Part shown: positions 1 through 64,000 of the stretch, piece by piece | Layout: each line of letters begins with the position of its first letter | How positions within the stretch are numbered: position 1 is the first letter of the stretch | Source of the DNA: Candidatus Kaiserbacteria bacterium RIFCSPLOWO2_01_FULL_50_24 | GTDB taxonomy: Bacteria; Patescibacteriota; Minisyncoccia; Phycocordibacterales; UBA2100 | Direction: 5' to 3' | NCBI GenBank assembly: GCA_001783335.1 | Contig: MFLU01000002.1 | Span: 4,948 to 68,947 of the forward strand | Length of the DNA: 64,000 bases | Notes under the pieces: model-generated | Told to the model about the DNA's origin: nothing | Database searches by the model: none | What the model saw: only the letters and a program-made list of their open reading frames with translations | Position numbers and translations under genes: made by a program

Positions 1-516
1 TCATAACGTAAGTGTTATGCTAAAAAGTCCAGAGAGTGTTCCCACTAACGCACCAACCGGAACAGATACGCGTGTAAAACTGCCGGAGTTTTCAAGTGCG
101 GACTTATACGCATTCAGTGCGTCTCGGTTTTCCGATGAGCCGGAAATGATAGCATTCCCCTTGTCGCCACCCTGAAACGACACTGCTTCTACACGCACGC
201 CGGAGGGACGAAGAGCAAGCGCTTGTAGAAGCACGCGCTCCACGCGCGTTGTGGACGTCGCCACCGGAAGAAGTGCGGCAATAAGCGCTTGTGCTTCTTG
301 CGCCTCTCTACGATCTTTCTGAAGTTGTTCGGAGCGAGATTCAAGAACGGCAAACGCATCTGCGGCACGCTGCTCCGAAGAAACGAGTACCGCAGGAAAA
401 AGCGCGAGAAGCGCGACGCACGCTACAAAAATAAATATGAGCGAGCCCACAAGAAGCATTTTGTTCCAGTGCTCTTTCGCAACACGTTTTCTATCTGTAT
501 CGGGTAAAAGATTCAT
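1..516 (-). CDS. pilN: Type IV pilus assembly protein PilN-like (partial; C-terminus runs off the window edge)
   Basis: N-terminal TM helix followed by a coiled-coil. The gene lies immediately downstream of pilM and overlaps it by 4 nt. The ORF has no stop before position 1. Confidence 0.5.
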   Translation of the reverse strand: MNLLPDTDRKRVAKEHWNKMLLVGSLIFIFVACVALLALFPAVLVSSEQRAADAFAVLESRSEQLQKDRREAQEAQALIAALLPVATSTTRVERVLLQALALRPSGVRVEAVSFQGGDKGNAIISGSSENRDALNAYKSALENSGSFTRVSVPVGALVGTLSGLFSITLTL

Positions 517-1670
517 ACCGTTAGAAGATTAGGGTCATATTGTTGTTGAATGCCGCGCATCGCAAGTCCGACCGACGTCGCGTAGCCGAGTGACGCGCGG
601 CGGCTGATTGGCGGAATGTAATCGTCATAAGAAAAGACATTGTGCCATATGTCTCCGCGCACCGTCGGCACTTGCACGCGGGAAGCAATATATTCCTCCA
701 AGCCGTGGAGATTGGAACTGCCCCCAACAAGAACAATACGGGACACGGGCGTCGCACGCTCTCCCTTGTCGTTTTTGTGCGTGTCCCAGAAATGGTAATA
801 ACGGTTCACCTCATTCGCGAGTGCCACGGCGGTCGAGGTTACTATTTCAATTTCTTTTTTGTGCGCCGCCACGTCCGCAAAAAGACCTTGCTCATTCCTG
901 AACCTCTCCGCTTCTTCCTTCGTGCACGACATGGTTTCCATAAGAGAGTGCTCCATCGCCTTCCCCCCCACTCCCACCGTTGCGGTAAAAATGGGAACGC
1001 CGCTTTTAAGAACCGCGATGCCCGAGCGCAGACGGCCAAAGTCCACAAGAAGCGTTACCGGCTCTTCAAGAATGTCATGGGAAGAAAACACCGCACGCGC
1101 TATTGAACGCGCTTCAAGCTCAAAAGACAAGAGGCGAATGCCGGCGTGTGCGAACGCACTTGCATAGTTTTCGGCAAGCTCACGCGGAAACACCACAACG
1201 CCAACCTCGCGCATATGTACCTCTCCGCGCCCCGACACAACGTCAAAGTCGTATACCGACGCTTGCGGAGAAATAGGGACTTTCCCCTCAAATTCAAATT
1301 CCACCATGCGCAATATCTGTTCGCGCGTTGTGTCGTCAGGAACCACCGTGGTGAACACGTATGCTGTTTCTTCCGGAAGAGCCACATGCGCTTCGGTAAT
1401 GTCCTGCTCCCGCAAAACACTGAGAGTACTCGCAAGCGCGTCAACATCCTTAATAACGCCGCCCACGACGATACCCGGCTCAAGAGGAACGGTGCCAAAC
1501 GAACGCACATGTTTGAGAGAGTCAAGCGCGACCCATTTAACCGATACGTCTGAAACATCCACGCCGACTGCCGACGGCTCCAAAAAACGCGGCGTCGGAA
1601 ACCAGCGGTCTAAAAACGCTGAAAGCGGGTTGAAACTGCCCAACGCAACTCCGGGGAATGCAAACTTCAT
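513..1670 (-). CDS. pilM: Type IV pilus assembly protein PilM (actin-like ATPase fold)
   Basis: 385 aa with an N-terminal MKFAFPG and GVDV..VK.V motif. It shows PilM/FtsA-like glycine-rich segments and forms an operon with the pilN-like gene. Confidence 0.65.
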   Translation of the reverse strand: MKFAFPGVALGSFNPLSAFLDRWFPTPRFLEPSAVGVDVSDVSVKWVALDSLKHVRSFGTVPLEPGIVVGGVIKDVDALASTLSVLREQDITEAHVALPEETAYVFTTVVPDDTTREQILRMVEFEFEGKVPISPQASVYDFDVVSGRGEVHMREVGVVVFPRELAENYASAFAHAGIRLLSFELEARSIARAVFSSHDILEEPVTLLVDFGRLRSGIAVLKSGVPIFTATVGVGGKAMEHSLMETMSCTKEEAERFRNEQGLFADVAAHKKEIEIVTSTAVALANEVNRYYHFWDTHKNDKGERATPVSRIVLVGGSSNLHGLEEYIASRVQVPTVRGDIWHNVFSYDDYIPPISRRASLGYATSVGLAMRGIQQQYDPNLLTV

Positions 1671-1689
1671 CGTTTAATCATACCGCGCT

Positions 1690-1873
1690 TTAGGGCTCAT
1701 CCGTAAATAAGTTCCTAAGATTGTGTCCAATGCGCGCTGAATACGGCCGCTATGATTGAGTAAAATATCGAGGCGTACCATTGGTACGATGAGATATTTT
1801 GCGATTGAATAGCGGTCGTAGTCGGCGATGTAGTGGGCGCAAGATGGGGAAGTTATTTACGGATGAGCCCTTA
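1690..1873. mobile_element. MITE-like element bounded by about 22-24 bp imperfect terminal inverted repeats (AGGGCTCATCCGTAAATAAGTT ... AACTTATTTACGGATGAGCCCT)
   Basis: The inverted repeat is read directly at 1691-1714 and 1849-1872 and flanks about 135 bp of non-coding sequence between pilM and ruvX. Confidence 0.4.
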
Positions 1874-1879
1874 GCCTCC

Positions 1880-2404
1880 TTACTTTAGTTTTGTCCCCGG
1901 TGGAACAACTCGTTCTGGCGATTGTGTCGCGTGAGTATCCAAAAACCGTTGGAGAATTATCGCGGCGGCCGACGCATCGTTTGTGTGCGTTTCGCCTGTA
2001 TACCCCGCACCTTTTTTAGAACGTGGAGCATTTACCCTGCTCCCAGACACTCGCGCTCGACCTTTTATATAATCACTGGGCGTTAAAAGGTGCCGGGTAA
2101 ATCGACGCGCCTCCACCGAGCTCCACGACTCCCACGCGGGAACAACGCGAATGCCGGAATGTGCCGCGAATGCGCGAATAAATTCTTCAACCTCACGCGT
2201 TATGGGATTTTCCGCACCGGAGAGAGAGCGCGCGTCGCCCACCACAATCACGCCGACATCTTTTTCGCGCACGAGCTTCTCGAGCATAGAAATAAGTTTG
2301 CTGTCATTCGGAAAGACCCCGTGCGGAAATGCGAATTTTCCGCCCGTATCGGAAATTGCAACGCCAACGCGCTTCGTGCCGTAATCTATGCCCAAAAATC
2401 TCAT
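1880..2404 (-). CDS. ruvX: Holliday junction resolvase-like / pre-16S rRNA nuclease RuvX (YqgF)
   Basis: The MRFLGIDYGTKRVGVAISD N-terminus is typical of YqgF/RuvX. The start was chosen at the internal Met because the upstream extension overlaps a tRNA gene. Confidence 0.75.
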   Translation of the reverse strand: MRFLGIDYGTKRVGVAISDTGGKFAFPHGVFPNDSKLISMLEKLVREKDVGVIVVGDARSLSGAENPITREVEEFIRAFAAHSGIRVVPAWESWSSVEARRFTRHLLTPSDYIKGRARVSGSRVNAPRSKKGAGYTGETHTNDASAAAIILQRFLDTHATQSPERVVPPGTKLK

Positions 2405-2407
2405 GGA

Positions 2408-2490
2408 CGGAGGGGACAGGACTCGAACCTGCAAGGGATTTCTCCCGGCGGTTTTCAAGACCGCTGCCTTACCATTCGGCACACCCCTCC
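2408..2490 (-). tRNA. tRNA-Ser (anticodon TGA) with a long variable arm
   Basis: Cloverleaf read from the reverse complement: 7 bp acceptor stem GGAGGGG/CCCCTCC, anticodon loop CTTGAAA, about 17 nt variable arm, T-arm GGTTCGAGTCC. It ends 4 nt from the ruvX start. Confidence 0.8.
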
Positions 2491-2597
2491 AAAACTACCT
2501 CACTTTAGCACTGAGCCCGCTACTTACTAAGTAATACTCGCATTATACGAGTGCGCTATGCACAACCTTTGGTGTGTGACTACAGTTACGCGTTACA

Positions 2598-3113
2598 ATG
2601 AGCGGTATGAAACACAAGCTTCTAGCTTATAGCGTACAGCCGACAGGAGGTATCACTCTGCGGAAATTTGTTTTTCTGCTGAAAGCTAAAAGCTATAAGC
2701 CACAAGCTACCCATGGGTTCACCTTAATAGAGTTGCTGGTCGTCATTGCTATCATCGGCCTTCTTACATCCCTTACTGTCGTTTCGCTAGGAACCGTGCA
2801 AACGAGAGCGCGCGACGTGCGACGTATGGAAGACGTGTCAACACTCCAAAAAGCGCTAGCACTGTACCAAATCACAACCAACATATATCCAATCTCTGTC
2901 TCCCCTACCACACTAACCGGCACCGACAGCGTTTCAACCGCTCTTATTGGTGCGGGAACGATGGGTGCTATGCCGCTAGACCCCCTCTCTCCGCAATACG
3001 ACTACTCATATAGCTCAAACGCAATTGGCAACAACTATACAATCGCTTTCTGTTTGGAAACCGACTACATACGCAACTACAGTGAGGGATGTGTGAATTC
3101 TGTGTCTCCCTAG
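2598..3113 (+). CDS. Type IV pilin / pseudopilin with a prepilin cleavage motif (G|FTLIELLVVIAIIG)
   Basis: Canonical class III signal with Glu at +5 and a hydrophobic helix. The true start is probably downstream of 2598 (an ATG at 2607 or an in-frame TTG), because the first ATG overlaps a TACAAT -10-like hexamer. Confidence 0.7.
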   Translation: MSGMKHKLLAYSVQPTGGITLRKFVFLLKAKSYKPQATHGFTLIELLVVIAIIGLLTSLTVVSLGTVQTRARDVRRMEDVSTLQKALALYQITTNIYPISVSPTTLTGTDSVSTALIGAGTMGAMPLDPLSPQYDYSYSSNAIGNNYTIAFCLETDYIRNYSEGCVNSVSP

Positions 3114-3361
3114 GGGATCGCTCCGTCGTCCAGCACCACTTTTGCAGTGAGAGTTCTGTTGTGGTACGAAACGCAAACGCAAGCGTTCGTATAACCGGAG
3201 TTACCGAGTACCAAGTGCAAAAGTGGTGCTGGACTCCTCCGCTAAGGTGGTAAATGCCAATTAATTCGTGGAACATCAAAAGTTTTAATTTTACATTGTC
3301 GTTTTTACCTTTTCATTTTTACTTTTTAACTTATCCTGGCCGATAGGATATAATAAGCACT

Positions 3362-3826
3362 ATGCCTACGGAGCCAATACGCTGGCAAGCATTTGAGCAC
3401 GGCCACTTAGAGCGCGGAGGCGACTGGTACATCGCGCTCGGTATTGCCGCGATTTCAATAGCACTAACGAGTATTATTCTCGGCAATGTGCTCTTCGGCA
3501 TTCTTATAGTCGTCGCGGCATTCGTGTGGGGCATGATGGCACAACTCCCGCATCACGTTGTTGATTTTGAAATTTCAGAGCGCGGTATTCGCGCGGGAGA
3601 ACATTTTTACCTATACGAAAGCGTCATCGCATTCTGGGTGGAGGAACACAAAACAAAATCGCCGCTTCTTCTTATAGACACAACAAAATTCATGACACCG
3701 AACCTCGCTGTCCCCCTTGAGAACGTGGACCCAAAACTAGTGCGCGCGTACCTGCTTGAACATGTGGACGAAGTGCCTATGAAAGAATCGCTTGCGCAGA
3801 AGTTTTTGGAATTACTGGGACTTTAA
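3362..3826 (+). CDS. Hypothetical membrane protein (two predicted TM helices)
   Basis: 154 aa ORF with a hydrophobic core (IALGIAAISIALTSIILGNVLFGILIVVAAFVWG). No family was recognised. Confidence 0.45.
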   Translation: MPTEPIRWQAFEHGHLERGGDWYIALGIAAISIALTSIILGNVLFGILIVVAAFVWGMMAQLPHHVVDFEISERGIRAGEHFYLYESVIAFWVEEHKTKSPLLLIDTTKFMTPNLAVPLENVDPKLVRAYLLEHVDEVPMKESLAQKFLELLGL

Positions 3827-3879
3827 TCGATGTCCGAATATACAAATTATACGAATATAACGAATGACTGCGAATTTAT

Positions 3880-4055
3880 AAAAGGCACCAAACAAACATT
3901 AAAATTCCAAGCACCAAGCACCAAGCACCAAATTACAAACAATATCTAAATTCTAATTACTAAACACCAAACACAACATGTCGGTTTTGAATTTGTGATT
4001 TCGGTAATTTGAATTTGTTTGGAATTTGGGATTTGTAATTTGTTATTTTCTTCAT
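3880..4055. repeat. Family A palindromic intergenic element, copy 1 (AC-rich arm / GT-rich arm, about 175 bp)
   Basis: AAAATTCCAAGCACCAAGCACCAAATTACAAACAATATCTAAATTCTAATTACTAAACACCAAACAC ... GTTTTGAATTTGTGATTTCGGTAATTTGAATTTGTTTGGAATTTGGGATTTGTAATTTG. Four more copies lie elsewhere in the window. Confidence 0.65.
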
Positions 4056-4099
4056 GTTGTAGACATCCGTAGATTGGCATACATTTGTAGATATTCGGA

Positions 4100-4612
4100 T
4101 TAAAATGCTTGTGCGGTGCTCGCGCGGCACCACATGTAGTGCGCGAGGCCCGTCGCACGCGAACAGCGCGGCACGTCAGGAAGAGATTGCTCTACGTATA
4201 TAACCTCTGGTTCTCGTTTCTGTGGTTCGTATTTTTTTTGAGATTCGTTTGCTACCGCATACATCTGCGCTTTGAAGTTCGCAGATCCGAACTGAACATT
4301 CTCCGCAACCATGCGAGACGCGGCAACTGAAACAACGGCAAACGCAACCGCTTGCCCTGTGACATTCTCTAAAACTGTGTGGGCGCGCGACACATTACGC
4401 GCTACAAAGTTTTTAACGAGAAACCCCATGTCTGGCGGGAAAGAAAAACGCAATTCATTCTTCCACGAGGTATGGCGAACAAATTCCGTGGGTATAGAGT
4501 AGGCGGCACGTCCCAAGGCGCCATCGAATAGGGGCTCATTCAACACGTCTGCGAGAGTAAACAGAGGAATAACAAGTACCAGCGCTACCACACCGCGTGC
4601 TTTCCACTTCAT
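4100..4612 (-). CDS. Hypothetical secreted protein (N-terminal signal peptide)
   Basis: MKWKARGVVALVLVIPLFTLA signal-like N-terminus. No recognisable domain. Confidence 0.4.
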   Translation of the reverse strand: MKWKARGVVALVLVIPLFTLADVLNEPLFDGALGRAAYSIPTEFVRHTSWKNELRFSFPPDMGFLVKNFVARNVSRAHTVLENVTGQAVAFAVVSVAASRMVAENVQFGSANFKAQMYAVANESQKKYEPQKREPEVIYVEQSLPDVPRCSRATGLAHYMWCRASTAQAF

Positions 4613-4657
4613 GAAGACATTATAACACCGACGGACAGAGGCCTCTGGGCGGCGCCT

Positions 4658-6751
4658 CTATTTAATAGTCACGGTTGTGGTCGCCTTTTTCGCGCCACCC
4701 GCTTTCGTTTCGCACGCAAGTTCAAAATCGGTATTTTGTGTGAGCGATGGCGTTTTCACAACGCCGCTCGTGTTTTTCTTGTTCTTTTGCGACTCGGTGA
4801 ATGCGGGGAGTTGAGGACTCGAGAGCGTGCATGATTCCATGCCAATTGTTACCCAGCCGATGTTCGCGGATTCTCCCGAGGCGACTTCTTTTGGATTTGC
4901 CACCAACACGATAGTTGTTTTATTGACGCGCACGGTGCACGTGTTTGACGCCTCCTTGCCGCTCGCATCGGTGCACATAAGTTTATAGGTAACCGACGAG
5001 AGAGTGCCGTTTCCCTCCTCGGGCGGCAAAACCGCCACCGTCACCCCTCCCTCAAGTTTCCCGCCTGTGTCAAACCCCTCGCCTTTTGCTTCTTTTGCAT
5101 TGCGACATGCGAATGCAAGCGCCACGCTTTGCCCTATGTCCGCAAGTTTTGGCGCGCAAGAAAGTTCCGCTGTTGCGATGCTGTCCGGAGGCGCGTCGGA
5201 GACCTCTACGCGCCCGGTGCACGATGTGCTAACCGGCACACTCACATAGTACTGCGATTGTCCGGACCCGGAAGAGGTGAGTTGCTGCACATGTCCAAGC
5301 ACTGCCATTGAAAATGTGGTGCTCTGCGAAGGCGATAGGGTCGTGGAACCTTGAAGCGACACCGCGCCGAGTCCGGAGATGTGCGCGGTCAGTGAGCCCT
5401 GCGCGCTCAATGTGTTCCACGTCAGTGTCACTGACTCTCCCTTTTTGATAGTAGAGGGACTCACCACAATTGTGCACGACGGCTGCCGCGCCTGCTGACC
5501 CTGCTGTTGGCCACCGAACAAGTCGCCGATGAAACTGCCGAGCATCCCGCCGACGCCACTGGATTCTCCGCCTCCGGGTGGTTGTTGCTGTTGCTGCCCC
5601 CGCAATGCATCCACTGCTCTCTGCCACGCAGGGTCGCGTTCTTGCACAATACGCTCAATCTCTTCCCGCGTGTATGTAGGAGGCGGCGCAGAAGGTTGCT
5701 GCCCTGGTAGTGGAGGAGACAGCGTATATCCTGGGAGTGGGGGTGGCGACGCATATGTAAACGGCGGGCTGATAGGAGGTTGCTGCCCTGGTAGTGGAGG
5801 AGACGGCGTATATCCTGGGAGTGGGGGTGGCGACGCATATGTAAACGGCGGGCTGATAGCTGGAACTGGAATTCTCGTTTTTTCCAGTCTAAGTGCGTCA
5901 AGATTAGTAAGGTCGATACTTTCAATCTGTTCTTTCGCAAACTGTGTCTCTACCTTTTCCCGTACCAGCATTTCCTTAACCGCCGTTTGGCCCGGAACAA
6001 CTGAGGCGATATCTGTGCCATACATATTGTCCACCCAAGTGGCGATGTATAGCGGGTTTTTGTTTGCTTCAAAATATGCAAGAGTCAATTGATGGTCGAG
6101 CGCATTAAGGTACATTTGTTTATTGCCGCCGTCTTTTAAATACGCGGCAAGTATGGATTGGGCCGCCTCCTCGGATGCGGCGTCTTTAACTGCCAAAGCT
6201 GTCAGGCGTGCTTTTAACTCTTTGTCTGCAGCGGCTTGATTGCCGATAGAAATACTATACGGTGAACCGCAAAGTCCCGCAGGATTGCACGAAACAACCT
6301 GGCACGTTTTACTGTTCAAGTCATCGGAAAAACGGAATGCTTCTATCTTTGGCGTTATGTCCTTTCCAGAAGGAGTGGTGACCTTGTACCGGCATCCGGG
6401 CAAACATGCTTGGATAACCCTCTGGCCAGTGACATTAGACGCTGAAGCGCTCGGTGGAAGTGTACTGCCTGTTTCTACCTTTTTCTGCTGGTCACATTCA
6501 GGCGATGCGGTGGTATGCACCGCCGCCGTTTGGGAGCGTAACGTATCCGGAGACGCGAACGGTCCCTGCATGGCAAGACCGAAAAAACCAAGTGTGCCGA
6601 CAAGCAAAACAACCGTGAGGAGCCCTCCGGGGAACGGCGCTTGCAAATCTTCGGAATCGCTTTTAGGCGCGCTCTCCGACTGCGGATTTTCCTGAATAAC
6701 TTCCGGTGCCGGATCTTCAACTGGCGCAGAGGGTTCTTGTTCGTCAGTCAT
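4658..6751 (-). CDS. Large membrane-anchored surface protein with a proline-rich tandem repeat and Ig-like C-terminal regions
   Basis: It has an N-terminal acidic segment, a TM helix, a near-perfect roughly 90 nt tandem duplication (about 31 aa, SPPFTYASPPPLPGYT[PL]SPPLPGQQP), a G/Q-rich linker and Ser/Thr-rich beta-rich C-terminal domains. The start was chosen at MTDEQEP. Confidence 0.55.
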   Translation of the reverse strand: MTDEQEPSAPVEDPAPEVIQENPQSESAPKSDSEDLQAPFPGGLLTVVLLVGTLGFFGLAMQGPFASPDTLRSQTAAVHTTASPECDQQKKVETGSTLPPSASASNVTGQRVIQACLPGCRYKVTTPSGKDITPKIEAFRFSDDLNSKTCQVVSCNPAGLCGSPYSISIGNQAAADKELKARLTALAVKDAASEEAAQSILAAYLKDGGNKQMYLNALDHQLTLAYFEANKNPLYIATWVDNMYGTDIASVVPGQTAVKEMLVREKVETQFAKEQIESIDLTNLDALRLEKTRIPVPAISPPFTYASPPPLPGYTPSPPLPGQQPPISPPFTYASPPPLPGYTLSPPLPGQQPSAPPPTYTREEIERIVQERDPAWQRAVDALRGQQQQQPPGGGESSGVGGMLGSFIGDLFGGQQQGQQARQPSCTIVVSPSTIKKGESVTLTWNTLSAQGSLTAHISGLGAVSLQGSTTLSPSQSTTFSMAVLGHVQQLTSSGSGQSQYYVSVPVSTSCTGRVEVSDAPPDSIATAELSCAPKLADIGQSVALAFACRNAKEAKGEGFDTGGKLEGGVTVAVLPPEEGNGTLSSVTYKLMCTDASGKEASNTCTVRVNKTTIVLVANPKEVASGESANIGWVTIGMESCTLSSPQLPAFTESQKNKKNTSGVVKTPSLTQNTDFELACETKAGGAKKATTTVTIK

Positions 6752-6867
6752 GAGGATAATGATACGCCAACCTCTACCATATGTACTATAGGTGCTATGT
6801 GGAGAGCGTATATAGGACGTACATTGAACCCCCATGCACCGTGGGTCTATTTAGATGACACTTACTA

Positions 6868-6939
6868 TCCCCTCGGCAGGAATCGAACCCACATTACATC
6901 CTCCGCAAGGATGCGTCCTATCCGTTGAACGACGAGGGG
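6868..6939 (-). tRNA. tRNA-Arg (anticodon read as GCG; a CCG/ACG-type is possible if my parse is shifted by one)
   Basis: Reverse complement gives acceptor CCCCTCG/CGAGGGG, a D-arm, anticodon stem CATCC/GGATG with loop TTGCGGA, and T-arm GGGTTCGATTCC. The first nucleotide is an unusual C1:G72 pair. Confidence 0.55.
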
Positions 6940-7063
6940 TAGAGAGGAACAAAATAAGAATATACCATATTCGTATTTTTTCCGAACGCTCCCCTCGAAA
7001 GCTCTGCTTACGAGGGGGTACAAAGAAAGCGTAACGAAAATCTACGCTTTAGCAAATACGGTC

Positions 7064-7327
7064 TTACGCCGTAACTGCATGAGAATATTTCGCAAGTCGC
7101 GATTTCATGCGAGCGGCGGTATTTTTCTTTACGACGCCGCGCTTAGTCGCCTTGTCTATTGCTCCATACGCTTCTGAAAGAAGTGTCGCAGCGGTAGCGT
7201 CGCCTTTTTTCCCAGCATCCGTGAATTCGCGTACCGCCACTTTCATTGCGCGCTTGCGGCGCGCATTAAAAACCGCCTTTCTTTCCGAGGCGCGATGCGC
7301 TTTTTTGGCAGAGCTTGTTTTTGCCAT
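7064..7327 (-). CDS. rpsT: 30S ribosomal protein S20
   Basis: MAKTSSAKKAHRASERK...NARRKRAMK, 87 aa and basic, typical of bS20. Confidence 0.85.
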   Translation of the reverse strand: MAKTSSAKKAHRASERKAVFNARRKRAMKVAVREFTDAGKKGDATAATLLSEAYGAIDKATKRGVVKKNTAARMKSRLAKYSHAVTA

Positions 7328-7374
7328 ATGGCAAAATCCTACACGAAATATGCTACATATGCAATGATATGAGT

Positions 7375-7947
7375 ATGATAGGACACATAGGGGGAGTGGT
7401 TCGGGCCGTGTATACGAGCCACGCGCTTGTTTCTACCGGCGGCATCGGCTACAAAATAGCGGCGACAAAAGAGACACTCGCGCGCCTGACGCTTAATAAG
7501 CCTGCGGCACTTTGGACGCATCTTGCCGTGCGCGATGATGCGTTGGATTTATACGGCTTTGGCACGGAAGAAGACCTGCGTTTTTTTGAATTGCTTCTCA
7601 CCGTACCCGGTATCGGCCCAAAATCAGCGCTCGCAGTCCTTGATGTTGTAAGTGCGGAAACATTGCGTTCGGCAATTGCAAGCGGCAACGCATCGTACAT
7701 GACAAAGGTTTCCGGCATAGGAAAAAAGACCGCCGCAAAAATCGTACTGGAGTTGAAGGACAAGGTCGGCAAAGAAGAAATGGGTGCTACACAGGCGCTC
7801 CGCGGCGACGAGGAAGCGCTTGAAGCGCTCCGGAGCTTAGGGTACTCCGCCGCCGAAGCGCGCGAGGCTCTCCGCAAGGTCCCGCAAAGGGTTGAGACAA
7901 GCAGTGCACGCCTACGCGAAGCGTTACGTATCTTGGGAAATTCATGA
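7375..7947 (+). CDS. ruvA: Holliday junction DNA helicase subunit RuvA
   Basis: MIGHIGGVV start, helix-hairpin-helix region (LLTVPGIGPKSALAVL, VSGIGKKTAAKIVLEL) and a C-terminal domain. The start was chosen at the internal MIGH. Confidence 0.8.
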   Translation: MIGHIGGVVRAVYTSHALVSTGGIGYKIAATKETLARLTLNKPAALWTHLAVRDDALDLYGFGTEEDLRFFELLLTVPGIGPKSALAVLDVVSAETLRSAIASGNASYMTKVSGIGKKTAAKIVLELKDKVGKEEMGATQALRGDEEALEALRSLGYSAAEAREALRKVPQRVETSSARLREALRILGNS

Positions 7948-7948
7948 C

Positions 7949-9199
7949 ATGATTCTGTCTTTAAAAAAACTAGTTCCCGCGCCAGTCGTTTTCCTGTACC
8001 ATCTTGCTCTGGTGTTCCTCGCCGCGCTCTACTTTGAATTTCCGTCGCGGCGCATCACCGTAGTCGGCGTAACTGGCACAAAAGGAAAATCAAGTACGAT
8101 AGAGTTCGCGAACGCCGCATTTGAAGCGGCGGGACGAAACACGGCACTCATGAGCACTATACGAACAAAGGTGGGGATGGAGAGCACACGAAATACCAAA
8201 CGCATGACTATGCCGGGAAGGTTTGCCGTTCAGCATTTTTTGAAAAAAGCGCTTGATGCCGGGTGCGACGTCGCGTTTATTGAAATGACGTCGGAGGGAG
8301 CGCGGCAACATCGGCATCGTTTTATTGATTTAAACGCCCTCATTTTCACAAACCTCGCACCGGAGCACATTGAATCGCACGGCTCATATGAGGCATATGC
8401 GGCGGCAAAATTTGAGATAGGACGCGCGCTCGTTCGCTCACACAAGCGTCCGCGCATTATTATCGCAAACGCGGACGACAAAGAGGCGCACCGCTACCTC
8501 CTTCTTTCCGTTGAACACGCGATTCCCTCTTCTCTTTCCGCATTTGGAGCGCATGCGGATGAAGATGAAATGGGCGGCAGTTTCAAGTGGGACGAGACGA
8601 AAATTCGCATCCATTTGCCCGGAGAATTCTCGCTCCAAAACGCAATCCTCGCGGCACTTCTCGCACGCGCTTTTGATATTCGTGCTGAATTTATTCGTGC
8701 CGGGTTTGACGCGCTTAAAAAAATTCCTGGCCGCGCGGAGCGTGTAGAGGAGGGTCAGCCCTTCCTTGTTATAGTTGACTACGCGCACACACCCGACTCC
8801 CTTTCCGCTATCTACAAAACATACGCAAGTAGGAAGAAAATATGCGTACTCGGTGCGACCGGCGGGGGACGCGACACGTGGAAGCGTCCGGTTATGGGTT
8901 CCATTGCCGACGCCGCATGCGAGCACGTTATACTAACGAACGAAGATTCGTACGATGAGAAACCGGAAGATATCGTGACGAGTATCGCAGCAGGAATGAA
9001 AAGAGTGCCGGAAGTTATTGTAGACCGCCACAAAGCGATAGCGCGCGCACTGTCTCTTGCGAAGCCGGGCTACGCCGTCTTGATTACCGGCAAAGGCACT
9101 GACCCGAGCATAGAGGGTCCGCGCGGCACACACATTCCATGGAGCGACGCCGAGGTAGTGCGTGAAGAGTTGCACAAACTTCTGCAAAAGAGCATATAA
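7949..9199 (+). CDS. Mur ligase family protein (MurE-like), membrane-anchored
   Basis: GVTGTKGKSST P-loop of Mur ligases and a DYAHTPDSL motif (the MurE signature is DYAHTPDAL). It has an N-terminal TM helix. The start was chosen just after the ruvA stop. Confidence 0.6.
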   Translation: MILSLKKLVPAPVVFLYHLALVFLAALYFEFPSRRITVVGVTGTKGKSSTIEFANAAFEAAGRNTALMSTIRTKVGMESTRNTKRMTMPGRFAVQHFLKKALDAGCDVAFIEMTSEGARQHRHRFIDLNALIFTNLAPEHIESHGSYEAYAAAKFEIGRALVRSHKRPRIIIANADDKEAHRYLLLSVEHAIPSSLSAFGAHADEDEMGGSFKWDETKIRIHLPGEFSLQNAILAALLARAFDIRAEFIRAGFDALKKIPGRAERVEEGQPFLVIVDYAHTPDSLSAIYKTYASRKKICVLGATGGGRDTWKRPVMGSIADAACEHVILTNEDSYDEKPEDIVTSIAAGMKRVPEVIVDRHKAIARALSLAKPGYAVLITGKGTDPSIEGPRGTHIPWSDAEVVREELHKLLQKSI

Positions 9200-9322
9200 T
9201 GCACACACGGTAAGATAATTTGCAATTTTCAATAAATGTCACAAACTCCAATGTTTCAAAAATTGAATCATTGAAAATTCAATGAAAATTGGAAATTAAA
9301 AATTGTGATTTACTAATCTTTT

Positions 9323-9643
9323 ATGCTTCGCACCATTCTTATCGTCTTTGTTATATTCATGGCGCTTGCGTTCGTTACCATGTGGATACTTTCCGGGAGT
9401 TTCGGTCGCATTACTGACCGTGCATCGGGCTTCACCAATTTCTTTGGTCTTCCGCTTGGGGAAAGTGCGGGCAGTATACCGATTTTCGAACTGCCATGGA
9501 GAGTATCGGTACCGCAAGGGCCACCTGTTGAAGAGCAAATCGCCGAATGGGAACGATCTCGCCCCATTGAAGAGCAAATAACCAACATTGAAGAAGAGTA
9601 CCGCGCGATTGAGCAGGAGGTGCGCTCGCTCGAAACACAGTGA
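9323..9643 (+). CDS. Hypothetical small membrane protein with a C-terminal coiled-coil
   Basis: 106 aa with an N-terminal TM helix (ILIVFVIFMALAFVTMWIL) and an EEQI repeat. Confidence 0.4.
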   Translation: MLRTILIVFVIFMALAFVTMWILSGSFGRITDRASGFTNFFGLPLGESAGSIPIFELPWRVSVPQGPPVEEQIAEWERSRPIEEQITNIEEEYRAIEQEVRSLETQ

Positions 9644-9664
9644 TGTCATAAAACAACCGGACGG

Positions 9665-10162
9665 CTACGAAAGAAAGTGAAAGAGAATGATTCCTGTAGC
9701 CACAGACACGTTCAGTGATTCTTTGATACCACGCATGGGGATTTCAACAAGCTCGTCGCACTGTGCTAGAAATGCGGGAGAAAGACCGCGCACTTCGTTG
9801 CCGAACACGAATAACGTTTTTTGTTTAAGATTGAATGTCCGGTAGTCACGGGCCCGCGCATCTTGTTCCACGCCAACGACACGCCATCCCTCTCGCTTCA
9901 TGCGCTGGAGCCATGAATTGAGACGGGAGATATGTTGCCACGCCATCGTTTTTTCAGCGCCAAGCGCGGTTTTCGCAATTTCTTTCTGCGCCCGTCCGTA
10001 GCTTTTAGCGAAGGCGGACTGTATTCGTCCGAATTTGTCGTGGGGTAGTGGCGTGTAACCAGAAAGATATACGGCCTTTACTCCCGCAGTGTCCGCCGTT
10101 CTAAAAATGGAACCTACGTTATGCGCGCTCCGAATGTTGTGAAGCAGTACCGCAACTTGCAT
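9665..10162 (-). CDS. SpoU/TrmH-family RNA 2'-O-methyltransferase
   Basis: MQVAVLLHNIRSAHNVGSIFRTADTAGV (SPOUT N-motif) and a C-terminal VEIPMRGIKESLNVSVATGIILF knot motif. Confidence 0.7.
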   Translation of the reverse strand: MQVAVLLHNIRSAHNVGSIFRTADTAGVKAVYLSGYTPLPHDKFGRIQSAFAKSYGRAQKEIAKTALGAEKTMAWQHISRLNSWLQRMKREGWRVVGVEQDARARDYRTFNLKQKTLFVFGNEVRGLSPAFLAQCDELVEIPMRGIKESLNVSVATGIILFHFLS

Positions 10163-10242
10163 GAGTGCATGCTACTCCCTTGCCGTATTTTCTAAAAGCT
10201 ATAAGCTACTATTATGCCCCGCCGTAGGTGACGACAAGCAAG

Positions 10243-10372
10243 TACGCAATTAAAATTGAAAAACGAAAAAGGAAAAACGACAATGAAAAAGTTAAAACCG
10301 TAGAAGCGCCAGAAATTTTTAATTTTACACTGTCGTTTTAAGATTTTCATTTTTACTTTTTAATTTGTACTA
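10243..10372. repeat. Family B palindromic element (arms AAAAAGTAAAAATGAAAA / TTTTCATTTTTACTTTTT with an AACGACA..TGTCGTT inner inverted repeat)
   Basis: Sequence read directly. It sits in the divergent promoter region between the trmH-like gene and the 10365 ORF. Confidence 0.55.
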
Positions 10373-10844
10373 TTCACCGATGCTTTCTATTTTTCCAGAA
10401 CTATTATTCCTCGCGCCTCTCGCCCCCTTTCTTCTTCGCGTCGCGCTCGCGGGCGTATTCGGATACGCCGCACTGCGGCACTTTGTTTCAAAGCGCGAGG
10501 ACGGCATGCGCACATTGGGCTTTGTTGCGGGGTGGCTTCACGCGTTTTGGATGCAGCCCGCCGGGCAGAGCTCCCTCAGCGGCACCGACGGCAACATTGG
10601 AACTTCTGTGGGACGTTGGGCATTTAAAGTACTGTGGGTCGTTGAAGCTGTAATTGCGATTATTTTCGTTCTCGGTGCGTATACGCAACTTGTCGCACTC
10701 ATCGGTGGCATTGTAGCGGTGGAATGGATGCTCTCGCGCCGTACACGCCCCGTCGCGCGTGGCGCCGCGTTTCTCTCGCTCGTTATGTGTCTCTCGCTTC
10801 TTTTGACCGGAGCCGGAGCACTCGCGTTTGATCTACCACTCTAG
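10365..10844 (+). CDS. Hypothetical polytopic membrane protein (DoxX-like hydrophobic profile)
   Basis: 159 aa with four hydrophobic segments. Confidence 0.4.
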   Translation: MYYSPMLSIFPELLFLAPLAPFLLRVALAGVFGYAALRHFVSKREDGMRTLGFVAGWLHAFWMQPAGQSSLSGTDGNIGTSVGRWAFKVLWVVEAVIAIIFVLGAYTQLVALIGGIVAVEWMLSRRTRPVARGAAFLSLVMCLSLLLTGAGALAFDLPL

Positions 10845-11052
10845 AAATCGCGAAGCTGGAGGCTGGAGACTGGAAAATACCACTCTAGAAATCGTGAAGC
10901 TGGATGGCTGGAAGCTGGAAGAAGCGGTTCAAAAACTGGAAAAAGCGACGTTTTTTAAGTACGATACACACAAGCCTCCCGTAAGCAGAGCTTTCGGGGG
11001 CGGCGTTCGGAGAAAATACGAATACGCTGTATTCTTATTTTACTCCTCTCTA

Positions 11053-11123
11053 CCCCCCGTAGCTCAGTGGTAGAGCAGCAGACTTTTAATCTGTTGATGT
11101 TGGTCCGATTCCAACCGGGGGGA
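11053..11123 (+). tRNA. tRNA-Lys (anticodon TTT)
   Basis: Acceptor CCCCCCG/CGGGGGG, D-arm GCTCAGTGGTAGAGC, anticodon loop CTTTTAA, 4 nt variable loop, T-arm GTTGGTCCGATTCCAAC (T-loop TCCGATT instead of TTCGAAT). C1:G72 pair, no encoded CCA. Confidence 0.7.
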
Positions 11124-11428
11124 CAAAGATGAATAATTTTTAAATTACTTCGCATCACAAAAGTACGGCGCCGGATTCACCACCTAGAGCGGAGGCGCCT
11201 GTCATCCGAGAGAACCCAGCACCAGTGCAAGCACGGTGCGGGGCATGCATCGCGCTGTATTTGCATCCACAACTTCAAGCGGAGGCGGCATTGCTTCGAG
11301 AAGGCCTTGCGCAGCGCGACGGCGCGAGCAGAGCAAATTTTCAGCAGAAAATTATGCGTGCCTTTCGAGAGGCAATGCCGCCAAGCGAGCGACCCCTGTA
11401 TTTGCATTCCACCACCTAAAGCGGGAGA

Positions 11429-11531
11429 GGCGCACCTGTTTGGGAGACTTAACCGTAGCGGAGTCCCGCTCCAGTTTTGCTGAAAGACAAAACTGGAGCG
11501 GGACGTGAGCGGTCTCCCAAACAGGTGCGCC
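11429..11531. repeat. Family D structured element, copy 1 (20 bp perfect closing inverted repeat GGCGCACCTGTTTGGGAGAC / GTCTCCCAAACAGGTGCGCC, conserved TTAACCGTAGCGGAG and GACGTGAGCG internal-loop strands, 40 nt inner hairpin)
   Basis: Read directly. The second copy at 58252-58352 shares the flanks but has a different inner stem sequence. Confidence 0.5.
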
Positions 11532-11545
11532 AACGGAGCGCCCCA

Positions 11546-12823
11546 CTAAATTGCCATCTCAACAGTCACGTAATCGGTTGCGGGTTCGCCGTCGGTTGCG
11601 ACGCACGAGATAGTGAAAACAGTCACACCAGAGAGCGGTACCGTGGACGCGCCCCCTGAAAATCCTGTTTCGTGGAAGCTACCGTCGGGACTCGTTACTA
11701 TGCACGATTCCACGCCTCTTGAATTCCAGAATACTAACGTGCGCGAACCAATGGATACGCGCGCGGGGACGGCCCACACGTGCGCTTCTGGTTCTATAGC
11801 GGGTATCAGTTTTTCCTGCTTCACTTCTTTTTTCGTTTGCTGTAGTGGCTGTAGCACCGGATACACTGCTGTTTGTACTACGGGAAGCGGAGGCGGCGGT
11901 TTGTACCCGCGCCGCTCGCATAAACCATCAAAGAAAGAGCTCGGTATAACATACGTAATGAACGAGCCCGCCCAAGGACGCGATACGCACAAACGTGCGA
12001 CCATACCGCCCTCACCCATCCATGTTCCCGTTTGACCGTAAAATCCGGCCACCTCAAATCCGCGTGTTTCATCCCGTTCGCTGGCGATGGCAGTTGCCCC
12101 CGTGCCGATTTCTTCTATGCGTCCGTAAAGGCCGCTGCCGAGCGACACAGGAGTATCCAATACTCCGGAAGCAAGCGGCGGCTCGGATGAGGACATGTCA
12201 GACTCACTTTCGGTGGCGCGCAAAATTTCTTCACTTACCCCCGATTCCTCGCTGGGCACGTAGGGATCGCTTTGTTCATTGGTAAGCGATCCCATAAGGT
12301 CGCCAACAATGTCTTGCCCACTCGTTTCGCCGAAAGGCGATGTGAGAAGGTTGCTTGCGCCCGGAGAATATATCGCGCACGGATCGGTGGTCGGCGTAGT
12401 CACCTGGTAGTATGAAGGACATAATTGTTGTTGCTGTTGGCTTCCTTGCGATCCCTGCTGCATGAGTTTGTCCAAGACGCCCTTAAGGATATCCATAATC
12501 TCTTTCGGTATGCCGAGAGCCGTCTGTTTACCGTCCAGTCCTTCTGAGCTTATGCCGCGGCAGACACCTGGCGCGCTACTTTTACATATCCCTATCGTTT
12601 TTCTGTCGTTCGTTATATCAACACATGGGATGGCCTGACAAGACACACACCCTGGATCAAAGGGCGAGGGCGTACACTTTCCTGGGTAACAATACTGGGT
12701 TCCACAAAACGCATCTGCTTCCGTAAAAACGGCGTTGGTTGCGTATGGTATGAAAAGAAAACCAGCGGTGAGCAAAATAGCGGCAACCAACACAATACGT
12801 TTGCCATAAAGAAAGCAACTCAT
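11546..12823 (-). CDS. Hypothetical secreted cysteine-rich protein
   Basis: N-terminal TM/signal region (IVLVAAILLTAGFLF), about 12 Cys in the first 100 aa (CGTQYCYPGKCTPSPFDPGCVSCQAIPC), then a Q-rich linker and an acidic, S/T-rich region. Confidence 0.5.
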   Translation of the reverse strand: MSCFLYGKRIVLVAAILLTAGFLFIPYATNAVFTEADAFCGTQYCYPGKCTPSPFDPGCVSCQAIPCVDITNDRKTIGICKSSAPGVCRGISSEGLDGKQTALGIPKEIMDILKGVLDKLMQQGSQGSQQQQQLCPSYYQVTTPTTDPCAIYSPGASNLLTSPFGETSGQDIVGDLMGSLTNEQSDPYVPSEESGVSEEILRATESESDMSSSEPPLASGVLDTPVSLGSGLYGRIEEIGTGATAIASERDETRGFEVAGFYGQTGTWMGEGGMVARLCVSRPWAGSFITYVIPSSFFDGLCERRGYKPPPPLPVVQTAVYPVLQPLQQTKKEVKQEKLIPAIEPEAHVWAVPARVSIGSRTLVFWNSRGVESCIVTSPDGSFHETGFSGGASTVPLSGVTVFTISCVATDGEPATDYVTVEMAI

Positions 12824-12848
12824 ATATCACGATTATACCGTATCTTCT

Positions 12849-13490
12849 CTACATACCGGAGAGCACAAACTGCTCAAGTGCATATTCAAGCTCTACCCCA
12901 CTGCGGCGCGCCTCGTGTGGCAACTCCGCGAGTAGAGCAACAAGTTCAGCCCCTCGACATTGCTCGGCGCTCCTCGCCTGCGCTCGAAGCAACATGTCTT
13001 TCGCCCCCCAAAACAAAACGCCATGTATCGCCTCAGGCGCCACGCCTTTAAGGAGTTCGCACTGATACCCTATCCAAAGCGCTTTTTTATTTTTACCTCG
13101 CAAGGCATTGGTGAGCGCAAAAATGGTTTTGTCCTCTGCCTGTTTTTTTGTGCTGTGTACGACATACTCATGCGCGTATTTTTTAAGCGTGCGTGACAAT
13201 TCCGCATTCGGTTTTTCTTCCAAAACAAAAAAAGTCTCTTCCGAATCGCAAAGCGAGGACAAAGTAGGAGTGAGTATCGCCCGCATTTCATCATTCGCAC
13301 AGACGTCCTCAAATATCACCGCCTGTTTTTCACCAAATAGACCGCCACCACGCAGTGCGTTTTTAAGGTCGTTAACCGTGTGCGCGTCGGTTATGCGCAC
13401 AATACGCGCGCCACTCGCTATAGACGCGATTTTTTTATACATCGCCTCGCGCGCCTTTTTTCTATCAGTGCCAGTGAAAACGTAGAGCAT
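12849..13490 (-). CDS. holA: DNA polymerase III delta subunit-like (HolA-like)
   Basis: MLYVFTGTD N-terminus and a LFGEKQAVIFEDV segment resemble the delta subunit. It lies next to polA. Weak call. Confidence 0.4.
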   Translation of the reverse strand: MLYVFTGTDRKKAREAMYKKIASIASGARIVRITDAHTVNDLKNALRGGGLFGEKQAVIFEDVCANDEMRAILTPTLSSLCDSEETFFVLEEKPNAELSRTLKKYAHEYVVHSTKKQAEDKTIFALTNALRGKNKKALWIGYQCELLKGVAPEAIHGVLFWGAKDMLLRAQARSAEQCRGAELVALLAELPHEARRSGVELEYALEQFVLSGM

Positions 13491-13500
13491 GCAATAGCTT

Positions 13501-15891
13501 TTAGCTTCTAGCTTCTAGCTTTTTCAATTCTCCCCAGTTCGGACCGAGCGAAGCATCCGCCACAATCGGCACGCCGGAAAGTTTTGACGCGGGCACAACA
13601 CTCTCCATTACGCCTTTAATCTCGCGAGCTATTTCTTCGGCGTGTTTCTCGTCCAGTTCATACACGAGCTCATCGTGTATCTGGAGCACCAGCCGCGCAT
13701 TCGCACCCCACCCACGCTTCTCGAGCATGTGGTCAACATTAACCATGGCAAGTTTCGTGATGTCTGCCGACGAGCCCTGTATCGGAGCGTTTATCGCCAT
13801 GCGCTCCGCCTGCGCGCGAACCTGCGGCAACGGAGAGTGGAGACCCGAAAAGTAACGACGCCTACCGAAAAATGTTTCCGTGAAGCCGCGGCGCGCGGCA
13901 TCGGTTTTCGTTTTTTCAATAAAGCGCGCGAGGTCGGAGAAGTTTTTGAAATAGTTATCCAGAAACGTTTGTGCTTCTTCGCGCTCTACGTCGGCGCCAA
14001 GAGATGAGCGCAACGACACAACACCCATGCCGTACAAAATCCCGAAGTTAATGACTTTCGCGCGCCGTCGCATCTCATAGTCCACTTTTCCACGCGGCAC
14101 CGAGAATACCAACGATGCGACAGACGAGTGCACATCGCCTCCGCTCTTAAAAACGCTGACGAGATTCTTGTCGCCGGAGAGCCCCGCCGCAAGCCGCAGC
14201 TCTATCTGCGAGTAATCCAGCGCCGCGAGCACAGAGCCGGGCGGTGCAACAAATGCGCGGCGTATATGCTTCCCCCGTTCACCCTGTATGGGAATATTCT
14301 GCATATTCGGATTCTGTGAGCTCATGCGTCCGGTGGTCGTCCCAGACTGCACAAACTCCGTATGCAAGCGTCCGTCGCTTCCAATAAGTTTCGGGAGTTT
14401 CGAGACATAGGTTGAGAGCAGTTTTTTCAGTTCGCGGTACAGGAGCACGTCATCCACAATCGGGTGTTGTCCGGAAAGCTTTGCGAGCTCTTCTTCGCGC
14501 GTCGTGCGCGCGCCTCCAGACGTTAATTTCTGCCGCGCAGGTGCGAGCTTGAGCTCGTCAAATAGAACTTCGGCAAGCTGACGCGGAGAGCTCACGTTAA
14601 ATTCGCGCCCCGCGTATTTCATAATGCGCCCCGCGACCACATGGAGTTCTTTTTCATACTCTTTTGCCAGCCCCTTCAAGTACGGCACATCAAGAAGCAC
14701 ACCGACGGCATTCATTCTCTCAACAACCGGTACCAAGGAACGCTCTATGGTTTCATACACCTCTTTTAGACGCCCCGTCTTTTCAAGTTCTTCACATATA
14801 TTCTTGCGCGCCTTTTCAAAATCGCGCGTATGCGCATACTGAAAAATATCCTCAAGCGTCGGGTTAGTTGTGTCAGAATGCAGAAGCCACAGCGCGAGCG
14901 ACACCTCTTTCAATAGCTGTGCGTCCACAGAAGGAAATAATGTGCCATTACTCTTTTCTTCCGACGTTTTTGCTCCAGTCGCTTTTAGTACGCGTTCCTT
15001 GAGTGAGCGAAACTCAAACTCGTCACATAACGACGTAACCGCCGCCGCATAATCCGCCAAACACCATTCGCGTTTGGGAAGCGAGAACGATATCGGAGCG
15101 CTCTCCAGTATCACCGCGAGCTTTTTTGAAAACAGCGCGTCTTTCTCGCCGTCCACCACAAGCTCTATAGAGCGTTTCGTGAACCCCGCTTTTTCAAGCG
15201 CCTGCGCGTCTTTTTTAAGAGCGCCGTATATCTTTTCCAAAGAACCGAATTTTTTCACCAGTTCGGTCGCTGTCTTTTCCCCAACGCCCGCTATGCCTTT
15301 GATGTTATCCGACGGATCTCCGCGAAGCCCTTTGTAGTCGGGCAAAAGCGCGGGAACAAAACCGAAGCGCTCGCGCACCTTACCTTCGTCGTAGAGAACC
15401 GTATCAGAAAGCCCTTGTCGCATCGTGTACACTTTTACGCGCGAACCCTCTACCAGTTGCAACGTGTCCAAGTCGCCAGATGCAATAACAATCTCTATGT
15501 TTTTTTCACGCACTAGTTTTTTAACAATCGTTCCTATCACATCGTCGGCCTCAAAGCCGGCGGCCTCGTGGAGCGGAATGCCGAACGCAGCAAACACTTT
15601 CGGCGCCGCCTCAAGCTGTGACACAAGTTCTTTGTCTGCTTTTGGGCGAGTACCTTTGTATTCTTTGTAGAGCGTGTGCCGATTTGTCGGCCCCGGCAAA
15701 TCGCGTGCCGCTACAATATAGTCGGGCTTAAGATCAGCGGTGATTTTCAAGAGCATGGAGATAAGACCATAAAGAGCACCGGTGGGTTCGCCCTTTGACG
15801 ACGAGAAGTCGGGTAACGCGTGATACGCGCGATGGATAATGGCGTGCGAATCCAAAATAACGAGACGTTTCAGTGTTTTCTTGTATACCAT
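13501..15891 (-). CDS. polA: DNA polymerase I
   Basis: 5'-3' exonuclease N-domain (LILDSHAIIHRAYHA), polymerase motif A (DYSQIELRLAA) and motif B (RRRAKVINFGILYGMG). At 796 aa it is shorter than E. coli Pol I, so the 3'-5' exonuclease domain is probably reduced. Confidence 0.9.
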   Translation of the reverse strand: MVYKKTLKRLVILDSHAIIHRAYHALPDFSSSKGEPTGALYGLISMLLKITADLKPDYIVAARDLPGPTNRHTLYKEYKGTRPKADKELVSQLEAAPKVFAAFGIPLHEAAGFEADDVIGTIVKKLVREKNIEIVIASGDLDTLQLVEGSRVKVYTMRQGLSDTVLYDEGKVRERFGFVPALLPDYKGLRGDPSDNIKGIAGVGEKTATELVKKFGSLEKIYGALKKDAQALEKAGFTKRSIELVVDGEKDALFSKKLAVILESAPISFSLPKREWCLADYAAAVTSLCDEFEFRSLKERVLKATGAKTSEEKSNGTLFPSVDAQLLKEVSLALWLLHSDTTNPTLEDIFQYAHTRDFEKARKNICEELEKTGRLKEVYETIERSLVPVVERMNAVGVLLDVPYLKGLAKEYEKELHVVAGRIMKYAGREFNVSSPRQLAEVLFDELKLAPARQKLTSGGARTTREEELAKLSGQHPIVDDVLLYRELKKLLSTYVSKLPKLIGSDGRLHTEFVQSGTTTGRMSSQNPNMQNIPIQGERGKHIRRAFVAPPGSVLAALDYSQIELRLAAGLSGDKNLVSVFKSGGDVHSSVASLVFSVPRGKVDYEMRRRAKVINFGILYGMGVVSLRSSLGADVEREEAQTFLDNYFKNFSDLARFIEKTKTDAARRGFTETFFGRRRYFSGLHSPLPQVRAQAERMAINAPIQGSSADITKLAMVNVDHMLEKRGWGANARLVLQIHDELVYELDEKHAEEIAREIKGVMESVVPASKLSGVPIVADASLGPNWGELKKLEARS

Positions 15892-15920
15892 ACTAGATCA
15901 GCGAATTATATTGCACAAAA

Positions 15921-16090
15921 CATTGGAACCAAACGAACGCTAAAATTCCAAGCACCAAGCACCAAATTACAAACAATATCTAAATTCTAATTACTAAATA
16001 CCAAACACAATATGTTGGTTTTGAATTTGTGATTTTGGTGATTTGAATTTATTTGTAATTTGGAATTTGTTATTTGGATTTGTTTGTGAT
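15921..16090. repeat. Family A palindromic element, copy 2
   Basis: GAACCAAACGAACGCTAAAATTCCAAGCACCAAGCACCAAATTACAAACAATATCTAAATTCTAATTACTAAATACCAAACAC...GTTTTGAATTTGTGATTTTGGTGATTTGAATTTATTTG. Confidence 0.65.
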
Positions 16091-16099
16091 GTCTGTGTT

Positions 16100-16573
16100 T
16101 CAAGAATTGTATTCAACAAACCTCTCCTCCCCTTCCCCGATAGTAAACGCGAGACGTCGGGCGTCAGGCGGCATCGCGCCCTCCACATGCTCCGGCCATT
16201 CAATAAGTATAAGCGTACCCTCGTCTCCCAAAAGCTCCTTGAAGCCGAGGACATCAAGTTCGTGTGTGTTTTCTAAACGGTACGCATCTATATGTACTAT
16301 TTTTTTAAACGGCCCGCGTGGGGGTATATATACTTTCTCAATCACAAAGGTGGGACTCGTGACAGGCTCTTCTATTCCGTACGAGCGCAACACTCCCCGT
16401 ACGAAAGTGGTTTTCCCCGCACCGAGAGGGCCGGAGAGCGCCACAACCGTAGCGCGACTCTCAAACGGCGTAATTCCTGCGACATAGTTCGCCGCAAAAT
16501 CCTCCATCTCCTTTTCTCCCAAAACGCGCAACTTCATGCCCGTCAGTATACTTAATCGAAAAGGCACCGTCAT
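16100..16573 (-). CDS. tsaE: tRNA threonylcarbamoyladenosine biosynthesis ATPase TsaE (YjeE)
   Basis: LSGPLGAGKTTFVRGV P-loop and HIDAYRL motif. The start may be the internal MKLRVL. Confidence 0.75.
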   Translation of the reverse strand: MTVPFRLSILTGMKLRVLGEKEMEDFAANYVAGITPFESRATVVALSGPLGAGKTTFVRGVLRSYGIEEPVTSPTFVIEKVYIPPRGPFKKIVHIDAYRLENTHELDVLGFKELLGDEGTLILIEWPEHVEGAMPPDARRLAFTIGEGEERFVEYNS

Positions 16574-16583
16574 TCGTTACGTC

Positions 16584-16877
16584 TTACCGATACACTTCGT
16601 CGTGTGTTCCGATATCCAGAAACAAAACATGGCCATCCATGAGAAATATGAACTTGATGCGGTACTTTCGATTGACGGAGAACGCCCACACAGCTCTATC
16701 TTTGCCGTTCAACTTGTGCGTTTCCAAACTGGGATGAAATGGATGTTCGCGGAAAAGTCGCTCCTTCTCTTTCGCACTTTCTTTGACCGACCTCGGTAAT
16801 TTTCGGTATCGTTTCTCAAAACGAGCGTTCGTCTTAATACTGACGACTCTCATATATCCGTTAATCAAGATCGGCAA
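16584..16877 (-). CDS. Type II toxin, RelE/YafQ family mRNA interferase
   Basis: EHPFHPSLETHKLNGKDRAVWAFSVNRKYRIKFIFLMDGHVLFLDIGTHDEVY matches the YafQ/RelE pattern (HP...L..H.L.G...G, RIIF, IGTHDxxY). It overlaps the upstream antitoxin ORF. An alternative start at MRVV is possible. Confidence 0.75.
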   Translation of the reverse strand: MPILINGYMRVVSIKTNARFEKRYRKLPRSVKESAKEKERLFREHPFHPSLETHKLNGKDRAVWAFSVNRKYRIKFIFLMDGHVLFLDIGTHDEVYR

Positions 16878-17079
16878 GAGATCGAATGGTGCGCGTTTTT
16901 CCTTCCATATGTTCTCGCAATCCCTCCTCCACGAGCTTGTCTAAACCTGTGGCGGCTTTACCAGTGAGATAGAACGTAGGGACCGCAGCATGCAAAAGAC
17001 GCTGGTACTCCTTTATCGGCAGAACAACAACACCCGCTTCTTTCCTGATCTTTGATTTTGCAATAGTTACGGTACTCAT
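16861..17079 (-). CDS. Type II antitoxin (Phd/YefM- or RelB/DinJ-like)
   Basis: 72 aa with a VVVLPIKEYQRLL motif, immediately upstream of and overlapping the RelE-family toxin. Confidence 0.55.
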   Translation of the reverse strand: MSTVTIAKSKIRKEAGVVVLPIKEYQRLLHAAVPTFYLTGKAATGLDKLVEEGLREHMEGKTRTIRSLADLD

Positions 17080-17139
17080 AGCACCACCATAGCATTCCTT
17101 TGGAGGATATCAACTCGGAGAACAAACCGACAAGTATAT

Positions 17140-17166
17140 ATCGACTTACGAAGTCGATATAATTAG
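17140..17166. promoter_or_regulatory. Perfect 11 bp inverted repeat TATATCGACTT-ACGAA-AAGTCGATATA upstream of the TA operon (candidate antitoxin operator)
   Basis: The palindrome is read directly 60-85 bp upstream of the antitoxin start on the minus strand. Confidence 0.3.
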
Positions 17167-17472
17167 GTCAATACGAAGGTCGGTATAACCTGAAATCGTT
17201 GTCTTATTGCGCCTATAGTGCTCAATTCTCAATACCCGGTTGAGCTTCTATCAGTTCCGGTTTCGTCAGAGTTACACTCTCCGACTTTCCTAACGGTCGT
17301 GAAATAAGGAGGGTTGCTGAGAGTAATTCGTGCCCCCCTCAGTTTCGCCACCATACGCGTCTGGTTTTCTTTCGACAAACGTATCGAATTTTGGTATTTC
17401 CGGCATCATATTCAAACCATAACATAAGAGAACGCGGCTTTGTCGTAGTAATTTGTTGTTATAATACAACAC

Positions 17473-19167
17473 ATGGTGCAATTAAGTGATGAAAGAAAAC
17501 AGGATGAGCGCCTGGCAGAGTTGCATAAGAGGGAGGAGGAAAAGCTCGCGGAGATGCTCTCTTCAAAGTACGGCGTGGAGTATGTGGATCTCTCCTCCAA
17601 ATCCATTGATACAGACGCGTTACGCCTCATTCCGGAAAAGGAAGCGCGCGAAGCGGAAATCGCGGCATTCCGCAAAATGAACAAGCGCATTATGGTTGCC
17701 ATGCGCGCGCCAGAGCGACAGGACGCCTTGAGAGCAATACAAAATCTTGAGCGGCTTGGTTATGAGACGCGACGATTCATCGTATCGCGCGCATCACTAG
17801 AGCGCGCGTGGAACCGCTACAAGGACCTTTCGTACGCCACCGAAACCGAAGCTGGCGTATTGACGCTCTCCAACGAAACTATCCAAAAAATGCTTACAAA
17901 GCTGAAAACGCTCCGAGACATCAAGCAGCACATAGACGACAGCATTATGAGTAAAGACCCGCACCGCATATCGCGCGTTCTGGAAATTATCATGTCGGGC
18001 TCACTCGCCCTCGGTGCATCCGACGTACACCTGGAGCCGGAGCAAGAAAACGTGCGCATGCGCTATCGGCTTGATGGCGTTCTCGTAGACGTCCTCATGC
18101 TTGACATCCCGACCTACGCACTCATTTCGAGCCGCATAAAACTCCTCTCTGGCCTAAAACTAAACATCAAACACGCTGCGCAAGACGGTCGTTTTTCCAT
18201 TGTGGTCAACGAGCGGGAAATTGAGATTCGCACCTCCATGCTTCCGGGGGCGTACGCCGAGACCATCGTCATGCGCCTCCTTGATCCGGCAACAATCGGC
18301 CTTCCTATGGAAGAACTTGGGTTTGACAAGTACCTCATGGAAATCCTGAATCGCGAAATTCAAAAACCGAATGGCATGCTCCTCAACACAGGACCGACGG
18401 GGTCGGGAAAAACGACGACTCTCTATGCGTTTTTGCGCAAAGTGCACAAGCCAGAGATTAAAATCGTTACCATAGAAGACCCGATTGAATACCACCTTCC
18501 GGGCATCGTTCAAACACAGGTATCGCGCGACTACACCTTCGCGCTCGGCCTGCGCTCTACGCTCCGCCAAGACCCAGACATCATCATGGTCGGCGAGATA
18601 CGCGACGCGGAGGTTGCCTCAACTGCCGTCCACGCATCCTTGACCGGCCATCTCGTATTCTCCACGCTCCACACCAATGATGCGGCAGGAGCGTTTCCGC
18701 GACTCATTGACATGGGCGTGTCCGCAGACATTTTAGGTGCGGCAATCACCGTTGCCATGGCACAGCGTCTAGTGCGGCGGCTTTGCCCGAAGTGCCGCGA
18801 GGCGCAGCCCATAACGGGCGCGAGCGCAAAACTCTTAGCGCCCCTCCTTACCAACATCCCGCATCCAGAAGACATGCCGCAAAATCGGGACACGATGTGG
18901 GTCGCGAAAGGATGCGACGCGTGCGGCGGCATAGGCTACAAGGGACGCGTCGCGGTCATTGAGGTAATTCTCATGGACAGGGCGATAGAAGAAATAGTAC
19001 GCAAAACTTCTAGCGAGCGAGAAATTTGGCGCGCGTCGCGTGCCCAGAAAATCCGCCGAATGGCGCAAGACGGCGCGGTGAAGGTGCTGAAGGGTGTAAC
19101 TTCAGTAGAAGAGCTCAGTCGTGTCGTTGATTTGACTAATGAGGTGATGCTGGAAACGTTGGCGTAG
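17473..19167 (+). CDS. pilB: Type IV pilus assembly ATPase PilB (GspE family)
   Basis: GspE N1 domain, Walker A LNTGPTGSGKTTTLYAFL, Asp and His boxes, and tetracysteine CPKC...CDACGG. Confidence 0.85.
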   Translation: MVQLSDERKQDERLAELHKREEEKLAEMLSSKYGVEYVDLSSKSIDTDALRLIPEKEAREAEIAAFRKMNKRIMVAMRAPERQDALRAIQNLERLGYETRRFIVSRASLERAWNRYKDLSYATETEAGVLTLSNETIQKMLTKLKTLRDIKQHIDDSIMSKDPHRISRVLEIIMSGSLALGASDVHLEPEQENVRMRYRLDGVLVDVLMLDIPTYALISSRIKLLSGLKLNIKHAAQDGRFSIVVNEREIEIRTSMLPGAYAETIVMRLLDPATIGLPMEELGFDKYLMEILNREIQKPNGMLLNTGPTGSGKTTTLYAFLRKVHKPEIKIVTIEDPIEYHLPGIVQTQVSRDYTFALGLRSTLRQDPDIIMVGEIRDAEVASTAVHASLTGHLVFSTLHTNDAAGAFPRLIDMGVSADILGAAITVAMAQRLVRRLCPKCREAQPITGASAKLLAPLLTNIPHPEDMPQNRDTMWVAKGCDACGGIGYKGRVAVIEVILMDRAIEEIVRKTSSEREIWRASRAQKIRRMAQDGAVKVLKGVTSVEELSRVVDLTNEVMLETLA

Positions 19168-19224
19168 TAAACTATGTGCTCCACCGTAGGGGATAATCGT
19201 AGTTCAAAACACAAAGTACAGACT

Positions 19225-19395
19225 TCTCAAAAAATCCAAATTACAAATCCCAAACTCCAAACAAATTCAAATCACCGAAATCACAAATTCAAAACAGACA
19301 TGTCGTGTTTGGTATTTAGAAATTGGAATTTAGATATTGTTTGTGATTTGGTGCTTGGTGCTTGGAATTTTAGCGTTCGTTTGGTTCCTGTGTTT
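19225..19395. repeat. Family A palindromic element, copy 3 (opposite orientation)
   Basis: ...CCAAATTACAAATCCCAAACTCCAAACAAATTCAAATCACCGAAATCACAAATTCAAAAC...TTGGTGCTTGGTGCTTGGAATTTTAGCGTTCGTTTGGTTCC. It starts right after the pilB stop codon. Confidence 0.65.
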
Positions 19396-19425
19396 TGTAC
19401 TCTTTTATTTATTCCCTAACGAAAT

Positions 19426-20286
19426 ATGATCGGTCTTCTTTTGGTCAGCATCTCCACGCTCGCCGAGGAAATTCGAGATTCTCTCGGAAAATACGAAGTA
19501 TCACACCATCTGTCCAATATTTACGCGCTCGGATTTCTGACAAGCGTTGGGGGGCTCATCACCATTCTCGCAATCGGTTTCTTAGCACCAAAAGACTTTC
19601 TTGCGCCCGGTTTCCCAGCGGGATTCATATTCTCCACCGCCTCTCTCCCGACACTTCTTCCCCGTCTCCTCCTAGAGCTTTTTCAGGTACACATAACATT
19701 GCGCGCCCTCGTTGAGGCCGATAGAAGCACGTTCGGTTTTTTGCGCACGCTAACCCTGCCGCTTCTCTTTGCAGTAGACATACTTCTTGGGTATCACATC
19801 GGATTCTTGCAGGTCGTAGGCCTATCCGCGATCATTGGCAGTCTGTTCATACTTTTCGTTAACCACGGATTGAATACGCGCGGTTCGGGGCTCGTCCTTC
19901 TTGGCGCAGTAAACGCGGTCGCGACTATCTCACTCTTTAAATACAACATCACAAACTTCAACTCTGTGGAAACGGAACAGGCTATTTCATTTGCGTTCTT
20001 AACGGTTATCCTACTCTGTGTCGTGATTGCAAAGGGGCAAAACCCATTGCGTCTCGCGTCTCGTCCGCTATCGGTACTGCACATACTCTTAAGCGGTGCC
20101 GGAAGCGTTGTGTTCGGATTCGCTCTCGCCTTTGCTCCCGCATCTGTTATTACCGCGGCAAAGCGGTCACTATCTGTTTTGTGGGCGCTTGTCTCCGGAC
20201 ACGCGTATTTTGAAGAACATCATGTTGTATTGAAACTCGTGTGTTTCGTGCTCGTATCGACAGGTATCGTGTTACTCGTCGTATAA
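19426..20286 (+). CDS. Hypothetical polytopic membrane protein (about 8-10 TM; EamA/DMT-like profile)
   Basis: 286 aa, strongly hydrophobic throughout. Confidence 0.4.
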   Translation: MIGLLLVSISTLAEEIRDSLGKYEVSHHLSNIYALGFLTSVGGLITILAIGFLAPKDFLAPGFPAGFIFSTASLPTLLPRLLLELFQVHITLRALVEADRSTFGFLRTLTLPLLFAVDILLGYHIGFLQVVGLSAIIGSLFILFVNHGLNTRGSGLVLLGAVNAVATISLFKYNITNFNSVETEQAISFAFLTVILLCVVIAKGQNPLRLASRPLSVLHILLSGAGSVVFGFALAFAPASVITAAKRSLSVLWALVSGHAYFEEHHVVLKLVCFVLVSTGIVLLVV

Positions 20287-20339
20287 CGCCAACACCCCGC
20301 TCGGAATGTCAATTGGCATTCGTGGACAGGGTGCTATGG

Positions 20340-20510
20340 TGAAGGGGGAATCCGTAGAGTTCGGGCGAAAGATTCTCTCAGCAAAGCTTTCACATGGAAA
20401 GTAGCAACATACATCTAAGGATGGGGGAAGCACCCCTCCCCTTACGAGGAGGGACTGTCCCGTCCTCGACAAAGTCACTATTGCTGAGAGAATCTTGCGA
20501 CCGATAGCTA
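20340..20510. ncRNA. Candidate structured non-coding RNA (unassigned). A 16 bp perfect long-range stem AAGATTCTCTCAGCAA/TTGCTGAGAGAATCTT encloses 3-4 GC-rich hairpins
   Basis: About 230 bp non-coding gap between two plus-strand genes. Helices were read by eye. RNase P CR-I/CR-V, tmRNA and SRP motifs were looked for and not found. Confidence 0.25.
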
Positions 20511-20574
20511 CACTGCTTTTCAGTATATCATAAACAAACTTGATGTCAACCCCCCCGATAGATGGGGCGCGGCG

Positions 20575-20705
20575 CAGTTAAAAAGTTAAAAGGTAAAAAC
20601 TAAAAATGAAAAACGACAGTTAAAAAGTCAAGGCCGGAGAAGCGTCAGAAAACTTTTAATTTTGCATTGTCGTTTTTAGATTTTCATTTTTAACTTTTAC
20701 TTTTT
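20575..20705. repeat. Family B palindromic element immediately upstream of ruvB
   Basis: GTTAAAAAGTTAAAAGGTAAAAACTAAAAATGAAAAACGACAGTT...AACTTTTAATTTTGCATTGTCGTTTTTAGATTTTCATTTTTAACTTTTACTTTTT. Confidence 0.55.
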
Positions 20706-21719
20706 ATGTCCTCCCCTCCAAAAGACCGCATATCAATGCGCTCTTTAGATAATGCCCTCCGCCCCGCACTTTGGGGCGAGTATGTCGGGCAAAAAACCAT
20801 AAAAGAAAACCTGCGCATCCTCCTTACAGCGGCGAAGGGAAGACGTCATCAACCGGAACACGTGCTCCTGTATGGCCCGCCGGGGCTGGGAAAAACAACT
20901 CTCGCGCACTTGATAGCGCGCGAGATTGGCTCGTCGCTTCGCTCTACCTCCGGTCCCGCCATTGAGCGTGTGGGAGACCTCGCGTCTATTCTCACCAATC
21001 TGTCTCCGGGCAACGTCTTGTTCATAGACGAAGCGCACCGCCTCAACCGAGCGATAGAAGAAGTGCTCTACCCGGCCATGGAGGCTGGAATGCTTGATAT
21101 CGTTATAGGCAAAGGTCCATCGGCGCGCACGGTGCAATTGGAGCTCCCCGCTTTCACGCTGATTGCCGCGACAACGCGCATCTCCATGCTCTCCGGCCCT
21201 TTGCGCAGCCGTTTTTCGGGCGGCGTATTCCGTCTTTCATACTACACAGACAACGAAATTGCAGAGGTGCTTCTGCGCTCTGCAAAAATTCTAGAGATTC
21301 CGGCAGACGCCGACTCAGTGAGGGAGATCGCGCGGCGAAGCCGCGCGACGCCGCGCACGGCCAACTACCTGCTGAAACGCGCGCGCGATTTTGCGGAAGT
21401 TTCTGGTACTCCCCTCAATGCCGACACGGTTCGCAAAGCTCTCGCGCTTTTGGAAATAGATGAGGCGGGACTCAACCAAACCGACCGAGACATTCTCACT
21501 ATAATCGTGGATAAATTTAATGGCGGACCGGTAGGCTTAAAAACCGTCGCGGCGTCGCTCTCCGAAGAGGAGGAGACGATAGAAGAGGTGCATGAGCCCT
21601 ACCTTATGCAGTGTGGATTACTGGAACGTACGCCACGAGGGCGAGCGGTAACGAAAAAAGGATACCTGCACATCGGCGTCCCGCTTCCTGTTCAACCCGA
21701 ACCGAAACTTTTGTTGTGA
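20706..21719 (+). CDS. ruvB: Holliday junction DNA helicase RuvB
   Basis: AAA+ Walker A LLYGPPGLGKTTLAHLIA, sensor motifs and a C-terminal winged helix. 337 aa. Confidence 0.9.
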   Translation: MSSPPKDRISMRSLDNALRPALWGEYVGQKTIKENLRILLTAAKGRRHQPEHVLLYGPPGLGKTTLAHLIAREIGSSLRSTSGPAIERVGDLASILTNLSPGNVLFIDEAHRLNRAIEEVLYPAMEAGMLDIVIGKGPSARTVQLELPAFTLIAATTRISMLSGPLRSRFSGGVFRLSYYTDNEIAEVLLRSAKILEIPADADSVREIARRSRATPRTANYLLKRARDFAEVSGTPLNADTVRKALALLEIDEAGLNQTDRDILTIIVDKFNGGPVGLKTVAASLSEEEETIEEVHEPYLMQCGLLERTPRGRAVTKKGYLHIGVPLPVQPEPKLLL

Positions 21720-21877
21720 GCGCCCTAACACTGTGGATGGTGGGTGAATAATGGTGTTTCCGTGTAGCGCCCTTCAATACGTATACTCACCCTGTGTGCG
21801 GGTTATACACACAACGCCATCCAGGATATGCCAATCGGAACTATAATGAAATGCATATTAGTCTAATAGATTAAAAA

Positions 21878-22099
21878 ATGTGTATGGACCAAAAATTACT
21901 CGTGGGTGTTGCTGTTGGGCTCGTTGTTGGAGCTATTGGTGGGTATCTTATCGGCGGGAGCCAACCCGCCCCCGCCAGCGAAGGGGTGGCGAGTGAGGAG
22001 GGGGGGGCGGTGAATCCGTTTGAAAACGTTACCGCAAATCCACTTGAGAACGTGCGGACGAACCCTCTCCAGAACGTAAAGCTTAATCCGTTTGAATAA
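21878..22099 (+). CDS. Small membrane protein with NP[FL][EQ]NV octapeptide repeats
   Basis: N-terminal TM helix (LLVGVAVGLVVGAIGGYLIG), then AVNPFENVT-ANPLENVRT-NPLQNVKL-NPFE. It lies 17 nt upstream of the Cys-repeat protein gene. Confidence 0.4.
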   Translation: MCMDQKLLVGVAVGLVVGAIGGYLIGGSQPAPASEGVASEEGGAVNPFENVTANPLENVRTNPLQNVKLNPFE

Positions 22100-22116
22100 T
22101 ATTCCGACTCGCCATT

Positions 22117-24120
22117 ATGACACTAAGAATTTTTGGTGCGACCACTCTCGCCGTGTTCGCATTTGCACTTTTCGGCGCGGGAATAGCATTCGCGCAAGAA
22201 GACACCGTAACGTTTCCCGTTCCGGAACTCGGGAACTGTGAATCAAAAGAGCAGTGCAAGGCGTATTGCGACAATCCGGACAACGTGCAGCAGTGTATTA
22301 ACTTCGCGGAAGCGCATGGTCTGATGTCTAAAGAGGACGTTGAGGTTGCGCGCAAGGTGGGATCGGACACGGGTCCAGGAGGGTGTCGCGGACAAGAATG
22401 CAGAGCGTACTGCGAGAACCCCGACCACGGGGAAGAGTGTCTCGCGTTCGCAGAAGAACGTGGGCTACTTCCGCCGGAAGAGTTGCGTGTAGCCAGACAA
22501 GTTATCAGGGAGGGCGGTCCCGGCGGATGCCGTAATGAGGTGCAGTGCAGAAGCTACTGCGACGCCGACGGCCACTTTGAAGAATGTATTGCGTTTGCAG
22601 AACAACATAATCTCATCCCCCCGGAAGAGCTCGCCATGGCAAAGAAGATGGGCAACAAGCCGGGCCCTGGCGGGTGCCGCAGAGAAGAGTGCCGCACATA
22701 CTGCGAAAATCCTGATCACATGACGGAGTGTATCGCGTTCGCCGAAGAGAACGGCTTGATATCTCCCGAGGAAGCGCAGATGGCCAAGAAAATGGGAAAC
22801 AAGCCGGGGCCGGGCGGATGCCGCGGAGAGGCGTGTCGCACATACTGCGAAGACGAGTCGCACATGGACGAGTGTATGGCATTCGCCATTGAGAACGGGA
22901 TGATGAAACCGGAAGAAGTAGAGATGGCGAAAAAAATGATGAGTCAGGGAGGACCGGGAGGATGTCGCGGACGGGAGTGCCAAACGTACTGCGAAAACCC
23001 AGAACATCAGGAAGCGTGTATGTCATTCGCCGTTGATAACGGCATGATGAAACCGGAAGAAGTAGAGATGGCGAAAAAAATGATGAGTCAGGGAGGACCG
23101 GGAGGATGTCGCGGACGGGAGTGCCAGACATATTGTGACGACCCTGCACATAATGAGGAGTGTTTTGCGTTCGCGGAACAAAACGGCCTAATCTCTCCTG
23201 AACAAGCACAGCAGGCGCGAAAGTTCCAGGAAGTTGGCGGTCCCGGCGGATGCAAGGGACAAGAATGCAGAACGTACTGTGAAGGCCCGGAACACATGCA
23301 AGAATGTATGGCGTTTGCGCAAGAACAGGGTTTTGGACCTCCTCCGGGCGAACATGGCGGCGAATTTGGAGGACCGCCCGGTGGGATGCCGTGCGGGAGC
23401 CCAGAAGAATGTGAAAAGATGTTCCGTGAGGGCGGTATGCCGCAAGGCGGAGAATTCGGGCCCGGACGTCTTCCGGGGCAAGCCGACTTCGGGCAAGACC
23501 GAGCAATGGACATGCGCGAGTTTGAAACACCGCCCGGATTTGAGCATCGCGGGGAATTCGGACCACAAGGAGAATTCGGCGGAGAGACGCCCTGTGCTTC
23601 ACCGGAGGAATGTCAACGAATGTTCAGTGAACACGGTGACTCTCCAGAGGGATTCGAACAGCAGTTTAATCAACAGTACCAAGAAGAATACCAGAAACAA
23701 TATGATATGCAGAGGCAAGAATTTCAGCAAGACGGAGCACAGTACCAACAAGACGGTATGAACTTCCAGCAGGACGGAACGCAGTACCAGCAGAGCGGCA
23801 CACAATATCAACAGACACAAACGGGTACATACGGCGATTCGCATCAAATGACGCCGGAGCAACAGCAACAGTATCAATCGGGAACCTACACACAACCCTC
23901 GTCTGGTTCGTACGACGGTGGTTCATATCAACAACCAACTTCAGGTTCGTACACGCCATCCTCCTCAGACGGTGGTTCTTATCAGCAACCGTCCGGATCT
24001 TATAGCCCACCTCCCTCGGGAGACTCCGGAGGGTCTATGCAGCCACCCCCAGGACCAACGTCTTCTAACTTTGTAGCGGCGGTTGTCTACGCATTCCAAC
24101 TGCTGTTCGGATTACGGTAA
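22117..24120 (+). CDS. Secreted protein with eight tandem roughly 48-aa Cys4/His repeats and a Q/Y/S/G-rich low-complexity C-terminus
   Basis: Signal peptide MTLRIFGATTLAVFAFALFGAGIAFAQ. Repeat unit C[RK]GxECRxYCE[ND]P[DE]HxxEC[IM]AFAExxG[LM][IM]xPEExxMAKKMxxxxGPGG, eight times. The tail runs QQYQ..QQDG..GSYQQP. Confidence 0.65.
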   Translation: MTLRIFGATTLAVFAFALFGAGIAFAQEDTVTFPVPELGNCESKEQCKAYCDNPDNVQQCINFAEAHGLMSKEDVEVARKVGSDTGPGGCRGQECRAYCENPDHGEECLAFAEERGLLPPEELRVARQVIREGGPGGCRNEVQCRSYCDADGHFEECIAFAEQHNLIPPEELAMAKKMGNKPGPGGCRREECRTYCENPDHMTECIAFAEENGLISPEEAQMAKKMGNKPGPGGCRGEACRTYCEDESHMDECMAFAIENGMMKPEEVEMAKKMMSQGGPGGCRGRECQTYCENPEHQEACMSFAVDNGMMKPEEVEMAKKMMSQGGPGGCRGRECQTYCDDPAHNEECFAFAEQNGLISPEQAQQARKFQEVGGPGGCKGQECRTYCEGPEHMQECMAFAQEQGFGPPPGEHGGEFGGPPGGMPCGSPEECEKMFREGGMPQGGEFGPGRLPGQADFGQDRAMDMREFETPPGFEHRGEFGPQGEFGGETPCASPEECQRMFSEHGDSPEGFEQQFNQQYQEEYQKQYDMQRQEFQQDGAQYQQDGMNFQQDGTQYQQSGTQYQQTQTGTYGDSHQMTPEQQQQYQSGTYTQPSSGSYDGGSYQQPTSGSYTPSSSDGGSYQQPSGSYSPPPSGDSGGSMQPPPGPTSSNFVAAVVYAFQLLFGLR

Positions 24121-24195
24121 GCGGAAGAACAGAGGATCAACAACTCCAGCGTGCTGGAGTTGTTGCATTCGCATATTTCCACTATCCTTGTTGTT

Positions 24196-24726
24196 ATGTC
24201 CGGACACAGTAAGTGGTCTCAAATAAAGCGACAGAAGGGCGCAAACGATACGGCGCGAAGCGCGGCATTCGGAAAGCTTGCGCGGCGTATTGCCGTGGAA
24301 GCAAAAAAGGCCGCGGGCGATCTCGCCTCCCCGGGACTTCACGCGGCAATGGAGAAGGCGAAACAGGACAATATGCCGAAAGAAAACATTGAGCGCGCAA
24401 TCGCTCGGGGCACCACAGCCGATGCGAGCGCGCTCGAATCGGTCGTCTACGAAACATACGGTCCGGGCGGCGCCGCCATCGTCATTGACGCCATAACCGA
24501 TAGTAGGAACAGAACGTCAGCAGAAATAAAACATCTACTCTCTAAAAACGGCCTTGCTCTCTCCGAAACCGGAAGCGCGCTCTGGGCGTTTGAGAGAAAA
24601 GCCGAGGGATTCGAGCCGAAAACTACCGTGAAGCTCTCACCCGAGGATGACAAAAAACTCATGGTGATTCTCGGAGAGATAGACGCATATGACGACGTGG
24701 AAGAGGTATATACAAACGCGGCATAG
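24196..24726 (+). CDS. yebC: YebC/PmpR-family transcriptional regulator (short form)
   Basis: MSGHSKWSQIKRQKGANDTARSAAFGKL N-terminus is diagnostic of the family. At about 177 aa it is shorter than the E. coli protein. It sits adjacent to ruvC, as in many bacteria. Confidence 0.75.
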   Translation: MSGHSKWSQIKRQKGANDTARSAAFGKLARRIAVEAKKAAGDLASPGLHAAMEKAKQDNMPKENIERAIARGTTADASALESVVYETYGPGGAAIVIDAITDSRNRTSAEIKHLLSKNGLALSETGSALWAFERKAEGFEPKTTVKLSPEDDKKLMVILGEIDAYDDVEEVYTNAA

Positions 24727-24788
24727 CCGCGTTCGTAAGTGAAAAATGAAAAAGTAAAAATGAAAAATGACAGTGTAAAATTAAAAAT

Positions 24789-25289
24789 ATGAAAATTCTG
24801 GGAATAGACCCGGGGTATGGAAGATGTGGAATTGCGGTAGTAGAAAAAGAAAACGGTAGGGAGACGCTTCTCCACTCCGCGTGCATTGAAACATCCGCGA
24901 AAAAAGAATTTCCAGAGCGCCTCGCGAAAGTGATAAAAGAATGTTCACTGCTCATAAAAAAACACCGACCGGATGTCATGGCGCTGGAAAAACTGTTTTT
25001 CACTAAAAACCAGAAAACGGCGATGCGCGTCGCGGAAGTGCGCGGTGCGATAATTTCTGAAGCCACAAAGCACAGCCTCCCCGTTCACGAGTACACGCCA
25101 AACGAGATAAAAAGCGCCGTTGCGAGCTCGGGAAACGCGAGCAAACAACAGGTCGCCGCGATGCTTAAACTGCTTTTGAAAATAGAAAAAGAAGTAAAGT
25201 ATGACGACGAGTGGGATGCCATAGCAGTGGCCATGACACACCTTGCAGTAGATCGCGCGACGACGCCCCGCACCAAAAATCTCACTTAG
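24789..25289 (+). CDS. ruvC: Crossover junction endodeoxyribonuclease RuvC
   Basis: MKILGIDPGYGRCGIAVVE N-terminus, catalytic acidic residues and a C-terminal DEWDAIAVA motif. Confidence 0.9.
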   Translation: MKILGIDPGYGRCGIAVVEKENGRETLLHSACIETSAKKEFPERLAKVIKECSLLIKKHRPDVMALEKLFFTKNQKTAMRVAEVRGAIISEATKHSLPVHEYTPNEIKSAVASSGNASKQQVAAMLKLLLKIEKEVKYDDEWDAIAVAMTHLAVDRATTPRTKNLT

Positions 25290-25362
25290 TACGCAAACGC
25301 CCCGTTTTGGAGTTTTTATAAAATGCAAATAAACCTCAGACATGGGGAGTCCGTTGATTTTG

Positions 25363-25545
25363 ATGCGGGGTAAAAGTGGGACGCAATTGCGGTTGCCCTC
25401 ACACACTGCACAAGAGCAAGATAACTCCATCAAGGTCCGGCCTTGATAAAGTATGCGGGGTAAAAGTGGGACGCAATTGCGGTTGCCCTCACACACTGCA
25501 CAAGAGCAAGATAACTCCATCAAGGTCCGGCCTTGATAAAGTACG
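25363..25545. repeat. Two-unit tandem direct repeat of about 90 bp (near-perfect), each unit carrying GCAATTGC and CAAGG-TCCGG-CCTTG palindromes
   Basis: ATGCGGGGTAAAAGTGGGACGCAATTGCGGTTGCCCTCACACACTGCACAAGAGCAAGATAACTCCATCAAGGTCCGGCCTTGATAAAGT, read twice in tandem. Confidence 0.8.
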
Positions 25546-25575
25546 AGTAACAGTGTTAGGAAACATTTGTGGGGG

Positions 25576-25603
25576 TTGACATGTAAATCGAACGGGTTAC
25601 AAT
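25576..25603 (+). promoter_or_regulatory. Consensus sigma70-type promoter (TTGACA - 16 bp - TACAAT)
   Basis: TTGACA at 25576-25581 and TACAAT at 25598-25603, about 40 bp upstream of the small ORF start. Confidence 0.5.
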
Positions 25604-25641
25604 GCTCGTTGGTAAGGTGTAAACGGAAACACAACACAAGG

Positions 25642-25971
25642 ATGGGAAAGATCATGCCAAAGTCCGTTCAAGTAAAATTGACGACTAGGTCAGTATTCCT
25701 CTTCATGGAGGGAAGCCCGGAGCTCGGGATTGGGCAACGGGTTGCGCACGAGGCGATGAGGCACCTGTGCGAGCAGACGAGCCTTCCTGTTGTGGATGGC
25801 GATGGGAAAGTCACCGGACACATTCCTGGAGACGTGGTGTTTGTCGGCAGTGTAGTCGTGGGTGAGAACGGCCTCCCCTACTTCCAGCCGGCGCGCGTCC
25901 GCCTCGCTGCCGTAGAGGCGATTATGGGTAAGGACGGATGGGAACGTCCGTCGAGGAAACACTGGGAATGA
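25642..25971 (+). CDS. Hypothetical small protein (about 106-110 aa), no recognisable family
   Basis: The ORF follows the consensus promoter and is followed by a strong intrinsic terminator. MGKIMPKSVQVKLTTRSVFLFMEGSPELGIGQRVAHEAMRHL... An alternative start at 25654 (MPKS) is possible. Confidence 0.45.
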   Translation: MGKIMPKSVQVKLTTRSVFLFMEGSPELGIGQRVAHEAMRHLCEQTSLPVVDGDGKVTGHIPGDVVFVGSVVVGENGLPYFQPARVRLAAVEAIMGKDGWERPSRKHWE

Positions 25972-25978
25972 GGCCCAC

Positions 25979-26030
25979 GCGCCGCAATGATTGTTCTGTT
26001 CGGAACAATCATTGCGGCGCGCTTTTCTGT
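25979..26030 (+). terminator. Rho-independent terminator (18 bp perfect stem GCGCCGCAATGATTGTTC / GAACAATCATTGCGGCGC, loop TGTTCG, then GCTTTTCTGTG)
   Basis: Stem and the downstream T-tract were read directly. It overlaps the spurious 5' extension of the PBP ORF. Confidence 0.6.
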
Positions 26031-26092
26031 GTGATAACGTTTCGCTACTATTAGAGCATGCTCTCTGGAGGTACAATTACTACATTGTGACC

Positions 26093-28447
26093 ATGTTCCG
26101 TCATGTTCAGCGCCGCGCGCGCTATTTTTTGCGACTTTTTATAGTCGGCATTATTGCTACCGCCATATTTTGGAGCGGCATCTTCGTCGCATGGGCGGCA
26201 GTCGTTTCTATTCCCTCCATAGACAACTTTGAGAACCGCCGCGTCGCGGAGTCCACAAAAATATATGACCGCACGGGCGACGTCCTTCTCTGGGACGTGC
26301 ATGGCACCATGCGCCGCACCGCCGTCCCTTTGGAGGACGTTTCCATACATATTAGGAACGCGACGATAGCTATAGAGGACGACACCTTTTACGAGCATAA
26401 CGGCATACGACCACTCGCAACCCTACGCGCCATCTTCCGAAACTTCACACAGTTTGAGCTCCTCGGCGGACACGGCGGTTCCACCATTACCCAGCAGGTG
26501 GTGAAAAACACCCTACTTACGAGAGACAAAACCATTATCCGCAAAGCAAAAGAGTGGGTACTCGCCGTCAAACTTGAGCACATGTATACTAAAGACAAAA
26601 TTCTTGAGACCTACCTAAACGAGACCCCTTACGGCGGAACGCTCTATGGCGTTGAAGAGGCAAGCCAGTATTTTTTTGGCATACCGGCAAAAGAAGTGTC
26701 CTTAGCGCAAGCGGCATACATCGCGGCACTACCGCAGGCGCCCACACGCTACTCCCCCTACGGTTCACGCCGTGAAGAGTTGGAGAACAGAAAAAATCTC
26801 GTGCTGGAACGCATGTTCGTCAACGGATTTATAACGGAAGAAGAGCATTCCTTCGCCTCTTCTGAAATAGTAACTTTCAAAGAAGAGAGAGAGGCCGGCA
26901 TTAAGGCGCCGCACTTTGTTTTTTACGTTCTTGAATACATAGAAGAAAAATACGGCGTGGATGCAGTTGCAAATGGCGGACTTACAATCGTTACGACCCT
27001 TGATTATGACTTACAGAAAAAGGCGGAGGAGATAGTAGAAAAATATGCGCTCGAGAACGAGCGAAAATTCAACGCGGAGAACGCGGGGCTCGTCGCTATT
27101 GACCCGAAAACCGGACAAATTATCGCCATGGTCGGCTCGCGCGGCTATTTTGATGAAGAGATAGACGGCATGGTGAACGTTACTATCACGCCACAACAGC
27201 CTGGCTCCGCATTCAAGCCCTTCGTATACGCCGCCGCATTTGAAAAGGGGTACGCGCCGGAAACGGTTCTGTTTGACCTCAAAACGCAGTTTACCGCGCA
27301 CTGCGCGCCGAACGACCTTGAAACGCACGACGACTGCTATGCGCCGGAAAACTACGACAACACATTCCGCGGCCCGGTACGTTTACGGGACGCGCTCGCG
27401 CAGTCAATAAACGTACCCTCGGTGAAGGTTCTCTACCTCACCGGAGTAAAAACGGCAATAAAATATGCAAAAAACATTGGCGTTACGACACTCACAAACC
27501 CGAACCAGTACGGCCTCACACTCGTTCTAGGGGGCGGCGAAGTGTACCTCCTTGATATGGTAAGTGCGTACAGCGTATTTGCGAACGAAGGCGTGCGCAA
27601 CGAACCCGTGCGTACTCTTCGCGTTGAGGACTCTGACAGACGCACACTTGAAGAGTACCGTGGAAAACCGGACCGCGTCATACCGGCGTCTATCGCAAAC
27701 ACCATTTCAGACATACTCTCGGACGAAGCGGCTCGTGCGCCCGCGTTCGGCGAAGGTTCCGCGCTCTTTGTTCCCGGAGCGTTTGTTGCGGCAAAAACGG
27801 GAACGACGAACGACTACCGAGACGCATGGATAATCGGCTATTCCCCCACCATAGTTGCGGGTAGTTGGGCAGGAAACAACGACAACAGTCCTATGGAAAA
27901 GCGTGTTGCGGGATTCATTGTGGCCCCTTTATGGAACGAGTTTATGCGATACGCGACGCAAAAGTACCCCTCAGGACGTTTCCCGCCCTTGCCGCCAGAT
28001 CCGCTCCTCGGCTCTATCCCCCCCGTCTTGAATGGAGAGTGGAACACCAATCCACAAGAAGGAGTCCATAGTATTTTGTATTGGGTCAATAAAGATGACC
28101 CGCGATCCGGTAATCCAGATCGATCCGATGGCCAGCTGCCATTATGGGACTATCCGGTTTCTTTATGGGCAAGCGGCGCGTCCGCACAAAACCCTTTTCT
28201 CATCGTGTCTCCGCAGCAGAGTTCAACTGTCTCGCGCGCACCATTCGTGGCACTCGCCACCCACGCAAATCCGCAGTCCATTACGCGCGTTCTGTTTTAT
28301 CTGAACGATACATTGGTAGGAGAGGCAAAAACACAACCATATATCGTAACCATAACACCACCTACCTCCGGCCCCGCTACTCTCCGCGCGGTCGCCGAAG
28401 GACCACAGAGTTCTGAGGAAACCTCTGTAACGTTCACGATTCAGTAG
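26093..28447 (+). CDS. Class A penicillin-binding protein (bifunctional glycosyltransferase/transpeptidase, PBP1A-type)
   Basis: N-terminal TM helix, GT51 motifs (EDDTFYEHNGIRP, GGSTITQQVVKN), and transpeptidase motifs SAFKP (SxxK), SIN (SxN) and KTGTT. The start was chosen at MFRHVQRR. Confidence 0.9.
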   Translation: MFRHVQRRARYFLRLFIVGIIATAIFWSGIFVAWAAVVSIPSIDNFENRRVAESTKIYDRTGDVLLWDVHGTMRRTAVPLEDVSIHIRNATIAIEDDTFYEHNGIRPLATLRAIFRNFTQFELLGGHGGSTITQQVVKNTLLTRDKTIIRKAKEWVLAVKLEHMYTKDKILETYLNETPYGGTLYGVEEASQYFFGIPAKEVSLAQAAYIAALPQAPTRYSPYGSRREELENRKNLVLERMFVNGFITEEEHSFASSEIVTFKEEREAGIKAPHFVFYVLEYIEEKYGVDAVANGGLTIVTTLDYDLQKKAEEIVEKYALENERKFNAENAGLVAIDPKTGQIIAMVGSRGYFDEEIDGMVNVTITPQQPGSAFKPFVYAAAFEKGYAPETVLFDLKTQFTAHCAPNDLETHDDCYAPENYDNTFRGPVRLRDALAQSINVPSVKVLYLTGVKTAIKYAKNIGVTTLTNPNQYGLTLVLGGGEVYLLDMVSAYSVFANEGVRNEPVRTLRVEDSDRRTLEEYRGKPDRVIPASIANTISDILSDEAARAPAFGEGSALFVPGAFVAAKTGTTNDYRDAWIIGYSPTIVAGSWAGNNDNSPMEKRVAGFIVAPLWNEFMRYATQKYPSGRFPPLPPDPLLGSIPPVLNGEWNTNPQEGVHSILYWVNKDDPRSGNPDRSDGQLPLWDYPVSLWASGASAQNPFLIVSPQQSSTVSRAPFVALATHANPQSITRVLFYLNDTLVGEAKTQPYIVTITPPTSGPATLRAVAEGPQSSEETSVTFTIQ

Positions 28448-28524
28448 AACACACTACCATTTTCTCTCATTTTTTTATCTCGTGAAATACGGAACGACAG
28501 TTGAGTATTGCATAACATTCCCGA

Positions 28525-28568
28525 CACTACACATCTGGGCCGGTCGGCCCAGATGTGTAGTGTGTGGA
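28525..28568. repeat. Family F perfect palindrome ACACTACACATCTGGGCCGGTCGGCCCAGATGTGTAGTGT
   Basis: Read directly. A near-identical copy lies at 52503-52550. Confidence 0.6.
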
Positions 28569-28605
28569 TTTTCCAATTCTTCCAAAAAAACAAAGATGGG
28601 GTGGG

Positions 28606-28680
28606 TCCCCTGCAAGGCCTTGCCTTGCCATATACTAAACTCTCCCCTGCAAGGCCTTGCCTTGCCATATACTAAACTCC
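28606..28680. repeat. Family G tandem direct repeat (two units of CCCCTGCAAGGCCTTGCCTTGCCATATACTAAACTC)
   Basis: Read directly. A related CAAGGCCTTGCCTTGCCATATAC occurs at 58183-58210. Confidence 0.6.
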
Positions 28681-28734
28681 AGGGGTTTAACCTTCAGAGA
28701 ACGCGGTTTTGCATTTCCACCTTCCTCAGCGAGC

Positions 28735-28845
28735 GTAGGCGTCATTGCCCTAAGAAGGCCTTGTGCAGCGCGGCGGCGCGAGCAGAGCAAATTTTCAGCA
28801 GAAAATTATGCGTGCCTTTCGAGGGGCAATATCTCCAAGCGAGCG
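28735..28845. repeat. Family E structured element (CATTGCC...GCGCGAGCAGAGCAAATTTTCAGCAGAAAATTATGCGTGCCTTTCGAG.GGCAAT)
   Basis: Near-identical to 11285-11395. It contains an AAATTTTC/GAAAATT hairpin and a CATTGCC/GGCAATG closing stem. Confidence 0.5.
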
Positions 28846-28850
28846 CCCTC

Positions 28851-29945
28851 CTACCTGTTCAGCGGCATCACGAGATAGAGAAACGAGCTGTCAGAGACGC
28901 CTTTAATAACAAGGGGCTTCCCGACACCCGAAAACGACAACGTGACGCTGTCAGACTCAATGGAAGGAAGACATTCAGCGACGTAGCCAATGTGAAAATT
29001 TATATCCAAATCCTCACCGGAGAGCGCCGCGTCCAAAGTGTCAGACATTTCCCCAATATCAGCATCACGCGCGGTCATGGAAAAAACTTTTCGCTTCGGA
29101 TACAGATGAAACCCGACGCTCTGATCGCTTCCGGAGAAAATACGTGCCTTTTTGAGAATATCGGAAAAATCGCTCTTAAGAAGAGTCGCTTCCGTTTCGA
29201 ACGATTTAGGTATTATTTCTTTATAATTCGGAAATACCCCATCAATAACACGAGACATGAATCGCACCCCACCTCCTGAAATAGTCATCTGCGACTCTTC
29301 AAGAACGACAGACACTTCATCGGCATGAATTCTCTCAAGAATATAACTCAATTCAAGCGCGTGTTTTAGCGGGATAAGTACTTCCCCCTCTCCTTCCCTC
29401 ACGGACCTTTGTACCGTTTTCTCGGCTAAACGGAACGAATCAGTAGCAACAGTAATGAGTGACTTTCCGGTTGTGGTGAGGTACACACTTCCTATTTCCG
29501 GACGAATTACAGAAGTTGACGCGGCATACGAAACTGACTGAATACTCGCGAGAAGATTTATCCTCTCTATCTGCACACCCTTCTTTTTACTCGGTGAAAA
29601 TTCCGGAAATTCGCTGTCTGAAACTGTTTTTATAAGTGTTTTTGTATGTTTTGACTCAACGCATAAATTTTCACCATCCTTTTTAAGAATGACTTTTTCT
29701 GTTTGTATCGACCTGATTGTTTGCGAGAGAATAGATGCAGAAACAGCAACTTTACCTTTTTCTATAATTTCTCCACCAATAACACACTCAACTCCTGCTT
29801 CAAGATTTGTGGCTGATAATAAAATAATATCCGATACTTTTAAAACAACACAAGATAATACAGGAAGAGTTTCTTTTTTACCAGTAACACGTTCTATAAT
29901 TGAGAGTAATGAGATAAGTAAATTTTTTGGAACTATAACTTTCAT
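28851..29945 (-). CDS. dnaN: DNA polymerase III beta subunit (sliding clamp)
   Basis: 364 aa with a MKVIVPKNLLISLLSIIERVTGKKETLPVLSCVVLKV N-terminus typical of DnaN. It lies downstream of dnaA. Confidence 0.9.
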   Translation of the reverse strand: MKVIVPKNLLISLLSIIERVTGKKETLPVLSCVVLKVSDIILLSATNLEAGVECVIGGEIIEKGKVAVSASILSQTIRSIQTEKVILKKDGENLCVESKHTKTLIKTVSDSEFPEFSPSKKKGVQIERINLLASIQSVSYAASTSVIRPEIGSVYLTTTGKSLITVATDSFRLAEKTVQRSVREGEGEVLIPLKHALELSYILERIHADEVSVVLEESQMTISGGGVRFMSRVIDGVFPNYKEIIPKSFETEATLLKSDFSDILKKARIFSGSDQSVGFHLYPKRKVFSMTARDADIGEMSDTLDAALSGEDLDINFHIGYVAECLPSIESDSVTLSFSGVGKPLVIKGVSDSSFLYLVMPLNR

Positions 29946-30135
29946 ATTTATATATTTATAATTAATAGTTATTATTATTAATACTGTGGATAGGTGGTAA
30001 AGTATATTTTAAATATATAAAATGTATGTTTTTAAGTAACTCTATTTGTGTATAAAGTGTTTATAGATAGTTAATAACGGCGTATGTAAATATATATATT
30101 TTTTATACACGTTATAATACGGTGTTATACACAGG
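29946..30135. promoter_or_regulatory. oriC: Putative oriC region: very AT-rich dnaA-dnaN intergenic region with DnaA-box-like 9-mers
   Basis: TGTGGATAG (reverse complement CTATCCACA, 8/9) at 29985-29993. TGTGTATAA (reverse complement TTATACACA, 8/9) at 30047-30055. TTATACACG at 30103-30111 and TTATACACA at 30125-30133. AT content is far above the window average. Confidence 0.55.
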
Positions 30136-31503
30136 TTATATACGGACCAGAGAACATATGTGTTCTATTTCCTGCTCTAAGGCAGTGTCCCGCTTTATTT
30201 CTTCTTTTATTTTTTCACACGAGTGAATAACGGTGGTATGGTCTCTCCCACCGATTTTTTCTCCTATAGATGGATACGAGATATTGAACTCTTCCCGAAG
30301 AATATACATAATAATTTGCCGCGGCTTAACCACCTCCTTCTTTCTTGTCTTCTCGTAAATACTTTTTTCGTTTATGTCGTAGTATGCCGCTACACGTCTT
30401 ACCACCTCCTCCGTCGGTATTCCTTTTGCCGGTTTTAAGTTGTGTTTTATTAGTGTTTGGACGTCGTTAAGTGATACCGGTTTCCCTTTTAACTGTGATT
30501 TACACACAATCATATTGAGTATTCCCTCAAGTTCTCGTATATTTCCGCGCACGTGTTCCGCTACATGGGTAATAATGTCGTCTGGTATCGAAAACCCATG
30601 TAGTTCAATTTTTGCTCTGATTATGGCAGTTCTCGATTCAATATCCGGTTCTGGTATTTCTGCTATCATACCAGCGCCGAATCGACCCTTTAGGCGCTCC
30701 TCGAATCCAGGAAGCATGGCAGGGTGTTTATCCGAAGAAAAGATTATTTGTTTATTGTTGTCGTGCATGGCGTTGAATAAGTGGAAGAGTTCTTCTTGTG
30801 TTTTTTCGGTTTTTGCGATAAATTGCACGTCGTCCATAATGAGGACGTCGTGGCTTCGGTACTGGTCTTTAAAACTGTTCCCGCGTCCAGATGTGATTGC
30901 GTTGACAAAATCCACCATGAATTTTTCGGAAGTCACATAGAATATTTTTTTATTAGAGTGTGTTCTTTTGAAGCAGTTCCCTATCGCCTGTATAAGGTGT
31001 GTTTTTCCGTGCCCTGTAGCGCCATAAATAAAAAGCGGGTTATAGGTGAGCGCTGGTCTCTCCACGACCGCGCGCGCAGCGGCGTGTGCGAGCTGGTTGA
31101 AAGGGCCAACGATGAATGTCTCAAAGGTGTAACGAGGGTTCAGGTTGTCGCGCTTGTCTATGTAGAGCGCCTGGAGGTCTATGGAAGCATTTTCTCGGAC
31201 TCGTTCGGGCTTTCTATCCTGTGTGTTTTGGGTGCGGTGCACCACATACTCTACGGTGCGAACCGACGGATCCAAACTACGGAGTGTTTTTATGATAATC
31301 TTGTGATGCTTGTTCGTGAGCCACTCCTTGACGATTTTGGACGGCACTGCGACGTACACGGTGGCTCCATCTCTATTTACAATATCAGTATTCCGAAACC
31401 ATGTACGGAAACTCGTTTGCGACGTACCGAGTTCTATTTGAGTCAGCGCGCTTTGCCAAAGCTCTCGGTTGGAGGTCATTGGTAGATTATACGTGTGTGT
31501 CAA
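30136..31503 (-). CDS. dnaA: Chromosomal replication initiator protein DnaA
   Basis: AAA+ Walker A GATGHGKTHLIQAIGN, Walker B VLIMDDVQF, and a C-terminal DNA-binding domain (DHTTVIHSCEKI). Confidence 0.9.
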   Translation of the reverse strand: MTHTYNLPMTSNRELWQSALTQIELGTSQTSFRTWFRNTDIVNRDGATVYVAVPSKIVKEWLTNKHHKIIIKTLRSLDPSVRTVEYVVHRTQNTQDRKPERVRENASIDLQALYIDKRDNLNPRYTFETFIVGPFNQLAHAAARAVVERPALTYNPLFIYGATGHGKTHLIQAIGNCFKRTHSNKKIFYVTSEKFMVDFVNAITSGRGNSFKDQYRSHDVLIMDDVQFIAKTEKTQEELFHLFNAMHDNNKQIIFSSDKHPAMLPGFEERLKGRFGAGMIAEIPEPDIESRTAIIRAKIELHGFSIPDDIITHVAEHVRGNIRELEGILNMIVCKSQLKGKPVSLNDVQTLIKHNLKPAKGIPTEEVVRRVAAYYDINEKSIYEKTRKKEVVKPRQIIMYILREEFNISYPSIGEKIGGRDHTTVIHSCEKIKEEIKRDTALEQEIEHICSLVRI

Positions 31504-31701
31504 AGGTACTCTATTGACGCGCTTCCCTCCCTAGTGTTTATAAACATGTGTACAGTGGGGGGATAACTCTGGAGGCTGGAGGCTTGAGGCTGGAAACTGG
31601 AAAGAACAAATGCAGACAACCCTGGAGGCTAGAACTCTGGAGGGCCGGAAGATGGATGAGATTGCGTTGCTGTTTAGGCCGATTACCCTTATAATACAAA
31701 G

Positions 31702-31839
31702 ATGGTGAAACGTACATACCAGCCAAAGAAACGGAAGCGGGTTAGGGCGCACGGATACAGGAAGCGTCTTAAAACAACTGCCGGAAAGCGGGTTCTTCTT
31801 CGCCGCCGTCGCAAAGGGCGCACTCGACTTGCACAATAG
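31702..31839 (+). CDS. rpmH: 50S ribosomal protein L34
   Basis: 45 aa, [45 protein letters not shown]. It is not in the supplied ORF track because it is under 60 aa. Confidence 0.85.
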
Positions 31840-31853
31840 CCGCACTCTCAACC

Positions 31854-32183
31854 GTGCTACCCAAGAAATATAGGATTTCAGCCGAGCTTTTTGCCAAGCT
31901 CCGTCGCCCGACCCGCTTGAGCGGCACGTTTCATACAGTATCTTTATACACACTGCCTCCCGGAAGCAACTCCAGAGCCGCATGTGTGGTATCACGAAAA
32001 ATTTCAACGAGCGCCGTGGTGCGCAACCGCATTCGCCGTCGTGTATATACGGCACTCCACCCGATCCTTCCCCGCCTTAAGTCCCCGACCGCCGTTGTTA
32101 TATACCCGAAACACACTACCACTTCAGTTACCTATGAAGAAGCGCGGAGCGACATTGAAAAACTTTTAGTGGGTCTACTCTAA
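31854..32183 (+). CDS. rnpA: Ribonuclease P protein component
   Basis: 109 aa with the RNR motif region KISTSAVVRNRIRRR. It lies immediately downstream of rpmH. Confidence 0.8.
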   Translation: MLPKKYRISAELFAKLRRPTRLSGTFHTVSLYTLPPGSNSRAACVVSRKISTSAVVRNRIRRRVYTALHPILPRLKSPTAVVIYPKHTTTSVTYEEARSDIEKLLVGLL

Positions 32184-32229
32184 CCTACCATAAGGCCTCC
32201 TCCGAGATATTCCTCCGAAACAAAAAGTA

Positions 32230-32540
32230 CCAATACGGTGTATAGTATATCGTGAGAGCGAAGCACAAACACTAAAAACCACAGGGCACAAATTTCACAA
32301 AACACAAAATATAAAAGACATGCACAAAACACAGATATGTACAGAGCACAAATAAAACACAGAACACAAACTGCCAAAAGCACAAACGCCGCACCCGTTT
32401 TGGTCTTTGAAAAGTTTGTGTTTTTGGTCTTTATTTGGGTTTTGGTTCCTGTGCTTTGTGTTTTTAATCGCTCTGGTTCCTGCCTGCCCCGTAGCCAGAG
32501 CGGAGCGATGTGGTACTGGGGTGCTTTGTGTTTTTAATCG
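32230..32540. repeat. Family C element: long AC-rich arm (CACAAA/ACACAG units) followed by a GT-rich arm (TTTGTG units)
   Basis: Read directly between rnpA and yidC. A second copy lies at 40335-40515. Confidence 0.5.
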
Positions 32541-32554
32541 TTCCCTAGCACTTT

Positions 32555-33307
32555 ATGTTCTCGACGATTTTTCATGCAGCTGTATACGACCCGCTCTACA
32601 ACGGCCTCGTGTTTCTTGTGGACGTCGTGCCCGGGCACGACATGGGGCTCGCGGTTGTGGCCCTCACCATTATTGTGCGGATTATTTTTTATCCTCTCTC
32701 GCGGCAGGCCGTTCTTACGCAAGAGGCGATGAAGCGTATCGCGCCGGAGGTTGAGGCACTCAAAGAAAAGTACAAAGAGAAAAAAGAGGAACAGGCACGC
32801 GAAATTTTCGCGCTTTACAAAAAATATAACATACGCCCATTCTCGAGTGTTCTTCTCATGCTCGTCCAGCTTCCCATTCTCCTAGGCCTCTACTGGGTGT
32901 TCGCATGGGGAGGTTTTCCGGAAGTGGACGCGTCGCTTTTGTACTCATTCGTCCCCTCTCCAGTAGGCGTCGTTGACATGAATTTTTTAGGCTTTATTCC
33001 GATGGATGGACATAGTGTTATTCTCGCGATACTTGCCGGTGTGACTCAAATAATTTACACGCGCCTCTCTATGGGGCCGCGCAAAAAACACACGAAGCCC
33101 ATGGGCGACTCCTTCTCTTCCGACATGGCGCGCAGTTTTGACATTCAGATGCGCTATGTCTTCCCCATTCTCATTGCGGTCATTTCTTACACGGTCGTGG
33201 CGGCGGCTCCTCTCTACTGGGTGACAAGCAACTCGTTCCTCATTATGCAGGAATACATTACCGGCAAGCGATTCACCGCAGCGGAGAAGAAGGAAGACAA
33301 TCTCTAG
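32555..33307 (+). CDS. yidC: Membrane protein insertase YidC (short, Gram-positive-like form)
   Basis: 250 aa with the conserved region IIFYPLSRQAVLTQEAMKRIAPEVEALKEKYKEKKEEQAREIFALYKKYNIRPFSSVLLMLVQLPIL. Confidence 0.8.
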   Translation: MFSTIFHAAVYDPLYNGLVFLVDVVPGHDMGLAVVALTIIVRIIFYPLSRQAVLTQEAMKRIAPEVEALKEKYKEKKEEQAREIFALYKKYNIRPFSSVLLMLVQLPILLGLYWVFAWGGFPEVDASLLYSFVPSPVGVVDMNFLGFIPMDGHSVILAILAGVTQIIYTRLSMGPRKKHTKPMGDSFSSDMARSFDIQMRYVFPILIAVISYTVVAAAPLYWVTSNSFLIMQEYITGKRFTAAEKKEDNL

Positions 33308-33315
33308 AGAACACA

Positions 33316-33485
33316 GAAACCAAGCGAACGCTGAAATTCCAAGCACCAAGCACCAAATTACAAACAATATCTAAATTACAATTACTAAATAAAAAACACG
33401 GCCCGTTTTGAATTTGTTATTTTGGTGATTCGAATTTGTTTGGGATTTGTAGTTTGGATTTTTTTGGGATGTTTGTGTTTTGTGA
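33316..33485. repeat. Family A palindromic element, copy 4 (between yidC and jag)
   Basis: AACCAAGCGAACGCTGAAATTCCAAGCACCAAGCACCAAATTACAAACAATATCTAAATTACAATTACTAAATA...GTTTTGAATTTGTTATTTTGGTGATTCGAATTTGTTTGGG. Confidence 0.65.
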
Positions 33486-33548
33486 GTGTCTTGTGACCAA
33501 GGTTGTCTCAGGCTGGAACACAAAGGATTTTTATGGTACACAGAGTGG

Positions 33549-34004
33549 ATGTCTGATGTCACAGCTGTAATCCAAGGTGTTTTGAACGCCGCAGGCGTGT
33601 CCTTCAAGGGCGCAGACTCACGCGAGGTGGCTGGTCAAACTATCTACAACATTGAAACGGAGAATCACATGCTCATTGGCCTTCGCGGCGATACGGTTCA
33701 CGCCCTTGACACGCTCGTGAAAAGAATCGTTGAGAAACAATCCGGCGCGGCAGACGGAGATGAGCGCGCACAGTTTCTCGTGGATGTTAACGGATATCGC
33801 GCAAAACATATTGAAGATCTAAAAGCCAAGGCGCTCATAATGGCGGAACGAGCACGGTCATTCCAATATGACGTAGAGCTGACGCCCATGAACGCTTACG
33901 AGCGCCTCATTGTGCACACTTCGCTTACGGATGCGCCGAATATCAAAACAGAATCACAAGGAGAAGGCCGCGGCCGCCGTGTGGTCATCCGCTACGTTTC
34001 GTAA
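33549..34004 (+). CDS. jag: Jag/KhpB-like RNA-binding protein (KH + R3H domains)
   Basis: C-terminal R3H motif (ELTPMNAYERLIVHTSL). Fourth member of the conserved rpmH-rnpA-yidC-jag cluster. The start was chosen at MSDVTAV. Confidence 0.7.
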   Translation: MSDVTAVIQGVLNAAGVSFKGADSREVAGQTIYNIETENHMLIGLRGDTVHALDTLVKRIVEKQSGAADGDERAQFLVDVNGYRAKHIEDLKAKALIMAERARSFQYDVELTPMNAYERLIVHTSLTDAPNIKTESQGEGRGRRVVIRYVS

Positions 34005-34163
34005 ACCCCCCACGCCTTTGGGGGTAAACCACCCAGAGCGTAGGAGTTCAGCCCCAACTTTGCACTCGGTACTCTGTAGCTCTGGTTATACGAACGCATG
34101 CGTTTGTGTTCCGTATCACAACAAAACTCTCACTGCAAAATTGGGGCCGGACGACGGAGCGAC

Positions 34164-34553
34164 TCACTGGGCCTGCCGCAAACTGCGTATCGCGTCCAAG
34201 TTTAAAATATCGGGATTTATCTGGTAGAGAATGATATATACCGCGATGAGGAGGAGGAGCCCCAATGCAACATCTTGCAATATCTCACGCCCCTTTTGTT
34301 TTGACGGCCATAAGTCACTCGCAATATAGAGGTATCCGGCCCACGCAATGCGCATGACGGCGAGAATCGCCCCGACACTTATCGCTATTTTGAACGCGTT
34401 GTTGATAAACGTCGCAAGATCTTGATTGGGATTCACTATCTGTGAGAGCGCCGGTGACAGATTGTCATCTGTCAAATTGAACACCGCCTGATACATGCCG
34501 GCTGTGTAGAGGGAGTGTATATAGTCACGAAATTTTTTGTAGATATTGGCCAT
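34164..34553 (-). CDS. Small two-TM membrane protein, possible VirB2/TrbC-like component of the T4SS-like locus
   Basis: 129 aa with two hydrophobic helices (FKIAISVGAILAVMRIAWAGYLYI and VALGLLLLIAVYIILYQI). The assignment rests on size, topology and context only. Confidence 0.3.
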   Translation of the reverse strand: MANIYKKFRDYIHSLYTAGMYQAVFNLTDDNLSPALSQIVNPNQDLATFINNAFKIAISVGAILAVMRIAWAGYLYIASDLWPSKQKGREILQDVALGLLLLIAVYIILYQINPDILNLDAIRSLRQAQ

Positions 34554-34561
34554 ACTTATTG

Positions 34562-34775
34562 TCAGTTGACGACAGAATGTAAAAATAAAACATCAAAAAT
34601 CAAAATAACAGTTTAAAATCTAAAATGGCCGCCCATGAGCGCAGAATAACATGTTGCAGTTTTGCATTGCATGCCCCGTACCAAAATCAGCAGGTATCCT
34701 CATATTATTGAAGTGGTCGAATGTTGAGATTTTTGGTGCGGGGTAATTTTTCATTTTGAAATTTACATTTTTATT
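34562..34775. repeat. Family B palindromic element with a nested CCCCGTACCAAAATC / GATTTTTGGTGCGGGG inverted repeat
   Basis: Read directly between two T4SS-locus genes. Confidence 0.55.
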
Positions 34776-36062
34776 TTAGCGTAGCGAGAGTACCCACAGA
34801 GACCAGTCCTGCGCGTTGCGGAACGCAAGGTACGCGCCGTCGTCGCTCACAACGGGTACTTCAGCGTCAATCAAGAAGCCCTCCTCAATACCCGGATCAA
34901 ATAATTGTTTCGCTGTGCCGAGTTCTACATTTATTTCCCACCACACATCGCTTGTGTGCGTTTCGCCCCGATACCAGCGATTCAAAAACTCGCTATCCGT
35001 GTTTCCGTGTGGCACGGCACAGTATGCCACGCTCCCACTTGGCGCGAACGCACACTTCTCTGCAATGGTGGAAAGTGGCAATAAGGCAGGTTCATCCACA
35101 CTGCTTTTCTGCACATACAGCGAGAGTTTTCCTTTCTCGGACGCGCCATAGAGGATTGCGGACGAAGACGCGTGGATCGCTATGGTGAGTCCCGGTATGT
35201 TTCGTACGACAGGGACAATTTTGTTTGGAGTGGTAGCGTCGTATGCGTGCCCAACCACGTTGTCTGCCGGGCGTGTTGCCACGATAATGCGGTCTTTGTT
35301 TGCATAGTAAACAGTCCAGTCGCGCGTTCCAAACGTAGCGATACGTTTTTTATTCCCCCCGTTCGCGCTCGCCAACATGAGCGCCACGCCACCGTTTCCG
35401 TCTGGAGCAAGGTACGAGATTGTGTCACCCGAAGGCGAGATCGCAAGCGAGAGGATACGCTCTTCCAGCTCGTTCGAGACGAGGGATTTTGCGCTTGATG
35501 AGGAGATAACAACTCCAGTTTTTGTAATCAGCGTTCCGTCCTCAATACCACGGAGAAATACACGCTCTCCGGCAAACAACGCCTCTTTTACCCACGGCAC
35601 AAGCGTGTTGGTCAGGCGCGAGACGGCGCGTGTTCCCACATGGGCCTCTAGTACGTTTCCCGTAGCGCGTTCCACAAAACGGAGCGTTGTTGTCCCGCCA
35701 GCGGTCGTAAAAGCCATGCCTGCCGTTGGAAGCGCGCTTGCATGCCATAGCCGCGGGCGACTCGTCTCGTTCTCTTCCTCTCTAAAAAACACGAACGGCT
35801 GGACGGCTTTCTTTGTGGCGTCCTGTACGCTACGCCAGAGTGGCACGGAAGGGATGGAGTGTACGAGATTTAGGTAGGTGCTGCCTCCGGAGGATGTAAA
35901 CTCCGGAGCGCTTATATCAAGCCCTCGCGCTGTATCAATGATCCGTTGGGACCTCGTCTCGCTTTTCAGGAAAAAATACCACCAGCCAAGGAGTCCGAGT
36001 GATACGACTATAATGCCAATGAGGGCTATGCGAACGGACTTTTGTATTGTGTTGTTGTGCAT
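34776..36062 (-). CDS. Membrane-anchored hypothetical protein with a predicted beta-propeller-like (TolB-like) periplasmic or extracellular domain
   Basis: N-terminal TM helix (IALIGIIVVSLGLLGWWYFF). Repeated S/G/D-rich beta-strand segments (ISPSGDTISYLAPDGNGGVALM...). Confidence 0.45.
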   Translation of the reverse strand: MHNNTIQKSVRIALIGIIVVSLGLLGWWYFFLKSETRSQRIIDTARGLDISAPEFTSSGGSTYLNLVHSIPSVPLWRSVQDATKKAVQPFVFFREEENETSRPRLWHASALPTAGMAFTTAGGTTTLRFVERATGNVLEAHVGTRAVSRLTNTLVPWVKEALFAGERVFLRGIEDGTLITKTGVVISSSSAKSLVSNELEERILSLAISPSGDTISYLAPDGNGGVALMLASANGGNKKRIATFGTRDWTVYYANKDRIIVATRPADNVVGHAYDATTPNKIVPVVRNIPGLTIAIHASSSAILYGASEKGKLSLYVQKSSVDEPALLPLSTIAEKCAFAPSGSVAYCAVPHGNTDSEFLNRWYRGETHTSDVWWEINVELGTAKQLFDPGIEEGFLIDAEVPVVSDDGAYLAFRNAQDWSLWVLSLR

Positions 36063-36084
36063 ACGCGGCTAGTGAGTTAGTACA

Positions 36085-36485
36085 AGTTAAAAAGTAAAAA
36101 TGAAAAGGTAAAAATTACAGTTAAAAGTTAAAAGCTACTGGCGACGTAAGCAAAGCTTTCCGGCAGCACTCGTTCGGAAACGGAAAAATGAATTTTCCCG
36201 TTTCGCTCACTCGCTTGCCGATAAGCAAAGCTTTCCGGCAGCGCTCGTTCGGAAACGGAAAAATGAATTTTCCCGTTTCGCTCACTCGCTTGCCGGTAGA
36301 GCGAGCGAAATGTAAAAGTACTCTTTTGCATTTCCGAGCCGAGCCTGCCCGAACGACCGTTCGGTCGGGCGGGGAGCCAGAAACCGGCGCGCCGGTTTAC
36401 ATCCACGTCGAGGGTACTCTTTGACCTAACTTTTAATTTTCCATTGTCGTTTTTCATTTTTCACTTTTAGTTTTTAACTGTCGGG
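36085..36485. repeat. Composite element: a family B palindrome split by about 285 bp carrying a two-unit 63 bp tandem repeat and GC-rich palindromes
   Basis: Left arm at 36085-36135 and right arm at 36420-36482. The insert has the unit TAAGCAAAGCTTTCCGGCAGC[A/G]CTCGTTCGGAAACGGAAAAATGAATTTTCCCGTTTCGCTCACTCGCTTGCCG twice, plus CCGAACGACCGTTCGG and AACCGGCGCGCCGGTT. Confidence 0.6.
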
Positions 36486-36491
36486 CACACT

Positions 36492-37538
36492 CTACTCATT
36501 ACCAAAAAAGCCACTTTGGGTCGTCGGCTCAAATGTTATATTCCACGTGTTCCGCGCATTTTGCAGCCAATTTACGGCATGGCTGAATATAAGTTCTATC
36601 TGCGCCACCACCTGAGCTCCTTCCGTGCGTATAGTAATTTGATTTTGTTCGCTACCTGGCACGAGCGAGCGATTTACGCCCCAGTTGAATATATAGTCAT
36701 TCTGTTCTCTCGCCGTGTCTGCGTAATAGGGAGTGGCGGTGAAGGTTGCCTCTCGGTCGTCAAAAAAAGCGTTCTCTTGTATAGCCGCATTGGTGAGCAC
36801 TCCAAAAAGCGGATGTTCATGGTATAGCAAAAGCACGGGTTCGTATGAAGAAATGCGCTCTGATGCGTAGCCGCGATATGTATCGTCCGACGATGTTACC
36901 GTTACTGAAAGGATGTGTGAGCCGAATAACGGTGGAGTTGGCACTTCCACAATATTTTTCCCGCGTCCCGAAACGCTAATGAGCACATGGTTGTTCCTGC
37001 GCCACGTGTAGGTAAGTTCGTTCGACTCCAGTGTGCTGCCGTTTGCGCGGCGGAATCGTGTCAGCGCTTCTGCGCGCATGGTCACTCCTGCCGATGGAAG
37101 CGCGCGTCCGCGAAAAAATGGCGGCACGTATGAGTTCGCGCTCCAATGGAGGTCAACCTCCGTGGGGCGTATCGTAACAAGTCCGACGGCGCGCGCCCCG
37201 TCCGGTGAAATCGCGGCCACCTCCACCGACACACTCGTCCCACTCGCTCCAAGCGTGACCGTAGCGCTTCGCACGCCGGTTCCCGATGTAATCCGTTTCC
37301 CATTCGCACTCCACGATATGGCGCTTTCTCCAAGCTCAAGAACGTTTCCGATGACACGGAGAGTAACGATCTCAAATGGCGCCGGGTACGCGGGGTCAAC
37401 TTCAATAGATAACGGATCGACGGGAGAGAGGAGCGTTTGTCCATGTGCGGCAAGCGGTATCATACATACCGTCATGATAAGCAGTCGAAAACACCACATG
37501 CTCGTTGTCATATATTTAATGTTCGGCAGGAGCGCCAC
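36492..37538 (-). CDS. Hypothetical secreted protein (signal peptide, beta-rich)
   Basis: Hydrophobic N-terminal helix (MWCFRLLIMTVCMIPLAAHGQ). It overlaps the virB4-like gene by 23 nt and is probably co-transcribed. Confidence 0.45.
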   Translation of the reverse strand: MALLPNIKYMTTSMWCFRLLIMTVCMIPLAAHGQTLLSPVDPLSIEVDPAYPAPFEIVTLRVIGNVLELGESAISWSANGKRITSGTGVRSATVTLGASGTSVSVEVAAISPDGARAVGLVTIRPTEVDLHWSANSYVPPFFRGRALPSAGVTMRAEALTRFRRANGSTLESNELTYTWRRNNHVLISVSGRGKNIVEVPTPPLFGSHILSVTVTSSDDTYRGYASERISSYEPVLLLYHEHPLFGVLTNAAIQENAFFDDREATFTATPYYADTAREQNDYIFNWGVNRSLVPGSEQNQITIRTEGAQVVAQIELIFSHAVNWLQNARNTWNITFEPTTQSGFFGNE

Positions 37539-39645
37539 CCAGAGGGCTCTGTCCGTCGGGACCTTGTCCCGTTGTTATTGCGGGAGTTTTGTCAGCAAGA
37601 CCGGGCATTGTCGTAGGTGTCTGATTGACGGTGGACGGCACTTCCAGCTGTTGGGCGGAAGGAGGGGGCGGAGGAGAGACCTCTCCTTGTGTAGGCGCCT
37701 TCTGTGTAGCGACTATGGGGCGCATCGGTTCGGGCGGCTCCGGCGCATCGGTTGTGGGCGGCATAGGTGCGCTGGCAGGAACCTCAACTGCCCGGGAGAG
37801 TTGAGGCTGGTTATCGAGCCCAAATTCTTCGGTGGCGAGACGTTCTTGCTTTGCTTTTTTAATGGCAAGTATTTGCGATGGGTCGGAGGTAATTATCTGG
37901 TCTTCCGTGTAGGAAGCTATAATCTTTATGGCGACATGTTTTAACCCTGCGAAGAATATCCCCTCCCCCACATCAGACTCCAAGAGCAGGTATTTCTCCT
38001 CATCTGAAAGTTTGAATGTGTTTTGTACGAGATCTACCGATGTTGGCGATTGCCGCAATAGTATCTGAATAGACGAGTTCGTTATCATAGGGATTCCATA
38101 GGGAGAGTTCAAGAAGTCAGACACGTCTTGCGTTATGGTAGAAATGCCAAGATAGTATTTACGTCCGCGTTTTGCGATTGAAAATAGAAATGATGCAGTG
38201 TCTTCCGAGCGCATCATCCACCATGCCTCGTCTATGACCAAGAGGCGCTTGCGTAGCTCTTTCCGCACGGTATTCCAAATGTGGTGCGTGATGATGTACA
38301 TGGCTACGGGTTTCAGGTCGTCTTCCATGTCGCGCACTGAAAAAACTACCAATCTTTTATTCATGTCTACATTCGTCGGGCGATTCATAAAGCCGGACCA
38401 CGTTCCCTTGGTGTACTTTGAAAGGCGCTGTACCAAGGACTCCGAACCCTCCATGCCGGAGAGCACGAGCTCAAAGTCGGAAAGGAGCGGCGGCTCTATG
38501 GCCGCGAAGTTCGCGTCCGCGCTGATGTCCTTGAGCGCATACGTTTCTGTGATTGCCTTATCAATGACCGCGTCTTCTTCCGGCGTGAGGCCTCCTAGCA
38601 TGATGCGGAAGAGTCCGACGAGCGTAATAATGTTGTTGCGTAGGACGTCTGAAGGATTCTCATCCTCACGCGGAATGGGCAGGTCAAATGGATTGATATG
38701 GTGTTCCGAAGAAAGAGAAATGTTGAAGTAGCGTCCGCCCACCGTCTCTGCCAAATATTCGTATTCGCGCTCCGGGTCTATGACGATTACTTCAGTGTCA
38801 AACATGAGCGAGCGGAGAATTTCTAGTTTGGTGGCGTATGATTTTCCGGCGCCGGATTTTGCGAAAGTGACCGAGTTATAATTCTCCAAACTAAATCTAT
38901 CAAAAAGAATGAGCGACGAATTGTGGCGGTTGATGCCAAACAGGATTCCCCTATTCGAGGTTAGGTCGAATGAAATGAACGGGAACACAGAGGAAAGCGG
39001 AGCCGAATTTAGCTTCGTGTGCACTTCAAGCTCGTCGGACGCTATCGGAATGGTGCTCCTGAATCCTTGCTCTTGTTGAAAAAGCGCCGGACGGATGTAC
39101 ACGAGGCGCGACTCAAGGACGGATCGTATTTCTGATTCCACCTTGTCTATTTCCTCACGCGTTGCGCCGTATATCGTGAGATAGAGCCCGACTTCAAAGA
39201 TGCGTTCTTGCGCCTGCTGAAGCGAGTCGCGCAATTGCTCAAGGTCGGCGTAGGCAGTGTCTAGTTGGGGGTTGCGCACCATTCCCTTCTCTTCTCGCGC
39301 CGCTATTTGGCTTTGCACCTCAGCCACCTTTTTTTGGAATTTTCGCAGTACCTCCGTCGTGTCCATGGGATGTATAAAAATGGAAATATCCAAAACCTTG
39401 TCCATGTTGATGATGGGAGAAAACCATCCCGTAGTGAGAAAGCGCGGATACGATATAACAAAAAACGTACGAGCAATCTTTTCTCCGAGGTCAAGCTCGC
39501 GCGGGCTGACGCGGAGCGCATGTGGCGCGATGACATCTTGGAGGTCAAGGACACCAGTGCGGTAGATTTCTTCCGGCAACACGGGTAAAACCTGTGCCAC
39601 AGGCAATTTCTTTTTTCCGAACGGAAGAAAGTCCAATAAAGCCAT
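37516..39645 (-). CDS. virB4: VirB4/TrbE/CagE-family type IV secretion ATPase
   Basis: Walker A FAKSGAGKSY and a Walker B in the VirB4-typical DEAW context (RLLVIDEAWWMM). 709 aa with a C-terminal Pro-rich tail. Confidence 0.8.
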   Translation of the reverse strand: MALLDFLPFGKKKLPVAQVLPVLPEEIYRTGVLDLQDVIAPHALRVSPRELDLGEKIARTFFVISYPRFLTTGWFSPIINMDKVLDISIFIHPMDTTEVLRKFQKKVAEVQSQIAAREEKGMVRNPQLDTAYADLEQLRDSLQQAQERIFEVGLYLTIYGATREEIDKVESEIRSVLESRLVYIRPALFQQEQGFRSTIPIASDELEVHTKLNSAPLSSVFPFISFDLTSNRGILFGINRHNSSLILFDRFSLENYNSVTFAKSGAGKSYATKLEILRSLMFDTEVIVIDPEREYEYLAETVGGRYFNISLSSEHHINPFDLPIPREDENPSDVLRNNIITLVGLFRIMLGGLTPEEDAVIDKAITETYALKDISADANFAAIEPPLLSDFELVLSGMEGSESLVQRLSKYTKGTWSGFMNRPTNVDMNKRLVVFSVRDMEDDLKPVAMYIITHHIWNTVRKELRKRLLVIDEAWWMMRSEDTASFLFSIAKRGRKYYLGISTITQDVSDFLNSPYGIPMITNSSIQILLRQSPTSVDLVQNTFKLSDEEKYLLLESDVGEGIFFAGLKHVAIKIIASYTEDQIITSDPSQILAIKKAKQERLATEEFGLDNQPQLSRAVEVPASAPMPPTTDAPEPPEPMRPIVATQKAPTQGEVSPPPPPSAQQLEVPSTVNQTPTTMPGLADKTPAITTGQGPDGQSPLGGAPAEH

Positions 39646-39662
39646 AGTTTAAATCGTAGTTG

Positions 39663-40325
39663 CTACGTCCCTTGATTTACTAAAGACACCGGCTTTCCCT
39701 CTTCGCCGGGGTTAAAGAGTTTATACAGGAGCTCTATTGCTTCTTCTGTTCCAAGTTGTACGGTGCGCACGCCGGTTCTGACGAGCCCCTGTTGGACTAT
39801 CCCGATGCGCTGTTCAAGTTGTGAGACCTGTTCTTCAAACGTGCGGCTTTTCTCTTCCTCACTCGCTGCTTTTTGGAATGGAAGCATGTTTGCCACACCA
39901 CGGCGTGTGACGATAGGCGCTGGCGCATAGGGTACGACCACGAAGAAATTCTTTGTCATAACGTTAGCGGCCTCGGTAAAACTTTTTATGAATTCTATAT
40001 ATTCTCGTATCTGTATGCGCATGAGATCGTCCAACTGACTCTTATATGCCTCCTCGAGTGTTGCGATGTACGGACGAATGTCCAACATGCGCGATTGCAC
40101 GAAGATTTGGACGGAAAAATCCAGAGAGTTCAAGAAATTCTGGAATTGCAGAATGAACGCGGTCTGTTCGTCTTCCGACTTTAGGGCAAAATTGAGTGAT
40201 GAGGCAAGGAGTATTGCGCGCATGCTTCCGTCCTTTAAAATCATCACGCCGTCGCGCACTTCGCGCACAGGAACGAAATCCTGTGTTGATTTGTTGCGTA
40301 CTCTAAGATTTGAGAGCGTGTTCAT
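39663..40325 (-). CDS. Hypothetical protein of the T4SS-like locus (immediately upstream of virB4)
   Basis: 220 aa, soluble. No family recognised. Confidence 0.4.
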   Translation of the reverse strand: MNTLSNLRVRNKSTQDFVPVREVRDGVMILKDGSMRAILLASSLNFALKSEDEQTAFILQFQNFLNSLDFSVQIFVQSRMLDIRPYIATLEEAYKSQLDDLMRIQIREYIEFIKSFTEAANVMTKNFFVVVPYAPAPIVTRRGVANMLPFQKAASEEEKSRTFEEQVSQLEQRIGIVQQGLVRTGVRTVQLGTEEAIELLYKLFNPGEEGKPVSLVNQGT

Positions 40326-40334
40326 AACCAGTCA

Positions 40335-40515
40335 GTGAATCAATAAAAAAGCACAAAACACAGGAACCAGAACACAAATAAAGCACAGGAACCAAAACAC
40401 AAACCACAAACAAAATTCACACTCCTCCCAACGTACTCGTTTGTATTCTGTGCTTTTTTCATGTTTGTGTTTTATTTGTGCTTTGTGCAATTTGTGCTCT
40501 GTGATTTTTACCGGT
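40335..40515. repeat. Family C element, copy 2
   Basis: AGCACAAAACACAGGAACCAGAACACAAATAAAGCACAGGAACCAAAACACAAACCACAAAC ... TGTGCTTTTTTCATGTTTGTGTTTTATTTGTGCTTTGTGC. Confidence 0.5.
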
Positions 40516-40538
40516 AACTGTTACTATCTACTATAAAT

Positions 40539-41042
40539 TCATATCCGTGCTTCCCGGGCGGTTCGGACAGGCGCAACGACGTTGTCGCGTGCGTCGCGCA
40601 TTGCGTATGTCTCCCGGTCTTCAGACGACGCGGTGCCCGACTGTATGCGCTCTTGAATATCTAATGCCCACGCAAGGTCGTGCAGTTTGCTACCCGAGAG
40701 GTGTGGTATGTAGGAAGGGGGTTTGGCGGCCCCAATTTCTTTTTTTTGTATTTCGGCACGCTTGTGCTCCTTATTCCACAGGTATAGTTTTGAACGTAAG
40801 AAGTAAAAGAGCCCGTGCTCCAGTGCGACGATAAAGGGTCTCCCGTTGAATTGTAAAAACGCGAGCGCCACCGCAAGAGTGCCTACCGCAAGTATGAAAG
40901 GTGCGGCAATGTAAAGAGGCAGTATGCGCCAGAAGAGGTAACAACACCCAGCGCCTCCTATGACATATATGAATTGCTTGAACGTGAGGGGGCCGAATAT
41001 CTTGTCCTCTACCTCAATAAATTGTGGAACTTGGAATTGCAT
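40539..41042 (-). CDS. VirB3/PrgI-like small membrane protein (two TM) of the T4SS-like locus
   Basis: MQFQVPQFIEVEDKIFGPLTFKQFIYVIGGAG N-terminus with two hydrophobic helices. Confidence 0.4.
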   Translation of the reverse strand: MQFQVPQFIEVEDKIFGPLTFKQFIYVIGGAGCCYLFWRILPLYIAAPFILAVGTLAVALAFLQFNGRPFIVALEHGLFYFLRSKLYLWNKEHKRAEIQKKEIGAAKPPSYIPHLSGSKLHDLAWALDIQERIQSGTASSEDRETYAMRDARDNVVAPVRTAREARI

Positions 41043-41334
41043 TAGATTTTCTTAGATTTAATTATCGAGCGTAGCGAGATTAGTAAATCTTAGACCCCGT
41101 GAAATCCTCGCCAAAGGCGAGGAGCCGCGAAGCGGCATTTTACCGGGGTTAAGTGCAACTAATTTACTGACGCTCATAAGTTTTACTAAACCTTATGCCC
41201 AGCACCATTATTCCCGACCGAATATTGTGCGGTGCGCGTGCGCGTATAGCGCATCCCCTGCTGGGCGAAGCGCATTGCCGCTCGCTTGGCTCATATGTCC
41301 CATTGTACACCGTTTGGAAACGGAATAATGGTGC

Positions 41335-41492
41335 TTGGGCTGGATAACCCGCACACTTACTTGCGTCTAGTTTTGCGGTAGATGGTGAGATGCAATGACA
41401 AAGCCGTGTTTCCTGTACATACGGAGCGACGAGTATAATTCGTGGGGCAAAACAGGAGCAAGACGCAAGTAAGTGTGCGGGATAACCCAGCA
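41335..41492. mobile_element. MITE-like or hairpin element with a 31 bp perfect terminal inverted repeat (GGCTGGATAACCCGCACACTTACTTGCGTCT ... AGACGCAAGTAAGTGTGCGGGATAACCCAGC)
   Basis: Read directly. The interior of about 95 bp extends the stem imperfectly. It lies in the 635 bp non-coding gap inside the T4SS-like locus. Confidence 0.45.
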
Positions 41493-41676
41493 CCAGACTT
41501 TGGCTTAGTCGGTATCAATGATAGTGTCTTCAGGTTTGCACGGTGAATAGCGTCCAGAATTACAATAGTACTCTGGCGCGTCCCGACAGAGGAAAGCCAA
41601 AGTTGGTTCATGGGCAGGCCCGCACACCCACTGTCTGCATTGTTTTTTCCAGTTTCCAGCTTCAAGCGTCCAGCAT

Positions 41677-42261
41677 CTAGAGTGGCGGCTCTCTATACGG
41701 GTCGCCCTCGGTGTCTTTGCGCGCGCTACTCAATTCGTGCGGTTTATACGATGGAGATACGGGCGCGCGCTCCGCTTTGGCGGTTGAGGGCACTTTGGGT
41801 GGTGTGGCAGGAACTATTGGAGCGACGGGCGACGGTGCTGGTTTTGCGGCAATTTTTCCATTCCTGTCTTCCGCCCTAAGAATGCTTTCGCGTGCTCTTT
41901 CAACACCACTCCTCTCTTCCTCTTTCGCTTGCGGATGTTCCAGTTCCCGCTCCAGTCCTTCGCGTATAGGCTCAAATATCATTGTGGTAATGTCATTTGT
42001 AAGCGCGAGCGCAGAGTCAGCGGGTACGCCGATGTCGTCGGTGATACGTTTCTGGAGCTCCTCTGCGTGATATACGCCGAAAAGCGTGAGCATCACGAGA
42101 TTTTCAAGCGCTTGCCACTGGTCCAGATGTAATCGATGCTCTTTTGAGAGCTCGCGCAAACGTTTCTCCGGGTTGCCGGAAAGTATCGCGTTTTGCACCG
42201 CTTTCGGGAGCTTTGTGAAACGCTCTTGTATCAACGTTTTGAAATCTTTTTCTTCGGTCAT
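41677..42261 (-). CDS. Hypothetical protein (acidic N-terminal half, Pro/Ala-rich C-terminus)
   Basis: 194 aa. No family recognised. Confidence 0.4.
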   Translation of the reverse strand: MTEEKDFKTLIQERFTKLPKAVQNAILSGNPEKRLRELSKEHRLHLDQWQALENLVMLTLFGVYHAEELQKRITDDIGVPADSALALTNDITTMIFEPIREGLERELEHPQAKEEERSGVERARESILRAEDRNGKIAAKPAPSPVAPIVPATPPKVPSTAKAERAPVSPSYKPHELSSARKDTEGDPYREPPL

Positions 42262-42274
42262 ACCCCGTCAGTGA

Positions 42275-42475
42275 CTAGTGCAAATTAAAAAGTAAAAATG
42301 AAAAGTTAGAAATTACATCCCCGTCGAGAGCACTCTTGGGCCTGACTTTTAATTTTTCATTGCATGCCCCGTACCAAAATCTGCGAACGTGGTTTGAGCG
42401 CATAAAGAGGAACGGTGAGATTTTTGGTGCGGGGTCGTTTTTCATTTTTCACTTTTAGTTTTTAACTTAATGCAG
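42275..42475. repeat. Family B palindromic element with a nested CCCCGTACCAAAATC/GATTTTTGGTGCGGGG inverted repeat
   Basis: Read directly between the virB6-like gene and the 41677 gene. Confidence 0.55.
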
Positions 42476-42496
42476 CGGAACACAGTCGCGTGCTTA

Positions 42497-44755
42497 CTAC
42501 GGTCCACCCGGCGAGCGTGGCGCAGATGGCTTTGACGAATCCATGTGTCCCCGCACCATGTCCGAGATCCTGCCCAAGTCTTTCTTTTCCTTGCGCGTTG
42601 TAACGGCTGCCCTGGATTGGTATGCGAGTGAGTCGTTTTTTTCGGTGAGCGGTATCCCCATTTTCTCACGGAGCACATTAGTGAATCTCCCGCGCGCGCT
42701 TTCAAATGCGGCCTCTTGTGCATCTAGAAACTTTTCTGGAAGCAGACCTTTGTCTTTGGCAATCTCATCCACCCGGTCAAGGATGGCTCTTTGCAAGTCC
42801 GTGTCTCGCTTAATGGATTTTTGCGCTTGAGAGATACGGCTCTTTACTTGTTCCAGGTTCGAGTTGTCCCTGTCGTGTTCTTCTCTACGCCTATCAACCT
42901 CTTGTCTCGCCACGCTTGTATCTCTTACTCCACCGGATATCAAATCCTCCAAGTGCTGTTCTGATTCACGAAGGATCTTTTGACTCTTTGCCGCGCTGTT
43001 CGTATGCTCTATGCTTGCGTTCATTGCCTGCGCCAATTCATTCTGTGACGCGATCAATCTGTCCATCGCATCTTTGTTCTGCCCCGCGAGTTGTGTGTTT
43101 CCAGCAAAAACATCTTCACGGACTTTGTCTATAAACTTTTCCTGCTCTTCTTTTGACATTGCGACGCGCTCCCCCTCGCGCGCGTAACGCTCCGTGGCCC
43201 GCTTTTCTGCCCCCGCATATCCTTTCGTGTCCTCCCCCGTGAACGTCCCCGATTTTTTGAATTGTGCGACTTTTTGTATTTCACGTCCGAGCATGGAGTG
43301 TGTCGCATTGAAGTCGCGTGTCGCGATTTTTTTGGCCGCCTTCTCGCTGGTGTCGTACATTGCTTGCTGAAGGCGATTTGTCGCATACGGGCGCCATCCA
43401 CCCATGGCTTTGGGAGAAAGAGGTTTGCCATCTTTGTCTAGACCCGCTCTCCGTATGTCGGTACCACGCATCTGCGCCCACGCGCCCGCCCCGCTTGCTG
43501 CCAAGCCCAACGTTCTTCTTCCCGCGAATGCGGCTATTCTGCCGCCGAGGCCTAAGGCAAGAGCTGGCGCAAGCGCCGCCATGCTGAAGCCACCTATGTT
43601 TTTTGCGAACATAGAGGCGAGCTTGACGGATACATATAAAAATCCGATAACAAACAGAAACATGATGATGGCGAGCCACCCGTTTTGGTTTCCCGGATTT
43701 TGGATGAACTCGATAAGGTTCGCGGACCCCTGTGGCGCACGCAGGAGAACGAGTGATGCCCACAAAAATATCATTAAGAGCGGTCCAAAGAGTGCCGCTT
43801 TTATGAGCATTTCCCACCACCCCTTCCAGCCGTACTGCGAATCGCCGAATTGCGGAATGAGATACGAGGCGAACGCGAGAGAAGACGTTATGGTGACGAA
43901 TATCAAAAGGATTGCGCGTGACACCATAAGGAAACTGGCGTAAAGAAAGATGAGAGCAGAAACAAGCAAAAACGTACTGACGGCAACCGCGTATACAATA
44001 ATGATGGCGGCACTATCGTTTTTGGTGCCAATTCTGTACAAAACGCCTGCCGTATCAAACAAACCCGGGACCCCCGCGCGCCCCATGAATGCCCCTGCAA
44101 TGCCGGAAGTTGACTGTGCTGCGGCGACAATCCCCTGTTCGCTCGTGGTAGGAGCGCCCTGACCCGCCGTGCCAGCCACGGCGGAGATTGATTCCTTGTA
44201 GAATATGCCCGCAACGAGGTTGGAGCTGTCAATAATGATGCGTGTGAAAAGCAAACTGAAGTTAATCAGTACGGCAACGATAAGTACGCGCGCTATCATT
44301 GCTTTGTCGCCGTAGCGCGTTATGCCGAGAATTATAGAGATTGCGATAAATACGAACATGCCGATGATGAGGATGTTTGCAATGTCGCGGAATGCTTCCC
44401 ACACAAGATTAATGCCATCGGCGATACCGAGTTTTTGAAGGACAAGCGATAGGTCTACGACGGTCCATTGTATGAGTGCATCAAACACGGCTCCGGCGAT
44501 GACCGCGAGCATACTGGAGAGCGATATGAGCAAAAAACCCAGGAATGTGAATATTAGTTGTAAAGCCCACTGTATCGTCCACCGATACACGGTCCCACCG
44601 ATTTGTGACAACAGAGAGCCGTCTGCCGCCTCTGCTGCATACGCGAGAATCGGAATGCAAAGTAAAACGAGCGTGGTTGCACAGAGTGTCGCGTATAAAT
44701 ATGGGCGTATGCGTTCCGACATAGTACTTATTGCGTTTTCCAACGGTCTATCCAC
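42497..44755 (-). CDS. VirB6/TrbL-like polytopic membrane protein with a long C-terminal coiled-coil cytoplasmic domain
   Basis: 752 aa. A signal-like N-terminus, roughly 10 hydrophobic helices over the first 430 aa, then about 300 aa of charged coiled-coil. Confidence 0.45.
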   Translation of the reverse strand: MDRPLENAISTMSERIRPYLYATLCATTLVLLCIPILAYAAEAADGSLLSQIGGTVYRWTIQWALQLIFTFLGFLLISLSSMLAVIAGAVFDALIQWTVVDLSLVLQKLGIADGINLVWEAFRDIANILIIGMFVFIAISIILGITRYGDKAMIARVLIVAVLINFSLLFTRIIIDSSNLVAGIFYKESISAVAGTAGQGAPTTSEQGIVAAAQSTSGIAGAFMGRAGVPGLFDTAGVLYRIGTKNDSAAIIIVYAVAVSTFLLVSALIFLYASFLMVSRAILLIFVTITSSLAFASYLIPQFGDSQYGWKGWWEMLIKAALFGPLLMIFLWASLVLLRAPQGSANLIEFIQNPGNQNGWLAIIMFLFVIGFLYVSVKLASMFAKNIGGFSMAALAPALALGLGGRIAAFAGRRTLGLAASGAGAWAQMRGTDIRRAGLDKDGKPLSPKAMGGWRPYATNRLQQAMYDTSEKAAKKIATRDFNATHSMLGREIQKVAQFKKSGTFTGEDTKGYAGAEKRATERYAREGERVAMSKEEQEKFIDKVREDVFAGNTQLAGQNKDAMDRLIASQNELAQAMNASIEHTNSAAKSQKILRESEQHLEDLISGGVRDTSVARQEVDRRREEHDRDNSNLEQVKSRISQAQKSIKRDTDLQRAILDRVDEIAKDKGLLPEKFLDAQEAAFESARGRFTNVLREKMGIPLTEKNDSLAYQSRAAVTTRKEKKDLGRISDMVRGHMDSSKPSAPRSPGGP

Positions 44756-46527
44756 ATATCAAGCACGGACTGATTGTTCACATTACACCAGCCAATAGTA
44801 GGGTCGGTGGAATCGGCCCACGCGACTATCGTATCTTCTACGAGCGACTTAACCGCACTATTCACATCCTCAAGTTGTTTTTGTGCCGCCACGAGGTCGT
44901 ACTGATTATGGAGAAGTTTTTGCGCGACAAGCGAATCCAACTGTTCAAGCGCGAGACGCTGATTGGTAACCGACGATGTGTTCGTCACTCCCGCGATAAG
45001 CTGGTTTATCAATTGCACCGCTTTTTCCGATGCTTGTACGTCGTTCGCTACTTGGACCGCGACGGGCGACACTTGCGCGTCAATGACCGCTTGCGATTCG
45101 GCGGTTGATGTTGCGACGTTCAGTGTCCCGCCTCCTACCGTTTGACACTTCCCCCCCGACACGGGCGTCGCACACACTCTGTCTATGATTAAGTTCCAGC
45201 ACTGCCGCTCCGCAGAACGCAGTTGGTTGACGAGGGAAGTGAGTGTTTGCGCGATTTTACGTTTGGCTTCCCAAAACGCAGTCTCTATCTGACGCGCGGC
45301 GTTCAAAATACCTATAGCCACATTTGCCACGGCGTTGCGCAACCCCTGCCCGGACTCTGCAGCCATTCTATCGAGGTACGACGGCTGCCCGCCGAGCGAC
45401 TGCGTGAGCCCGTAAAGACCGCGTGTGTCGGTGGACGCCTGCGTGGAGAGGCCGGAGAAAAGCGCACTCACGATTTGGTCTATCTCGGTCGCGCTTTCCA
45501 ACTGTTTGCGGCCGCTGTCCAGTGTTACCCAGAGCGACCGGGCGATGAGCATGCTCGGCGTCACGATATTTGCTGTAAATGGATTATCAAGGTCGTCTTT
45601 CTGCGCGTAAAAGCCGTCGCCCCAGTCCCATTCTTGTCGCACGTTTTGTTCCAGTTGGGTTAGTTGCATCTCTACATTTTCTCGCGCGAGTATGAATGCG
45701 CCTAGCTCGTGGTTCGCGGGATTGAGCCCGTATTCCATGAGGCCGGAAAGTCCGCCGCACTTGGTCATGTCACCGTCCAAGAATGCTCGCCGATCCGCGT
45801 CAGAGCAGGTAATGGTGCACGCGAACGCACTGTTTGTTTTTTGGGTTGTCATATAGTAATTGCGTGCGATGGCGGGCCGCACCTTGTCTTTAAATGTAGA
45901 GCATAATGGCGACAAGTATTCTTCACTCTTGAGAAGTTGCACAAATCCCTTACTTTCTTCTTCCAGTAATTCGTATCGAATATTTTGTACATACTGTGGA
46001 TTGCCGCCACGCCCTGATACCGCATCGGTAATTCGCTTTTTCGCTAATCCCGACGTGAGGCTCTCTACTTGTCTTTTGATAACGCCGTCCAATACGCATT
46101 CTTTATAAATGAGGTAGCCGGTGTTAAGGGTTACGGCCGCATCGTTGACGGGTACATAGATGCTCCCGCGCGCGGCAAGCGCGCCCACGCTCATGGAGTA
46201 CGAGCCCGTCTGGTTACAGCCGAATATTCCTTCTCGCTGAAACTGGTAATCTTCCGTTGCGGGCGTTGGAGGCTGTGTGGCGTCTTGTGCAGACGCGAAC
46301 GCCGGAGTAGCAAGAAGCGCGAGCATTAGTATGTATACTCTGGAATTCATAGCGGATTTTGATCGCGAGCGAACCGCACAAAACTCGTCGCGAGGGTCAA
46401 AGACGGGCTTGACGACGTGCCCAAGGCACGGTGAGAGGCCGTCTGCATGCCCGCAGCAGAGTTTTGTGCGGCGCAGCCGCGAGACGAGACTGTATTGTTT
46501 GCTTTTTTCATAGTCCGAGCTGGTCAA
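44728..46527 (-). CDS. Hypothetical secreted protein of the T4SS-like locus
   Basis: Internal signal peptide (MNSRVYILMLALLATPAFASAQ). Cys-containing N-domain, Q/A-rich C-terminal half. It overlaps the virB6-like start by 28 nt. Confidence 0.45.
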   Translation of the reverse strand: MTSSDYEKSKQYSLVSRLRRTKLCCGHADGLSPCLGHVVKPVFDPRDEFCAVRSRSKSAMNSRVYILMLALLATPAFASAQDATQPPTPATEDYQFQREGIFGCNQTGSYSMSVGALAARGSIYVPVNDAAVTLNTGYLIYKECVLDGVIKRQVESLTSGLAKKRITDAVSGRGGNPQYVQNIRYELLEEESKGFVQLLKSEEYLSPLCSTFKDKVRPAIARNYYMTTQKTNSAFACTITCSDADRRAFLDGDMTKCGGLSGLMEYGLNPANHELGAFILARENVEMQLTQLEQNVRQEWDWGDGFYAQKDDLDNPFTANIVTPSMLIARSLWVTLDSGRKQLESATEIDQIVSALFSGLSTQASTDTRGLYGLTQSLGGQPSYLDRMAAESGQGLRNAVANVAIGILNAARQIETAFWEAKRKIAQTLTSLVNQLRSAERQCWNLIIDRVCATPVSGGKCQTVGGGTLNVATSTAESQAVIDAQVSPVAVQVANDVQASEKAVQLINQLIAGVTNTSSVTNQRLALEQLDSLVAQKLLHNQYDLVAAQKQLEDVNSAVKSLVEDTIVAWADSTDPTIGWCNVNNQSVLDMWIDRWKTQ

Positions 46528-46558
46528 AATCCGCTATGAGTTCCTTGTGTTATTCATA

Positions 46559-47446
46559 CTATTCGGTTTTGCGCACGTAGTATGTGGCGAGCGCGTCAAA
46601 CGAGTAGAAGACCTCACGCTCCACGGCGTTATACGTTTGGAGGAGAACCGCCGAGGCGAACGGGTCGGTGCCGTGGTTTGCCATTCCCTCAAGCACTGCC
46701 GCGAACGCGATGAGCGCGTTCACAACACGAGCGTGTTTGTCTCCTGCGTCTTTGGGCACGGTAACTTCTGCGGCGTGTTCAGCCGCGACGCGATATTTCT
46801 CTGCTATCGGCATCAAATCTGCAAGGTATGCAGGGTCCTCTGTTTCAATGTAGCGCGCGAACAGGTCAAACTCCGATACGCGATTTTCAAAAAGCGGCAT
46901 AAGCGCCTCGCGGAGGAGATTGCGATACACGAGAGCGCTCTCGTGGGAAATGTCGGGAGTGAGTGTGAATGACTCCGCACTGTAGCGCTCAAAGTGTGGT
47001 GTGTATCGCATGCTTTGTGCCACACTTTTTCCTATGAGATTCCCCTTGTCTTCCGTATATGTTTCAGCTTGTTTCAGCGCTATGTATTGTCCTAAGAGCT
47101 GTATGCCGATAACTTCCCCGGCGTACGTAAGGAGTTCGTCGTCTGGGGATGTATATATACGCTCTTTGGTTGTGGTGCTCTCGGTTTCGCCATACGCGGC
47201 GAGCAATTTTTTCCAGTCCACATTGTCCGCTTGTTGTTCTCTAGGTGCGGTAAGTAAAAACGAAGGGGTCTCTTCGTGGACTGCGTATTGAAGCGCCTTT
47301 CTTGGTCCCTGCAACTCCGCCATTTGCCAGCCGAGTGCCGCAAGAAGAGCGGCGATAGCCACGGCGGCGGTAGTTGTAATGGATCCACGTCTCGTTAGAG
47401 GCGGTGTCTTTAACGGGGCACGTTTACGAACGTGTAATTCTCCCAT
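46559..47446 (-). CDS. Hypothetical membrane-anchored protein
   Basis: Single N-terminal TM helix (TTAAVAIAALLAALGW), then a soluble domain. Confidence 0.4.
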   Translation of the reverse strand: MGELHVRKRAPLKTPPLTRRGSITTTAAVAIAALLAALGWQMAELQGPRKALQYAVHEETPSFLLTAPREQQADNVDWKKLLAAYGETESTTTKERIYTSPDDELLTYAGEVIGIQLLGQYIALKQAETYTEDKGNLIGKSVAQSMRYTPHFERYSAESFTLTPDISHESALVYRNLLREALMPLFENRVSEFDLFARYIETEDPAYLADLMPIAEKYRVAAEHAAEVTVPKDAGDKHARVVNALIAFAAVLEGMANHGTDPFASAVLLQTYNAVEREVFYSFDALATYYVRKTE

Positions 47447-47483
47447 TCTTCTATGGTATCACGCCCAAATTACGCGGCGGTGC

Positions 47484-48392
47484 TCAAAACGCGGTTGCTG
47501 GTGAAAACGTGAACACACTCCCCGGCTCGTGGGAGGAGAAGGATATTTCTGCCACGGAAAAAAATGTGGCGAGCGTTACTACGGCGGTGACGAGTGAATC
47601 GGCGGCGGCGTTGGATTCATTAATATGGTCAAGGAGTTCGCTATCATTTTGCGCTCCGGTAATCGCACCCAATTTACTTCCCGCGTCTTTATACCGCTCT
47701 GCGATAAGAGCGTGCATGCCCGAAAGGCTCTCTGGAACAAATACCATTGCGAGCATCTCTTCTCCGACATGTGCTATTGAAAGTCCAAGGCGGCGCACCT
47801 CCTCCTCCTTCGTGGTATTTTCGCGGTCTGCGTAAAAGTCTTTTAAAATAGAAACTGCGCGCGTGCCGTACGAGGCTTCGTATGCATGTATGTAGGACCC
47901 AACCTCGTTGCCGTATTCATAGAGCACGTGTTCCTCGTCGCTTCGATCCGGCGGTTCAGAAACGGCGCGAAGCCCCTGCGGAACAAGCGAGTATATTTCG
48001 TCAAGAAAAGAGGTGTCTTCTGTGGCAAGAACTGGGTACGAAGACGGGCGTACGGAAGATAGAAGGAGCGTGTATACATCGAGCACATCTTTCTCAGGCT
48101 TATTCTCATCTGGAGCAGACAGAGCCGGAAGCGGCGGACTGTATTGAAACGGCGAGAGTTGTACAAACGAATCGGAAATGTCACGCTTAGGCGCAGATAG
48201 GGCGGGTACATATATGCCACTCGTTCCTCCCCATGTGGTCGCATACGGGGGGGGATTATGTGCGGTGCGCGAAGATACTATGAGGAGCCCGACTAGGACG
48301 AGCGCCGCCACGCCACCTATGATTGGAAGGAGTGAATGGTTCTGAAGCCACATGAGAGTAGTATAACGCAAAATCCAAGTCGCAGGAATCAA
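47484..48392 (-). CDS. Hypothetical membrane-anchored protein (first gene of the locus)
   Basis: N-terminal TM helix (LLPIIGGVAALVLVGLLIV) and a Pro-rich linker. Confidence 0.4.
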   Translation of the reverse strand: MIPATWILRYTTLMWLQNHSLLPIIGGVAALVLVGLLIVSSRTAHNPPPYATTWGGTSGIYVPALSAPKRDISDSFVQLSPFQYSPPLPALSAPDENKPEKDVLDVYTLLLSSVRPSSYPVLATEDTSFLDEIYSLVPQGLRAVSEPPDRSDEEHVLYEYGNEVGSYIHAYEASYGTRAVSILKDFYADRENTTKEEEVRRLGLSIAHVGEEMLAMVFVPESLSGMHALIAERYKDAGSKLGAITGAQNDSELLDHINESNAAADSLVTAVVTLATFFSVAEISFSSHEPGSVFTFSPATAF

Positions 48393-48394
48393 AC

Positions 48395-48570
48395 GACTGC
48401 TAAAATTCCAAGTACCAAACGAACATTAAAATTCCAAGCACCAAATTACAAACAATGTCTAAATTCCAATTACCAAATACCAAACACGACATGCCCGTTT
48501 TGAATTTGTTATTTCGGTGTTTTGAATTTGTTTGGAATTTGGGATTTGTAATTTGGATTTCATGATGTGT
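48395..48570. repeat. Family A palindromic element, copy 5 (in the divergent promoter region)
   Basis: ACCAAACGAACATTAAAATTCCAAGCACCAAATTACAAACAATGTCTAAATTCCAATTACCAAATACCAAACAC...GTTTTGAATTTGTTATTTCGGTGTTTTGAATTTGTTTGGAATTTGGGATTTG. Confidence 0.65.
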
Positions 48571-48594
48571 ACGCTAGTGGTATACTAGAATCAT

Positions 48595-48921
48595 ATGACG
48601 CGCACTATTTCAGGTATCATATTTTGCGCGTGTCTATTCACGCTGTCGGCTCCCCTGTTTGTTCACGCGTTTCCCTTCGGTGGACAGATTTCGCTCATTA
48701 GACCATGCTACAACAACGCCATTTTTGTGCGCGTCGGACCGCCACGTGGTGGCGATTTCATCTGGACGCCTTCCACTAAAACGTACTTATTTAGTCCGCC
48801 GCGCCGCGCCGGCCAATGGCTTTTGGGGCTCACGGGCGTACCCTACCAGTGCATAGTAACACTTCAGCCGCTTGACACCTGGCCAGGCATTCACATAATG
48901 ATGATGGGGAGCAGTCGCTGA
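48595..48921 (+). CDS. Hypothetical small secreted protein
   Basis: Signal peptide MTRTISGIIFCACLFTLSAPLFVHA. The 3' end overlaps the first unit of a GC-rich direct repeat. Confidence 0.35.
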   Translation: MTRTISGIIFCACLFTLSAPLFVHAFPFGGQISLIRPCYNNAIFVRVGPPRGGDFIWTPSTKTYLFSPPRRAGQWLLGLTGVPYQCIVTLQPLDTWPGIHIMMMGSSR

Positions 48922-49124
48922 TGCGGAATGGTTGACCATTCTGCATAGACGACTGCTCGGCCGGAGCGATGCCGAGCCAGCAGGCGAGGCCGCGAGGCGT
49001 GGTCACGACCGAGTCCGAGCGACGGCGAGGACTAGAGCTGTGACGCAGTCGCTGATGCGGAATGGTTGACCATTCTGCATAGACGACTGCTCGGCCGGAG
49101 CGATGCCGAGCCAGTAGGCGAGAA
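48912..49124. repeat. Pair of about 78 bp direct repeats (one mismatch), each with a nested hairpin GCAGTCG-CTGAT-GCGGAATGGTTGACCATTCTGC-ATAGA-CGACTGC
   Basis: Units at 48912-48990 and 49046-49124. They lie within a roughly 440 bp non-coding block of about 65% GC (48925-49360). Confidence 0.6.
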
Positions 49125-49364
49125 GCGAGCGAAGCGTAGCTTCGCAAGGCCGGAGGCGCGTCGGCGCCGAGGCGGGATCGCGCAATTCGCCAGCAGGCGA
49201 ATATGCGTGACAGACCGCGAGGCGGGTGAGGCGTGCCGGGGGCACGCCGCAAGACCTTCTGAGGTATTTTGGAGCACGTAGTGCGAACAAAATATCCAGA
49301 AGGTATACTGATCCTGTAAGGATCGACGGGCTCCGAGCGGAAGCGAGGAGAACCGGTGGTCGAG

Positions 49365-49500
49365 CTGATAAAAATTAAAAAGGAAAAAGTAAAAACGACA
49401 ATTAAAAGTTAAAAATTATCCAAATTGTAACGACAGCGGACGTTTTACATTTTAAACTGCAATTTTTACTTTTTCATTCTTAATTTTTAATTTAAAATAT
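49365..49500. repeat. Family B palindromic element immediately upstream of the sod gene
   Basis: AAAAATTAAAAAGGAAAAAGTAAAAACGACAATTAAAAGTT ... TTTTACTTTTTCATTCTTAATTTTTAATTT. Confidence 0.55.
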
Positions 49501-50098
49501 GCACACCTACGAACCAAAAAGCTTCTCCCTACCAGCCCTTGATGGAATTTCGGAAAAACAAATCGACGCGCATCTCGGTCTCTACCAAGGATACGTAAAA
49601 CACATTAATCTTTTGCGTGAGCAGATTGCGGATTTAACGAATGAGGACGCTGAAAAGTACGCGTTCGCGATTGAATCCACACGTCGCCGCATGGGTTTTG
49701 AGTTTAATGGCATGCGCATGCACGAATTTTATTTTCCACAGTGGGAAGGTGGTTCGACTTCGCAGACCACAGGAGGCGCGCTTGAGAAAGTACTCGTGGA
49801 GAAATATGGTTCGTGGGACGGTTTCTTGACGCACTTCAAAAAAGTCGGGATGTCGCGCGGGAGCGGTTGGGCAACTCTCTGTTGGGACAAGAAAGGAAAG
49901 ACGCCGCACGTGTGGTGGACGGTTGACCACGAGCTAGGCATGCTCGCCGACGTTCGGATCCTTCTCGCGATGGATATGTGGGAGCATGCCTACATGGTGG
50001 ATTATCTGCCGGTGGAAAAAATGAAGCACATTGAAGCATTTCTTAAAAATTTGAACTGGGGTGTGGTGGAAGCGCGATTTGAGAGCGCCCTGTCGTGA
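49499..50098 (+). CDS. sodA: Fe/Mn-family superoxide dismutase
   Basis: Metal-ligand motif DMWEHAYMVDY (the D-x-W-E-H-A-Y signature) and HxxxH N-terminal-domain residues. 199 aa. Confidence 0.85.
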   Translation: MHTYEPKSFSLPALDGISEKQIDAHLGLYQGYVKHINLLREQIADLTNEDAEKYAFAIESTRRRMGFEFNGMRMHEFYFPQWEGGSTSQTTGGALEKVLVEKYGSWDGFLTHFKKVGMSRGSGWATLCWDKKGKTPHVWWTVDHELGMLADVRILLAMDMWEHAYMVDYLPVEKMKHIEAFLKNLNWGVVEARFESALS

Positions 50099-50193
50099 TT
50101 TTCAGCGAGTTCGTACAAACACGGACAAATTGACCAAGGGGGTTTGTTCGTGCAGAATTACAGTAGACGAAGCGTGCTCATGGGAGGCGCGTA

Positions 50194-50558
50194 TGACCCG
50201 CGAAACGAGCGTGGCCGAGAAAAGTAAAGAAGAGGAAGACAGAGAGGAGATCTTGTATGTGCTCGGGGCATATGCAATGGGTATTGAACCACGAGACATA
50301 TGTGCGTCTGCGCGTCTTGAAACACTCGCGAATGCGGTTGGTTTGTTTATAGATCGCGGATACATAGAGGACGTTGGGGAAACGGTAAACGACATCTGTG
50401 AAAAAGCGAATGAATGCGGTCTCGGAAAGACGGCGTGGCTGGAAAAACTCAAGAAAAAGGCCGGCATCCCTACGGGCGACCCCGATGTGCAGGAGCGTGA
50501 TGACGGGGGCGAATATGGGGACGAGGACGATGATGTAGACGAGACTGAAGATAAGTAA
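50194..50558 (+). CDS. Hypothetical small acidic protein
   Basis: About 121 aa with a D/E-rich C-terminus (DDGGEYGDEDDDVDETEDK). The start was chosen at MTRETSV. Confidence 0.35.
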
Positions 50559-50595
50559 TCCTACTGCGGCGGAGAACACATGCTCCGCCGCGATT

Positions 50596-52095
50596 TCATT
50601 TTGCGCTGGACCCTGAATTTTTGCGGCGCACATACCATAAGAGCGCCGCGTAGGCGGCCACGACCCACACGAAGTTGAATGTACCGAGCGGAATACTCGC
50701 AAGCGGCAGATGAGCCAAAAAATCGGCTACTCCCACAAAGTATGAAAGAAGCAGGTGTGCCGGCAGTGCGACAGTGGGCGCGAGCCACTCGACTGCGCCG
50801 AGGGCAGGCAGGCCAAACACGAGTCCTGCGATGGAAGCGAGTATGGAGAAAAACATTGCGGCGGGTAGTGCCGCTAGGACAAGCATGTTGGCAGGGAGTG
50901 AAAAGAGCGAGAACGCGCCACTCTGATAGAGAAGAAGCGGGAGCACGGCTGTTTGTGTTGCAATCGTTGTAGCCGCGATTTCTTGTATTCTGGGCCAGCG
51001 TGCCAAGCGCGCGCAGAAAGGCAGAATGTTTGGCGTTAACATAACGATGCCCCACGTGGCGGCTATGGACAACTGAAACCCAGGATCAAAAGCGAGGACG
51101 TATGGGTTCCACAGAATCATGCCGAATGCAACGAATGCTAGCGCGCGAATGGTAAGGTAGGTACGTTTTGTGGCGCGCCCAGCCATACCGATAATTGCCA
51201 TTGCCGCGGCACGCACCGAAGGCGCCGCGGCACCCGTCATGATGACAAATGAGATTGCCACCATGCCGCCGACACCGAAGCGAACGCTCTGCGGCGCCCA
51301 CGCGAACATTTTGGAAAGTGCGTTAATAACAACCATAATGTTGTAGCCGGACAAGACCACAATGTGAATGAGTGCTGTCGTGCGAAACATGTCTGAAAGT
51401 TCTCCGCCGAGCGCGCGTTTATCCCCCACCGTGATGCCTCCCGCAAGCGCGGCGGACGGCTCGGGAAGCGCGCGCTGAAGTCCTTCCAGATATTTTTGTT
51501 TTATCCAGAGAACGTTTTTTACAAATAAATTTCCCTCGTTCTCGCCGATTTTTTCTGCTAGTGCGAACGAGAGCGTGTACAGTATGCCGTCTTTTTTTAG
51601 GAACGCCGGATAGTTGAACGCGCGGCCCGTGTCCGTTTCGAAACGCTCCGGAAGAGTTAGTGTGCCGGTGACACTAACTTTGTCGCCGTACACAATGGTG
51701 CTATAGAGGGGGACTACCGCAAGCACTCCAAGCGACTCTGTAGCACCATGTACCTCTGTTTGTATGTGAATGCGCGTGCTATTCTCTCGCACGTCCGGTT
51801 CTCTAACCGCGACACCCTCTAGGGTTACTTCTTGACCAAGTCGCTGGTCTAATGCCGCATCTCGCGGAGAGTCCGCGAGATGCATGCGAGCGATTCCAGC
51901 GGCGCTGGCCAGAAAAAATACGGCACACAACGCCGCACTTGTTCTCGTCTTGGCATCAAGCGCGGCAAACACACCAATCGCGCCAGCGATCAACAACACC
52001 CCGCCTGTCGCGGCCCATCCGAGTGAAACAAATGACGCAAGAAAAACACCGGCCGCGAAGCCGACGACTGTCGCCCAAAAAATACGCACGCCCAT
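50596..52095 (-). CDS. comEC: ComEC/Rec2-family DNA internalisation channel protein (no metallo-beta-lactamase domain)
   Basis: Polytopic. Competence-domain motif LAGGITVGDKRALGGELSDMFRTTALIHIVVLSGYNIMVV. The start was chosen at MGVRIF to avoid overlap with mscL. Confidence 0.7.
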   Translation of the reverse strand: MGVRIFWATVVGFAAGVFLASFVSLGWAATGGVLLIAGAIGVFAALDAKTRTSAALCAVFFLASAAGIARMHLADSPRDAALDQRLGQEVTLEGVAVREPDVRENSTRIHIQTEVHGATESLGVLAVVPLYSTIVYGDKVSVTGTLTLPERFETDTGRAFNYPAFLKKDGILYTLSFALAEKIGENEGNLFVKNVLWIKQKYLEGLQRALPEPSAALAGGITVGDKRALGGELSDMFRTTALIHIVVLSGYNIMVVINALSKMFAWAPQSVRFGVGGMVAISFVIMTGAAAPSVRAAAMAIIGMAGRATKRTYLTIRALAFVAFGMILWNPYVLAFDPGFQLSIAATWGIVMLTPNILPFCARLARWPRIQEIAATTIATQTAVLPLLLYQSGAFSLFSLPANMLVLAALPAAMFFSILASIAGLVFGLPALGAVEWLAPTVALPAHLLLSYFVGVADFLAHLPLASIPLGTFNFVWVVAAYAALLWYVRRKNSGSSAK

Positions 52096-52111
52096 TGGCG
52101 GGAATAATAGA

Positions 52112-52411
52112 TTATGCGCGCGGCTTATCCAAGCTCGCGAGACCGAGCACTTTGAATATAAGGTATACCGCGAGCGCAAGAACAAAAAAATCAACGACTG
52201 CTCCTATGAATTTTCCTATCGCGATAGTGCCCAAGTGAACATCCGCAAGTCGCTGGGTGCCGCCGAAAAGATAGACGAGGGTCGGATTAATGATGTCGGC
52301 AGAAAATGACGTGGTAACGCGTGAGACCGCGCCACCCAAAACAAAGCCGATCGCGAGCCCCATGACGCCGCGTTCTCGGATGAAATCTATAAAACCAAGT
52401 ATCTGTTGCAT
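52112..52411 (-). CDS. mscL: Large-conductance mechanosensitive channel MscL
   Basis: 99 aa. GFIDFIRERGVMGLAIGFVLGGAVSRVTTSFSADIINP matches the MscL TM1/loop consensus. Confidence 0.8.
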   Translation of the reverse strand: MQQILGFIDFIRERGVMGLAIGFVLGGAVSRVTTSFSADIINPTLVYLFGGTQRLADVHLGTIAIGKFIGAVVDFFVLALAVYLIFKVLGLASLDKPRA

Positions 52412-52502
52412 AACTCCCCATTATCCACTCTATTCCACTTTTGTCTATTTCCACTAACGCAAGTTCTTGCGTTAGTGGAATACGCGGTTTAAACCACATT
52501 TG

Positions 52503-52550
52503 CACACACTACACATTTGGTCCGGTCGGCCCAAATGTGTAGTGTGTAAA
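52503..52550. repeat. Family F palindrome CACACTACACATTTGGTCCGGTCGGCCCAAATGTGTAGTGTG
   Basis: Read directly. Related copy at 28525-28568. Confidence 0.6.
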
Positions 52551-52570
52551 ACAAGTCTCCCGAGTGTCTT

Positions 52571-52978
52571 TTAGAGCATGTCTATTGCCTCGTTGACGAG
52601 CGCGTCCGCCTCCGCATTCTTTTCGCGCGGTATGTGCACAAAGCGATGATTTGGAAAGTGCGCCACCAAAAGATTATGCACTTTCATATACTGCGGCCAA
52701 AGCGTTTCTTCTTTCACTTGATACTCGTTGTTCATCTGGCGAACGATGAGTTCGCTGTCCATTCGTATCTCTATTTCCTTTCCTTTTAACCCGCGTTTTT
52801 TTGCTTCCTCAAGTCCGAGTATCACTGCCCCATACTCCGCCCAATTATTCGTACGATTATCCCCAAGAAATTTCTTGTGCTCGAACAATCTTTTATTCCC
52901 TTCGTACGCAACGATACCTGCACCGGCTGGGCCTGGATTCCCACGTGCTCCACCGTCGGTGTATAGAATAATCGACAT
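52571..52978 (-). CDS. rnhA: Ribonuclease HI
   Basis: MSIILYTDGGARGNPGPAGAGIV (DGG..GNPG motif), TNNWAEYGAVILGL, and C-terminal HIPREKNAEADALVN. Confidence 0.85.
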   Translation of the reverse strand: MSIILYTDGGARGNPGPAGAGIVAYEGNKRLFEHKKFLGDNRTNNWAEYGAVILGLEEAKKRGLKGKEIEIRMDSELIVRQMNNEYQVKEETLWPQYMKVHNLLVAHFPNHRFVHIPREKNAEADALVNEAIDML

Positions 52979-52980
52979 GC

Positions 52981-53625
52981 CTATGTTGATGTCGGGACCA
53001 CTTCACTCGCTCGGTGTTCCAGTGTTCGGTATACGTGCACAAATGCGAGTGCTGAAACTGGCAGGGTAACGAGGAGTCCGACAAAGAGCGCGAGTGCTCC
53101 GGCGACATTCAGAAGCCCGAGAACAACAACCACTCCTAGAAGTGTCCACCTATACCCTTTTGTGATGCGTATACTTTCTTTTAGCGCACCAATAGGGCCA
53201 AGTGCACGATCTACAACGATGTACGGTGCAAACGCGAACATGAGTGTGAGAATGATGCCTGGGACGACAAGAAGAATAAGTCCGAAAAGGACCGCGATAC
53301 CAATTAAAATTTTTGCCGCAAGATAGTACCAGAACGGCATGGGCGAAAAAAGCCCGGAGAGTTTTATTGACCCAACGTTCTCGTGTGCCTTAAGCGCAAG
53401 ATTGACGAGCGCGATTTCTATTATTGTGCCGATTGCTATGGATGCAAGTATGACGGCAATATTGAGCGCGGCCGGTACCTCTCTAGACTCTGCCCCGTCT
53501 GTCGCGAGTGAAATGATTCCGATAATAGAGAAGTATGCAGCATATACGCCGACAAAAAACCATAGCCTTTTCTTGAACGTTTTCCAGCCGAAGCGCACAC
53601 ACTCCTTTATCGACAGTTGTTGCAT
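52981..53625 (-). CDS. Hypothetical polytopic membrane protein
   Basis: 214 aa with about 5 TM helices. Confidence 0.4.
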   Translation of the reverse strand: MQQLSIKECVRFGWKTFKKRLWFFVGVYAAYFSIIGIISLATDGAESREVPAALNIAVILASIAIGTIIEIALVNLALKAHENVGSIKLSGLFSPMPFWYYLAAKILIGIAVLFGLILLVVPGIILTLMFAFAPYIVVDRALGPIGALKESIRITKGYRWTLLGVVVVLGLLNVAGALALFVGLLVTLPVSALAFVHVYRTLEHRASEVVPTST

Positions 53626-53649
53626 GAGTACATTGTATTACTGGAATGC

Positions 53650-53692
53650 GCCGAGAACACCCTGTGCTTGTGTACAGGGCGTTCTCGGCGCA
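53650..53692. repeat. 19 bp-stem palindrome TGCGCCGAGAACACCCTGT-GCTTGTGT-ACAGGGCGTTCTCGGCGCA, followed by further GC hairpins up to about 53790
   Basis: Read directly. A related TGCGCCGAGAATGCCCAGCGCTTGTGCGCGG lies at 58101. Confidence 0.5.
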
Positions 53693-53787
53693 ATCGTGAT
53701 TTGTGCGGCCGGTGGCCGCTCCTATTGGAGACAAAAACGCCATGGTTCGGCTCGCCTCCTCTGTGGGGATGGGGCGAGCCGACGTTT

Positions 53788-55464
53788 TTACGCGAGTAAA
53801 AGGTCGGTAACGCGAAGCGCAAGTGCGTTCGCTCCACGATACGAATCACGCTCAAGTGTTGCGAGCGCGACAACAGAACGTCCCGGAGTTGGCGGCGCAG
53901 AGAAACTCTCCGGTGAAGTGAAAAATTGAAAACAGCGCACCGTGTGCCCCGACGTTTTGCATTCTAACGACACTTCAATATGTTCTTTCGCTTTTCCGAA
54001 TCGGCGCATTGCCGATACAGAGCCGCCGGAGATCCGCAGAATGGGTTTGGGATTTCCCATGCCGAACGGCGCAAGACGCGAGAGTTCTTGAAGGAGGTTC
54101 CACGAACAGTTGGGTAACGAAATTGCTGTATCCCACGCGGCTTTTTCTTCCGGTGCGTTTTGCCGAACGCCGGAGGCGGCACGCGCGAGTGTTTCGTGTA
54201 GGGTGTGAATATGTTCTGCGGAAACGGAAAAACCACCGGATGCTTTATGTCCGCCGTATTCCAGAAGCGCATCGTGCGCGTTTGCAAAAAGTTCTGTGAC
54301 GGATATGGAGCCGTCGGAGCGACATGAGCCCTTTATGGTACCGTTCGCGTCGCGCCCCCACAAACATACAACACCCGTGCGCTCCCCTAGCACGGAATTT
54401 GCCGCGAGCCCCAATAGTGCGGGTTTCCATTCGGTGTTACCGACAACAACAATACGTTCTTCTTTCGTAAAGCGGGCGCGTACTTTTCGTTTTGCTTCGC
54501 GCACCACGGCCCCCACGACGCCTTTTCTGGATGTGTTCAGGCGTTCAAGTTTCTGCGCAATACGTTCGGCCTCATCGGGACTTTGCGTGGTGAGGAGGCG
54601 TAGCGCGAGCTCCGGCTCGTCCATGCGCGACGCGGCGTTAATACGCGGGGCGATTGAAAAACCAATATCATCTTCGGTGAGCTCATTCTGGCGTATGTGC
54701 AAGAGGGTGCAGAGCGCGCGAATACCGAGGCGCGGGGATTTGCGGAGTACTTTTAATCCAAAATGTGCAAGCGCGCGATTTTCTCCGACGAGCGGAACCA
54801 TGTCTGCGACGGTGGCTATAGCGACGAGGTCCAGAAGCCACTTTTCCCACCCTTCTGCCACACTCGCAAACGCAAGTAAGTTGCGTTTGCGTCCCTCTGT
54901 AAGAGTGGCACACGCCAACTTCCACGCTACCGCCGTGCCGCAGAGGTCCGGAAACGGGTACACGCCAAGCTTCGGATTGAGAAACGCGGCGGCGTCCGGT
55001 ATTACACCCGTAATTTCGTGGTGGTCGGCAATGATAACGTCTATTCCTTTTTCTTTTGCAAAACGCACCGTGTCAGCCGCTCCACCTCCGACATCTATGG
55101 TAATGATGAGCGACACGCCGTCCGCCGCGAGCTTTTCCACTGCTCCTTTATGGAATCCGTATCCCTCTCGGTCGCGATGCGGAATGTACACGATGAAGTT
55201 TTCGTACCCGACTTTTTTGAGAAAATCGTGGAAAAGTGCGGCGCCCGGAATGCCGTCGCAGTCAAAGTCGGCGTATATCGCGATACGCTCTCCTCCTTGT
55301 ATGGCCGCGAGCAGTCGTGAAACCGCTCGCTCCATACCGAGAAACGCTAAGGGATCGTGTGTGTCGCGCTCATAATCTGGATTAAGAAATATCTCAACAT
55401 CATCCACTTTCGTTATTCCGCGTTTTTCCAAAAGTGTCCGAATGATATCGGTATTGCCTGGCAT
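53788..55464 (-). CDS. recJ: Single-stranded-DNA-specific exonuclease RecJ
   Basis: DHH motifs (IAIYADFDCDGIPGAALF, IITIDVGGG, IIADHHE) and a DHHA1 region. Confidence 0.85.
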   Translation of the reverse strand: MPGNTDIIRTLLEKRGITKVDDVEIFLNPDYERDTHDPLAFLGMERAVSRLLAAIQGGERIAIYADFDCDGIPGAALFHDFLKKVGYENFIVYIPHRDREGYGFHKGAVEKLAADGVSLIITIDVGGGAADTVRFAKEKGIDVIIADHHEITGVIPDAAAFLNPKLGVYPFPDLCGTAVAWKLACATLTEGRKRNLLAFASVAEGWEKWLLDLVAIATVADMVPLVGENRALAHFGLKVLRKSPRLGIRALCTLLHIRQNELTEDDIGFSIAPRINAASRMDEPELALRLLTTQSPDEAERIAQKLERLNTSRKGVVGAVVREAKRKVRARFTKEERIVVVGNTEWKPALLGLAANSVLGERTGVVCLWGRDANGTIKGSCRSDGSISVTELFANAHDALLEYGGHKASGGFSVSAEHIHTLHETLARAASGVRQNAPEEKAAWDTAISLPNCSWNLLQELSRLAPFGMGNPKPILRISGGSVSAMRRFGKAKEHIEVSLECKTSGHTVRCFQFFTSPESFSAPPTPGRSVVALATLERDSYRGANALALRVTDLLLA

Positions 55465-55489
55465 GGCTTTGCATTATACGCTATGCGAT

Positions 55490-55957
55490 ATGTCTTCCAA
55501 TTGCATATTCTGCAAAATAGTTTCTGGCGAAGCGTCGGGACACACAATATGGGAGGACGAGAAACACCTCGCGTTTCTAAGTATCTTTCCGAATACCGAG
55601 GGCGTTTCCGTTGTTATCACCAAAAAACACCATCCAAGCTATGTGGCTGATTTACCGGACGAGATTTCCAACGCTCTACTTTCTGCCGCGAAAAAGGTCG
55701 CGAAGAAAATAGACGCCGCGTTTGATGACGTAGACCGCACCGGACTGGTGTTTGAAGGGTTTGGTGTGGACCATATTCACGTAAAGTTATTCCCGCTTCA
55801 TGGAACAAAAAGCGATACATGGGAACAAAGAAGCAGCGACGTGGACAAATATTTTGAAGTGTACGAGGGTCACATTTCCTCGCACGACTACAAGCGTGCT
55901 GACGACGCGGAACTTGCCGCTCTCGCAGAAAAAATCCGTGCTACAAAAACGCAGTGA
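55490..55957 (+). CDS. HIT-family (histidine triad) hydrolase
   Basis: CIFCKI N-terminus and HIT motif GVDHIHVKLFP. Confidence 0.75.
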   Translation: MSSNCIFCKIVSGEASGHTIWEDEKHLAFLSIFPNTEGVSVVITKKHHPSYVADLPDEISNALLSAAKKVAKKIDAAFDDVDRTGLVFEGFGVDHIHVKLFPLHGTKSDTWEQRSSDVDKYFEVYEGHISSHDYKRADDAELAALAEKIRATKTQ

Positions 55958-55965
55958 TTTTTGGT

Positions 55966-56004
55966 GTGTACACTTTTACTCACCATGGTGAGTAAAAGTG
56001 TACA
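55966..56004. other. Perfect palindrome GTGTACACTTTTACTCACC-ATGG-GGTGAGTAAAAGTGTACAC between convergent hit and pgk genes (non-canonical terminator)
   Basis: The stem was read directly. The T-tracts precede rather than follow the stem in both transcription directions. Confidence 0.4.
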
Positions 56005-56082
56005 GCTCGCTATCGACAAAAAATAACCGCGATGCCGATTTGTTGGCGTCGCGGTCTGTGGGAGTTCAACCCACACAGGGAA

Positions 56083-57207
56083 TCAGCCGAGGGCTTTAAT
56101 TGCGGGTAGCGTTCTCTTTAACAAATACTCCAACATGGCACCGCCGCCGGTTGAGACGAAGCCGAGGTTTTTGAGCGGCACGCCGGCTTTTTCTATTGCG
56201 GCGATGGTGTCCCCCCCGCCGATAATTTTTTCGGCGCCACTCTTGGAGATGAACTCGGCAATTGTTTGTGTTTGCGCATTAAAACCATGCTCAAAAATCC
56301 CCGTCGGGCCGTTCCAGAGAATAAACTTTGCTTTTTCAATAAGTGGAGCGAGCTCTGCTACACTCTCTGGTCCGATATCTGCGATTAGGTCGTCCTCAAG
56401 GACTGCCCTCGGTTTTTTGGTTAATACCTGCCCGTCTAAGCGCTCCACCACCACATCGTCCGGCGCGAGAAGGCGCGGATGATTTGCCACTTTTTCATCC
56501 GGCGCGTGTTCTGAAACGCGCGAGCGTCCCACCGGAAAGCCGCGTGCTTTCAAGACATCGTTTGCGATGGCGCCGACGACGCATACATCGTCGTAACTTT
56601 GGAGAAACAACTGTATGACAGGGTCTTTCGTTTCAAATTTTGCGCCGCCGATTATCGCAAGCGACGGCCTCGGCGGTTTCAGCGCTTTCGCAAGGTGTTC
56701 TACTTCGTCGCGAAGCAAGAGCCCCGCGTATGATGGAAGTAGCTTGGGAAGGCGCACCATGGATGCGTGCTCGCGGTGCGAGTTTGAGAATGCATCGTTT
56801 ACATAGAGGTCGCCGAGTTGCGCGAGTTCTCCCGCGAAGAGCCCGTCGTTCGCCACCTCGCGCTCGTCGCGGCGAAGATTTTCAAGGAGGAGGACATCGC
56901 CCTCTTTCATTGCCTCTACTGCGGCGCGTGCTTGTGTGCCGGAAATATCCGGCACATATATCACAGGTAGAAATTTTTTAAGCGCGCGCGCAACTGGCGC
57001 GTTTGTGTCTTCCGGTTTGCGCCCTATATGTGAGAGAATAACGACGCGCGCGCCCGCGTCTTTCAGAAGTTTCAACGTGGGCAACCCTTTTTCAATACGA
57101 AACACTTCCGACACCTCTCCATCTGTAAGCGCAACATCAAATCCCGCGCGCACCAAAACGCGCTTGCCGTGCAATCGCTCGGCCGGCAGCTCGTTAACGT
57201 AACGCAT
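56083..57207 (-). CDS. pgk: Phosphoglycerate kinase
   Basis: 374 aa. N-domain KRVLVRAGFDV and ILSHIGRKPE, and a C-domain GGGDTIAAIEKAG-type nucleotide motif. Confidence 0.9.
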   Translation of the reverse strand: MRYVNELPAERLHGKRVLVRAGFDVALTDGEVSEVFRIEKGLPTLKLLKDAGARVVILSHIGRKPEDTNAPVARALKKFLPVIYVPDISGTQARAAVEAMKEGDVLLLENLRRDEREVANDGLFAGELAQLGDLYVNDAFSNSHREHASMVRLPKLLPSYAGLLLRDEVEHLAKALKPPRPSLAIIGGAKFETKDPVIQLFLQSYDDVCVVGAIANDVLKARGFPVGRSRVSEHAPDEKVANHPRLLAPDDVVVERLDGQVLTKKPRAVLEDDLIADIGPESVAELAPLIEKAKFILWNGPTGIFEHGFNAQTQTIAEFISKSGAEKIIGGGDTIAAIEKAGVPLKNLGFVSTGGGAMLEYLLKRTLPAIKALG

Positions 57208-57952
57208 TAAAAAGGGCCGTTACTTTTTTAATATTCGTACTCGAGCGGCCGACAAGGAAACCTCCAATGTCGCCCTGTGCGAGCATATCGCGCGCGTTTC
57301 CCGCGTCTATCGCGCCGCCGTAAAGAATCATTGGGAACGTGCTGACCTGCGCGGGAGCGTACATCTCAGCGATGCATTTCCGTATGAAAATCACCATTTC
57401 CTGCATGTCGTTCGGCTTCATTGCTTCCTCCGCGCCGATGGCCCATACCGGCTCATAAGCAACCAGAGTGCTCGCTATTCTTTTTTGCGGCACGTTCGTG
57501 TATGCGGAGTGCAACTGTTCTTTTACGACCCCAAAATATTCTCCGGAATCCGAGCGTTCTTTTTCTCCTATGCAAATGATTGGCACAACGCCGGAAGTGA
57601 GCGCTGCCGCAACTTTCTTGCGTACATCATCGTTCATTTCTCCCGCCGCACGCCGCTCCGCGTGCCCGATGATTGCGTACGCCACCCCCGTATCTTTCGC
57701 CTGCGCGTATGATATCTCTCCTGTGTGCGCGCCACTTTTTTCAAAATGTGCGTTCTGTACTGCAAACGCGGCATTCCGCCCGCGCCTTCCCTTCGCGAGT
57801 GGAGATAAAAATACCGCCGGGGGTGCCACGACTACCCTAACTCCGCGCGCCCCCACTGCCGCTTTCTTTGTTGCTGCGTACAACTTTTTCGCCTCCTTTA
57901 ACGAAGGCGGATTCATCTTCCAATTCGCTACGATAGTTGTTTTATCAATCAT
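57194..57952 (-). CDS. tpiA: Triosephosphate isomerase
   Basis: VANWKMN, AIIGHAERR, and AYEPVWAIGAEEA / GGAID-type motifs. It overlaps the pgk start. Confidence 0.9.
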   Translation of the reverse strand: MIDKTTIVANWKMNPPSLKEAKKLYAATKKAAVGARGVRVVVAPPAVFLSPLAKGRRGRNAAFAVQNAHFEKSGAHTGEISYAQAKDTGVAYAIIGHAERRAAGEMNDDVRKKVAAALTSGVVPIICIGEKERSDSGEYFGVVKEQLHSAYTNVPQKRIASTLVAYEPVWAIGAEEAMKPNDMQEMVIFIRKCIAEMYAPAQVSTFPMILYGGAIDAGNARDMLAQGDIGGFLVGRSSTNIKKVTALFNALR

Positions 57953-58251
57953 ACAGATTCATTTTCTGCCGAAAATGTTCGAGCGAAGCGAGATTACATT
58001 TTCGAGCATCCATGCATCATTTTGCAGTTTGCATGGTCTGCAAAATGGTGCTGGGCAATTTGCAACGACAACCACTTTTGACATAAAACGATTGTACCAT
58101 CTTACTGGTATGCGCCGAGAATGCCCAGCGCTTGTGCGCGGGGATCGACTGGCGGTCCGTTTTTACTTGGTGATTTGTGTCCATGGCAAGGCCTTGCCTT
58201 GCCATATACAGACACACTGGCAATTCTGCATCCACCACCCTAAGTGGAGGA

Positions 58252-58352
58252 GGCGCACCCGCTTGGGAGACTTAATCGTAGCGGAGCCCAGCACCACTTT
58301 TTGTACACAAAAAGTGGTGCTGGACGTGAGCGGTCTCCCAAGCAGGTGCGCC
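58252..58352. repeat. Family D structured element, copy 2 (closing inverted repeat GGCGCACCCGCTTGGGAGAC / GTCTCCCAAGCAGGTGCGCC, with a different inner hairpin CCCAGCACCACTTTTTGT-ACA-CAAAAAGTGGTGCTGG)
   Basis: Read directly. It shares TTAATCGTAGCGGAG and GACGTGAGCG internal-loop strands with copy 1. Confidence 0.5.
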
Positions 58353-58361
58353 GACGGAGCG

Positions 58362-59789
58362 TTATTTCTCTCTCCACAAAGCAAACCGATAATCCGTTGA
58401 AGTGATTGGAGTAAATGGTGGTGGAGAAAATGCGAGCCGTTGGTCGTAGTAGTCGTTGCGTGTTTGGAAACCGTTGCCGTCCGTCCATGAGGTTCCGGTG
58501 CGACCGTTTGAAATCACGGTGCCTATAGTTGTGAGCGTATCCCGCTTTGCATATGGGTCATACTGTGATGGGAGCCAACTGGTGCTGTGGTAGTCGCGCC
58601 CGTAGTGGCCACTCTGTGCGACGAAGATGCCGTGGATTTCCATAACATCCGGTATGACAAGCGGCAAAAGAACGTTGCGTTCGGCGACGAGTGTGAGTCC
58701 GTCGCTCCCATCATACGAAGCATAGTAAATATTGTTGTTCAAGTAGATATCGGGAGCAGTGCTGGAATCGTCCGGCGTTGCGGCGATAAGCGTCACCTTG
58801 CCATTGACCGTTCCCTCAACCCACACACGGTCTTCAAAAAACATAAGTGAGCACGCGGGAGGAATTGCGAACGTGCCAAGAAGTGTTTGTCCGGTGATGA
58901 TGCTGTACTGCGTTTGGTACCCCCACTGACTTGAATAACTTAAGTAGCCATTTGTTCCCGTTACGCGATAAATCGTAACCGTGCCGTCTGCATTAAAAAT
59001 CACATGATAACCCCGATTATTTACGCTTCCCGTTGCGGGACCATAGTGAATACCTCCTTCGGTTTCCGCACGTGTTTCCAAGTCGGTAAAATTTACACCA
59101 ATCGCAGAAAAATCGATACTTGGAACCGGGTACGTCCAAAGTGCGGGGTTAGAACCGACCCCGAAAACTCCCGCTTGCGTAGAGGGACATCCGGGACCTG
59201 CGTCACACGTCCACGATGCGACGGAGCTCATGACATCGGAATTGTGTACTGCGTCCATGCGCACGCCGCCGTTTGAGTGGTACGGTCCGCGAATAGTGCG
59301 TGATGATCCAGCCCACACGTTCGTGTTCACAACGTATGAGTACTCTGCCGCGGAATACTGCATATATCGTGCTGAAAGCGTACGCGGGAATATAGGGTTT
59401 GCGTTTGCGCGTCCCTCGGAAACAATATCAACCCACTGTACGGCACCGCACTGCAATTGTGCCGATGCGGTTATCTCGGCGCTGCCAAGTTCCCCGCCCT
59501 CGGGGTCGCTCAAGGTGTAGGTGTACGGACTCACCAACCCCGCGCCGCCTTCCATAATTTCCGGATTGTGTGCGAGGAACCATCGGTAATACTCTAGCCC
59601 CGCTTCGGCGGCGTTCTGCGCAACTTCTCGGGCGTAAATGGCGCGCCCGTATTTTGCCTGCGTGAGCGCGTAGCTTCCCAGTGCCCCGAGGATGAGGGCG
59701 AAGACGCCCATAAAACCGAGAACAAGGAGGACGGTGACACCCCGTGAACTAGAACGTAGATTGTAGATTGTAGATTGTAGAGGACGCAT
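58362..59789 (-). CDS. Pilin-like secreted protein (SRG|VTVLLVLG N-terminus; Glu+5 absent), possible minor pilin or adhesin
   Basis: N-terminal SSRGVTVLLVLGFMGVFALILG resembles the class III signal of the two downstream pilin genes. It has a large beta-rich domain. Last gene of the pilC cluster. Confidence 0.4.
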   Translation of the reverse strand: MRPLQSTIYNLRSSSRGVTVLLVLGFMGVFALILGALGSYALTQAKYGRAIYAREVAQNAAEAGLEYYRWFLAHNPEIMEGGAGLVSPYTYTLSDPEGGELGSAEITASAQLQCGAVQWVDIVSEGRANANPIFPRTLSARYMQYSAAEYSYVVNTNVWAGSSRTIRGPYHSNGGVRMDAVHNSDVMSSVASWTCDAGPGCPSTQAGVFGVGSNPALWTYPVPSIDFSAIGVNFTDLETRAETEGGIHYGPATGSVNNRGYHVIFNADGTVTIYRVTGTNGYLSYSSQWGYQTQYSIITGQTLLGTFAIPPACSLMFFEDRVWVEGTVNGKVTLIAATPDDSSTAPDIYLNNNIYYASYDGSDGLTLVAERNVLLPLVIPDVMEIHGIFVAQSGHYGRDYHSTSWLPSQYDPYAKRDTLTTIGTVISNGRTGTSWTDGNGFQTRNDYYDQRLAFSPPPFTPITSTDYRFALWREK

Positions 59790-59891
59790 AAGAGTATCTC
59801 TTGTTTAATTTTACTACCTTCCACTTTCTACAAACTAGTTTATGGTTGGATTTTATTTCTACGCTCTACGTTCTACGAACTACGTACTAAT

Positions 59892-60536
59892 TTATTTTCC
59901 CGCCAAGTTTCTTATCGACGCAGACGACTGAAGCGTGAGTTCGTTCGGAAGCGCTGTCTCGTTAACATTCACAACGAGCGTTACCACAACGAAGCGCACC
60001 GCGGTCCAGTTGTCATAGTTTGTTATCTCACTCCCCAGTTCGTCAAAGTAGCGGAACGTAACGATGTCTTGGGCAACATTGCGCACGTTATCGGCGAGCA
60101 CCGACACCGTTTCTGGTTCAGTATAATCCGGCGGGTTTCCTGTTGCTTTTACGATGCCGCGCATGAGATTCGTTTCGTCAAGATAGTAATGCACGCGCTC
60201 AATGAGGGCATCGGTGTCCACATCGGCATAAAATACAAAGTCATTCTCCGCGATGGAGTGAATGGGAAACGCTCCCTGGCTTGAGTACGCGCTTTCTCGT
60301 ATGACGCGCACGGTTTGTTCCAACCCGCGTTGGGCAGAGGAAACCGCAGTGGCCTGCTCAATCGCATATCTGTTTGTTTTGTAAAAATAAAGGAGTGTTG
60401 TAACGATTGCAATCATGGCGGCGGTGAATACCGCTATCCACACAAGTGTTTCTATCAACGTGAGCCCCCGACACCTTTCATAGCATGGCTCTCTGTGTTG
60501 CCTCACGAAACTCATTGCAAAAAAACCGCGGTTCAT
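59892..60536 (-). CDS. Type IV minor pilin / pseudopilin
   Basis: Prepilin motif RG|LTLIETLVWIAVFTAAMIAIV (Glu+5). Confidence 0.6.
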   Translation of the reverse strand: MNRGFFAMSFVRQHREPCYERCRGLTLIETLVWIAVFTAAMIAIVTTLLYFYKTNRYAIEQATAVSSAQRGLEQTVRVIRESAYSSQGAFPIHSIAENDFVFYADVDTDALIERVHYYLDETNLMRGIVKATGNPPDYTEPETVSVLADNVRNVAQDIVTFRYFDELGSEITNYDNWTAVRFVVVTLVVNVNETALPNELTLQSSASIRNLAGK

Positions 60537-62344
60537 AGTGGGTTTAGGACGACGGAGAGACGCGTCGCGTCGTTCACGTCTATGTTCGTGGAATGTTCCT
60601 GAAATCCGGCTTTAGTTATTGTTGTACCGTAGGTACTCTCCGTAAGGCCTCCGAAGTATGATTGCCCGCACGCACTGGTGTTTTTTGTCTCATCGTAACC
60701 GGATTTCGTCAGTCGCACCGACGCGTTCGTCAAAAGCGTACCCGCATTGTCGCGCACGTCTATAAGGAGAGAGTGGGCGCTTGCCGATACGATAAAGACT
60801 TCTGTTGCTTGCGTGGTACCCGGCGACAAAACTTCCGGTTGCGGCGCGCATGCCTCGTAGAGCGAGTATCCTGTAGTGCTCGCAACGCGAATCGTATACG
60901 TATCCCACTCCATGTTTTGAAGTGTAATTCTGCCGTCGCTTCCGGTTATATGCTCCTCGTCGTACTTATATACGGAAGGGTTGTTTCCTATCGCTTTGTT
61001 TCCGCGGAGCGTAAACGTTTTATTCGGGGCAGACTCACGGTATGTATAGTTGACCGTCCACTCATCTACGGCAGGAATTCCTGCCGGCGGTTCCGCCATT
61101 AAGACCGCATGGACGCGGATACTTGGATACTGTGTGTGGGAAACACTTGAAATATCAACTGGAGAATTGGTAAATCCCACGTCGTTTCCCGGGAGGGCGC
61201 TTTCCGGCACAGGGGCGCTTCCATCGCCCATATATATATGGTAGAAGACCTCCGTTTCTCCCGGCTCGGAGTCGTTCCACGAGAGCGTTTTCCAGCCGGT
61301 AAGATTCTGCGGAGTGATAGCGATTGATTGCGCGGATGCGGAGGGGGGGTATGGCGCCGAGCCGGCTACACGTATCCGTCCGCCACTCACTTCAGTGTCT
61401 TGCATGAGTGCGAGCTTTTCGTCGTTGTTGAATTCATCGGTCCACACCCCGTTCACGTCATATAAGAACATTTCAACGGTTTTTGTTGAGATGTAGTCAA
61501 TTGCAAATACTGCCGAGGTGGTTTGATCATCCGCAACCGTGAGATGTCGCGGGTCTGGGTTTGGATTTTCTACGGAGACCGGATACGTTTGCGCGCTTGA
61601 ATAGCCTGGCTTTAACACCGTGATTTGGTAGTCACTCGCCGCGGGAGCGCCGATGAAATTCACCATTCCATCCGCGTTAGTAAATGTGCGGATGCTTATT
61701 GCGGGTGCCGTCGTGGTGTTAATGATGTCCACTTGCGCGTTTGATACAGGCGCGGCCGCTTCGTTTACCGCGCCTATAACGAGCGTGCCGCCAGGAACAT
61801 CGGTTTCAACGCCGTACGGTGACACGCGTCCCACAAGGGCGACGCTACGCGCTCCTTGCCGCGACATCCACTCTGCCTCCACACGCATCGTTTTGTAATC
61901 GGCGGTAATTTCGTTTTCATCGTCTTCTCCAAGTCCATCATTGGGGTCGTCTGAATAGAGTACGATAGTGCGGCGTGTGTATGAGATGCTGTTTAAGAAA
62001 ACCTCCTCCTCTTGCGGCACATTGCCGGCAGGTATGCCTCCGATGACACCTATTTGCGTATACGAAAGAGAGCGCAAGTATTCCATGCGCTCGTTCGCAA
62101 GTGCGATGGCACCCGCCCGCGCCTTGTTGTTGGTCACTACGTTTACGGACAGCTGAAACGCCGCCGCGATTCCCAAAAACACGACGAGCATTAATGCGGT
62201 TCCTACGAGCGTATCCAGCAACGTCACTCCGCGAGAGTGTCGCAAGGTAAGCCCGTGCAAAAACTTTGGCTTCTGTATTTTTGCCGAGACGCGCAACGCA
62301 GTCACAGCAACCGTTCGTTCTTCTACGTGCAATGAGTTATACAT
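60533..62344 (-). CDS. Large type IV minor pilin-like protein (prepilin motif SRG|VTLLDTLVGTALMLVVFLG), about 600 aa with beta-rich repeat domains
   Basis: Start chosen at MYNSLHVEE. The annotated upstream extension to 62395 reads through a duplicated pilin 5' fragment in another frame. Confidence 0.55.
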   Translation of the reverse strand: MYNSLHVEERTVAVTALRVSAKIQKPKFLHGLTLRHSRGVTLLDTLVGTALMLVVFLGIAAAFQLSVNVVTNNKARAGAIALANERMEYLRSLSYTQIGVIGGIPAGNVPQEEEVFLNSISYTRRTIVLYSDDPNDGLGEDDENEITADYKTMRVEAEWMSRQGARSVALVGRVSPYGVETDVPGGTLVIGAVNEAAAPVSNAQVDIINTTTAPAISIRTFTNADGMVNFIGAPAASDYQITVLKPGYSSAQTYPVSVENPNPDPRHLTVADDQTTSAVFAIDYISTKTVEMFLYDVNGVWTDEFNNDEKLALMQDTEVSGGRIRVAGSAPYPPSASAQSIAITPQNLTGWKTLSWNDSEPGETEVFYHIYMGDGSAPVPESALPGNDVGFTNSPVDISSVSHTQYPSIRVHAVLMAEPPAGIPAVDEWTVNYTYRESAPNKTFTLRGNKAIGNNPSVYKYDEEHITGSDGRITLQNMEWDTYTIRVASTTGYSLYEACAPQPEVLSPGTTQATEVFIVSASAHSLLIDVRDNAGTLLTNASVRLTKSGYDETKNTSACGQSYFGGLTESTYGTTITKAGFQEHSTNIDVNDATRLSVVLNPL

Positions 62345-62594
62345 ACCCGTTTCCTTCGGCAAAGCCAAAGTTTGTTGCTGGGCCGAGAAACACAACGAGC
62401 ATTAGCGCTGTGCCGACGAGGGTATCAAGGAGGGTGATGCCTCTTGAAGCATCGATTGCGCATCGTCTAAACCACAGCACCATTATTGTCTTTCTAATAA
62501 CGGTTGATACGCGTTGCTTACAGAGCTTTTTATTTTTGTTGATAGGCGATCTCATTGTCAATAATGGTGCTGGGTTAAGAAAAACAGAACCCAT
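62337..62594 (-). pseudogene. Duplicated pilin N-terminal fragment (mini-ORF encoding ...DASRG|ITLLDTLVGTALMLVVFLG then a stop after 14 more codons)
   Basis: The motif is near-identical to the N-terminus of the downstream large pilin, so this is a tandem 5'-end duplication. It may be a remnant or an expressed truncated pilin. Confidence 0.35.
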
Positions 62595-62708
62595 CTCAAA
62601 TTTAACGCAGCAAAGTTTGCGCGGACATGAAGATGATTTGTGAGTCTGTCTTTTTTGCGAAGTGAGTCATAAAGATTGGGAAAGGTGCTGGGCAAGCTTC
62701 TTGTTTTT

Positions 62709-63926
62709 CTAAATGTTTTCTGACAGAGAGTAAATCGGTGAAATCATGGATATGGCGAAGAAGCCGACGGCGCCGCCGATTGCCACCATTAAAAACGGCT
62801 CTATGATTGTTGAGAGGTCTTTTGTTTTTCGGTCTACCTCATTTTCGTAGTATTCGGCGAGACGCCTCAGCATCTCGGTGAGTTGTCCGGTCTCCTCTCC
62901 CACTGAAACCATTTCTCCAACAAACGGCGGATAGAGGTGTTCATTTTTAGAAAAGGTCGCAGAGAGGGATTCGCCAGCGCTCACGCGCCTCTCTGCGTCC
63001 TCCAGGACATCGCGAAAATACGAATTTTGAACAACTTCGCCCGTTATCTCAAGTGCCGCGAGCACGTTTATTCCGGAAGAGAGGAGAGACGAGAGCGTTC
63101 GGCTGGTGCGCGCGGCGTTTACCTCGCGCACGATGGTGCCAATCGCCGGTGTCCCCAAAAGTGCTTTATCAAACAGTCGTCTTCCCACCTTACTTTTTAG
63201 TCCTGCGTATATGCCGATAGTCACAACACATAGGAGCACGAGCGCGAGAATCGTGTGTTCCACAAGAAAGTTACTGATTGCGATAACTGCCTGCGTTGAG
63301 GCGGGAAGGTCCGCATTCATTTCTTCAAACGTGTTCGCAAGGGTGGGTACCACCTCTACCATCATGAGGGTGCCGATGCCTATAATCGCTGTTATTACTA
63401 TTGCTGGATAAATCAGCGCGCTCTGCACTTTCTTTTTAAGCGTATGCACGCGCTCCATTTGGTCTGCGATTGTTTTGAGCGCTCCGGGAAGCTCTCCTCC
63501 CTCTTCTCCGGCGCGTACCATAGCGATAAAGAGTGACGAGAATACACGCGGAAATTTTTCAAGCGCCGCATGCAGGGATTCGCCACGGCGCACGCTTCCC
63601 AAGATCTCGGCAATTGTTGCGGATAGTTTTGGATTTTTTGTCTGCCGCTCCATAACGGCAAGCGCGCGCGCGAGTGAGAGCCCCGCAGAGAGCATGGCAC
63701 CGAGGTTTCTCGCGAAAAGAATCTTATTTTGCTCCGAAACATTTGAAATTTTGGAGTTCCAATATGCAAACGACAATACATTCCCGTTCCGGTATTCCTC
63801 TATGGAAAGTATTTTTCCGCCCTCGCGGCGCACCACCTGATAGAGTTCAAACCTATCTCCCGCCTCCGCGGTGCTACGGTATACTTCGCCGCCTTGCCTC
63901 TCGGCGGTGTAGGTGAAACGAGCCAT
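62709..63926 (-). CDS. pilC: Type IV pilus inner-membrane platform protein PilC (GspF family)
   Basis: 405 aa with two GspF repeats (ILFARNLGAMLSAGLSLARAL... and TLSSLLSSGINVLAALEITGEVV) and three TM segments. Confidence 0.85.
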   Translation of the reverse strand: MARFTYTAERQGGEVYRSTAEAGDRFELYQVVRREGGKILSIEEYRNGNVLSFAYWNSKISNVSEQNKILFARNLGAMLSAGLSLARALAVMERQTKNPKLSATIAEILGSVRRGESLHAALEKFPRVFSSLFIAMVRAGEEGGELPGALKTIADQMERVHTLKKKVQSALIYPAIVITAIIGIGTLMMVEVVPTLANTFEEMNADLPASTQAVIAISNFLVEHTILALVLLCVVTIGIYAGLKSKVGRRLFDKALLGTPAIGTIVREVNAARTSRTLSSLLSSGINVLAALEITGEVVQNSYFRDVLEDAERRVSAGESLSATFSKNEHLYPPFVGEMVSVGEETGQLTEMLRRLAEYYENEVDRKTKDLSTIIEPFLMVAIGGAVGFFAISMISPIYSLSENI

Positions 63927-64000
63927 CGTTAAAGTATATCGTGCGCATGTGCGGCAAAGAGGTTATGTCCCCACACGAGCAAAAACACAAAACACCCCAG

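Follow-up and report, generated by a model that had tools for sequence, protein, structure and literature searches.

Is the structured element of about 100 nucleotides seen at 11429-11531, and again at 58252-58352, a functional RNA, or is it a repeat that spreads as DNA? The first-pass annotation had left both readings side by side. We addressed the question in the window, that is, the whole stretch of 64,000 nucleotides that was analysed, and in related contigs. The host is a Candidatus Kaiserbacteria (CPR/Patescibacteria) from groundwater metagenomes, with a GC content of about 51%. The window carries housekeeping genes, two type IV pilus clusters and one T4SS-like cluster. A Pfam scan of approximately 45 of its ORFs found no transposase or integrase. 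A second contig, L021, encodes proteins with the locus-tag prefix of the window genome, and repeats are the only sequence common to L021 and the window. Therefore, L021 was taken as another region of the same genome.

Anatomy and placement of the Family D units

In the direction of the upstream gene, a Family D unit starts 0-8 nucleotides after the stop codon and consists of a flank L, a hairpin module and a flank R. The L consensus is (GGGG)CGCTCCGTYG. R reads CTCCGCT..AGGTGGTGGATGCAAATACAG, also written CTCCGCT..AGGTGGTGGA, and is followed by a tail, TGCAAATACAG or TGCAGAATTGCCA. The conserved stretch exceeds the closing stems on both sides and totals about 145-150 nucleotides. Inspection of copies 1 and 2, of unit c3 and of the folds revealed no conserved complementarity of L with R or with the internal loops. 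The units of the window and their parts are the following.

11396..11545, minus strand: unit c1-1 (copy 1 with its flanks); L, TGGGGCGCTCCGTTG, at 11531-11545; R and tail at 11396-11428
11429-11448 / 11512-11531, minus strand: outer 20-bp stem of c1-1; its core stem is at 11463-11479 / 11488-11504
Within c1-1, minus strand: nested elements L2, CGCTCACG, and R2, CTCCGCTACGGTTAA
11255..11395, minus strand: unit c1-2, the tandem neighbor of c1-1; L', GGGTCGCTCGCTTGG, at 11381-11395; R' and tail at 11255-11285
11286-11380, minus strand: type 2 hairpin module of c1-2, comprising the mini-hairpin P2 (loop C-TGCT-G) and the hairpin P3 (GCGCCGTCGCGC)
11173..11254, minus strand: unit c1-3, degenerate; type 3 body at 11196-11254, including TGGTGCTGGG; R'', CCTCCGCTCTAGGTGGTGAATCC, at 11173-11195
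58218..58361, minus strand: unit c2 (copy 2 with its flanks); L, CGCTCCGTCG, at 58352-58361; R and tail at 58218-58251
58252-58271 / 58333-58352, minus strand: outer stem of c2; its core stem is at 58288-58304 / 58307-58323
3114..3261, plus strand: unit c3; L, GGGATCGCTCCGTCG, at 3114-3128; R at 3234-3261; pilin-like gene 2598-3113 (TAG stop) upstream
3128-3146 / 3216-3234, plus strand: core stem of c3, 19 bp, enclosing a 69-nucleotide loop module
34023..34163, minus strand: unit c4; L at 34152-34163; R at 34023-34046; T4SS-pilin-like gene 34164-34553 (TGA stop) upstream
34134-34151 / 34047-34064, minus strand: core stem of c4, with a 70-nucleotide loop of about 87% identity to the c3 loop
28705..28850, minus strand: unit c6; L, GAGGGCGCTCGCTTGG, at 28835-28850; R at 28705-28740; dnaN (28851-29945, TAG stop) upstream
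about 28744-28830, minus strand: type 2 module of c6, about 90% identical to that of c1-2
49155..49202, minus strand: possible distant relative, with P2 (C-TGCT-G loop) and P3 (TCGGCGCCGACGCGCC); no co-oriented gene upstream

Unit c1-1 begins immediately 3′ of the TAG stop (11546-11548) of the gene for a 425-aa protein, and the L flank of c2 lies directly 3′ of the TAA stop (58362-58364) of the last gene of the type IV pilus operon. The degenerate unit c1-3 matches positions 1607-1660 of L021 at 92.6%.

The first-pass annotation had described a family of two copies. Both are real, and what it had missed are the units at 34023-34163 and 28705-28850 and the two tandem units at 11173-11395. Its larger third relative, at 3120-3240, indeed has the same outer flanks and core stem, in the orientation opposite to that of the two copies. 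The 20-bp closing repeat, given as perfect in both, is perfect in copy 1 (11429-11531) and pairs at 19 of 20 positions in copy 2 (58252-58352). The internal-loop sequences are common to both copies as described. The inner hairpins, thought to differ in sequence, proved to be homologous: 14 of their 17 positions are identical and the three differences are fully compensated, the inner stem being of 17 bp in copy 1 and a perfect 17 bp in copy 2.

In the window, Family D amounts to seven units at five loci, and two further loci were found on other contigs of the same genome. The portion of the genome examined, about 85 kb, contains seven loci and at least 12 units. The first-pass annotation had suggested a flank search and a covariance model. 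The L+R flank pattern gave four matches in the window, as compared to none in 100 shuffles, and exposed the fourth copy, 34023-34163. An R-flank profile detected seven R sites in the window and three in L021, which carries an array (c5) 94% identical to copy 1. The model, built on the composite subtype, recovered c1, c2 and c5, then c3 (42 bits) and c4 (17 bits), and no new member in 233 kb. The rpoC locus, with an exact L flank and a new hairpin type, was found via a contig diverging inside the dnaN unit. Scanning the GTDB species representatives with the exact flanks returned one match, inside a Hyphomicrobium nrdR gene, which was judged to be due to chance. In the JGI metagenomes, the same scan returned eight loci; L021 was the sole real member, the others being chance matches in GC-rich coding sequence. 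Neither scan brought up another genome with the family. The literature that we searched describes no such elements for Kaiserbacteria or Parcubacteria.

At all seven loci, the unit is located 3′ of a stop codon and oriented in the sense of the upstream gene. The seven upstream genes are a pilin-like gene, that of the 425-aa secreted protein, dnaN, a T4SS-type pilin gene, the last gene of the T4P operon, pilC and rpoC. The hairpin foot is found 9-20 nucleotides past the stop codon (at most 14 in five of the six loci measured). TAG ends 19 of 52 genes and is not rare in this genome; therefore, stop-codon bias gives no inference. Read-through of the stop codon into a coding extension was rejected: the c1 frame stays open for 118 codons past TAG, the frame of c2 relative to the element is a different one and stops after 29 codons, and the c1 read-through translation has no protein homologues.

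The orientation and stop-codon distance, fixed at seven of seven loci, favor a selected cis-acting 3′-UTR RNA. A partner, protein or RNA, would then bind to L, R and the P2 C-WGCU-G tetraloop, with the variable stems as mere scaffolds, and pilus, secretion and replication genes would be controlled by the element in mRNA stability or in translation. The presence of several pilin and pilus genes among the hosts points in the same direction, whereas dnaN and rpoC, which are also hosts, count against it. Taking into account the pairing data and the comparison between species given below, we regard such an RNA as unlikely.

Modules, nesting and stem pairing

The same L/R frame holds at least four hairpin modules. 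The types distinguished are listed below.

T1: the composite first reported; c1, c2 and c5
T1b: the core stem of T1 around a 69-70-nucleotide loop; c3 and c4
T2: c1-2, c6 and a third copy in contig L031
T3: a body that is not a hairpin; c1-3 and c5-3
T4: the hairpin type found after rpoC

The outer 20-bp hairpin of T1 encloses CGCTCACG, the core hairpin and CTCCGCTACGRTTAA in its loop, the two sequences being a shortened L and a shortened R. Because L2 and R2 resemble L and R, T1 can be described as a small unit nested in a unit. Two loci, c1 and c5, are tandem arrays, in which the units follow each other head-to-tail in one orientation. At the array junction, the R tail (...ATACAG) abuts the next L (TGGGGCGCTCC). 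The modularity proposed at first sight is strongly supported by interchangeable modules in one L/R frame, nesting, tandems, dispersed copies, assembly breaks inside the units, and modules that occur elsewhere in other species.

The exchange of modules is also visible between species. Nine further Kaiserbacteria-like genomes have the same gene order in the vicinity of the T4P operon and tpiA, and the 475-aa protein of the window shares 69-76% identity with its orthologues in them. At the site orthologous to copy 2, five to six of these nine species carry related elements, with modules sometimes swapped. An L/R-like flanked hairpin is present in L012, L015, L025, L026 (where it is minimal, 16 nucleotides) and L030. 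L028 has a complex hairpin insert, and L014, L027 and L029 have 33-41 nucleotides without any element. L012 and L025 have a common loop module on very different outer stems. In L025 and L030, the stem is partly common and the first loop hairpin differs. Finally, L030 carries a T2-like module, which in the window genome is found at other loci. Since the relatives keep the flanks and vary the modules, the frame appears to be old at the copy 2 site, with a hairpin content that turns over. For a cis-acting RNA, these data cut both ways: at one site, different species retain the P2 tetraloop and flanks resembling L and R with covarying stems, but the element is absent from the orthologous site in three of the nine relatives.

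RNA folding of copies 1 and 2 gave energies of -86.7 and -84.4 kcal/mol, respectively, whereas dinucleotide shuffles average about -48 (z = -9.6 and -9.5). Stem pairing is maintained. In the core stem of five copies, 80 of 86 pairs are Watson-Crick, four are G-T pairs and two are mismatches, with three positions changed on both sides. In the P2 mini-hairpin, the C-WGCU-G loop is conserved and six of the seven pairs switch between AT-rich and GC-rich among paralogues and other species. The conserved unpaired segments and the variable but always-paired helix pointed out in the first-pass annotation are therefore real and display genuine compensatory changes.

The two strands behave alike. Over 11 hairpins, G-U pairs account for 15 of 376 pairs on one strand versus 16 of 377 on the other (4%), and the energies are similar on both. 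A gene-sense G-U bias hinted at by a first count on the core stem disappeared over these 11 hairpins. The stems are almost pure Watson-Crick DNA palindromes without strand asymmetry. Template switching within quasi-palindromes can produce concerted changes of both arms in one step. Because the stems are near-perfect palindromes, show no strand asymmetry and could change by such one-step switching, covariation alone is no proof of an RNA function. The equality of sense and antisense in folding energy and G-U content, together with the palindromic stems, argues against a cis-acting RNA, as do the degenerate tandem copies, the nesting and the assembly breaks, which are typical of repeats. The R flank can form a small hairpin with G-U pairs on the gene-sense strand only, which weakly favors the RNA. 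As guides, the stem arms had no matches outside the elements in the window and related loci.

Rfam gave no match in support of an RNA either. In the window, only three tRNAs pass the gathering threshold; in E-value mode, the elements match only microRNA-precursor models, far below threshold. Since no Rfam family reaches the gathering threshold, known ribozymes, riboswitches and HEARO were rejected. The IS605/TnpB omega-RNA, also named as a candidate at the outset, was rejected as well, with no tnpB or iscB gene upstream at any locus. Of the functional RNA or DNA structure initially proposed, the compensated pairing stands. A discrete RNA gene is disfavored by the lack of an Rfam match, equal folding of both strands and the 4% of G-U pairs; nor could a unit promoter be recognised by eye.

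Possible traces of mobility and neighboring repeats

Five of 20 same-species contigs end inside a Family D unit and one switches locus inside a T2 module. Such breaks and switches at the units are typical of multi-copy repeats. Contig L031 (k141_1837926, sample ERZ4903072) tracks the reference to the middle of the T2 module after dnaN. Beyond this switch point, its positions 2681-3105 enter a different locus that ends at rpoC; in this region, Family D arrays converge and two type 3 bodies are inverted relative to each other. The switch reflects a chimera of the assembly or else a true rearrangement via the repeat. Family D is presumed to be mobile. Against this, contigs of the same species that cover the c1, c2 or c6 loci show no differences at these loci, although they come from several samples. 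No empty L-R site was found in about 85 kb (window, L021 and L001), nor any consistent target-site duplication; only short direct repeats were seen, at variable offsets.

We also considered a foldback MITE, in which the arms would be terminal inverted repeats acted upon by a DDE transposase in trans and L/R a preferred target duplicated at insertion. The 10-mer CCCAGCACCA speaks for this scheme, as at least seven different hairpins have it at their foot and it occurs nine times versus 0.33 expected. Short direct repeats also flank many hairpins: CTCCG (c3, c2 and c5), CTCGCCA (L012) and GCTCGC (L026). However, the distance of these repeats from the stems varies and many of them are imperfect; no empty target was found, and the window contains no transposase. 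Moreover, the conserved ends are outside the inverted repeats, with different stems in the same flanks, which is the reverse of a TIR element. A TIR-type MITE fails on the same grounds: L and R are not mutual inverted repeats, the stems differ by module and no fixed target duplication is seen. A core-type hairpin within an insertion in tpiA, whose 5′ end is uninterrupted in other species, is a further point in favor of the scheme, which overall we consider very unlikely. The insertion is as follows.

57953..58083, minus strand: insert in the 5′ end of tpiA, with a decayed core-type hairpin (CCCAGCACCATTTTGCA...TGCAAAATGATGCATGG)

The insert separates the ancestral start, MSKVVVVAN, from the start now in use, MIDKTTIVANW. 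At 57953-58099 on the minus strand, a leaderless-type promoter, TGGTACAAT, and the ancestral MSKVVVVAN (matching MSKVILVANWKMN in L012) precede the insert of about 130 nucleotides, which includes the decayed CCCAGCACCA hairpin and an in-frame stop, the MIDKTTIVANW start being downstream. The motif TGNTAYAAT was observed 5-8 nucleotides before the start codon at 4610-4627 (minus strand), 17457-17475 (plus strand) and 58082-58099 (minus strand), three window matches versus 0.46 expected, and also at the tpiA starts of L012, L014, L015 and L027. Its placement suggests leaderless mRNAs in the clade.

Several other structured sequences were noted. CCAGCACCA is found at 3130, 3224, 11216, 41199, 41487, 58046, 58288, 58315 and 62565 (nine versus 0.33 expected). 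In eight of the nine cases it is at the foot of a long hairpin, including the non-Family-D hairpins 41201-41335 and 62475-62572; the ninth, at 11216, is in the non-hairpin T3 body of c1-3. A-rich inverted repeats (aaaagtaaaaatgaaaa...) occur at 42282-42465, 20581-20705, 49369-49493 and about 3270-3330, and in L021 at 605-787 and 8217-8406. At least three copies are just 5′ of gene starts (3362, 20706 and 49499), and copy 42282-42465 has 92-94% identity to L021. A further family of about 130-160 nucleotides (CACCAAGCACCAAATTACAAA...), with copies 87-95% identical, is found at 3916-4049, 15950-16086, 19206-19363, 33341-33449 and 48434-48560, and in L021 at 7005-7162. A small hairpin repeat, TATATGGCAAGGCAAGGCCTTGC, has three copies on the minus strand (28612-28634, 28649-28671 and 58186-58208), each a few tens of nucleotides downstream of a Family D unit.

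The arm CCCGCACACTTACTT is common to the hairpins at 41342-41632 and at 5681-5760 of L001, the latter in the PilB-PilC spacer just past the window end. At 41342-41632, within a gene-free stretch of 630 nucleotides, one arm has two possible partners, giving alternative structures. A strongly structured region of 1.1 kb without genes extends over 48393-49498 (z = -9.6 for 48900-49345), with an 80-nucleotide direct repeat and the P2/P3-like module at 49155-49202; ORF 48830-49252, which has no Pfam match, is probably spurious. Many ORFs without a Pfam family were also seen in the T4SS-like cluster (34164-48392), which comprises the T4SS pilin (34164-34553), a VirB4/TraG-type ATPase (37516-39645) and PrgI (40539-41042).

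Family D among known systems

Family D resembles intrinsic terminators in its GC-containing hairpins, its location at the ends of transcription units and its gene orientation. It departs from them in its 60-90-nucleotide loops, its nested hairpins and its conserved flanks common to the loci. A CTCCTCCGCT-type sequence follows the hairpins, with no T runs. Because no U-tract follows, Family D is not a canonical intrinsic terminator, and this candidate was rejected.

Integron attC sites share with Family D a structure conserved while the sequence varies, a position immediately 3′ of an ORF, a fixed orientation and arrays. In contrast, Family D has neither the R''/R' core sites (RYYYAAC/GTTRRRY) nor cassette ORFs, and is scattered among housekeeping genes. 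With L and R not complementary, no GTTRRRY core and no integrase in the window, attC was rejected.

BOX elements of Streptococcus pneumoniae and the ERIC/IRU sequences of enterobacteria are modular intergenic repeats of about 100-150 nucleotides that form long stem-loops in transcripts. Family D shares this modular or mosaic intergenic nature, this size and the folding into long stem-loops. However, BOX A and C pair together, whereas in Family D L and R remain unpaired and the hairpin is the variable part.

TIGR arrays in CPR bacteria consist of tandem units with variable yet consistently palindromic closing stems; in TIGR-Tas arrays, box C/D motifs frame two loop spacers of 8-12 nucleotides and a Tas gene is adjacent (PMC12045711). 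Here, the loops contain no RUGAUGA/CUGA and do not show the layout with 8-12-nucleotide spacers, no Tas (Nop-domain) gene is nearby, the neighbors being pilin genes, dnaN and similar genes, and the units are dispersed at gene ends, so that a TIGR-Tas array was rejected.

The closest parallel is with REPs, intergenic palindromes with a GTAG-type tetranucleotide 5′ of the stem that is recognised by RAYTs (PMC8266576). Like REP/BIME sequences, Family D units are short multi-copy intergenic palindromes, often just past stop codons, occurring singly or as tandem mosaics with conserved linkers; the paired stems are kept, and G(T/G)AG is found a few nucleotides 5′ of many stems. On the antisense strand, GTAG is 2-6 nucleotides 5′ of the stem in the inner units of c1, c2 and c5, in c4 and in c6, the tetranucleotide of c3, c1-2 and the outer units being GGAG. 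E. coli REPs within 15 nucleotides of the stop codon impede terminating ribosomes, according to Liang et al. (2015) as cited in PMC12306157, and the Family D foot, within about 15 nucleotides of the stop codon, would be placed likewise (PMC8266576; PMC12306157). Differences are also clear. The hairpins of Family D are longer overall, at 36-107 nucleotides: the cores of c1, c2 and c5 (36-42) fall within the 20-50 of a REP palindrome and the other modules (93-107) exceed it. Several unrelated module types share one non-complementary L/R frame. REP/BIME sequences number hundreds of copies per genome, and the seven loci and at least 12 units of Family D come from about 85 kb. The arrays are head-to-tail, not alternating as REP and iREP, and units nest in each other's loops. 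Finally, GTAG is not invariant, no RAYT is linked and the host is a CPR bacterium.

Overall, Family D is closer to intergenic repeats of the REP/BIME type than to an independent gene for a functional RNA, and appears comparable to repeats of the REP/BIME, BOX or ERIC type. On balance, it is probably a REP/BIME-like mosaic repeat that forms hairpins at 3′ ends and is spread and reshuffled as DNA. Once transcribed, the hairpins would mark the 3′ ends of transcription units, in termination or as a barrier to 3′-exonucleases. Because they start within about 15 nucleotides of the stop codon, they may also hinder terminating ribosomes, as reported for E. coli REPs in the work cited above. Spread and reshuffling could proceed by recombination or gene conversion between copies, or through a putative hairpin-recognising enzyme, and the arms might be kept perfectly complementary by template-switch correction within the palindromes or by strong selection. 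The G(T/G)AG and the CGCT on both sides of the hairpins may recall the recognition of REPs by RAYTs (PMC8266576); such an enzymatic step is speculative, since no Y1 gene is tied to this genome.

Another reading would have the modules behave as cassettes, cut at CGCT/GGAG by an enzyme acting on single-strand hairpins (a Y1/HUH RAYT or IS200-type transposase, or an integron-like recombinase), with module exchange, loop nesting and arrays as the products. CGCT does occur within 0-9 nucleotides on both sides of nearly every hairpin, outer or nested, and the antisense GTAG/GGAG is positioned as in REPs (PMC8266576). Patescibacteria commonly have Y1_Tnp genes, including one in the relative L029. But neither the genome nor the repeats could be connected with a Y1 gene, GTAG varies, array units are direct instead of alternating as in BIMEs, and neither attC-type complementary core sites nor an integrase were found. 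This makes the cassette scheme highly improbable. The Y1 gene of L029 (8147-8455) is a truncated IS200-type transposase gene of 102 aa, which keeps the HUH motif and misses the region of the catalytic Tyr. Patescibacteria have many full-length Y1 homologues of about 147 aa, most of which are found on contigs of less than 2 kb.

A broader proposal, which we hold to be quite unlikely, is that L/R constitute a docking frame at gene 3′ ends, where palindromic modules would be written, exchanged and nested by a putative HUH-type or template-switching mechanism. Family D would then represent a Kaiserbacteria-wide system of hairpin cassettes tuning termination, translation termination or mRNA life for pilus, secretion and core replication and transcription genes, in organisms with otherwise minimal regulation.

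CPR/Patescibacteria genomes are usually called small and compact. Here, several families of structured repeats swell the intergenic regions, which within the T4P operon reach 100-420 nucleotides in the window genome versus 0-60 in most relatives. In practical terms, Family D repeats break and mis-join metagenome assemblies of their host. Returning to the REP/BIME-like reading, the layout of Family D is unusual in its non-pairing conserved flanks, its swappable nested perfect hairpins and its tight spacing to the stop codon. If a hairpin-specific enzyme mobilises these units, REP/RAYT-like biology would be extended to a new phylum. With an effect of the hairpins on termination or on ribosomes that terminate, Family D would provide a cheap regulatory layer for pilus and secretion genes of importance to an episymbiotic lifestyle.

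Follow-up and report, generated by a model that had tools for sequence, protein, structure and literature searches.

A widely conserved gene pair of Parcubacteria encoding a predicted helical-repeat protein with four-cysteine modules and a small NP-repeat membrane protein

Introduction

In armadillo and HEAT repeat proteins, tandem units of 40–50 amino acids with two or three helices each are stacked to give a rigid rod or superhelix that carries specialised caps, and extended peptides are common ligands. Short helix-turn-helix units that contain two disulfides and carry a CxxxC motif within one helix are known from the CHCH twin-Cx9C proteins, the twin-Cx3C small Tims and the plant α-hairpinins (Cx3C...Cx3C). 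LPXTG/sortase substrates of monoderm bacteria, whose spacer spans the wall, and archaeal S-layer glycoproteins, which have a stalk, combine a signal peptide with functional repeats, a P/G-rich spacer and a C-terminal hydrophobic segment, while in the eukaryotic NPF-motif/EH-domain system repeated NPF motifs in a disordered acidic tail meet a receptor of paired helices.

Here we describe a gene pair in a 64-kb stretch of DNA from Candidatus Kaiserbacteria (the window) that resembles each of these systems in part. As in armadillo/HEAT proteins, the AlphaFold2 model of the large protein contains tandem helical units of 40–50 amino acids in a fixed geometry; however, armadillo/HEAT proteins are cytosolic and lack disulfides, while the modules of the large protein (Cys4 modules) are presumably extracellular and contain four invariant cysteines. 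Like the twin-CxnC proteins, the Cys4 module is a short helical unit with a CxxxC motif and a likely pair of disulfides. Unlike these hairpins, with their two equally spaced motifs on antiparallel helices, it has only one CxxxC, follows the spacing C-x4/5-C-x3-C-x8-C, includes a third helix and occurs in arrays of 6–13 in bacterial proteins that are predicted to be exported, and no homology to the CHCH, small-Tim or α-hairpinin families was detected. The order of signal peptide, repeats, spacer and terminal hydrophobic segment is shared with the sortase substrates and S-layer glycoproteins, and a basic last residue is frequent both in surface-anchored proteins and in the Cys4 family, but the terminal helix of the family is short and mostly amphipathic, and neither LPXTG, PEP-CTERM, PGF-CTERM nor another sorting motif was found in the large protein (NCBIfam CTERM models, E up to 1). 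The small protein bears repeated NPF-type motifs in an acidic tail, for which the paired helices of the modules are a candidate receptor. The likeness to the EH-domain system is one of analogy only; the setting is bacterial and presumably extracellular, and the Pfam scan revealed no EH or EF-hand domain in the large protein.

The Gene Pair and Its Surroundings

The small partner gene (21878..22099, + strand) and the large gene (22117..24120, + strand) are separated by 17 nt, and the coordinates and spacing given by the sequence-only reading were recovered unchanged. The former encodes a protein that is predicted to cross the membrane once and to end in a tail of NP[FLY] repeats, the latter a 667-amino acid Cys4 helical-repeat protein that is probably exported. 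The proposal that both form a unit is borne out by their conservation: a small gene for a transmembrane (TM) helix and NP[FLY] repeats lies directly upstream of the large gene in 78/81 loci when a relaxed motif is applied, and in 52/78 loci by the strict motif, with an NPF within the final five residues in 77 of the 78 upstream small proteins. In the reverse test, which started from matches to the small protein in other lineages, all six (6/6) were followed 0–40 nt downstream by a protein with 6–9 modules. The synteny of the two genes is obligate (78/81 loci), and the pair is a real two-gene unit, conserved widely among Parcubacteria (CPR bacteria) and not described before. Besides the small gene there are no conserved neighbours, as no other neighbour was present in more than 8 of the 81 loci. 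A functional link to RuvB, YebC, RuvC, PBP1A or a PilB-like ATPase was rejected, since these are not conserved beside the homologues. The promoter scan returned three promoter-like sites, compared with 1.7 expected, and the terminator scan returned no terminators.

The identical 667-amino acid protein is present on at least ten contigs. Three of these were read; each belongs to a different assembly and shows 0–1 nt differences to the window. This indicates that the large ORF is not an assembly artefact, and the disruption in other assemblies that had been raised as a possible objection was not seen in these three. By contrast, the 329-amino acid antisense ORF (22613..23602, − strand) is not a gene: long stop-free antisense stretches are common in the homologous genes (median 208 amino acids; ≥300 amino acids in 18/76) because the sense codons are purine-rich, which supports its earlier dismissal as an artefact.

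The Small NP-Repeat Protein

The small protein has 73 amino acids as called and 71 if begun at the second ATG (21884; MDQK...), which is probably the start of the ORF, since homologues and sister-genome annotations are 71 amino acids long. It contains one hydrophobic helix (L7–G27), read as a Gly-rich TM or signal-anchor helix (LLVGVAVGLVVGAIGGYLIGG; 21896..21958, + strand), which is kept in the alignment of homologues and gives weak Gly-zipper and Romo1 Pfam matches below threshold (Romo1, 15.4 bits compared with a cut-off of 27.6). By the positive-inside rule, the counts of 1.26 K/R on the N-side and 1.44 on the C-side favour neither orientation of the small protein. The tail (amino acids 46–73, NPFENVTA-NPLENVRT-NPLQNVKL-NPFE) comprises four NP[FL]xNV motifs with a C-terminal NPFE end (22013..22096, + strand) and represents the conserved core of a family of 880 clusters. 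The earlier description of a protein with a single TM helix and an NP-repeat tail agrees with our reading. Among 26 diverse homologues motifs 2–4 are invariant (N52/P53, N60/P61 and N68/P69/F70, in the 71-residue numbering from the second ATG), while the first of the four is only nearly invariant. How many NP motifs the small protein carries is not correlated with the module count of the large protein (Spearman ρ 0.17, p 0.14), and a matching of the two repeat numbers was rejected on these grounds.

Signal Peptide and Modules of the Large Protein

The N-terminus of the large protein resembles a signal peptide and ends in AFA|QED. The predicted Sec signal peptide (MTLRIFGATTLAVFAFALFGAGIAFA, followed by QED; 22117..22194, + strand) follows the −3/−1 AxA rule, and an N-terminal hydrophobic segment is present in 305/320 family members, supporting the earlier view that the protein is secreted, presumably by Sec. 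An xPF motif at the mature N-terminus was found in only 64/265 members, and an NPF-like start of the rod was rejected as a general feature.

As had been noted before, the mature protein contains eight 48-residue modules with four cysteines each. These recur with a period of 48–49 amino acids, together with seven GPGG motifs and a total of 36 cysteines, and Tandem Repeats Finder assigns a period of 144 nt to the gene (scores 452–478). The first unit consists of an N-cap and module 1 (TVTFPVPELGNC...; 22195..22371, + strand) with a conserved FP[IV]xELGNC, while modules 2–8 (22372..23376, + strand) follow the pattern GPGG-C-x4/5-C-x3-C-x8-C, then FA..NG...PEE...AKK, and are predicted to form three helices each. 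Eight rather than nine residues lie between the last two cysteines, and the modules, which had been called near-identical, share only 42–61% amino acid identity with module 2, the reference row of the alignment. The only close pair is formed by modules 5 and 6 (22807..23094, + strand), with 84% nucleotide identity (84–86% over the feature), for which a recent intragenic duplication or gene conversion may account; Tandem Repeats Finder reports 86% matches at period 144 for positions 22866–23174. Position-specific identity across the family is seen for module 1 alone, which matches module 1 in 38 of 71 eight-module proteins. For internal modules, position-specific orthology was rejected: the score at the orthologous position exceeded that of the best paralogue in only 49/568 comparisons, and these modules are homogenised.

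The C-Terminal Region

The module array is followed by two degenerate half-modules, GMPCGSPEECEKMF and ETPCASPEECQRMF (23386..23631, + strand), which have kept C1 and C2 (PCGSPEEC, amino acids 425–432; PCASPEEC, amino acids 492–499) and lost C3 and C4. Homologous motifs are present in relatives, some of which carry a four-cysteine terminal variant after the array. A long Q/E/Y-rich α-helix is predicted by AlphaFold2 for amino acids 513–546 (23653..23754, + strand; pLDDT about 80, with block values of 76–89) and is partly conserved in the alignment of Kaiserbacteria relatives. Downstream of it lies a low-complexity Q/G/S/P/Y spacer that is predicted to be disordered (23755..24063, + strand; pLDDT <50), with a period-21 repeat at 23725–23792, and the protein ends with a hydrophobic helix (SNFVAAVVYAFQLLFGLR; 24064..24117, + strand) and a terminal R, a putative membrane anchor or docking helix as judged from the sequence and the family tails. 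The last 230 residues had been described as low-complexity, which holds for the spacer, but not for the half-modules, the long predicted helix and the terminal helix, the last of which had been overlooked. The term “prion-like” does not suit the tail either: its Q/Y/S composition is lineage-specific, whereas across the family this region is rich in P/G/E/Q and variable in length, and thus behaves as a flexible spacer.

The hydrophobicity of the tail exceeds 1.0 in 211/320 members, and the last residue is R or K in 151/321. Family-wide the tails are amphipathic (muH 0.35 compared with 0.22 for shuffled tails). With a median Kyte-Doolittle hydrophobicity of 1.26 over the best 14 residues, the C-terminal helix of most members is shorter and more polar than a classical TM segment requires. 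A general sorting signal was also considered for the tail and rejected: among about 1,030 ORFs from about 1 Mb of sampled CPR DNA, a tail HMM picked out no convincing ORF from outside the family, and within this sample the tail is specific to the family.

Predicted Structure

Structure prediction, which had been suggested as a check on the module, was performed with AlphaFold2 and yielded a confident three-helix unit, with pLDDT values above 90 over amino acids 30–400. In the model C1 belongs to the loop that precedes the first helix, and C4 to the second helix. The pTM reaches 0.68 when three modules are modelled, and 0.55 for the full chain although a third of it is disordered. Based on these values the inter-module geometry is predicted to be fixed, with the modules packed as a rigid rod and not as the beads-on-a-string that had been suggested. 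Foldseek searches of the PDB with the full and the three-module model gave no significant match; those listed for the full model, namely AP-2/AP-4 β, PP2A-A in STRIPAK, condensin and SLT70, had E ≥1.2 and TM ≤0.13, and neither by profile nor by structure was a significant match to armadillo/HEAT proteins obtained.

Distribution and Accessory Domains of the Family

From 1.84 billion proteins the module profile retrieved 1,767 cluster representatives, and more than 2,311 homologues of the large protein were found in total. Relatives occur in at least 314 species genomes; every source that is named belongs to the Patescibacteria, in most cases to a Parcubacteria lineage. The module family is therefore compact and lineage-specific, and its extent as a large conserved CPR family had escaped the sequence-only reading. 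Each of the best 150 of the 1,767 matches contains 6–13 modules, with 6–10 among the top 120 homologues.

The repeats, which had not been recognised earlier, match neither Pfam, NCBIfam nor PDB sequences. Neither protein reached the curated gathering thresholds of Pfam-A and NCBIfam (for the large protein, Nodulin_late was best in Pfam with 11.4 bits compared with 30.4, and the best NCBIfam model scored 13.4 compared with 60), and when the PDB sequences were searched with the module profile nothing below E = 0.17 was returned. The labels HepT-like, SHOCT, MopE, AtDEF-like, DUF2680 and YrzK on some homologues were rejected as marginal matches to charged helices or cysteine motifs. In particular, the AtDEF-like defensin profile (PF25052) has no match in the window protein, and its assignment to two relatives barely passes, without an individual stretch passing, and covers the signal peptide and module 1. 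In the literature on cysteine-rich, Kazal, surface or disulfide proteins of Patescibacteria/CPR, or on GPGGC, no description of the module family was found.

Some members contain accessory domains between the rod and the tail, namely Kazal domains (27 of the top 120 homologues, including a real match of 90 bits in relative P0109) and Laminin-G/ConA-like lectin domains (Laminin_G_3 in 3/8 long members tested). The Pfam scan detected neither in the window protein, and an assignment of the Cys4 module itself as a Kazal domain was rejected, since neither Kazal_1 nor Kazal_2, with their six-cysteine pattern, is matched there.

A Possible Cell-Surface Complex

The reading that we prefer, at a probability of roughly 45%, is that the cassette is a Parcubacteria-specific, co-inherited gene pair for a cell-surface complex, consisting of a tethered, disulfide-stapled helical-repeat protein and its obligate small partner. 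The large protein would be exported by Sec, and its eight 48-residue three-helix modules, with two disulfides each, would stack into a rigid all-α rod that has a specialised N-cap at its start and degenerate copies without C3 and C4 behind it. The flexible low-complexity spacer and the C-terminal hydrophobic/amphipathic helix may then hold the rod at the cell surface. The small protein would be signal-anchored in the membrane and expose a short acidic tail with 3–5 NP[FLY] motifs and an NPF end. Both proteins most likely associate physically, either by the NP-repeat peptide running along the repeated helical modules or by pairing of the two membrane-proximal helices, so that the rod could serve as a multivalent binding platform in envelope organisation or in contact with other cells. 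That the function of the pair involves the cell surface is probable. A more far-reaching proposal, which we regard as doubtful, is that the Cys4 three-helix module constitutes a new extracellular fold, that the pair is a receptor system of a new kind, repeat on repeat, in which the disulfide-stapled α-solenoid clamps the extended NP[FLY]-repeat peptide of its membrane-anchored partner, and that the complex is a core element of the Parcubacteria surface or of host attachment; if true, some lineages would have acquired LamG or Kazal modules to bind ligands or to defend against proteases.

It is also conceivable, though on balance unlikely, that the rod and spacer act as a passive pillar, which sets a distance or forms a surface layer without a specific ligand, while the small protein is merely the membrane receptor for the C-terminal helix of the large one, which it would bind by helix-helix pairing. 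The succession of a rigid domain, a low-complexity stalk and a C-terminal anchor is consistent with such a role, as are the homogenised and interchangeable internal modules, the Gly-zipper-like TM helix of the small protein, the abundance of small residues in the tail of the large protein and the specificity of this tail to the module family. However, the invariant part of the small protein is the presumably extracellular NP...NPF core and not the TM helix, the LamG and Kazal domains of relatives speak for a role in binding, and the formation of a lattice is without support.

Disulfides or Metal

The modules had been proposed to be either disulfide-stabilised or metal-binding, and the former is the better option. 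Each module is probably stapled by two disulfides, with the most likely connectivity being sequential, C1–C2 and C3–C4, in contrast to the nested connectivity of the twin-CxnC hairpins. The number of cysteines in the mature protein is even in 192/194 members, with extra cysteines coming in twos, and at least 144 isolated C-x4-11-C loops were found. Of the family motifs, 2,597 have both C3 and C4 and 109 have neither, while only 39 are mixed. Together with the variable histidine and the Kazal/LamG relatives, the even cysteine number, the two-cysteine loops and the joint loss of C3 and C4 favour disulfides and surface display over metal.

We consider it improbable that the protein is instead an array of metal or redox centres, in which the four cysteines of each module, with or without histidine and acidic residues, bind Zn, Fe or Cu and the protein serves in anoxic groundwater to store or buffer metal outside the cell or to conduct electrons. 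In favour of this reading, all four cysteines are retained in 1,504/1,504 aligned family modules, acidic residues are located beside them, most modules have the histidine, and in one relative a MopE Cu-binding motif is matched below threshold (25.9 bits compared with a cut-off of 27). The habitat, which we take to be anoxic aquifer water, could moreover keep thiols reduced. The histidine that had been described as conserved is present in 7/8 modules of the window protein, but it is not invariant, with H in 71% and N in its place in 23% of modules across the family. Furthermore, the large protein lacks CxxC, and thus the knuckles of zinc-knuckle or rubredoxin-type sites, the cysteines outside the modules are paired, and two-cysteine half-modules are conserved. 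C3 and C4 are lost jointly while C1–C2 persist, which is unexpected for a site with four ligands, and Kazal domains, which depend on disulfides, occur in the same polypeptides. Oxidative folding of the MdbA/VKOR type also argues against a metal array, as an enrichment in an MdbA-like oxidoreductase, often with VKOR as its neighbour, was reported for CPR bacteria (bioRxiv 10.1101/335083). On the other side, within the 64-kb window an ORF scan for CxxC motifs and hydrophobic segments made no DsbA or VKOR gene evident.

Cleavage of a polyprotein at the GPGG linkers into eight 5-kDa disulfide-rich helical peptides with an antimicrobial, toxin or signalling role is very improbable, for although the modules are tandem, equal-sized, Cys-rich and homogenised within each protein, and borderline AtDEF-like matches were obtained for two relatives (26.7 and 25.5 bits compared with 25), the predicted inter-module packing is continuous and confident, module 1 is a distinct position-specific N-cap, degenerate half-modules end the array, the module count is held within a narrow range among the top homologues, the spacer and C-terminal anchor are conserved, a processing-site motif is absent and no protease gene is linked.

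Significance

Much of bacterial diversity belongs to the CPR/Patescibacteria, most of which have not been cultured. They are believed to live in attachment to other cells, and to our knowledge the surface molecules for such attachment are almost unknown. The cassette is found lineage-wide, yet it is without annotation; its structural model is confident and apparently new, and the relationship between the partners is clear and testable. With the large protein, the tandem helical-repeat proteins gain a bacterial example that probably has disulfides and is located outside the cell. Models of the repeat and of the partner motif in Pfam or NCBIfam would annotate thousands of “hypothetical proteins”, and the cassette represents a concrete candidate for a Parcubacteria-specific surface complex.

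The two-gene cassette

The two open reading frames of the proposed pair lie where the sequence-only reading had placed them, on the forward strand at 21878-22099 (73 aa as called) and 22117-24120 (667 aa), separated by 17 nt. The small ORF begins with two in-frame ATGs (21878-21886, MCMDQK...), of which the second, at 21884, is probably the true start, since homologues and the 71-aa annotations in two sister genomes point to it. The small protein has a Gly-rich transmembrane (TM) helix, followed by four NP[FL]xNV motifs and NPFE at the end. What stays invariant when 26 diverse small proteins are aligned is the core ...NPx...NP[FY]xx[VI]KxNPFx at the C-terminus, and the profile built from this alignment matches 880 clusters (73-133 aa), every one from Parcubacteria lineages.

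That the two genes form a unit, as had been suggested, is borne out in both directions. A small gene encoding a TM helix and NP repeats immediately precedes the large one, in the same orientation, in 52 of 78 loci with a strict motif and in 78 of 81 with a relaxed one, and 77 of the 78 small proteins found by the latter carry NPF within their last five residues. Reciprocally, for all six small-protein matches taken on long contigs, from lineages unsampled before, the gene that starts 0-40 nt downstream encodes a protein of 530-603 aa that has no Pfam match and bears 6-9 Cys4 modules. The RuvB/YebC/RuvC/PBP surroundings seen in the window are not conserved across 80 independent loci, and apart from the small protein every ORF cluster is confined to at most 8 of 81. 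Of the functional evidence, the strongest is this two-way linkage of the pair amid neighbourhoods that are otherwise unrelated. A PilB-like T2SSE/MshEN ATPase three genes upstream of the pair (17473-19167, forward strand) is probably unrelated to it, because it is not conserved beside the homologues.

Architecture of the large protein

The N-terminus of the large protein resembles a signal peptide ending in AFA, followed by QED. Eight modules with a period of 48-49 aa hold 32 of its 36 Cys, seven of the modules start with GPGG, and a 144-nt period is detected in the gene by Tandem Repeats Finder. The Cys spacing is C-x4/5-C-x3-C-x8-C, one residue shorter at the last step than the C-x9-C read earlier. 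Nor are the modules near-identical, as had been stated: amino acid identity to module 2 (the alignment reference row) is 42-61%, and only modules 5 and 6 (22807-23094) come close, with 84-86% identity in DNA against ~42-66% for other pairs, a likeness that indicates a recent intragenic duplication or gene conversion. The C-terminal third had been described as low-complexity. It does contain a Q/G/S/P/Y-rich disordered stretch, but also a pair of degenerate half-modules with 2 Cys each (PCGSPEEC and PCASPEEC), a hydrophobic helix at the very end (SNFVAAVVYAFQLLFGLR) and a predicted long Q/E/Y-rich helix, FEQQFNQQYQEEYQKQYDMQRQEFQQ (23653-23754, aa 513-546, pLDDT ~80), which is partly conserved among Kaiserbacteria relatives and may form a coiled coil or promote oligomerisation within this region.

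An identical 667-aa protein is encoded on at least 10 contigs, and the three examined, from three different assemblies, show 0-1 nt of difference to the window, so that the repeat array is not an assembly artefact. Variation in repeat copy number, which had been considered, was not found in the large gene, whose array is invariant in the window and in three loci (L001, L002 and L003). Between ruvC and the PBP1A gene (25363-25543) lies a perfect 90-bp tandem repeat (2.0 copies, 100% identity) whose copy number does differ between otherwise identical assemblies, being two in the window and in L002 (8247-8427) and one in L001 and L003 (8247). The antisense ORF at 22613-23602 (reverse strand), rightly set aside as an artefact, arises from the purine-rich sense codons of the large gene; in most homologous genes the antisense strand has comparable open stretches. 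Elsewhere in the window, large ORFs without a Pfam match lie at 4658-6835, 11546-12823, 36492-37511, 42497-44722 and 44728-46350 (reverse strand) and at 19426-20286 (forward strand). Some of these are Cys-rich and begin with a hydrophobic segment (725 aa/15 Cys, 425 aa/15 Cys, 540 aa/10 Cys), and they are candidates for additional exported proteins, as yet uncharacterised, of this Kaiserbacterium.

The full-chain AlphaFold2 model, computed with a 121-sequence alignment, has pLDDT >90 at residues 30-400, with three helices per module (~8, 13 and 13 residues), and a pTM of 0.55 with about one third of the chain disordered. A three-module fragment reaches pLDDT 90 and pTM 0.68, from which the inter-module geometry is taken as confidently fixed. 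What is predicted is a rigid rod or solenoid of helical repeats, and not the beads-on-a-string envisaged previously.

Family and distribution

Neither protein matches a Pfam-A or NCBIfam model above threshold, and the eight-module profile has no match among PDB sequences, in agreement with the earlier failure to recognise either repeat. The large protein belongs to a big uncharacterised family: a word-indexed search gave >2,311 matches (a lower bound), whose named sources are all Patescibacteria "hypothetical proteins," and of 1.84 billion proteins searched, 1,767 cluster representatives match the module profile, with 6-13 modules in each of the 150 listed. Homologues, sought in one genome per species, were present in 314 genomes, including Kaiser-, Azam-, Colwell-, Nealson-, Jorgensen- and Yanofskybacteria; the window itself belongs to a Candidatus Kaiserbacteria genome from the RIFCS groundwater series. 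Three loci are labelled outside Patescibacteria, namely L074 (JACQIA010000017.1, Aenigmatarchaeota archaeon), L056 (CAYJVB010000007.1, uncultured archaeon) and L072 (CAZVIU010000028.1, Gammaproteobacteria), which may reflect mis-binning, generic MAG naming or horizontal transfer; the small NPF-repeat partner is upstream in L074 and L072, and none was detected in L056 by either method. Two large-gene copies on different contigs of one genome (L044 and L067, both VMGT01, Parcubacteria group bacterium Greene1014_15) imply paralogues in some lineages.

The conserved layout comprises a signal peptide, an FP[IV]xELGNC N-cap, the modules (6-10 across the top 120 homologues, 8 or 9 in 93 of these), a spacer and a C-terminal helix of ~15-18 aa, which is hydrophobic or amphipathic and frequently has R or K last. 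The spacer is variable, low-complexity (median 148 aa) and P/G/E/Q-rich family-wide, and the Q/Y/S-rich tail of the window protein, formerly called prion-like, is by its composition a lineage-specific form of it. Just ahead of the FPI-ELGNC N-cap, 64 of 265 large proteins (e.g. P0003 and P0058) have an xPF motif, NPF proper in 36, which is absent from the window protein; its similarity to the partner's terminal NPF may be coincidence or a hint of an intramolecular version of the same contact.

Disulfides or metal

The modules had been proposed to be disulfide-stabilised or metal-binding, and six lines of sequence evidence favour disulfides. The large protein is predicted from its signal peptide to be exported. 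The mature protein has an even number of Cys in 192 of 194 members, and Cys outside the modules are grouped in 2s, 6s and 10s besides 4s. The C-terminal halves of family members contain at least 144 isolated C-x4-11-C loops. At module-like C1-x4-6-C2 loops the third and fourth Cys (C3 and C4) are both present in 2,597 cases, both absent in 109 and mixed in 39, which fits C1-C2 and C3-C4 pairs and not a single four-ligand site; the two half-modules of the window show exactly this joint loss. In 23% of modules the supposedly conserved His is replaced by Asn, and relatives bear disulfide-dependent Kazal domains in the same chain. Metal binding is the weaker reading, and a metal or redox array is improbable. 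An MdbA-like thiol-disulfide oxidoreductase, often adjoining VKOR, is reported to be enriched in CPR bacteria (Méheust et al., bioRxiv 10.1101/335083).

Proposed role

We tentatively propose, with a probability of about 0.45, that the cassette encodes a membrane-tethered, disulfide-stapled helical-repeat surface protein complexed with the small membrane partner. The partner's NP-repeat peptide would lie along the repeated modules, or the two membrane-proximal helices would pair, and binding to the rod would help to organise the envelope or to make contact between cells. There is no correlation between the numbers of NP motifs and of modules. The C-terminal helix is significantly amphipathic family-wide (muH 0.35 vs. 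0.22 shuffled), and no unrelated ORF carried it in the ~1 Mb of CPR DNA sampled; a general sorting signal was rejected on the latter ground, and a putative intrinsic anchor or docking helix is therefore suggested. Kazal inhibitor and Laminin_G_3/ConA-like lectin domains are extracellular binding modules, and in relatives either kind is inserted between rod and tail. Internal modules are homogenised within each family protein, only module 1 being position-specific, which together with the 6-10 copies suggests equivalent units of a multivalent or structural array. As a rival reading, the rod might be a passive pillar or spacer with the small partner as its membrane receptor, which we consider unlikely, while a polyprotein precursor of Cys-rich peptides seems very improbable.

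A search of curated families, solved structures and the accessible literature gave no description of either repeat. The cassette is familiar in kind, being an exported, Cys-rich tandem-repeat surface protein with spacer and anchor; what is new is the module, the apparent fold and the obligate NPF-repeat partner.

Follow-up and report, generated by a model that had tools for sequence, protein, structure and literature searches.

The T4SS of Patescibacteria is already known from the literature (Wang 2023 Cell; Quinonero-Coronel 2025 Microb Genom; FEMS Rev 2025). In 2,417 of 3,035 Patescibacteria genomes, VirB4, TrsD, VirB3, VirB6 and VirB2 are encoded close to dnaA with no relaxase (PMC12102498). 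The supplement of that paper gives the gene order VirB6-x-VirB3-TrsD-VirB4-x-VirB2 (Table S3) and scores Ca. Kaiserbacteria RIFCSPHIGHO2_01_FULL_50_13 as VirB4-positive. In the 2025 survey (Quinonero-Coronel et al.) the Paceibacteria rank among the top two classes by representation. In Ca. Southlakia epibionticum (Se) the T4SS is essential for epibiotic growth (PMC10633639).

The window analysed here, a stretch of 64,000 nucleotides, comes from a member of Candidatus Kaiserbacteria, class Paceibacteria. Its positions 34164-48392 hold eleven co-directional genes, all on the minus strand, and the ORF coordinates of the preliminary description were reproduced. With a probability of nearly nine in ten we regard this cluster as the chromosomal, non-conjugative T4SS that the ultra-small Patescibacteria have beside their replication origin. 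Five core components were identified, namely VirB4, a TrsD-like protein, PrgI/VirB3, a VirB6-like protein and a VirB2-like protein. The T4SS-like character proposed in the preliminary description is supported, and the comparison with CPR/Patescibacteria loci suggested there was apt, since the locus matches the published system. The features are:

34164..34553, minus strand: VirB2-like T4SS pilin, 129 aa, two TM helices (PF18895, orthologues)
34776..36062, minus strand: membrane-anchored protein, 428 aa (TM residues 14-32; TolB similarity)
36492..37538, minus strand: secreted Ig-like-repeat protein, 339-348 aa (signal peptide; start GTG 37538 or ATG 37511)
37516..39645, minus strand: VirB4 motor ATPase, 709 aa (NF045971, PF19044, 4AG5, Walker motifs)
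39663..40325, minus strand: TrsD-like protein, 220 aa, cytoplasmic (N-terminal parts of VirB4 models, TrsD model)
40539..41042, minus strand: PrgI/VirB3-like membrane protein, 167 aa (PF12666)
41677..42261, minus strand: cytoplasmic protein, 194 aa (no TM segment; syntenic in 56 loci)
42497..44755, minus strand: VirB6/TrbL-like polytopic membrane protein, 741-752 aa (7 hydrophobic segments; TrbL matches of orthologues)
44728..46350, minus strand: secreted all-alpha protein, 540 aa (start M60 at 46350; signal peptide)
46559..47446, minus strand: bitopic membrane protein, 295 aa (predicted extracellular four-helix-bundle domain)
47484..48392, minus strand: bitopic membrane protein, 289-302 aa (probable start ATG 48353)
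48595..48921, plus strand: small secreted protein, 108 aa, two invariant Cys (divergent; 26 related loci)
30136-31503: dnaA, with dnaN at 28851-29945 and yidC/jag at 32555-34004
50596-52194: comEC, 2.2 kb beyond the cluster

The system of Se (SEML1_0006-0019; Wang et al. 2023; Quinonero-Coronel et al. 2025) is likewise a chromosomal cluster at the genome start near dnaA. It has the same components, VirB4 with a TrsD-like protein, PrgI/VirB3, VirB6 and a VirB2-like pilin, and its cluster is free of relaxase and T4CP genes. However, Se has an array of six pilin genes where this Paceibacteria version has one, and no peptidase or lysozyme genes adjoin virB4 here. Going by published descriptions, the accessory envelope proteins of 540, 295/302, 348 and 428 aa and the secreted 108-aa protein may also set the present locus apart as class-specific.

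The 709-aa motor carries a Walker A motif (SGAGKS, aa 264-269) and a Walker B motif (IDEAW, aa 471-475). It scores 359.3 bits against the NCBIfam model NF045971 of the CD1110 family (cut-off 325), covering model positions 185-733 of 752. It also matches Pfam PF19044 (P-loop_TraG) with 87 bits and the solved VirB4 structure 4AG5 with an E-value of 2.2e-40. The earlier VirB4 call, which had been made dependent on HMM support, is therefore backed by a family model above its curated cut-off as well as by 4AG5. The protein lacks the usual N-terminal domain and ends in a variable Pro-rich tail (about aa 600-709). An identical protein is found in the public record as OGG45013.1 under the name 'conjugal transfer protein TraC'. 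The 120 best matches listed are Patescibacteria or metagenome sequences with 81-93% identity, and the nearest VirB4 relatives, at 73-93% identity, are all Patescibacteria. These relatives, together with the published genome list, suggest that the protein belongs to the monophyletic Patescibacteria clade nested in MPF-FATA.

The 220-aa protein is encoded 17 nt upstream of virB4, and its matches to VirB4 models are confined to their N-terminal parts: positions 100-233 of NF045975 (E 3e-10), positions 2-117 of NF045971 (E 2.6e-5) and positions 3-179 of TIGR00929. The TrsD/TraD model NF041427 is matched with an E-value of 1e-5 and 25.5 bits, which is far under the family cut-off of 200, and the N-terminal parts of the full-length VirB4 models match equally well or better. 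By these alignments the protein corresponds to the VirB4 N-terminal domain, encoded by a separate gene, with VirB4 split into 220 + 709 aa. The preliminary description had placed it correctly directly upstream of virB4, but the label 'unknown' can now be replaced. A small cytoplasmic protein resembling the VirB4 N-terminus (TrsD) also adjoins the ATPase in the staphylococcal Trs system of pGO1/pSK41, which, unlike this locus, is conjugative. In the enterococcal Prg/Pcf system of pCF10 (MPF-FATA), PrgJ is one protein of 796 aa, whose residues 244-772 align to the 709-aa protein (E 1e-35, 25% identity).

The membrane components claimed earlier were also recovered. The VirB3/PrgI-like protein matches PF12666 with 41.5 bits at a gathering score of 27, and its TcpE match is weak. 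In the VirB6/TrbL-like protein a C-terminal half of about 300 aa comes after the hydrophobic segments; its only matches are to coiled-coil proteins, in keeping with the tail described before. The copy in the window has no Pfam TrbL/VirB6 match of its own; the assignment is supported through its syntenic orthologues, 6 of 38 of which match PF04610 TrbL (best E 6.8e-7). Among the R388 proteins tested, TrwI (VirB6) came out on top against this protein at a non-significant level (hhalign probability 13%; hmmsearch E 1.8). The 129-aa protein, for which a VirB2/TrbC-like nature had been considered, matches PF18895 (T4SS_pilin) with 24.4 bits, about 2 bits under the gathering score of 26.6. Nevertheless 25 of its 28 orthologues match this family (best E 6.9e-11), which supports the claim, and 2 match TrbC/VirB2. 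Most orthologues carry an N-terminal signal peptide that the window copy lacks.

The pCF10 system resembles the locus in its CD1110-type VirB4 (PrgJ), a VirB3 of the PrgI family, a polytopic VirB6-type protein and a monoderm architecture that lacks VirB7/9/10. It differs in having PcfC (T4CP), PcfG (relaxase), PrgK (hydrolase), PrgL (VirB8-like) and LPXTG adhesins, none of which has a detectable counterpart here, and in having no pilin. A VirB2-type pilin is shared with the Gram-negative VirB/Trw systems (MPF-T; R388, pKM101), whose outer-membrane core of VirB7/9/10, VirB8 and VirB11 are missing from this locus.

In line with the preliminary description, Pfam scans covering the large ORFs in the 64-kb window, out of a genome of about 0.84 Mb, revealed no relaxase, T4CP, VirB8/9/10 or VirB11; the cluster and the window gave no family match to VirB7 either. 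The only T2SSE-family ATPase in the window (17473-19167) is of PilB type and carries an MshEN domain. By tblastn, pCF10 PcfC and PcfG have no match in the window, nor, in 80 relatives, within 10 kb of virB4. As relaxase and T4CP are missing from the locus, DNA conjugation is most likely not what this machine does. No VirB8-like (NTF2-fold) protein or VirB1-like hydrolase was recognised in the cluster by Pfam, NCBIfam, PDB profiles or hhalign against PrgL, PrgK, TrwG and TrwN, a point against the T4SS reading as far as the channel through the cell wall is concerned.

The gene order 302-295-599-752-194-PrgI-220-VirB4-348-428-pilin (aa), continuing into jag, yidC and dnaA, recurs in 80 species-level genomes of Paceibacteria, and the cluster lies at the same chromosomal site beside jag-yidC-dnaA in all of them. 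The 194-aa gene and the divergent 108-aa gene are also part of the conserved neighbourhood. Syntenic genes for the 220-aa protein and PrgI are found in 77 and 75 loci, respectively. Median identity is 78% for VirB4, 63% for the 220-aa protein, 55% for DnaA and 45% for YidC. An integrated conjugative element near the origin, or the decaying remnant of one, would fit the conjugative CD1110/MPF-FATA family of VirB4 and its GenBank name TraC. Yet no integrase was found in addition to the missing relaxase and T4CP, 80 species share exactly the same chromosomal site and gene order, and the conservation of VirB4, which exceeds that of DnaA, is the reverse of decay. G+C also shows no discontinuity, with 0.49-0.53 across the cluster and 0.45-0.54 elsewhere. 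We consider such an origin extremely improbable; the 'ordinary ICE' raised earlier as an alternative is contradicted by the absence of relaxase and T4CP from the window and within 10 kb of virB4 in the 80 genomes, and by the shared position next to jag-yidC-dnaA.

The missing relaxase and T4CP would also suit a machine that imports DNA or other nucleic acid, as archaeal Ced or Helicobacter ComB do, perhaps feeding the nearby ComEC. T4P genes are also present in the window, and a 2026 preprint on a Microgenomatia isolate proposes host-RNA acquisition, with tubular connections as possible T4SS pili. The match of VirB4 to the CedB model is partial and weak (34.8 bits, E 7e-9), far below the cut-off of 700, whereas its best family is the conjugative CD1110 type; no CedA, other Ced or ComB-specific proteins were recognised. 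Moreover, deletion of comEC in Se abolishes competence and not viability, while the T4SS is essential (PMC12857230 summary). DNA uptake is an improbable function, and the non-conjugative T4SS of Patescibacteria is the reading followed below.

The preliminary description listed five further secreted or membrane-anchored proteins, and indeed each of the five carries either a signal peptide or an anchor at its N-terminus. The 428-aa protein is syntenic in 65 loci with a median identity of 29%. Its family profile shows weak similarity to 12 TolB chains (best E 0.0036), and a TolB-like beta-propeller is possible for the extracellular domain. The Ig-repeat protein, syntenic in 76 loci, contains three Ig-like repeats with a W..NG motif, and its family profile matches the Ig-like domains of phage T4 Hoc with an E-value of 8.6e-5. 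The longest ORF of the 540-aa protein (599 aa) is over-extended; the M60 start agrees with public gene calls, and its initial 59 codons run through a further hairpin element. The protein has very long helices and conserved cysteines and no clear relative. It is possibly VirB5-like; it exceeds VirB5 more than twofold in size and shows no profile similarity to it.

The extracellular domain of the 295-aa protein is modelled as a four-helix bundle and not as an NTF2 fold. The 302-aa protein aligns with it over about 140 C-terminal residues (hhalign probability 97.4%, E 9.7e-12) and is its distant paralogue. The 194-aa protein has a helical N-terminal domain, a Pro-rich linker and an invariant C-terminal DPYRE motif, and no match in Pfam, NCBIfam or PDB. 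The 108-aa gene adjoins the 302-aa gene in 26 related loci with 30-65% identity; its product has no Pfam or PDB match and is a candidate for an extra component or substrate. No description of the accessory proteins (540, 295/302, 348, 428, 194 and 108 aa) was found in the publications consulted.

The preliminary description had counted at least six palindromic insertions in the locus. Inverted repeats and folding confirm such elements at seven junctions:

41043..41676: largest palindromic intergenic insertion (inverted repeats, folding z-scores)
34554-34775, 36063-36491, 40326-40538, 42262-42496, 46351-46558 and 48393-48594: other palindromic insertions (inverted repeats)

Two folding z-scores are -8.8 and -7.3, and the others range from -1.3 to -6.7. 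The seven junctions are tight in relatives and the inserted sequences are not conserved there; the insertions are real and lineage-specific. The operon is interrupted by seven hairpin elements. A 109-aa ORF (36128-36457) is situated within a repeat element and probably does not represent a gene. The gene overlaps claimed earlier (44728/44755 and 37516/37538) hinge on the choice of start codon. They appear only with the GTG starts of the longest ORFs, and the in-frame ATGs at 44722 and 37511 leave gaps of 4-5 nt.

For assembly, pilus formation, accessory roles, substrate and direction of transport we infer the following scheme. The split motor, consisting of the TrsD-like N-terminal-domain protein and the 709-aa ATPase, would dock on PrgI/VirB3 and the polytopic VirB6-like protein and form a translocon in the single cytoplasmic membrane. 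VirB4 would also extract the VirB2-like pilin from the membrane and polymerise it into a conjugative-type pilus or tube. The 540-aa, Ig-repeat and possible propeller proteins and the four-helix-bundle paralogues would build or decorate the outside part and contact the host cell. A bolder version, which we hold to be rather unlikely, is that the accessory set (540-aa, 295/302, Ig-repeat, possible propeller, DPYRE 194-aa and 108-aa proteins) forms a Paceibacteria-specific extracellular module which replaces VirB8 and VirB1, with the 540-aa protein as a VirB5-like tip or host-contact subunit on the VirB2 pilus. If true, this module would be a T4SS architecture undescribed in any monoderm.

The locus is a clean Paceibacteria example and adds no new system type. 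New are the fold-level description of six unannotated accessory proteins and the divergent small secreted protein. For specialists the component list of a conserved Paceibacteria operon of 11-12 genes should be useful, including the folds of genes unannotated in published tables, as should the observation that VirB4 conservation exceeds that of DnaA at this locus. The machine more probably serves an epibiotic lifestyle, in which proteins or other macromolecules would be exchanged with the host; this role is extrapolated from Saccharimonadia, another class. The Patescibacteria T4SS has real interest for biology and is the suspected conduit between an ultra-small epibiont and its host.

The window comes from the chromosome of a Patescibacteria (CPR) bacterium. 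Eleven minus-strand open reading frames, which a preliminary description made from the sequence alone had placed at 34164-48392 and read as a cluster resembling type IV secretion systems (T4SS), were all found there, and the cluster is real and was correctly interpreted. With a probability of about 0.88 it represents a non-conjugative T4SS of the Patescibacteria type. It is surrounded by dnaN, dnaA, yidC, jag, SOD, comEC, recJ, pgk, tpi, polA, ruvB and a class A PBP gene, type IV pilus genes (pilM, pilB, pilC, pseudopilin) are also close by, and the G+C content is even along the cluster. The GenBank proteins OGG45013.1, OGG76172.1 and OGG81151.1 (Candidatus Kaiserbacteria bacterium), named 'conjugal transfer protein TraC', are identical to the 709-aa ATPase, and locus tag A2673_02930 of Ca. 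Kaiserbacteria bacterium RIFCSPHIGHO2_01_FULL_50_1x is identical to the 295-aa protein. Proteins are named here by their length.

Components of the cluster and its surroundings
34164-34553, minus strand, VirB2-like pilin; polar 23-residue N-terminus versus a hydrophobic signal peptide in most orthologues
37516-39645, minus strand, VirB4; Walker A SGAGKS at aa 264-269, Walker B IDEAW at aa 471-475
40539-41042, minus strand, PrgI; score above the Pfam gathering score
41043-41676, gene-free stretch of 634 nt between the 194-aa gene and prgI
48595-48921, plus strand, 108-aa secreted protein; signal peptide, two invariant Cys

The 709-aa ATPase is matched by the Pfam families P-loop_TraG, AAA_10 and DUF87. 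The earlier VirB4 assignment is supported by NCBIfam NF045971 ('VirB4-like conjugal transfer ATPase, CD1110 family'; 359 bits, curated cut-off 325), by the solved structure of the Thermoanaerobacter VirB4 (4AG5, E 2e-40), by PrgJ from the monoderm conjugative system of pCF10 (E 1e-35) and by TrwK from the Gram-negative system of R388. The match of the 709-aa protein to the CD1110 model spans only positions 185-733, and that to PrgJ only residues 244-772. Among full-length VirB4 models the 220-aa protein matches N-terminal regions only, namely positions 100-233 of the Mbov_0397 family model (E 3e-10), 2-117 of the CD1110 family model and 3-179 of VirB4_CagE; the TrsD/TraD model is matched with an E-value of 1e-5. 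Since one protein corresponds to the N-terminal parts of the models and the other to the remainder, VirB4 is split between two adjacent genes, 17 nt apart. Comparing the 220-aa family with residues 1-250 of the 709-aa VirB4 family, hhalign detected no similarity, which fits complementary pieces and not paralogues. A PDB sequence-profile search with the 220-aa family gave nothing usable. The preliminary description had listed this protein as an unknown upstream of virB4; its position stands, and judged from the model matches it is the TrsD-type protein, the N-terminal part of VirB4. Among the T4SS components encoded close to virB4 in Patescibacteria, TrsD was reported to be the most abundant (Quinonero-Coronel et al. 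2025, PMC12102498).

The VirB3/PrgI-like, VirB6/TrbL-like and VirB2-like proteins proposed earlier are also supported, the first of them by the Pfam PrgI score. The 752-aa protein contains seven hydrophobic segments followed by a tail of about 300 residues, for which only coiled-coil proteins are matched. The copy in the window has no family match of its own, and the VirB6/TrbL assignment comes from its syntenic orthologues, six out of 38 of which match Pfam TrbL/VirB6 (best E 6.8e-7). The best-scoring of the R388 proteins compared with this family is TrwI (VirB6; hhalign 13%), and PrgH of pCF10 reaches 6%, both not significant; likewise, none of the families gave a significant hhalign result against the single pCF10 and R388 proteins. 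The 129-aa protein itself stays just below the gathering score of PF18895 T4SS_pilin (24.4 versus 26.6 bits), which is matched by 25 of its 28 orthologues; TrbC/VirB2 is matched by two. The signal-less form of the pilin is common to four of 27 aligned orthologues, and the operon adjoining its gene is that of yidC. A second copy of any cluster family was not found in the window.

The remaining proteins are mostly secreted or anchored. The 428-aa protein has an N-terminal anchor, and its family profile shows weak TolB beta-propeller matches (12 chains, best E 0.0036). The 348-aa protein combines a signal peptide with three repeats resembling Ig-like domains (T4 Hoc, E 8.6e-5). The 295- and 302-aa families are distant paralogues (hhalign 97.4%, E 9.7e-12). 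A word-indexed search gave only 6 homologues of the 295-aa protein, and the alignment was built from an exhaustive search of representatives. In the AlphaFold model of the 295-aa protein (pLDDT 86.4) a TM helix is joined by a disordered linker to a four-helix bundle, which is not the NTF2 fold of VirB8. The true start of the protein described earlier as 599 aa long is M60, which gives it a signal peptide, and the resulting 540 residues agree with public gene calls. The model of this secreted protein (pLDDT 83.7) is elongated and all-alpha, and its helices reach 68 residues. Foldseek found no neighbour in the PDB, only generic helices with low TM scores, and the VirB5 profile gave less than 1% and no sequence similarity to the family. 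The gene lies directly upstream of the VirB6-like gene, which is the place of virB5 in virB/trw operons (R388), and by this analogy the protein may be considered an unproven VirB5-like candidate. The 194-aa protein is cytoplasmic and carries an invariant C-terminal DPYRE motif; its family has no detectable relatives of known function. PDB sequence-profile searches with the 540-, 295-, 194- and 108-aa families yielded nothing usable.

A twelfth conserved gene, outside the cluster as first delimited, encodes the 108-aa protein, which has FGG at its mature N-terminus and a C-terminal MGSS motif, with no match in Pfam or the PDB. In 26 related loci it directly adjoins the 302-aa gene, the first of the cluster, and is usually divergent to it.

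For the conservation scan one genome per species was used, resulting in 80 loci from Kaiser-, Nomura-, Taylor-, Campbell- and Adlerbacteria and unnamed Paceibacteria. In all loci with a long enough contig the genes keep the order 302-295-599-752-194-PrgI-220-VirB4-348-428-pilin, after which come convergent jag and yidC and, behind them, dnaA; the sole variation is that the pilin gene sometimes precedes the 428-aa gene. Median identities are 78% for VirB4, 63% for the 220-aa protein, 55% for DnaA, 50% for PrgI, 45% each for YidC and Jag, and 28-39% for the envelope proteins. Homologues of the pCF10 coupling protein and relaxase were found neither in the window nor in the 80 loci. A mobile element or its remnant can be ruled out because the ATPase is better conserved than DnaA and sits at a fixed site beside the origin genes. 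That SOD and ComEC are missing from the related loci was discarded as an argument against comEC linkage, since both genes lie beyond the fetched 10-kb flank.

The two gene overlaps reported earlier (44728/44755 and 37516/37538) did not hold; they rest on upstream GTG starts, and in-frame ATGs just downstream abolish them. A scan of the cluster for sigma-70 promoters and terminators found sites no commoner than in shuffled sequence and so does not define the operon structure. The motif TCACTGAC, present before four start codons, is not enriched in the window.

Seven cluster junctions that are tight in relatives (median gaps -4 to 66 nt) are enlarged in this genome by hairpin-forming elements of 200-630 nt. 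The elements recur elsewhere in the window and were not found in relatives. The palindromic insertions noted earlier are thus lineage-specific and tolerated within a conserved operon. The 634-nt stretch is predicted to fold into three or four long hairpins (MFE -233 kcal/mol, z -8.8). Rfam gives no match for it and relatives do not conserve its sequence, and this junction exceeds 150 nt in about 30% of the relatives as well. A 109-aa ORF (36128-36457) lies inside a palindromic repeat with a tandem duplication of 2 x 75 nt. Rfam recovered only three tRNAs from the window, and its structured intergenic regions are without match. Palindromic intergenic repeats rich in A/T, belonging to two or more families, extend across the whole window and not the T4SS cluster alone; related genomes lack them at the corresponding junctions.

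Repeats in the window
3264-3337, 10247-10385, 20586-20708, 24736-24805, 36078-36485, 42268-42473, 49369-49498, palindromic repeat family, first set
3878-4056, 15904-16084, 19227-19409, 33305-33462, 48398-48569, palindromic repeat family, second set
5690-5857, short duplication, 2 x 84 nt within a 725-aa ORF, 98% identical
25363-25542, short duplication, 2 x 90 nt, 100% identical
28606-28679, short duplication, 2 x 37 nt, 100% identical
48911-49122, short duplication, two 78-nt copies 134 nt apart, 99% identical

A 667-aa ORF (22117-24120, plus strand) without Pfam match contains six cysteine-rich tandem repeats of 144 nt (48 aa) at 22372-23326, and a stand-alone RNase H/RVT_3-type protein of 135 aa is encoded at 52571-52978 (minus strand). 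Besides the T4SS, the window contains type IV pilus (T4P) genes and comEC (513-1670, 2598-3113, 17473-19167, 50596-52194 and 62709-63926); the T4P set comprises pilM, a pseudopilin with N-methylation motif, pilB with an MshEN domain, and pilC. In Saccharibacteria both T4P and T4SS were reported to be essential.

The system as such is already known. In Ca. Southlakia epibionticum a T4SS cluster at the genome start is essential for epibiotic growth; its composition is Gram-positive-like, with essential pilins and without relaxase or coupling protein (Wang et al. 2023, PMC10633639). A phylum survey found VirB4 in 2,417 of 3,035 Patescibacteria genomes, as a clade nested in MPF-FATA, with TrsD, VirB3/PrgI, VirB6 and VirB2-like pilins near virB4, rare relaxases and, in Paceibacteria, a position near dnaA/dnaN (Quinonero-Coronel et al. 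2025, PMC12102498). Its genome list includes Ca. Kaiserbacteria RIFCSPHIGHO2_01_FULL_50_13 as VirB4-positive, and the order in its component table, VirB6-x-VirB3-TrsD-VirB4-x-VirB2, is the order in the window (PMC12102498). Only descriptive points remain new: accessory genes of the Paceibacteria version assigned at fold level, a cluster without recognisable VirB8 or VirB1 analogue, the additional small secreted 108-aa protein and the unproven VirB5-like candidate. Substrate and direction of transport are what we infer; a 2025 FEMS review, in which these systems count as an established member of the superfamily, speculates that the T4SS together with the pilus serves as a conduit for host exchange.
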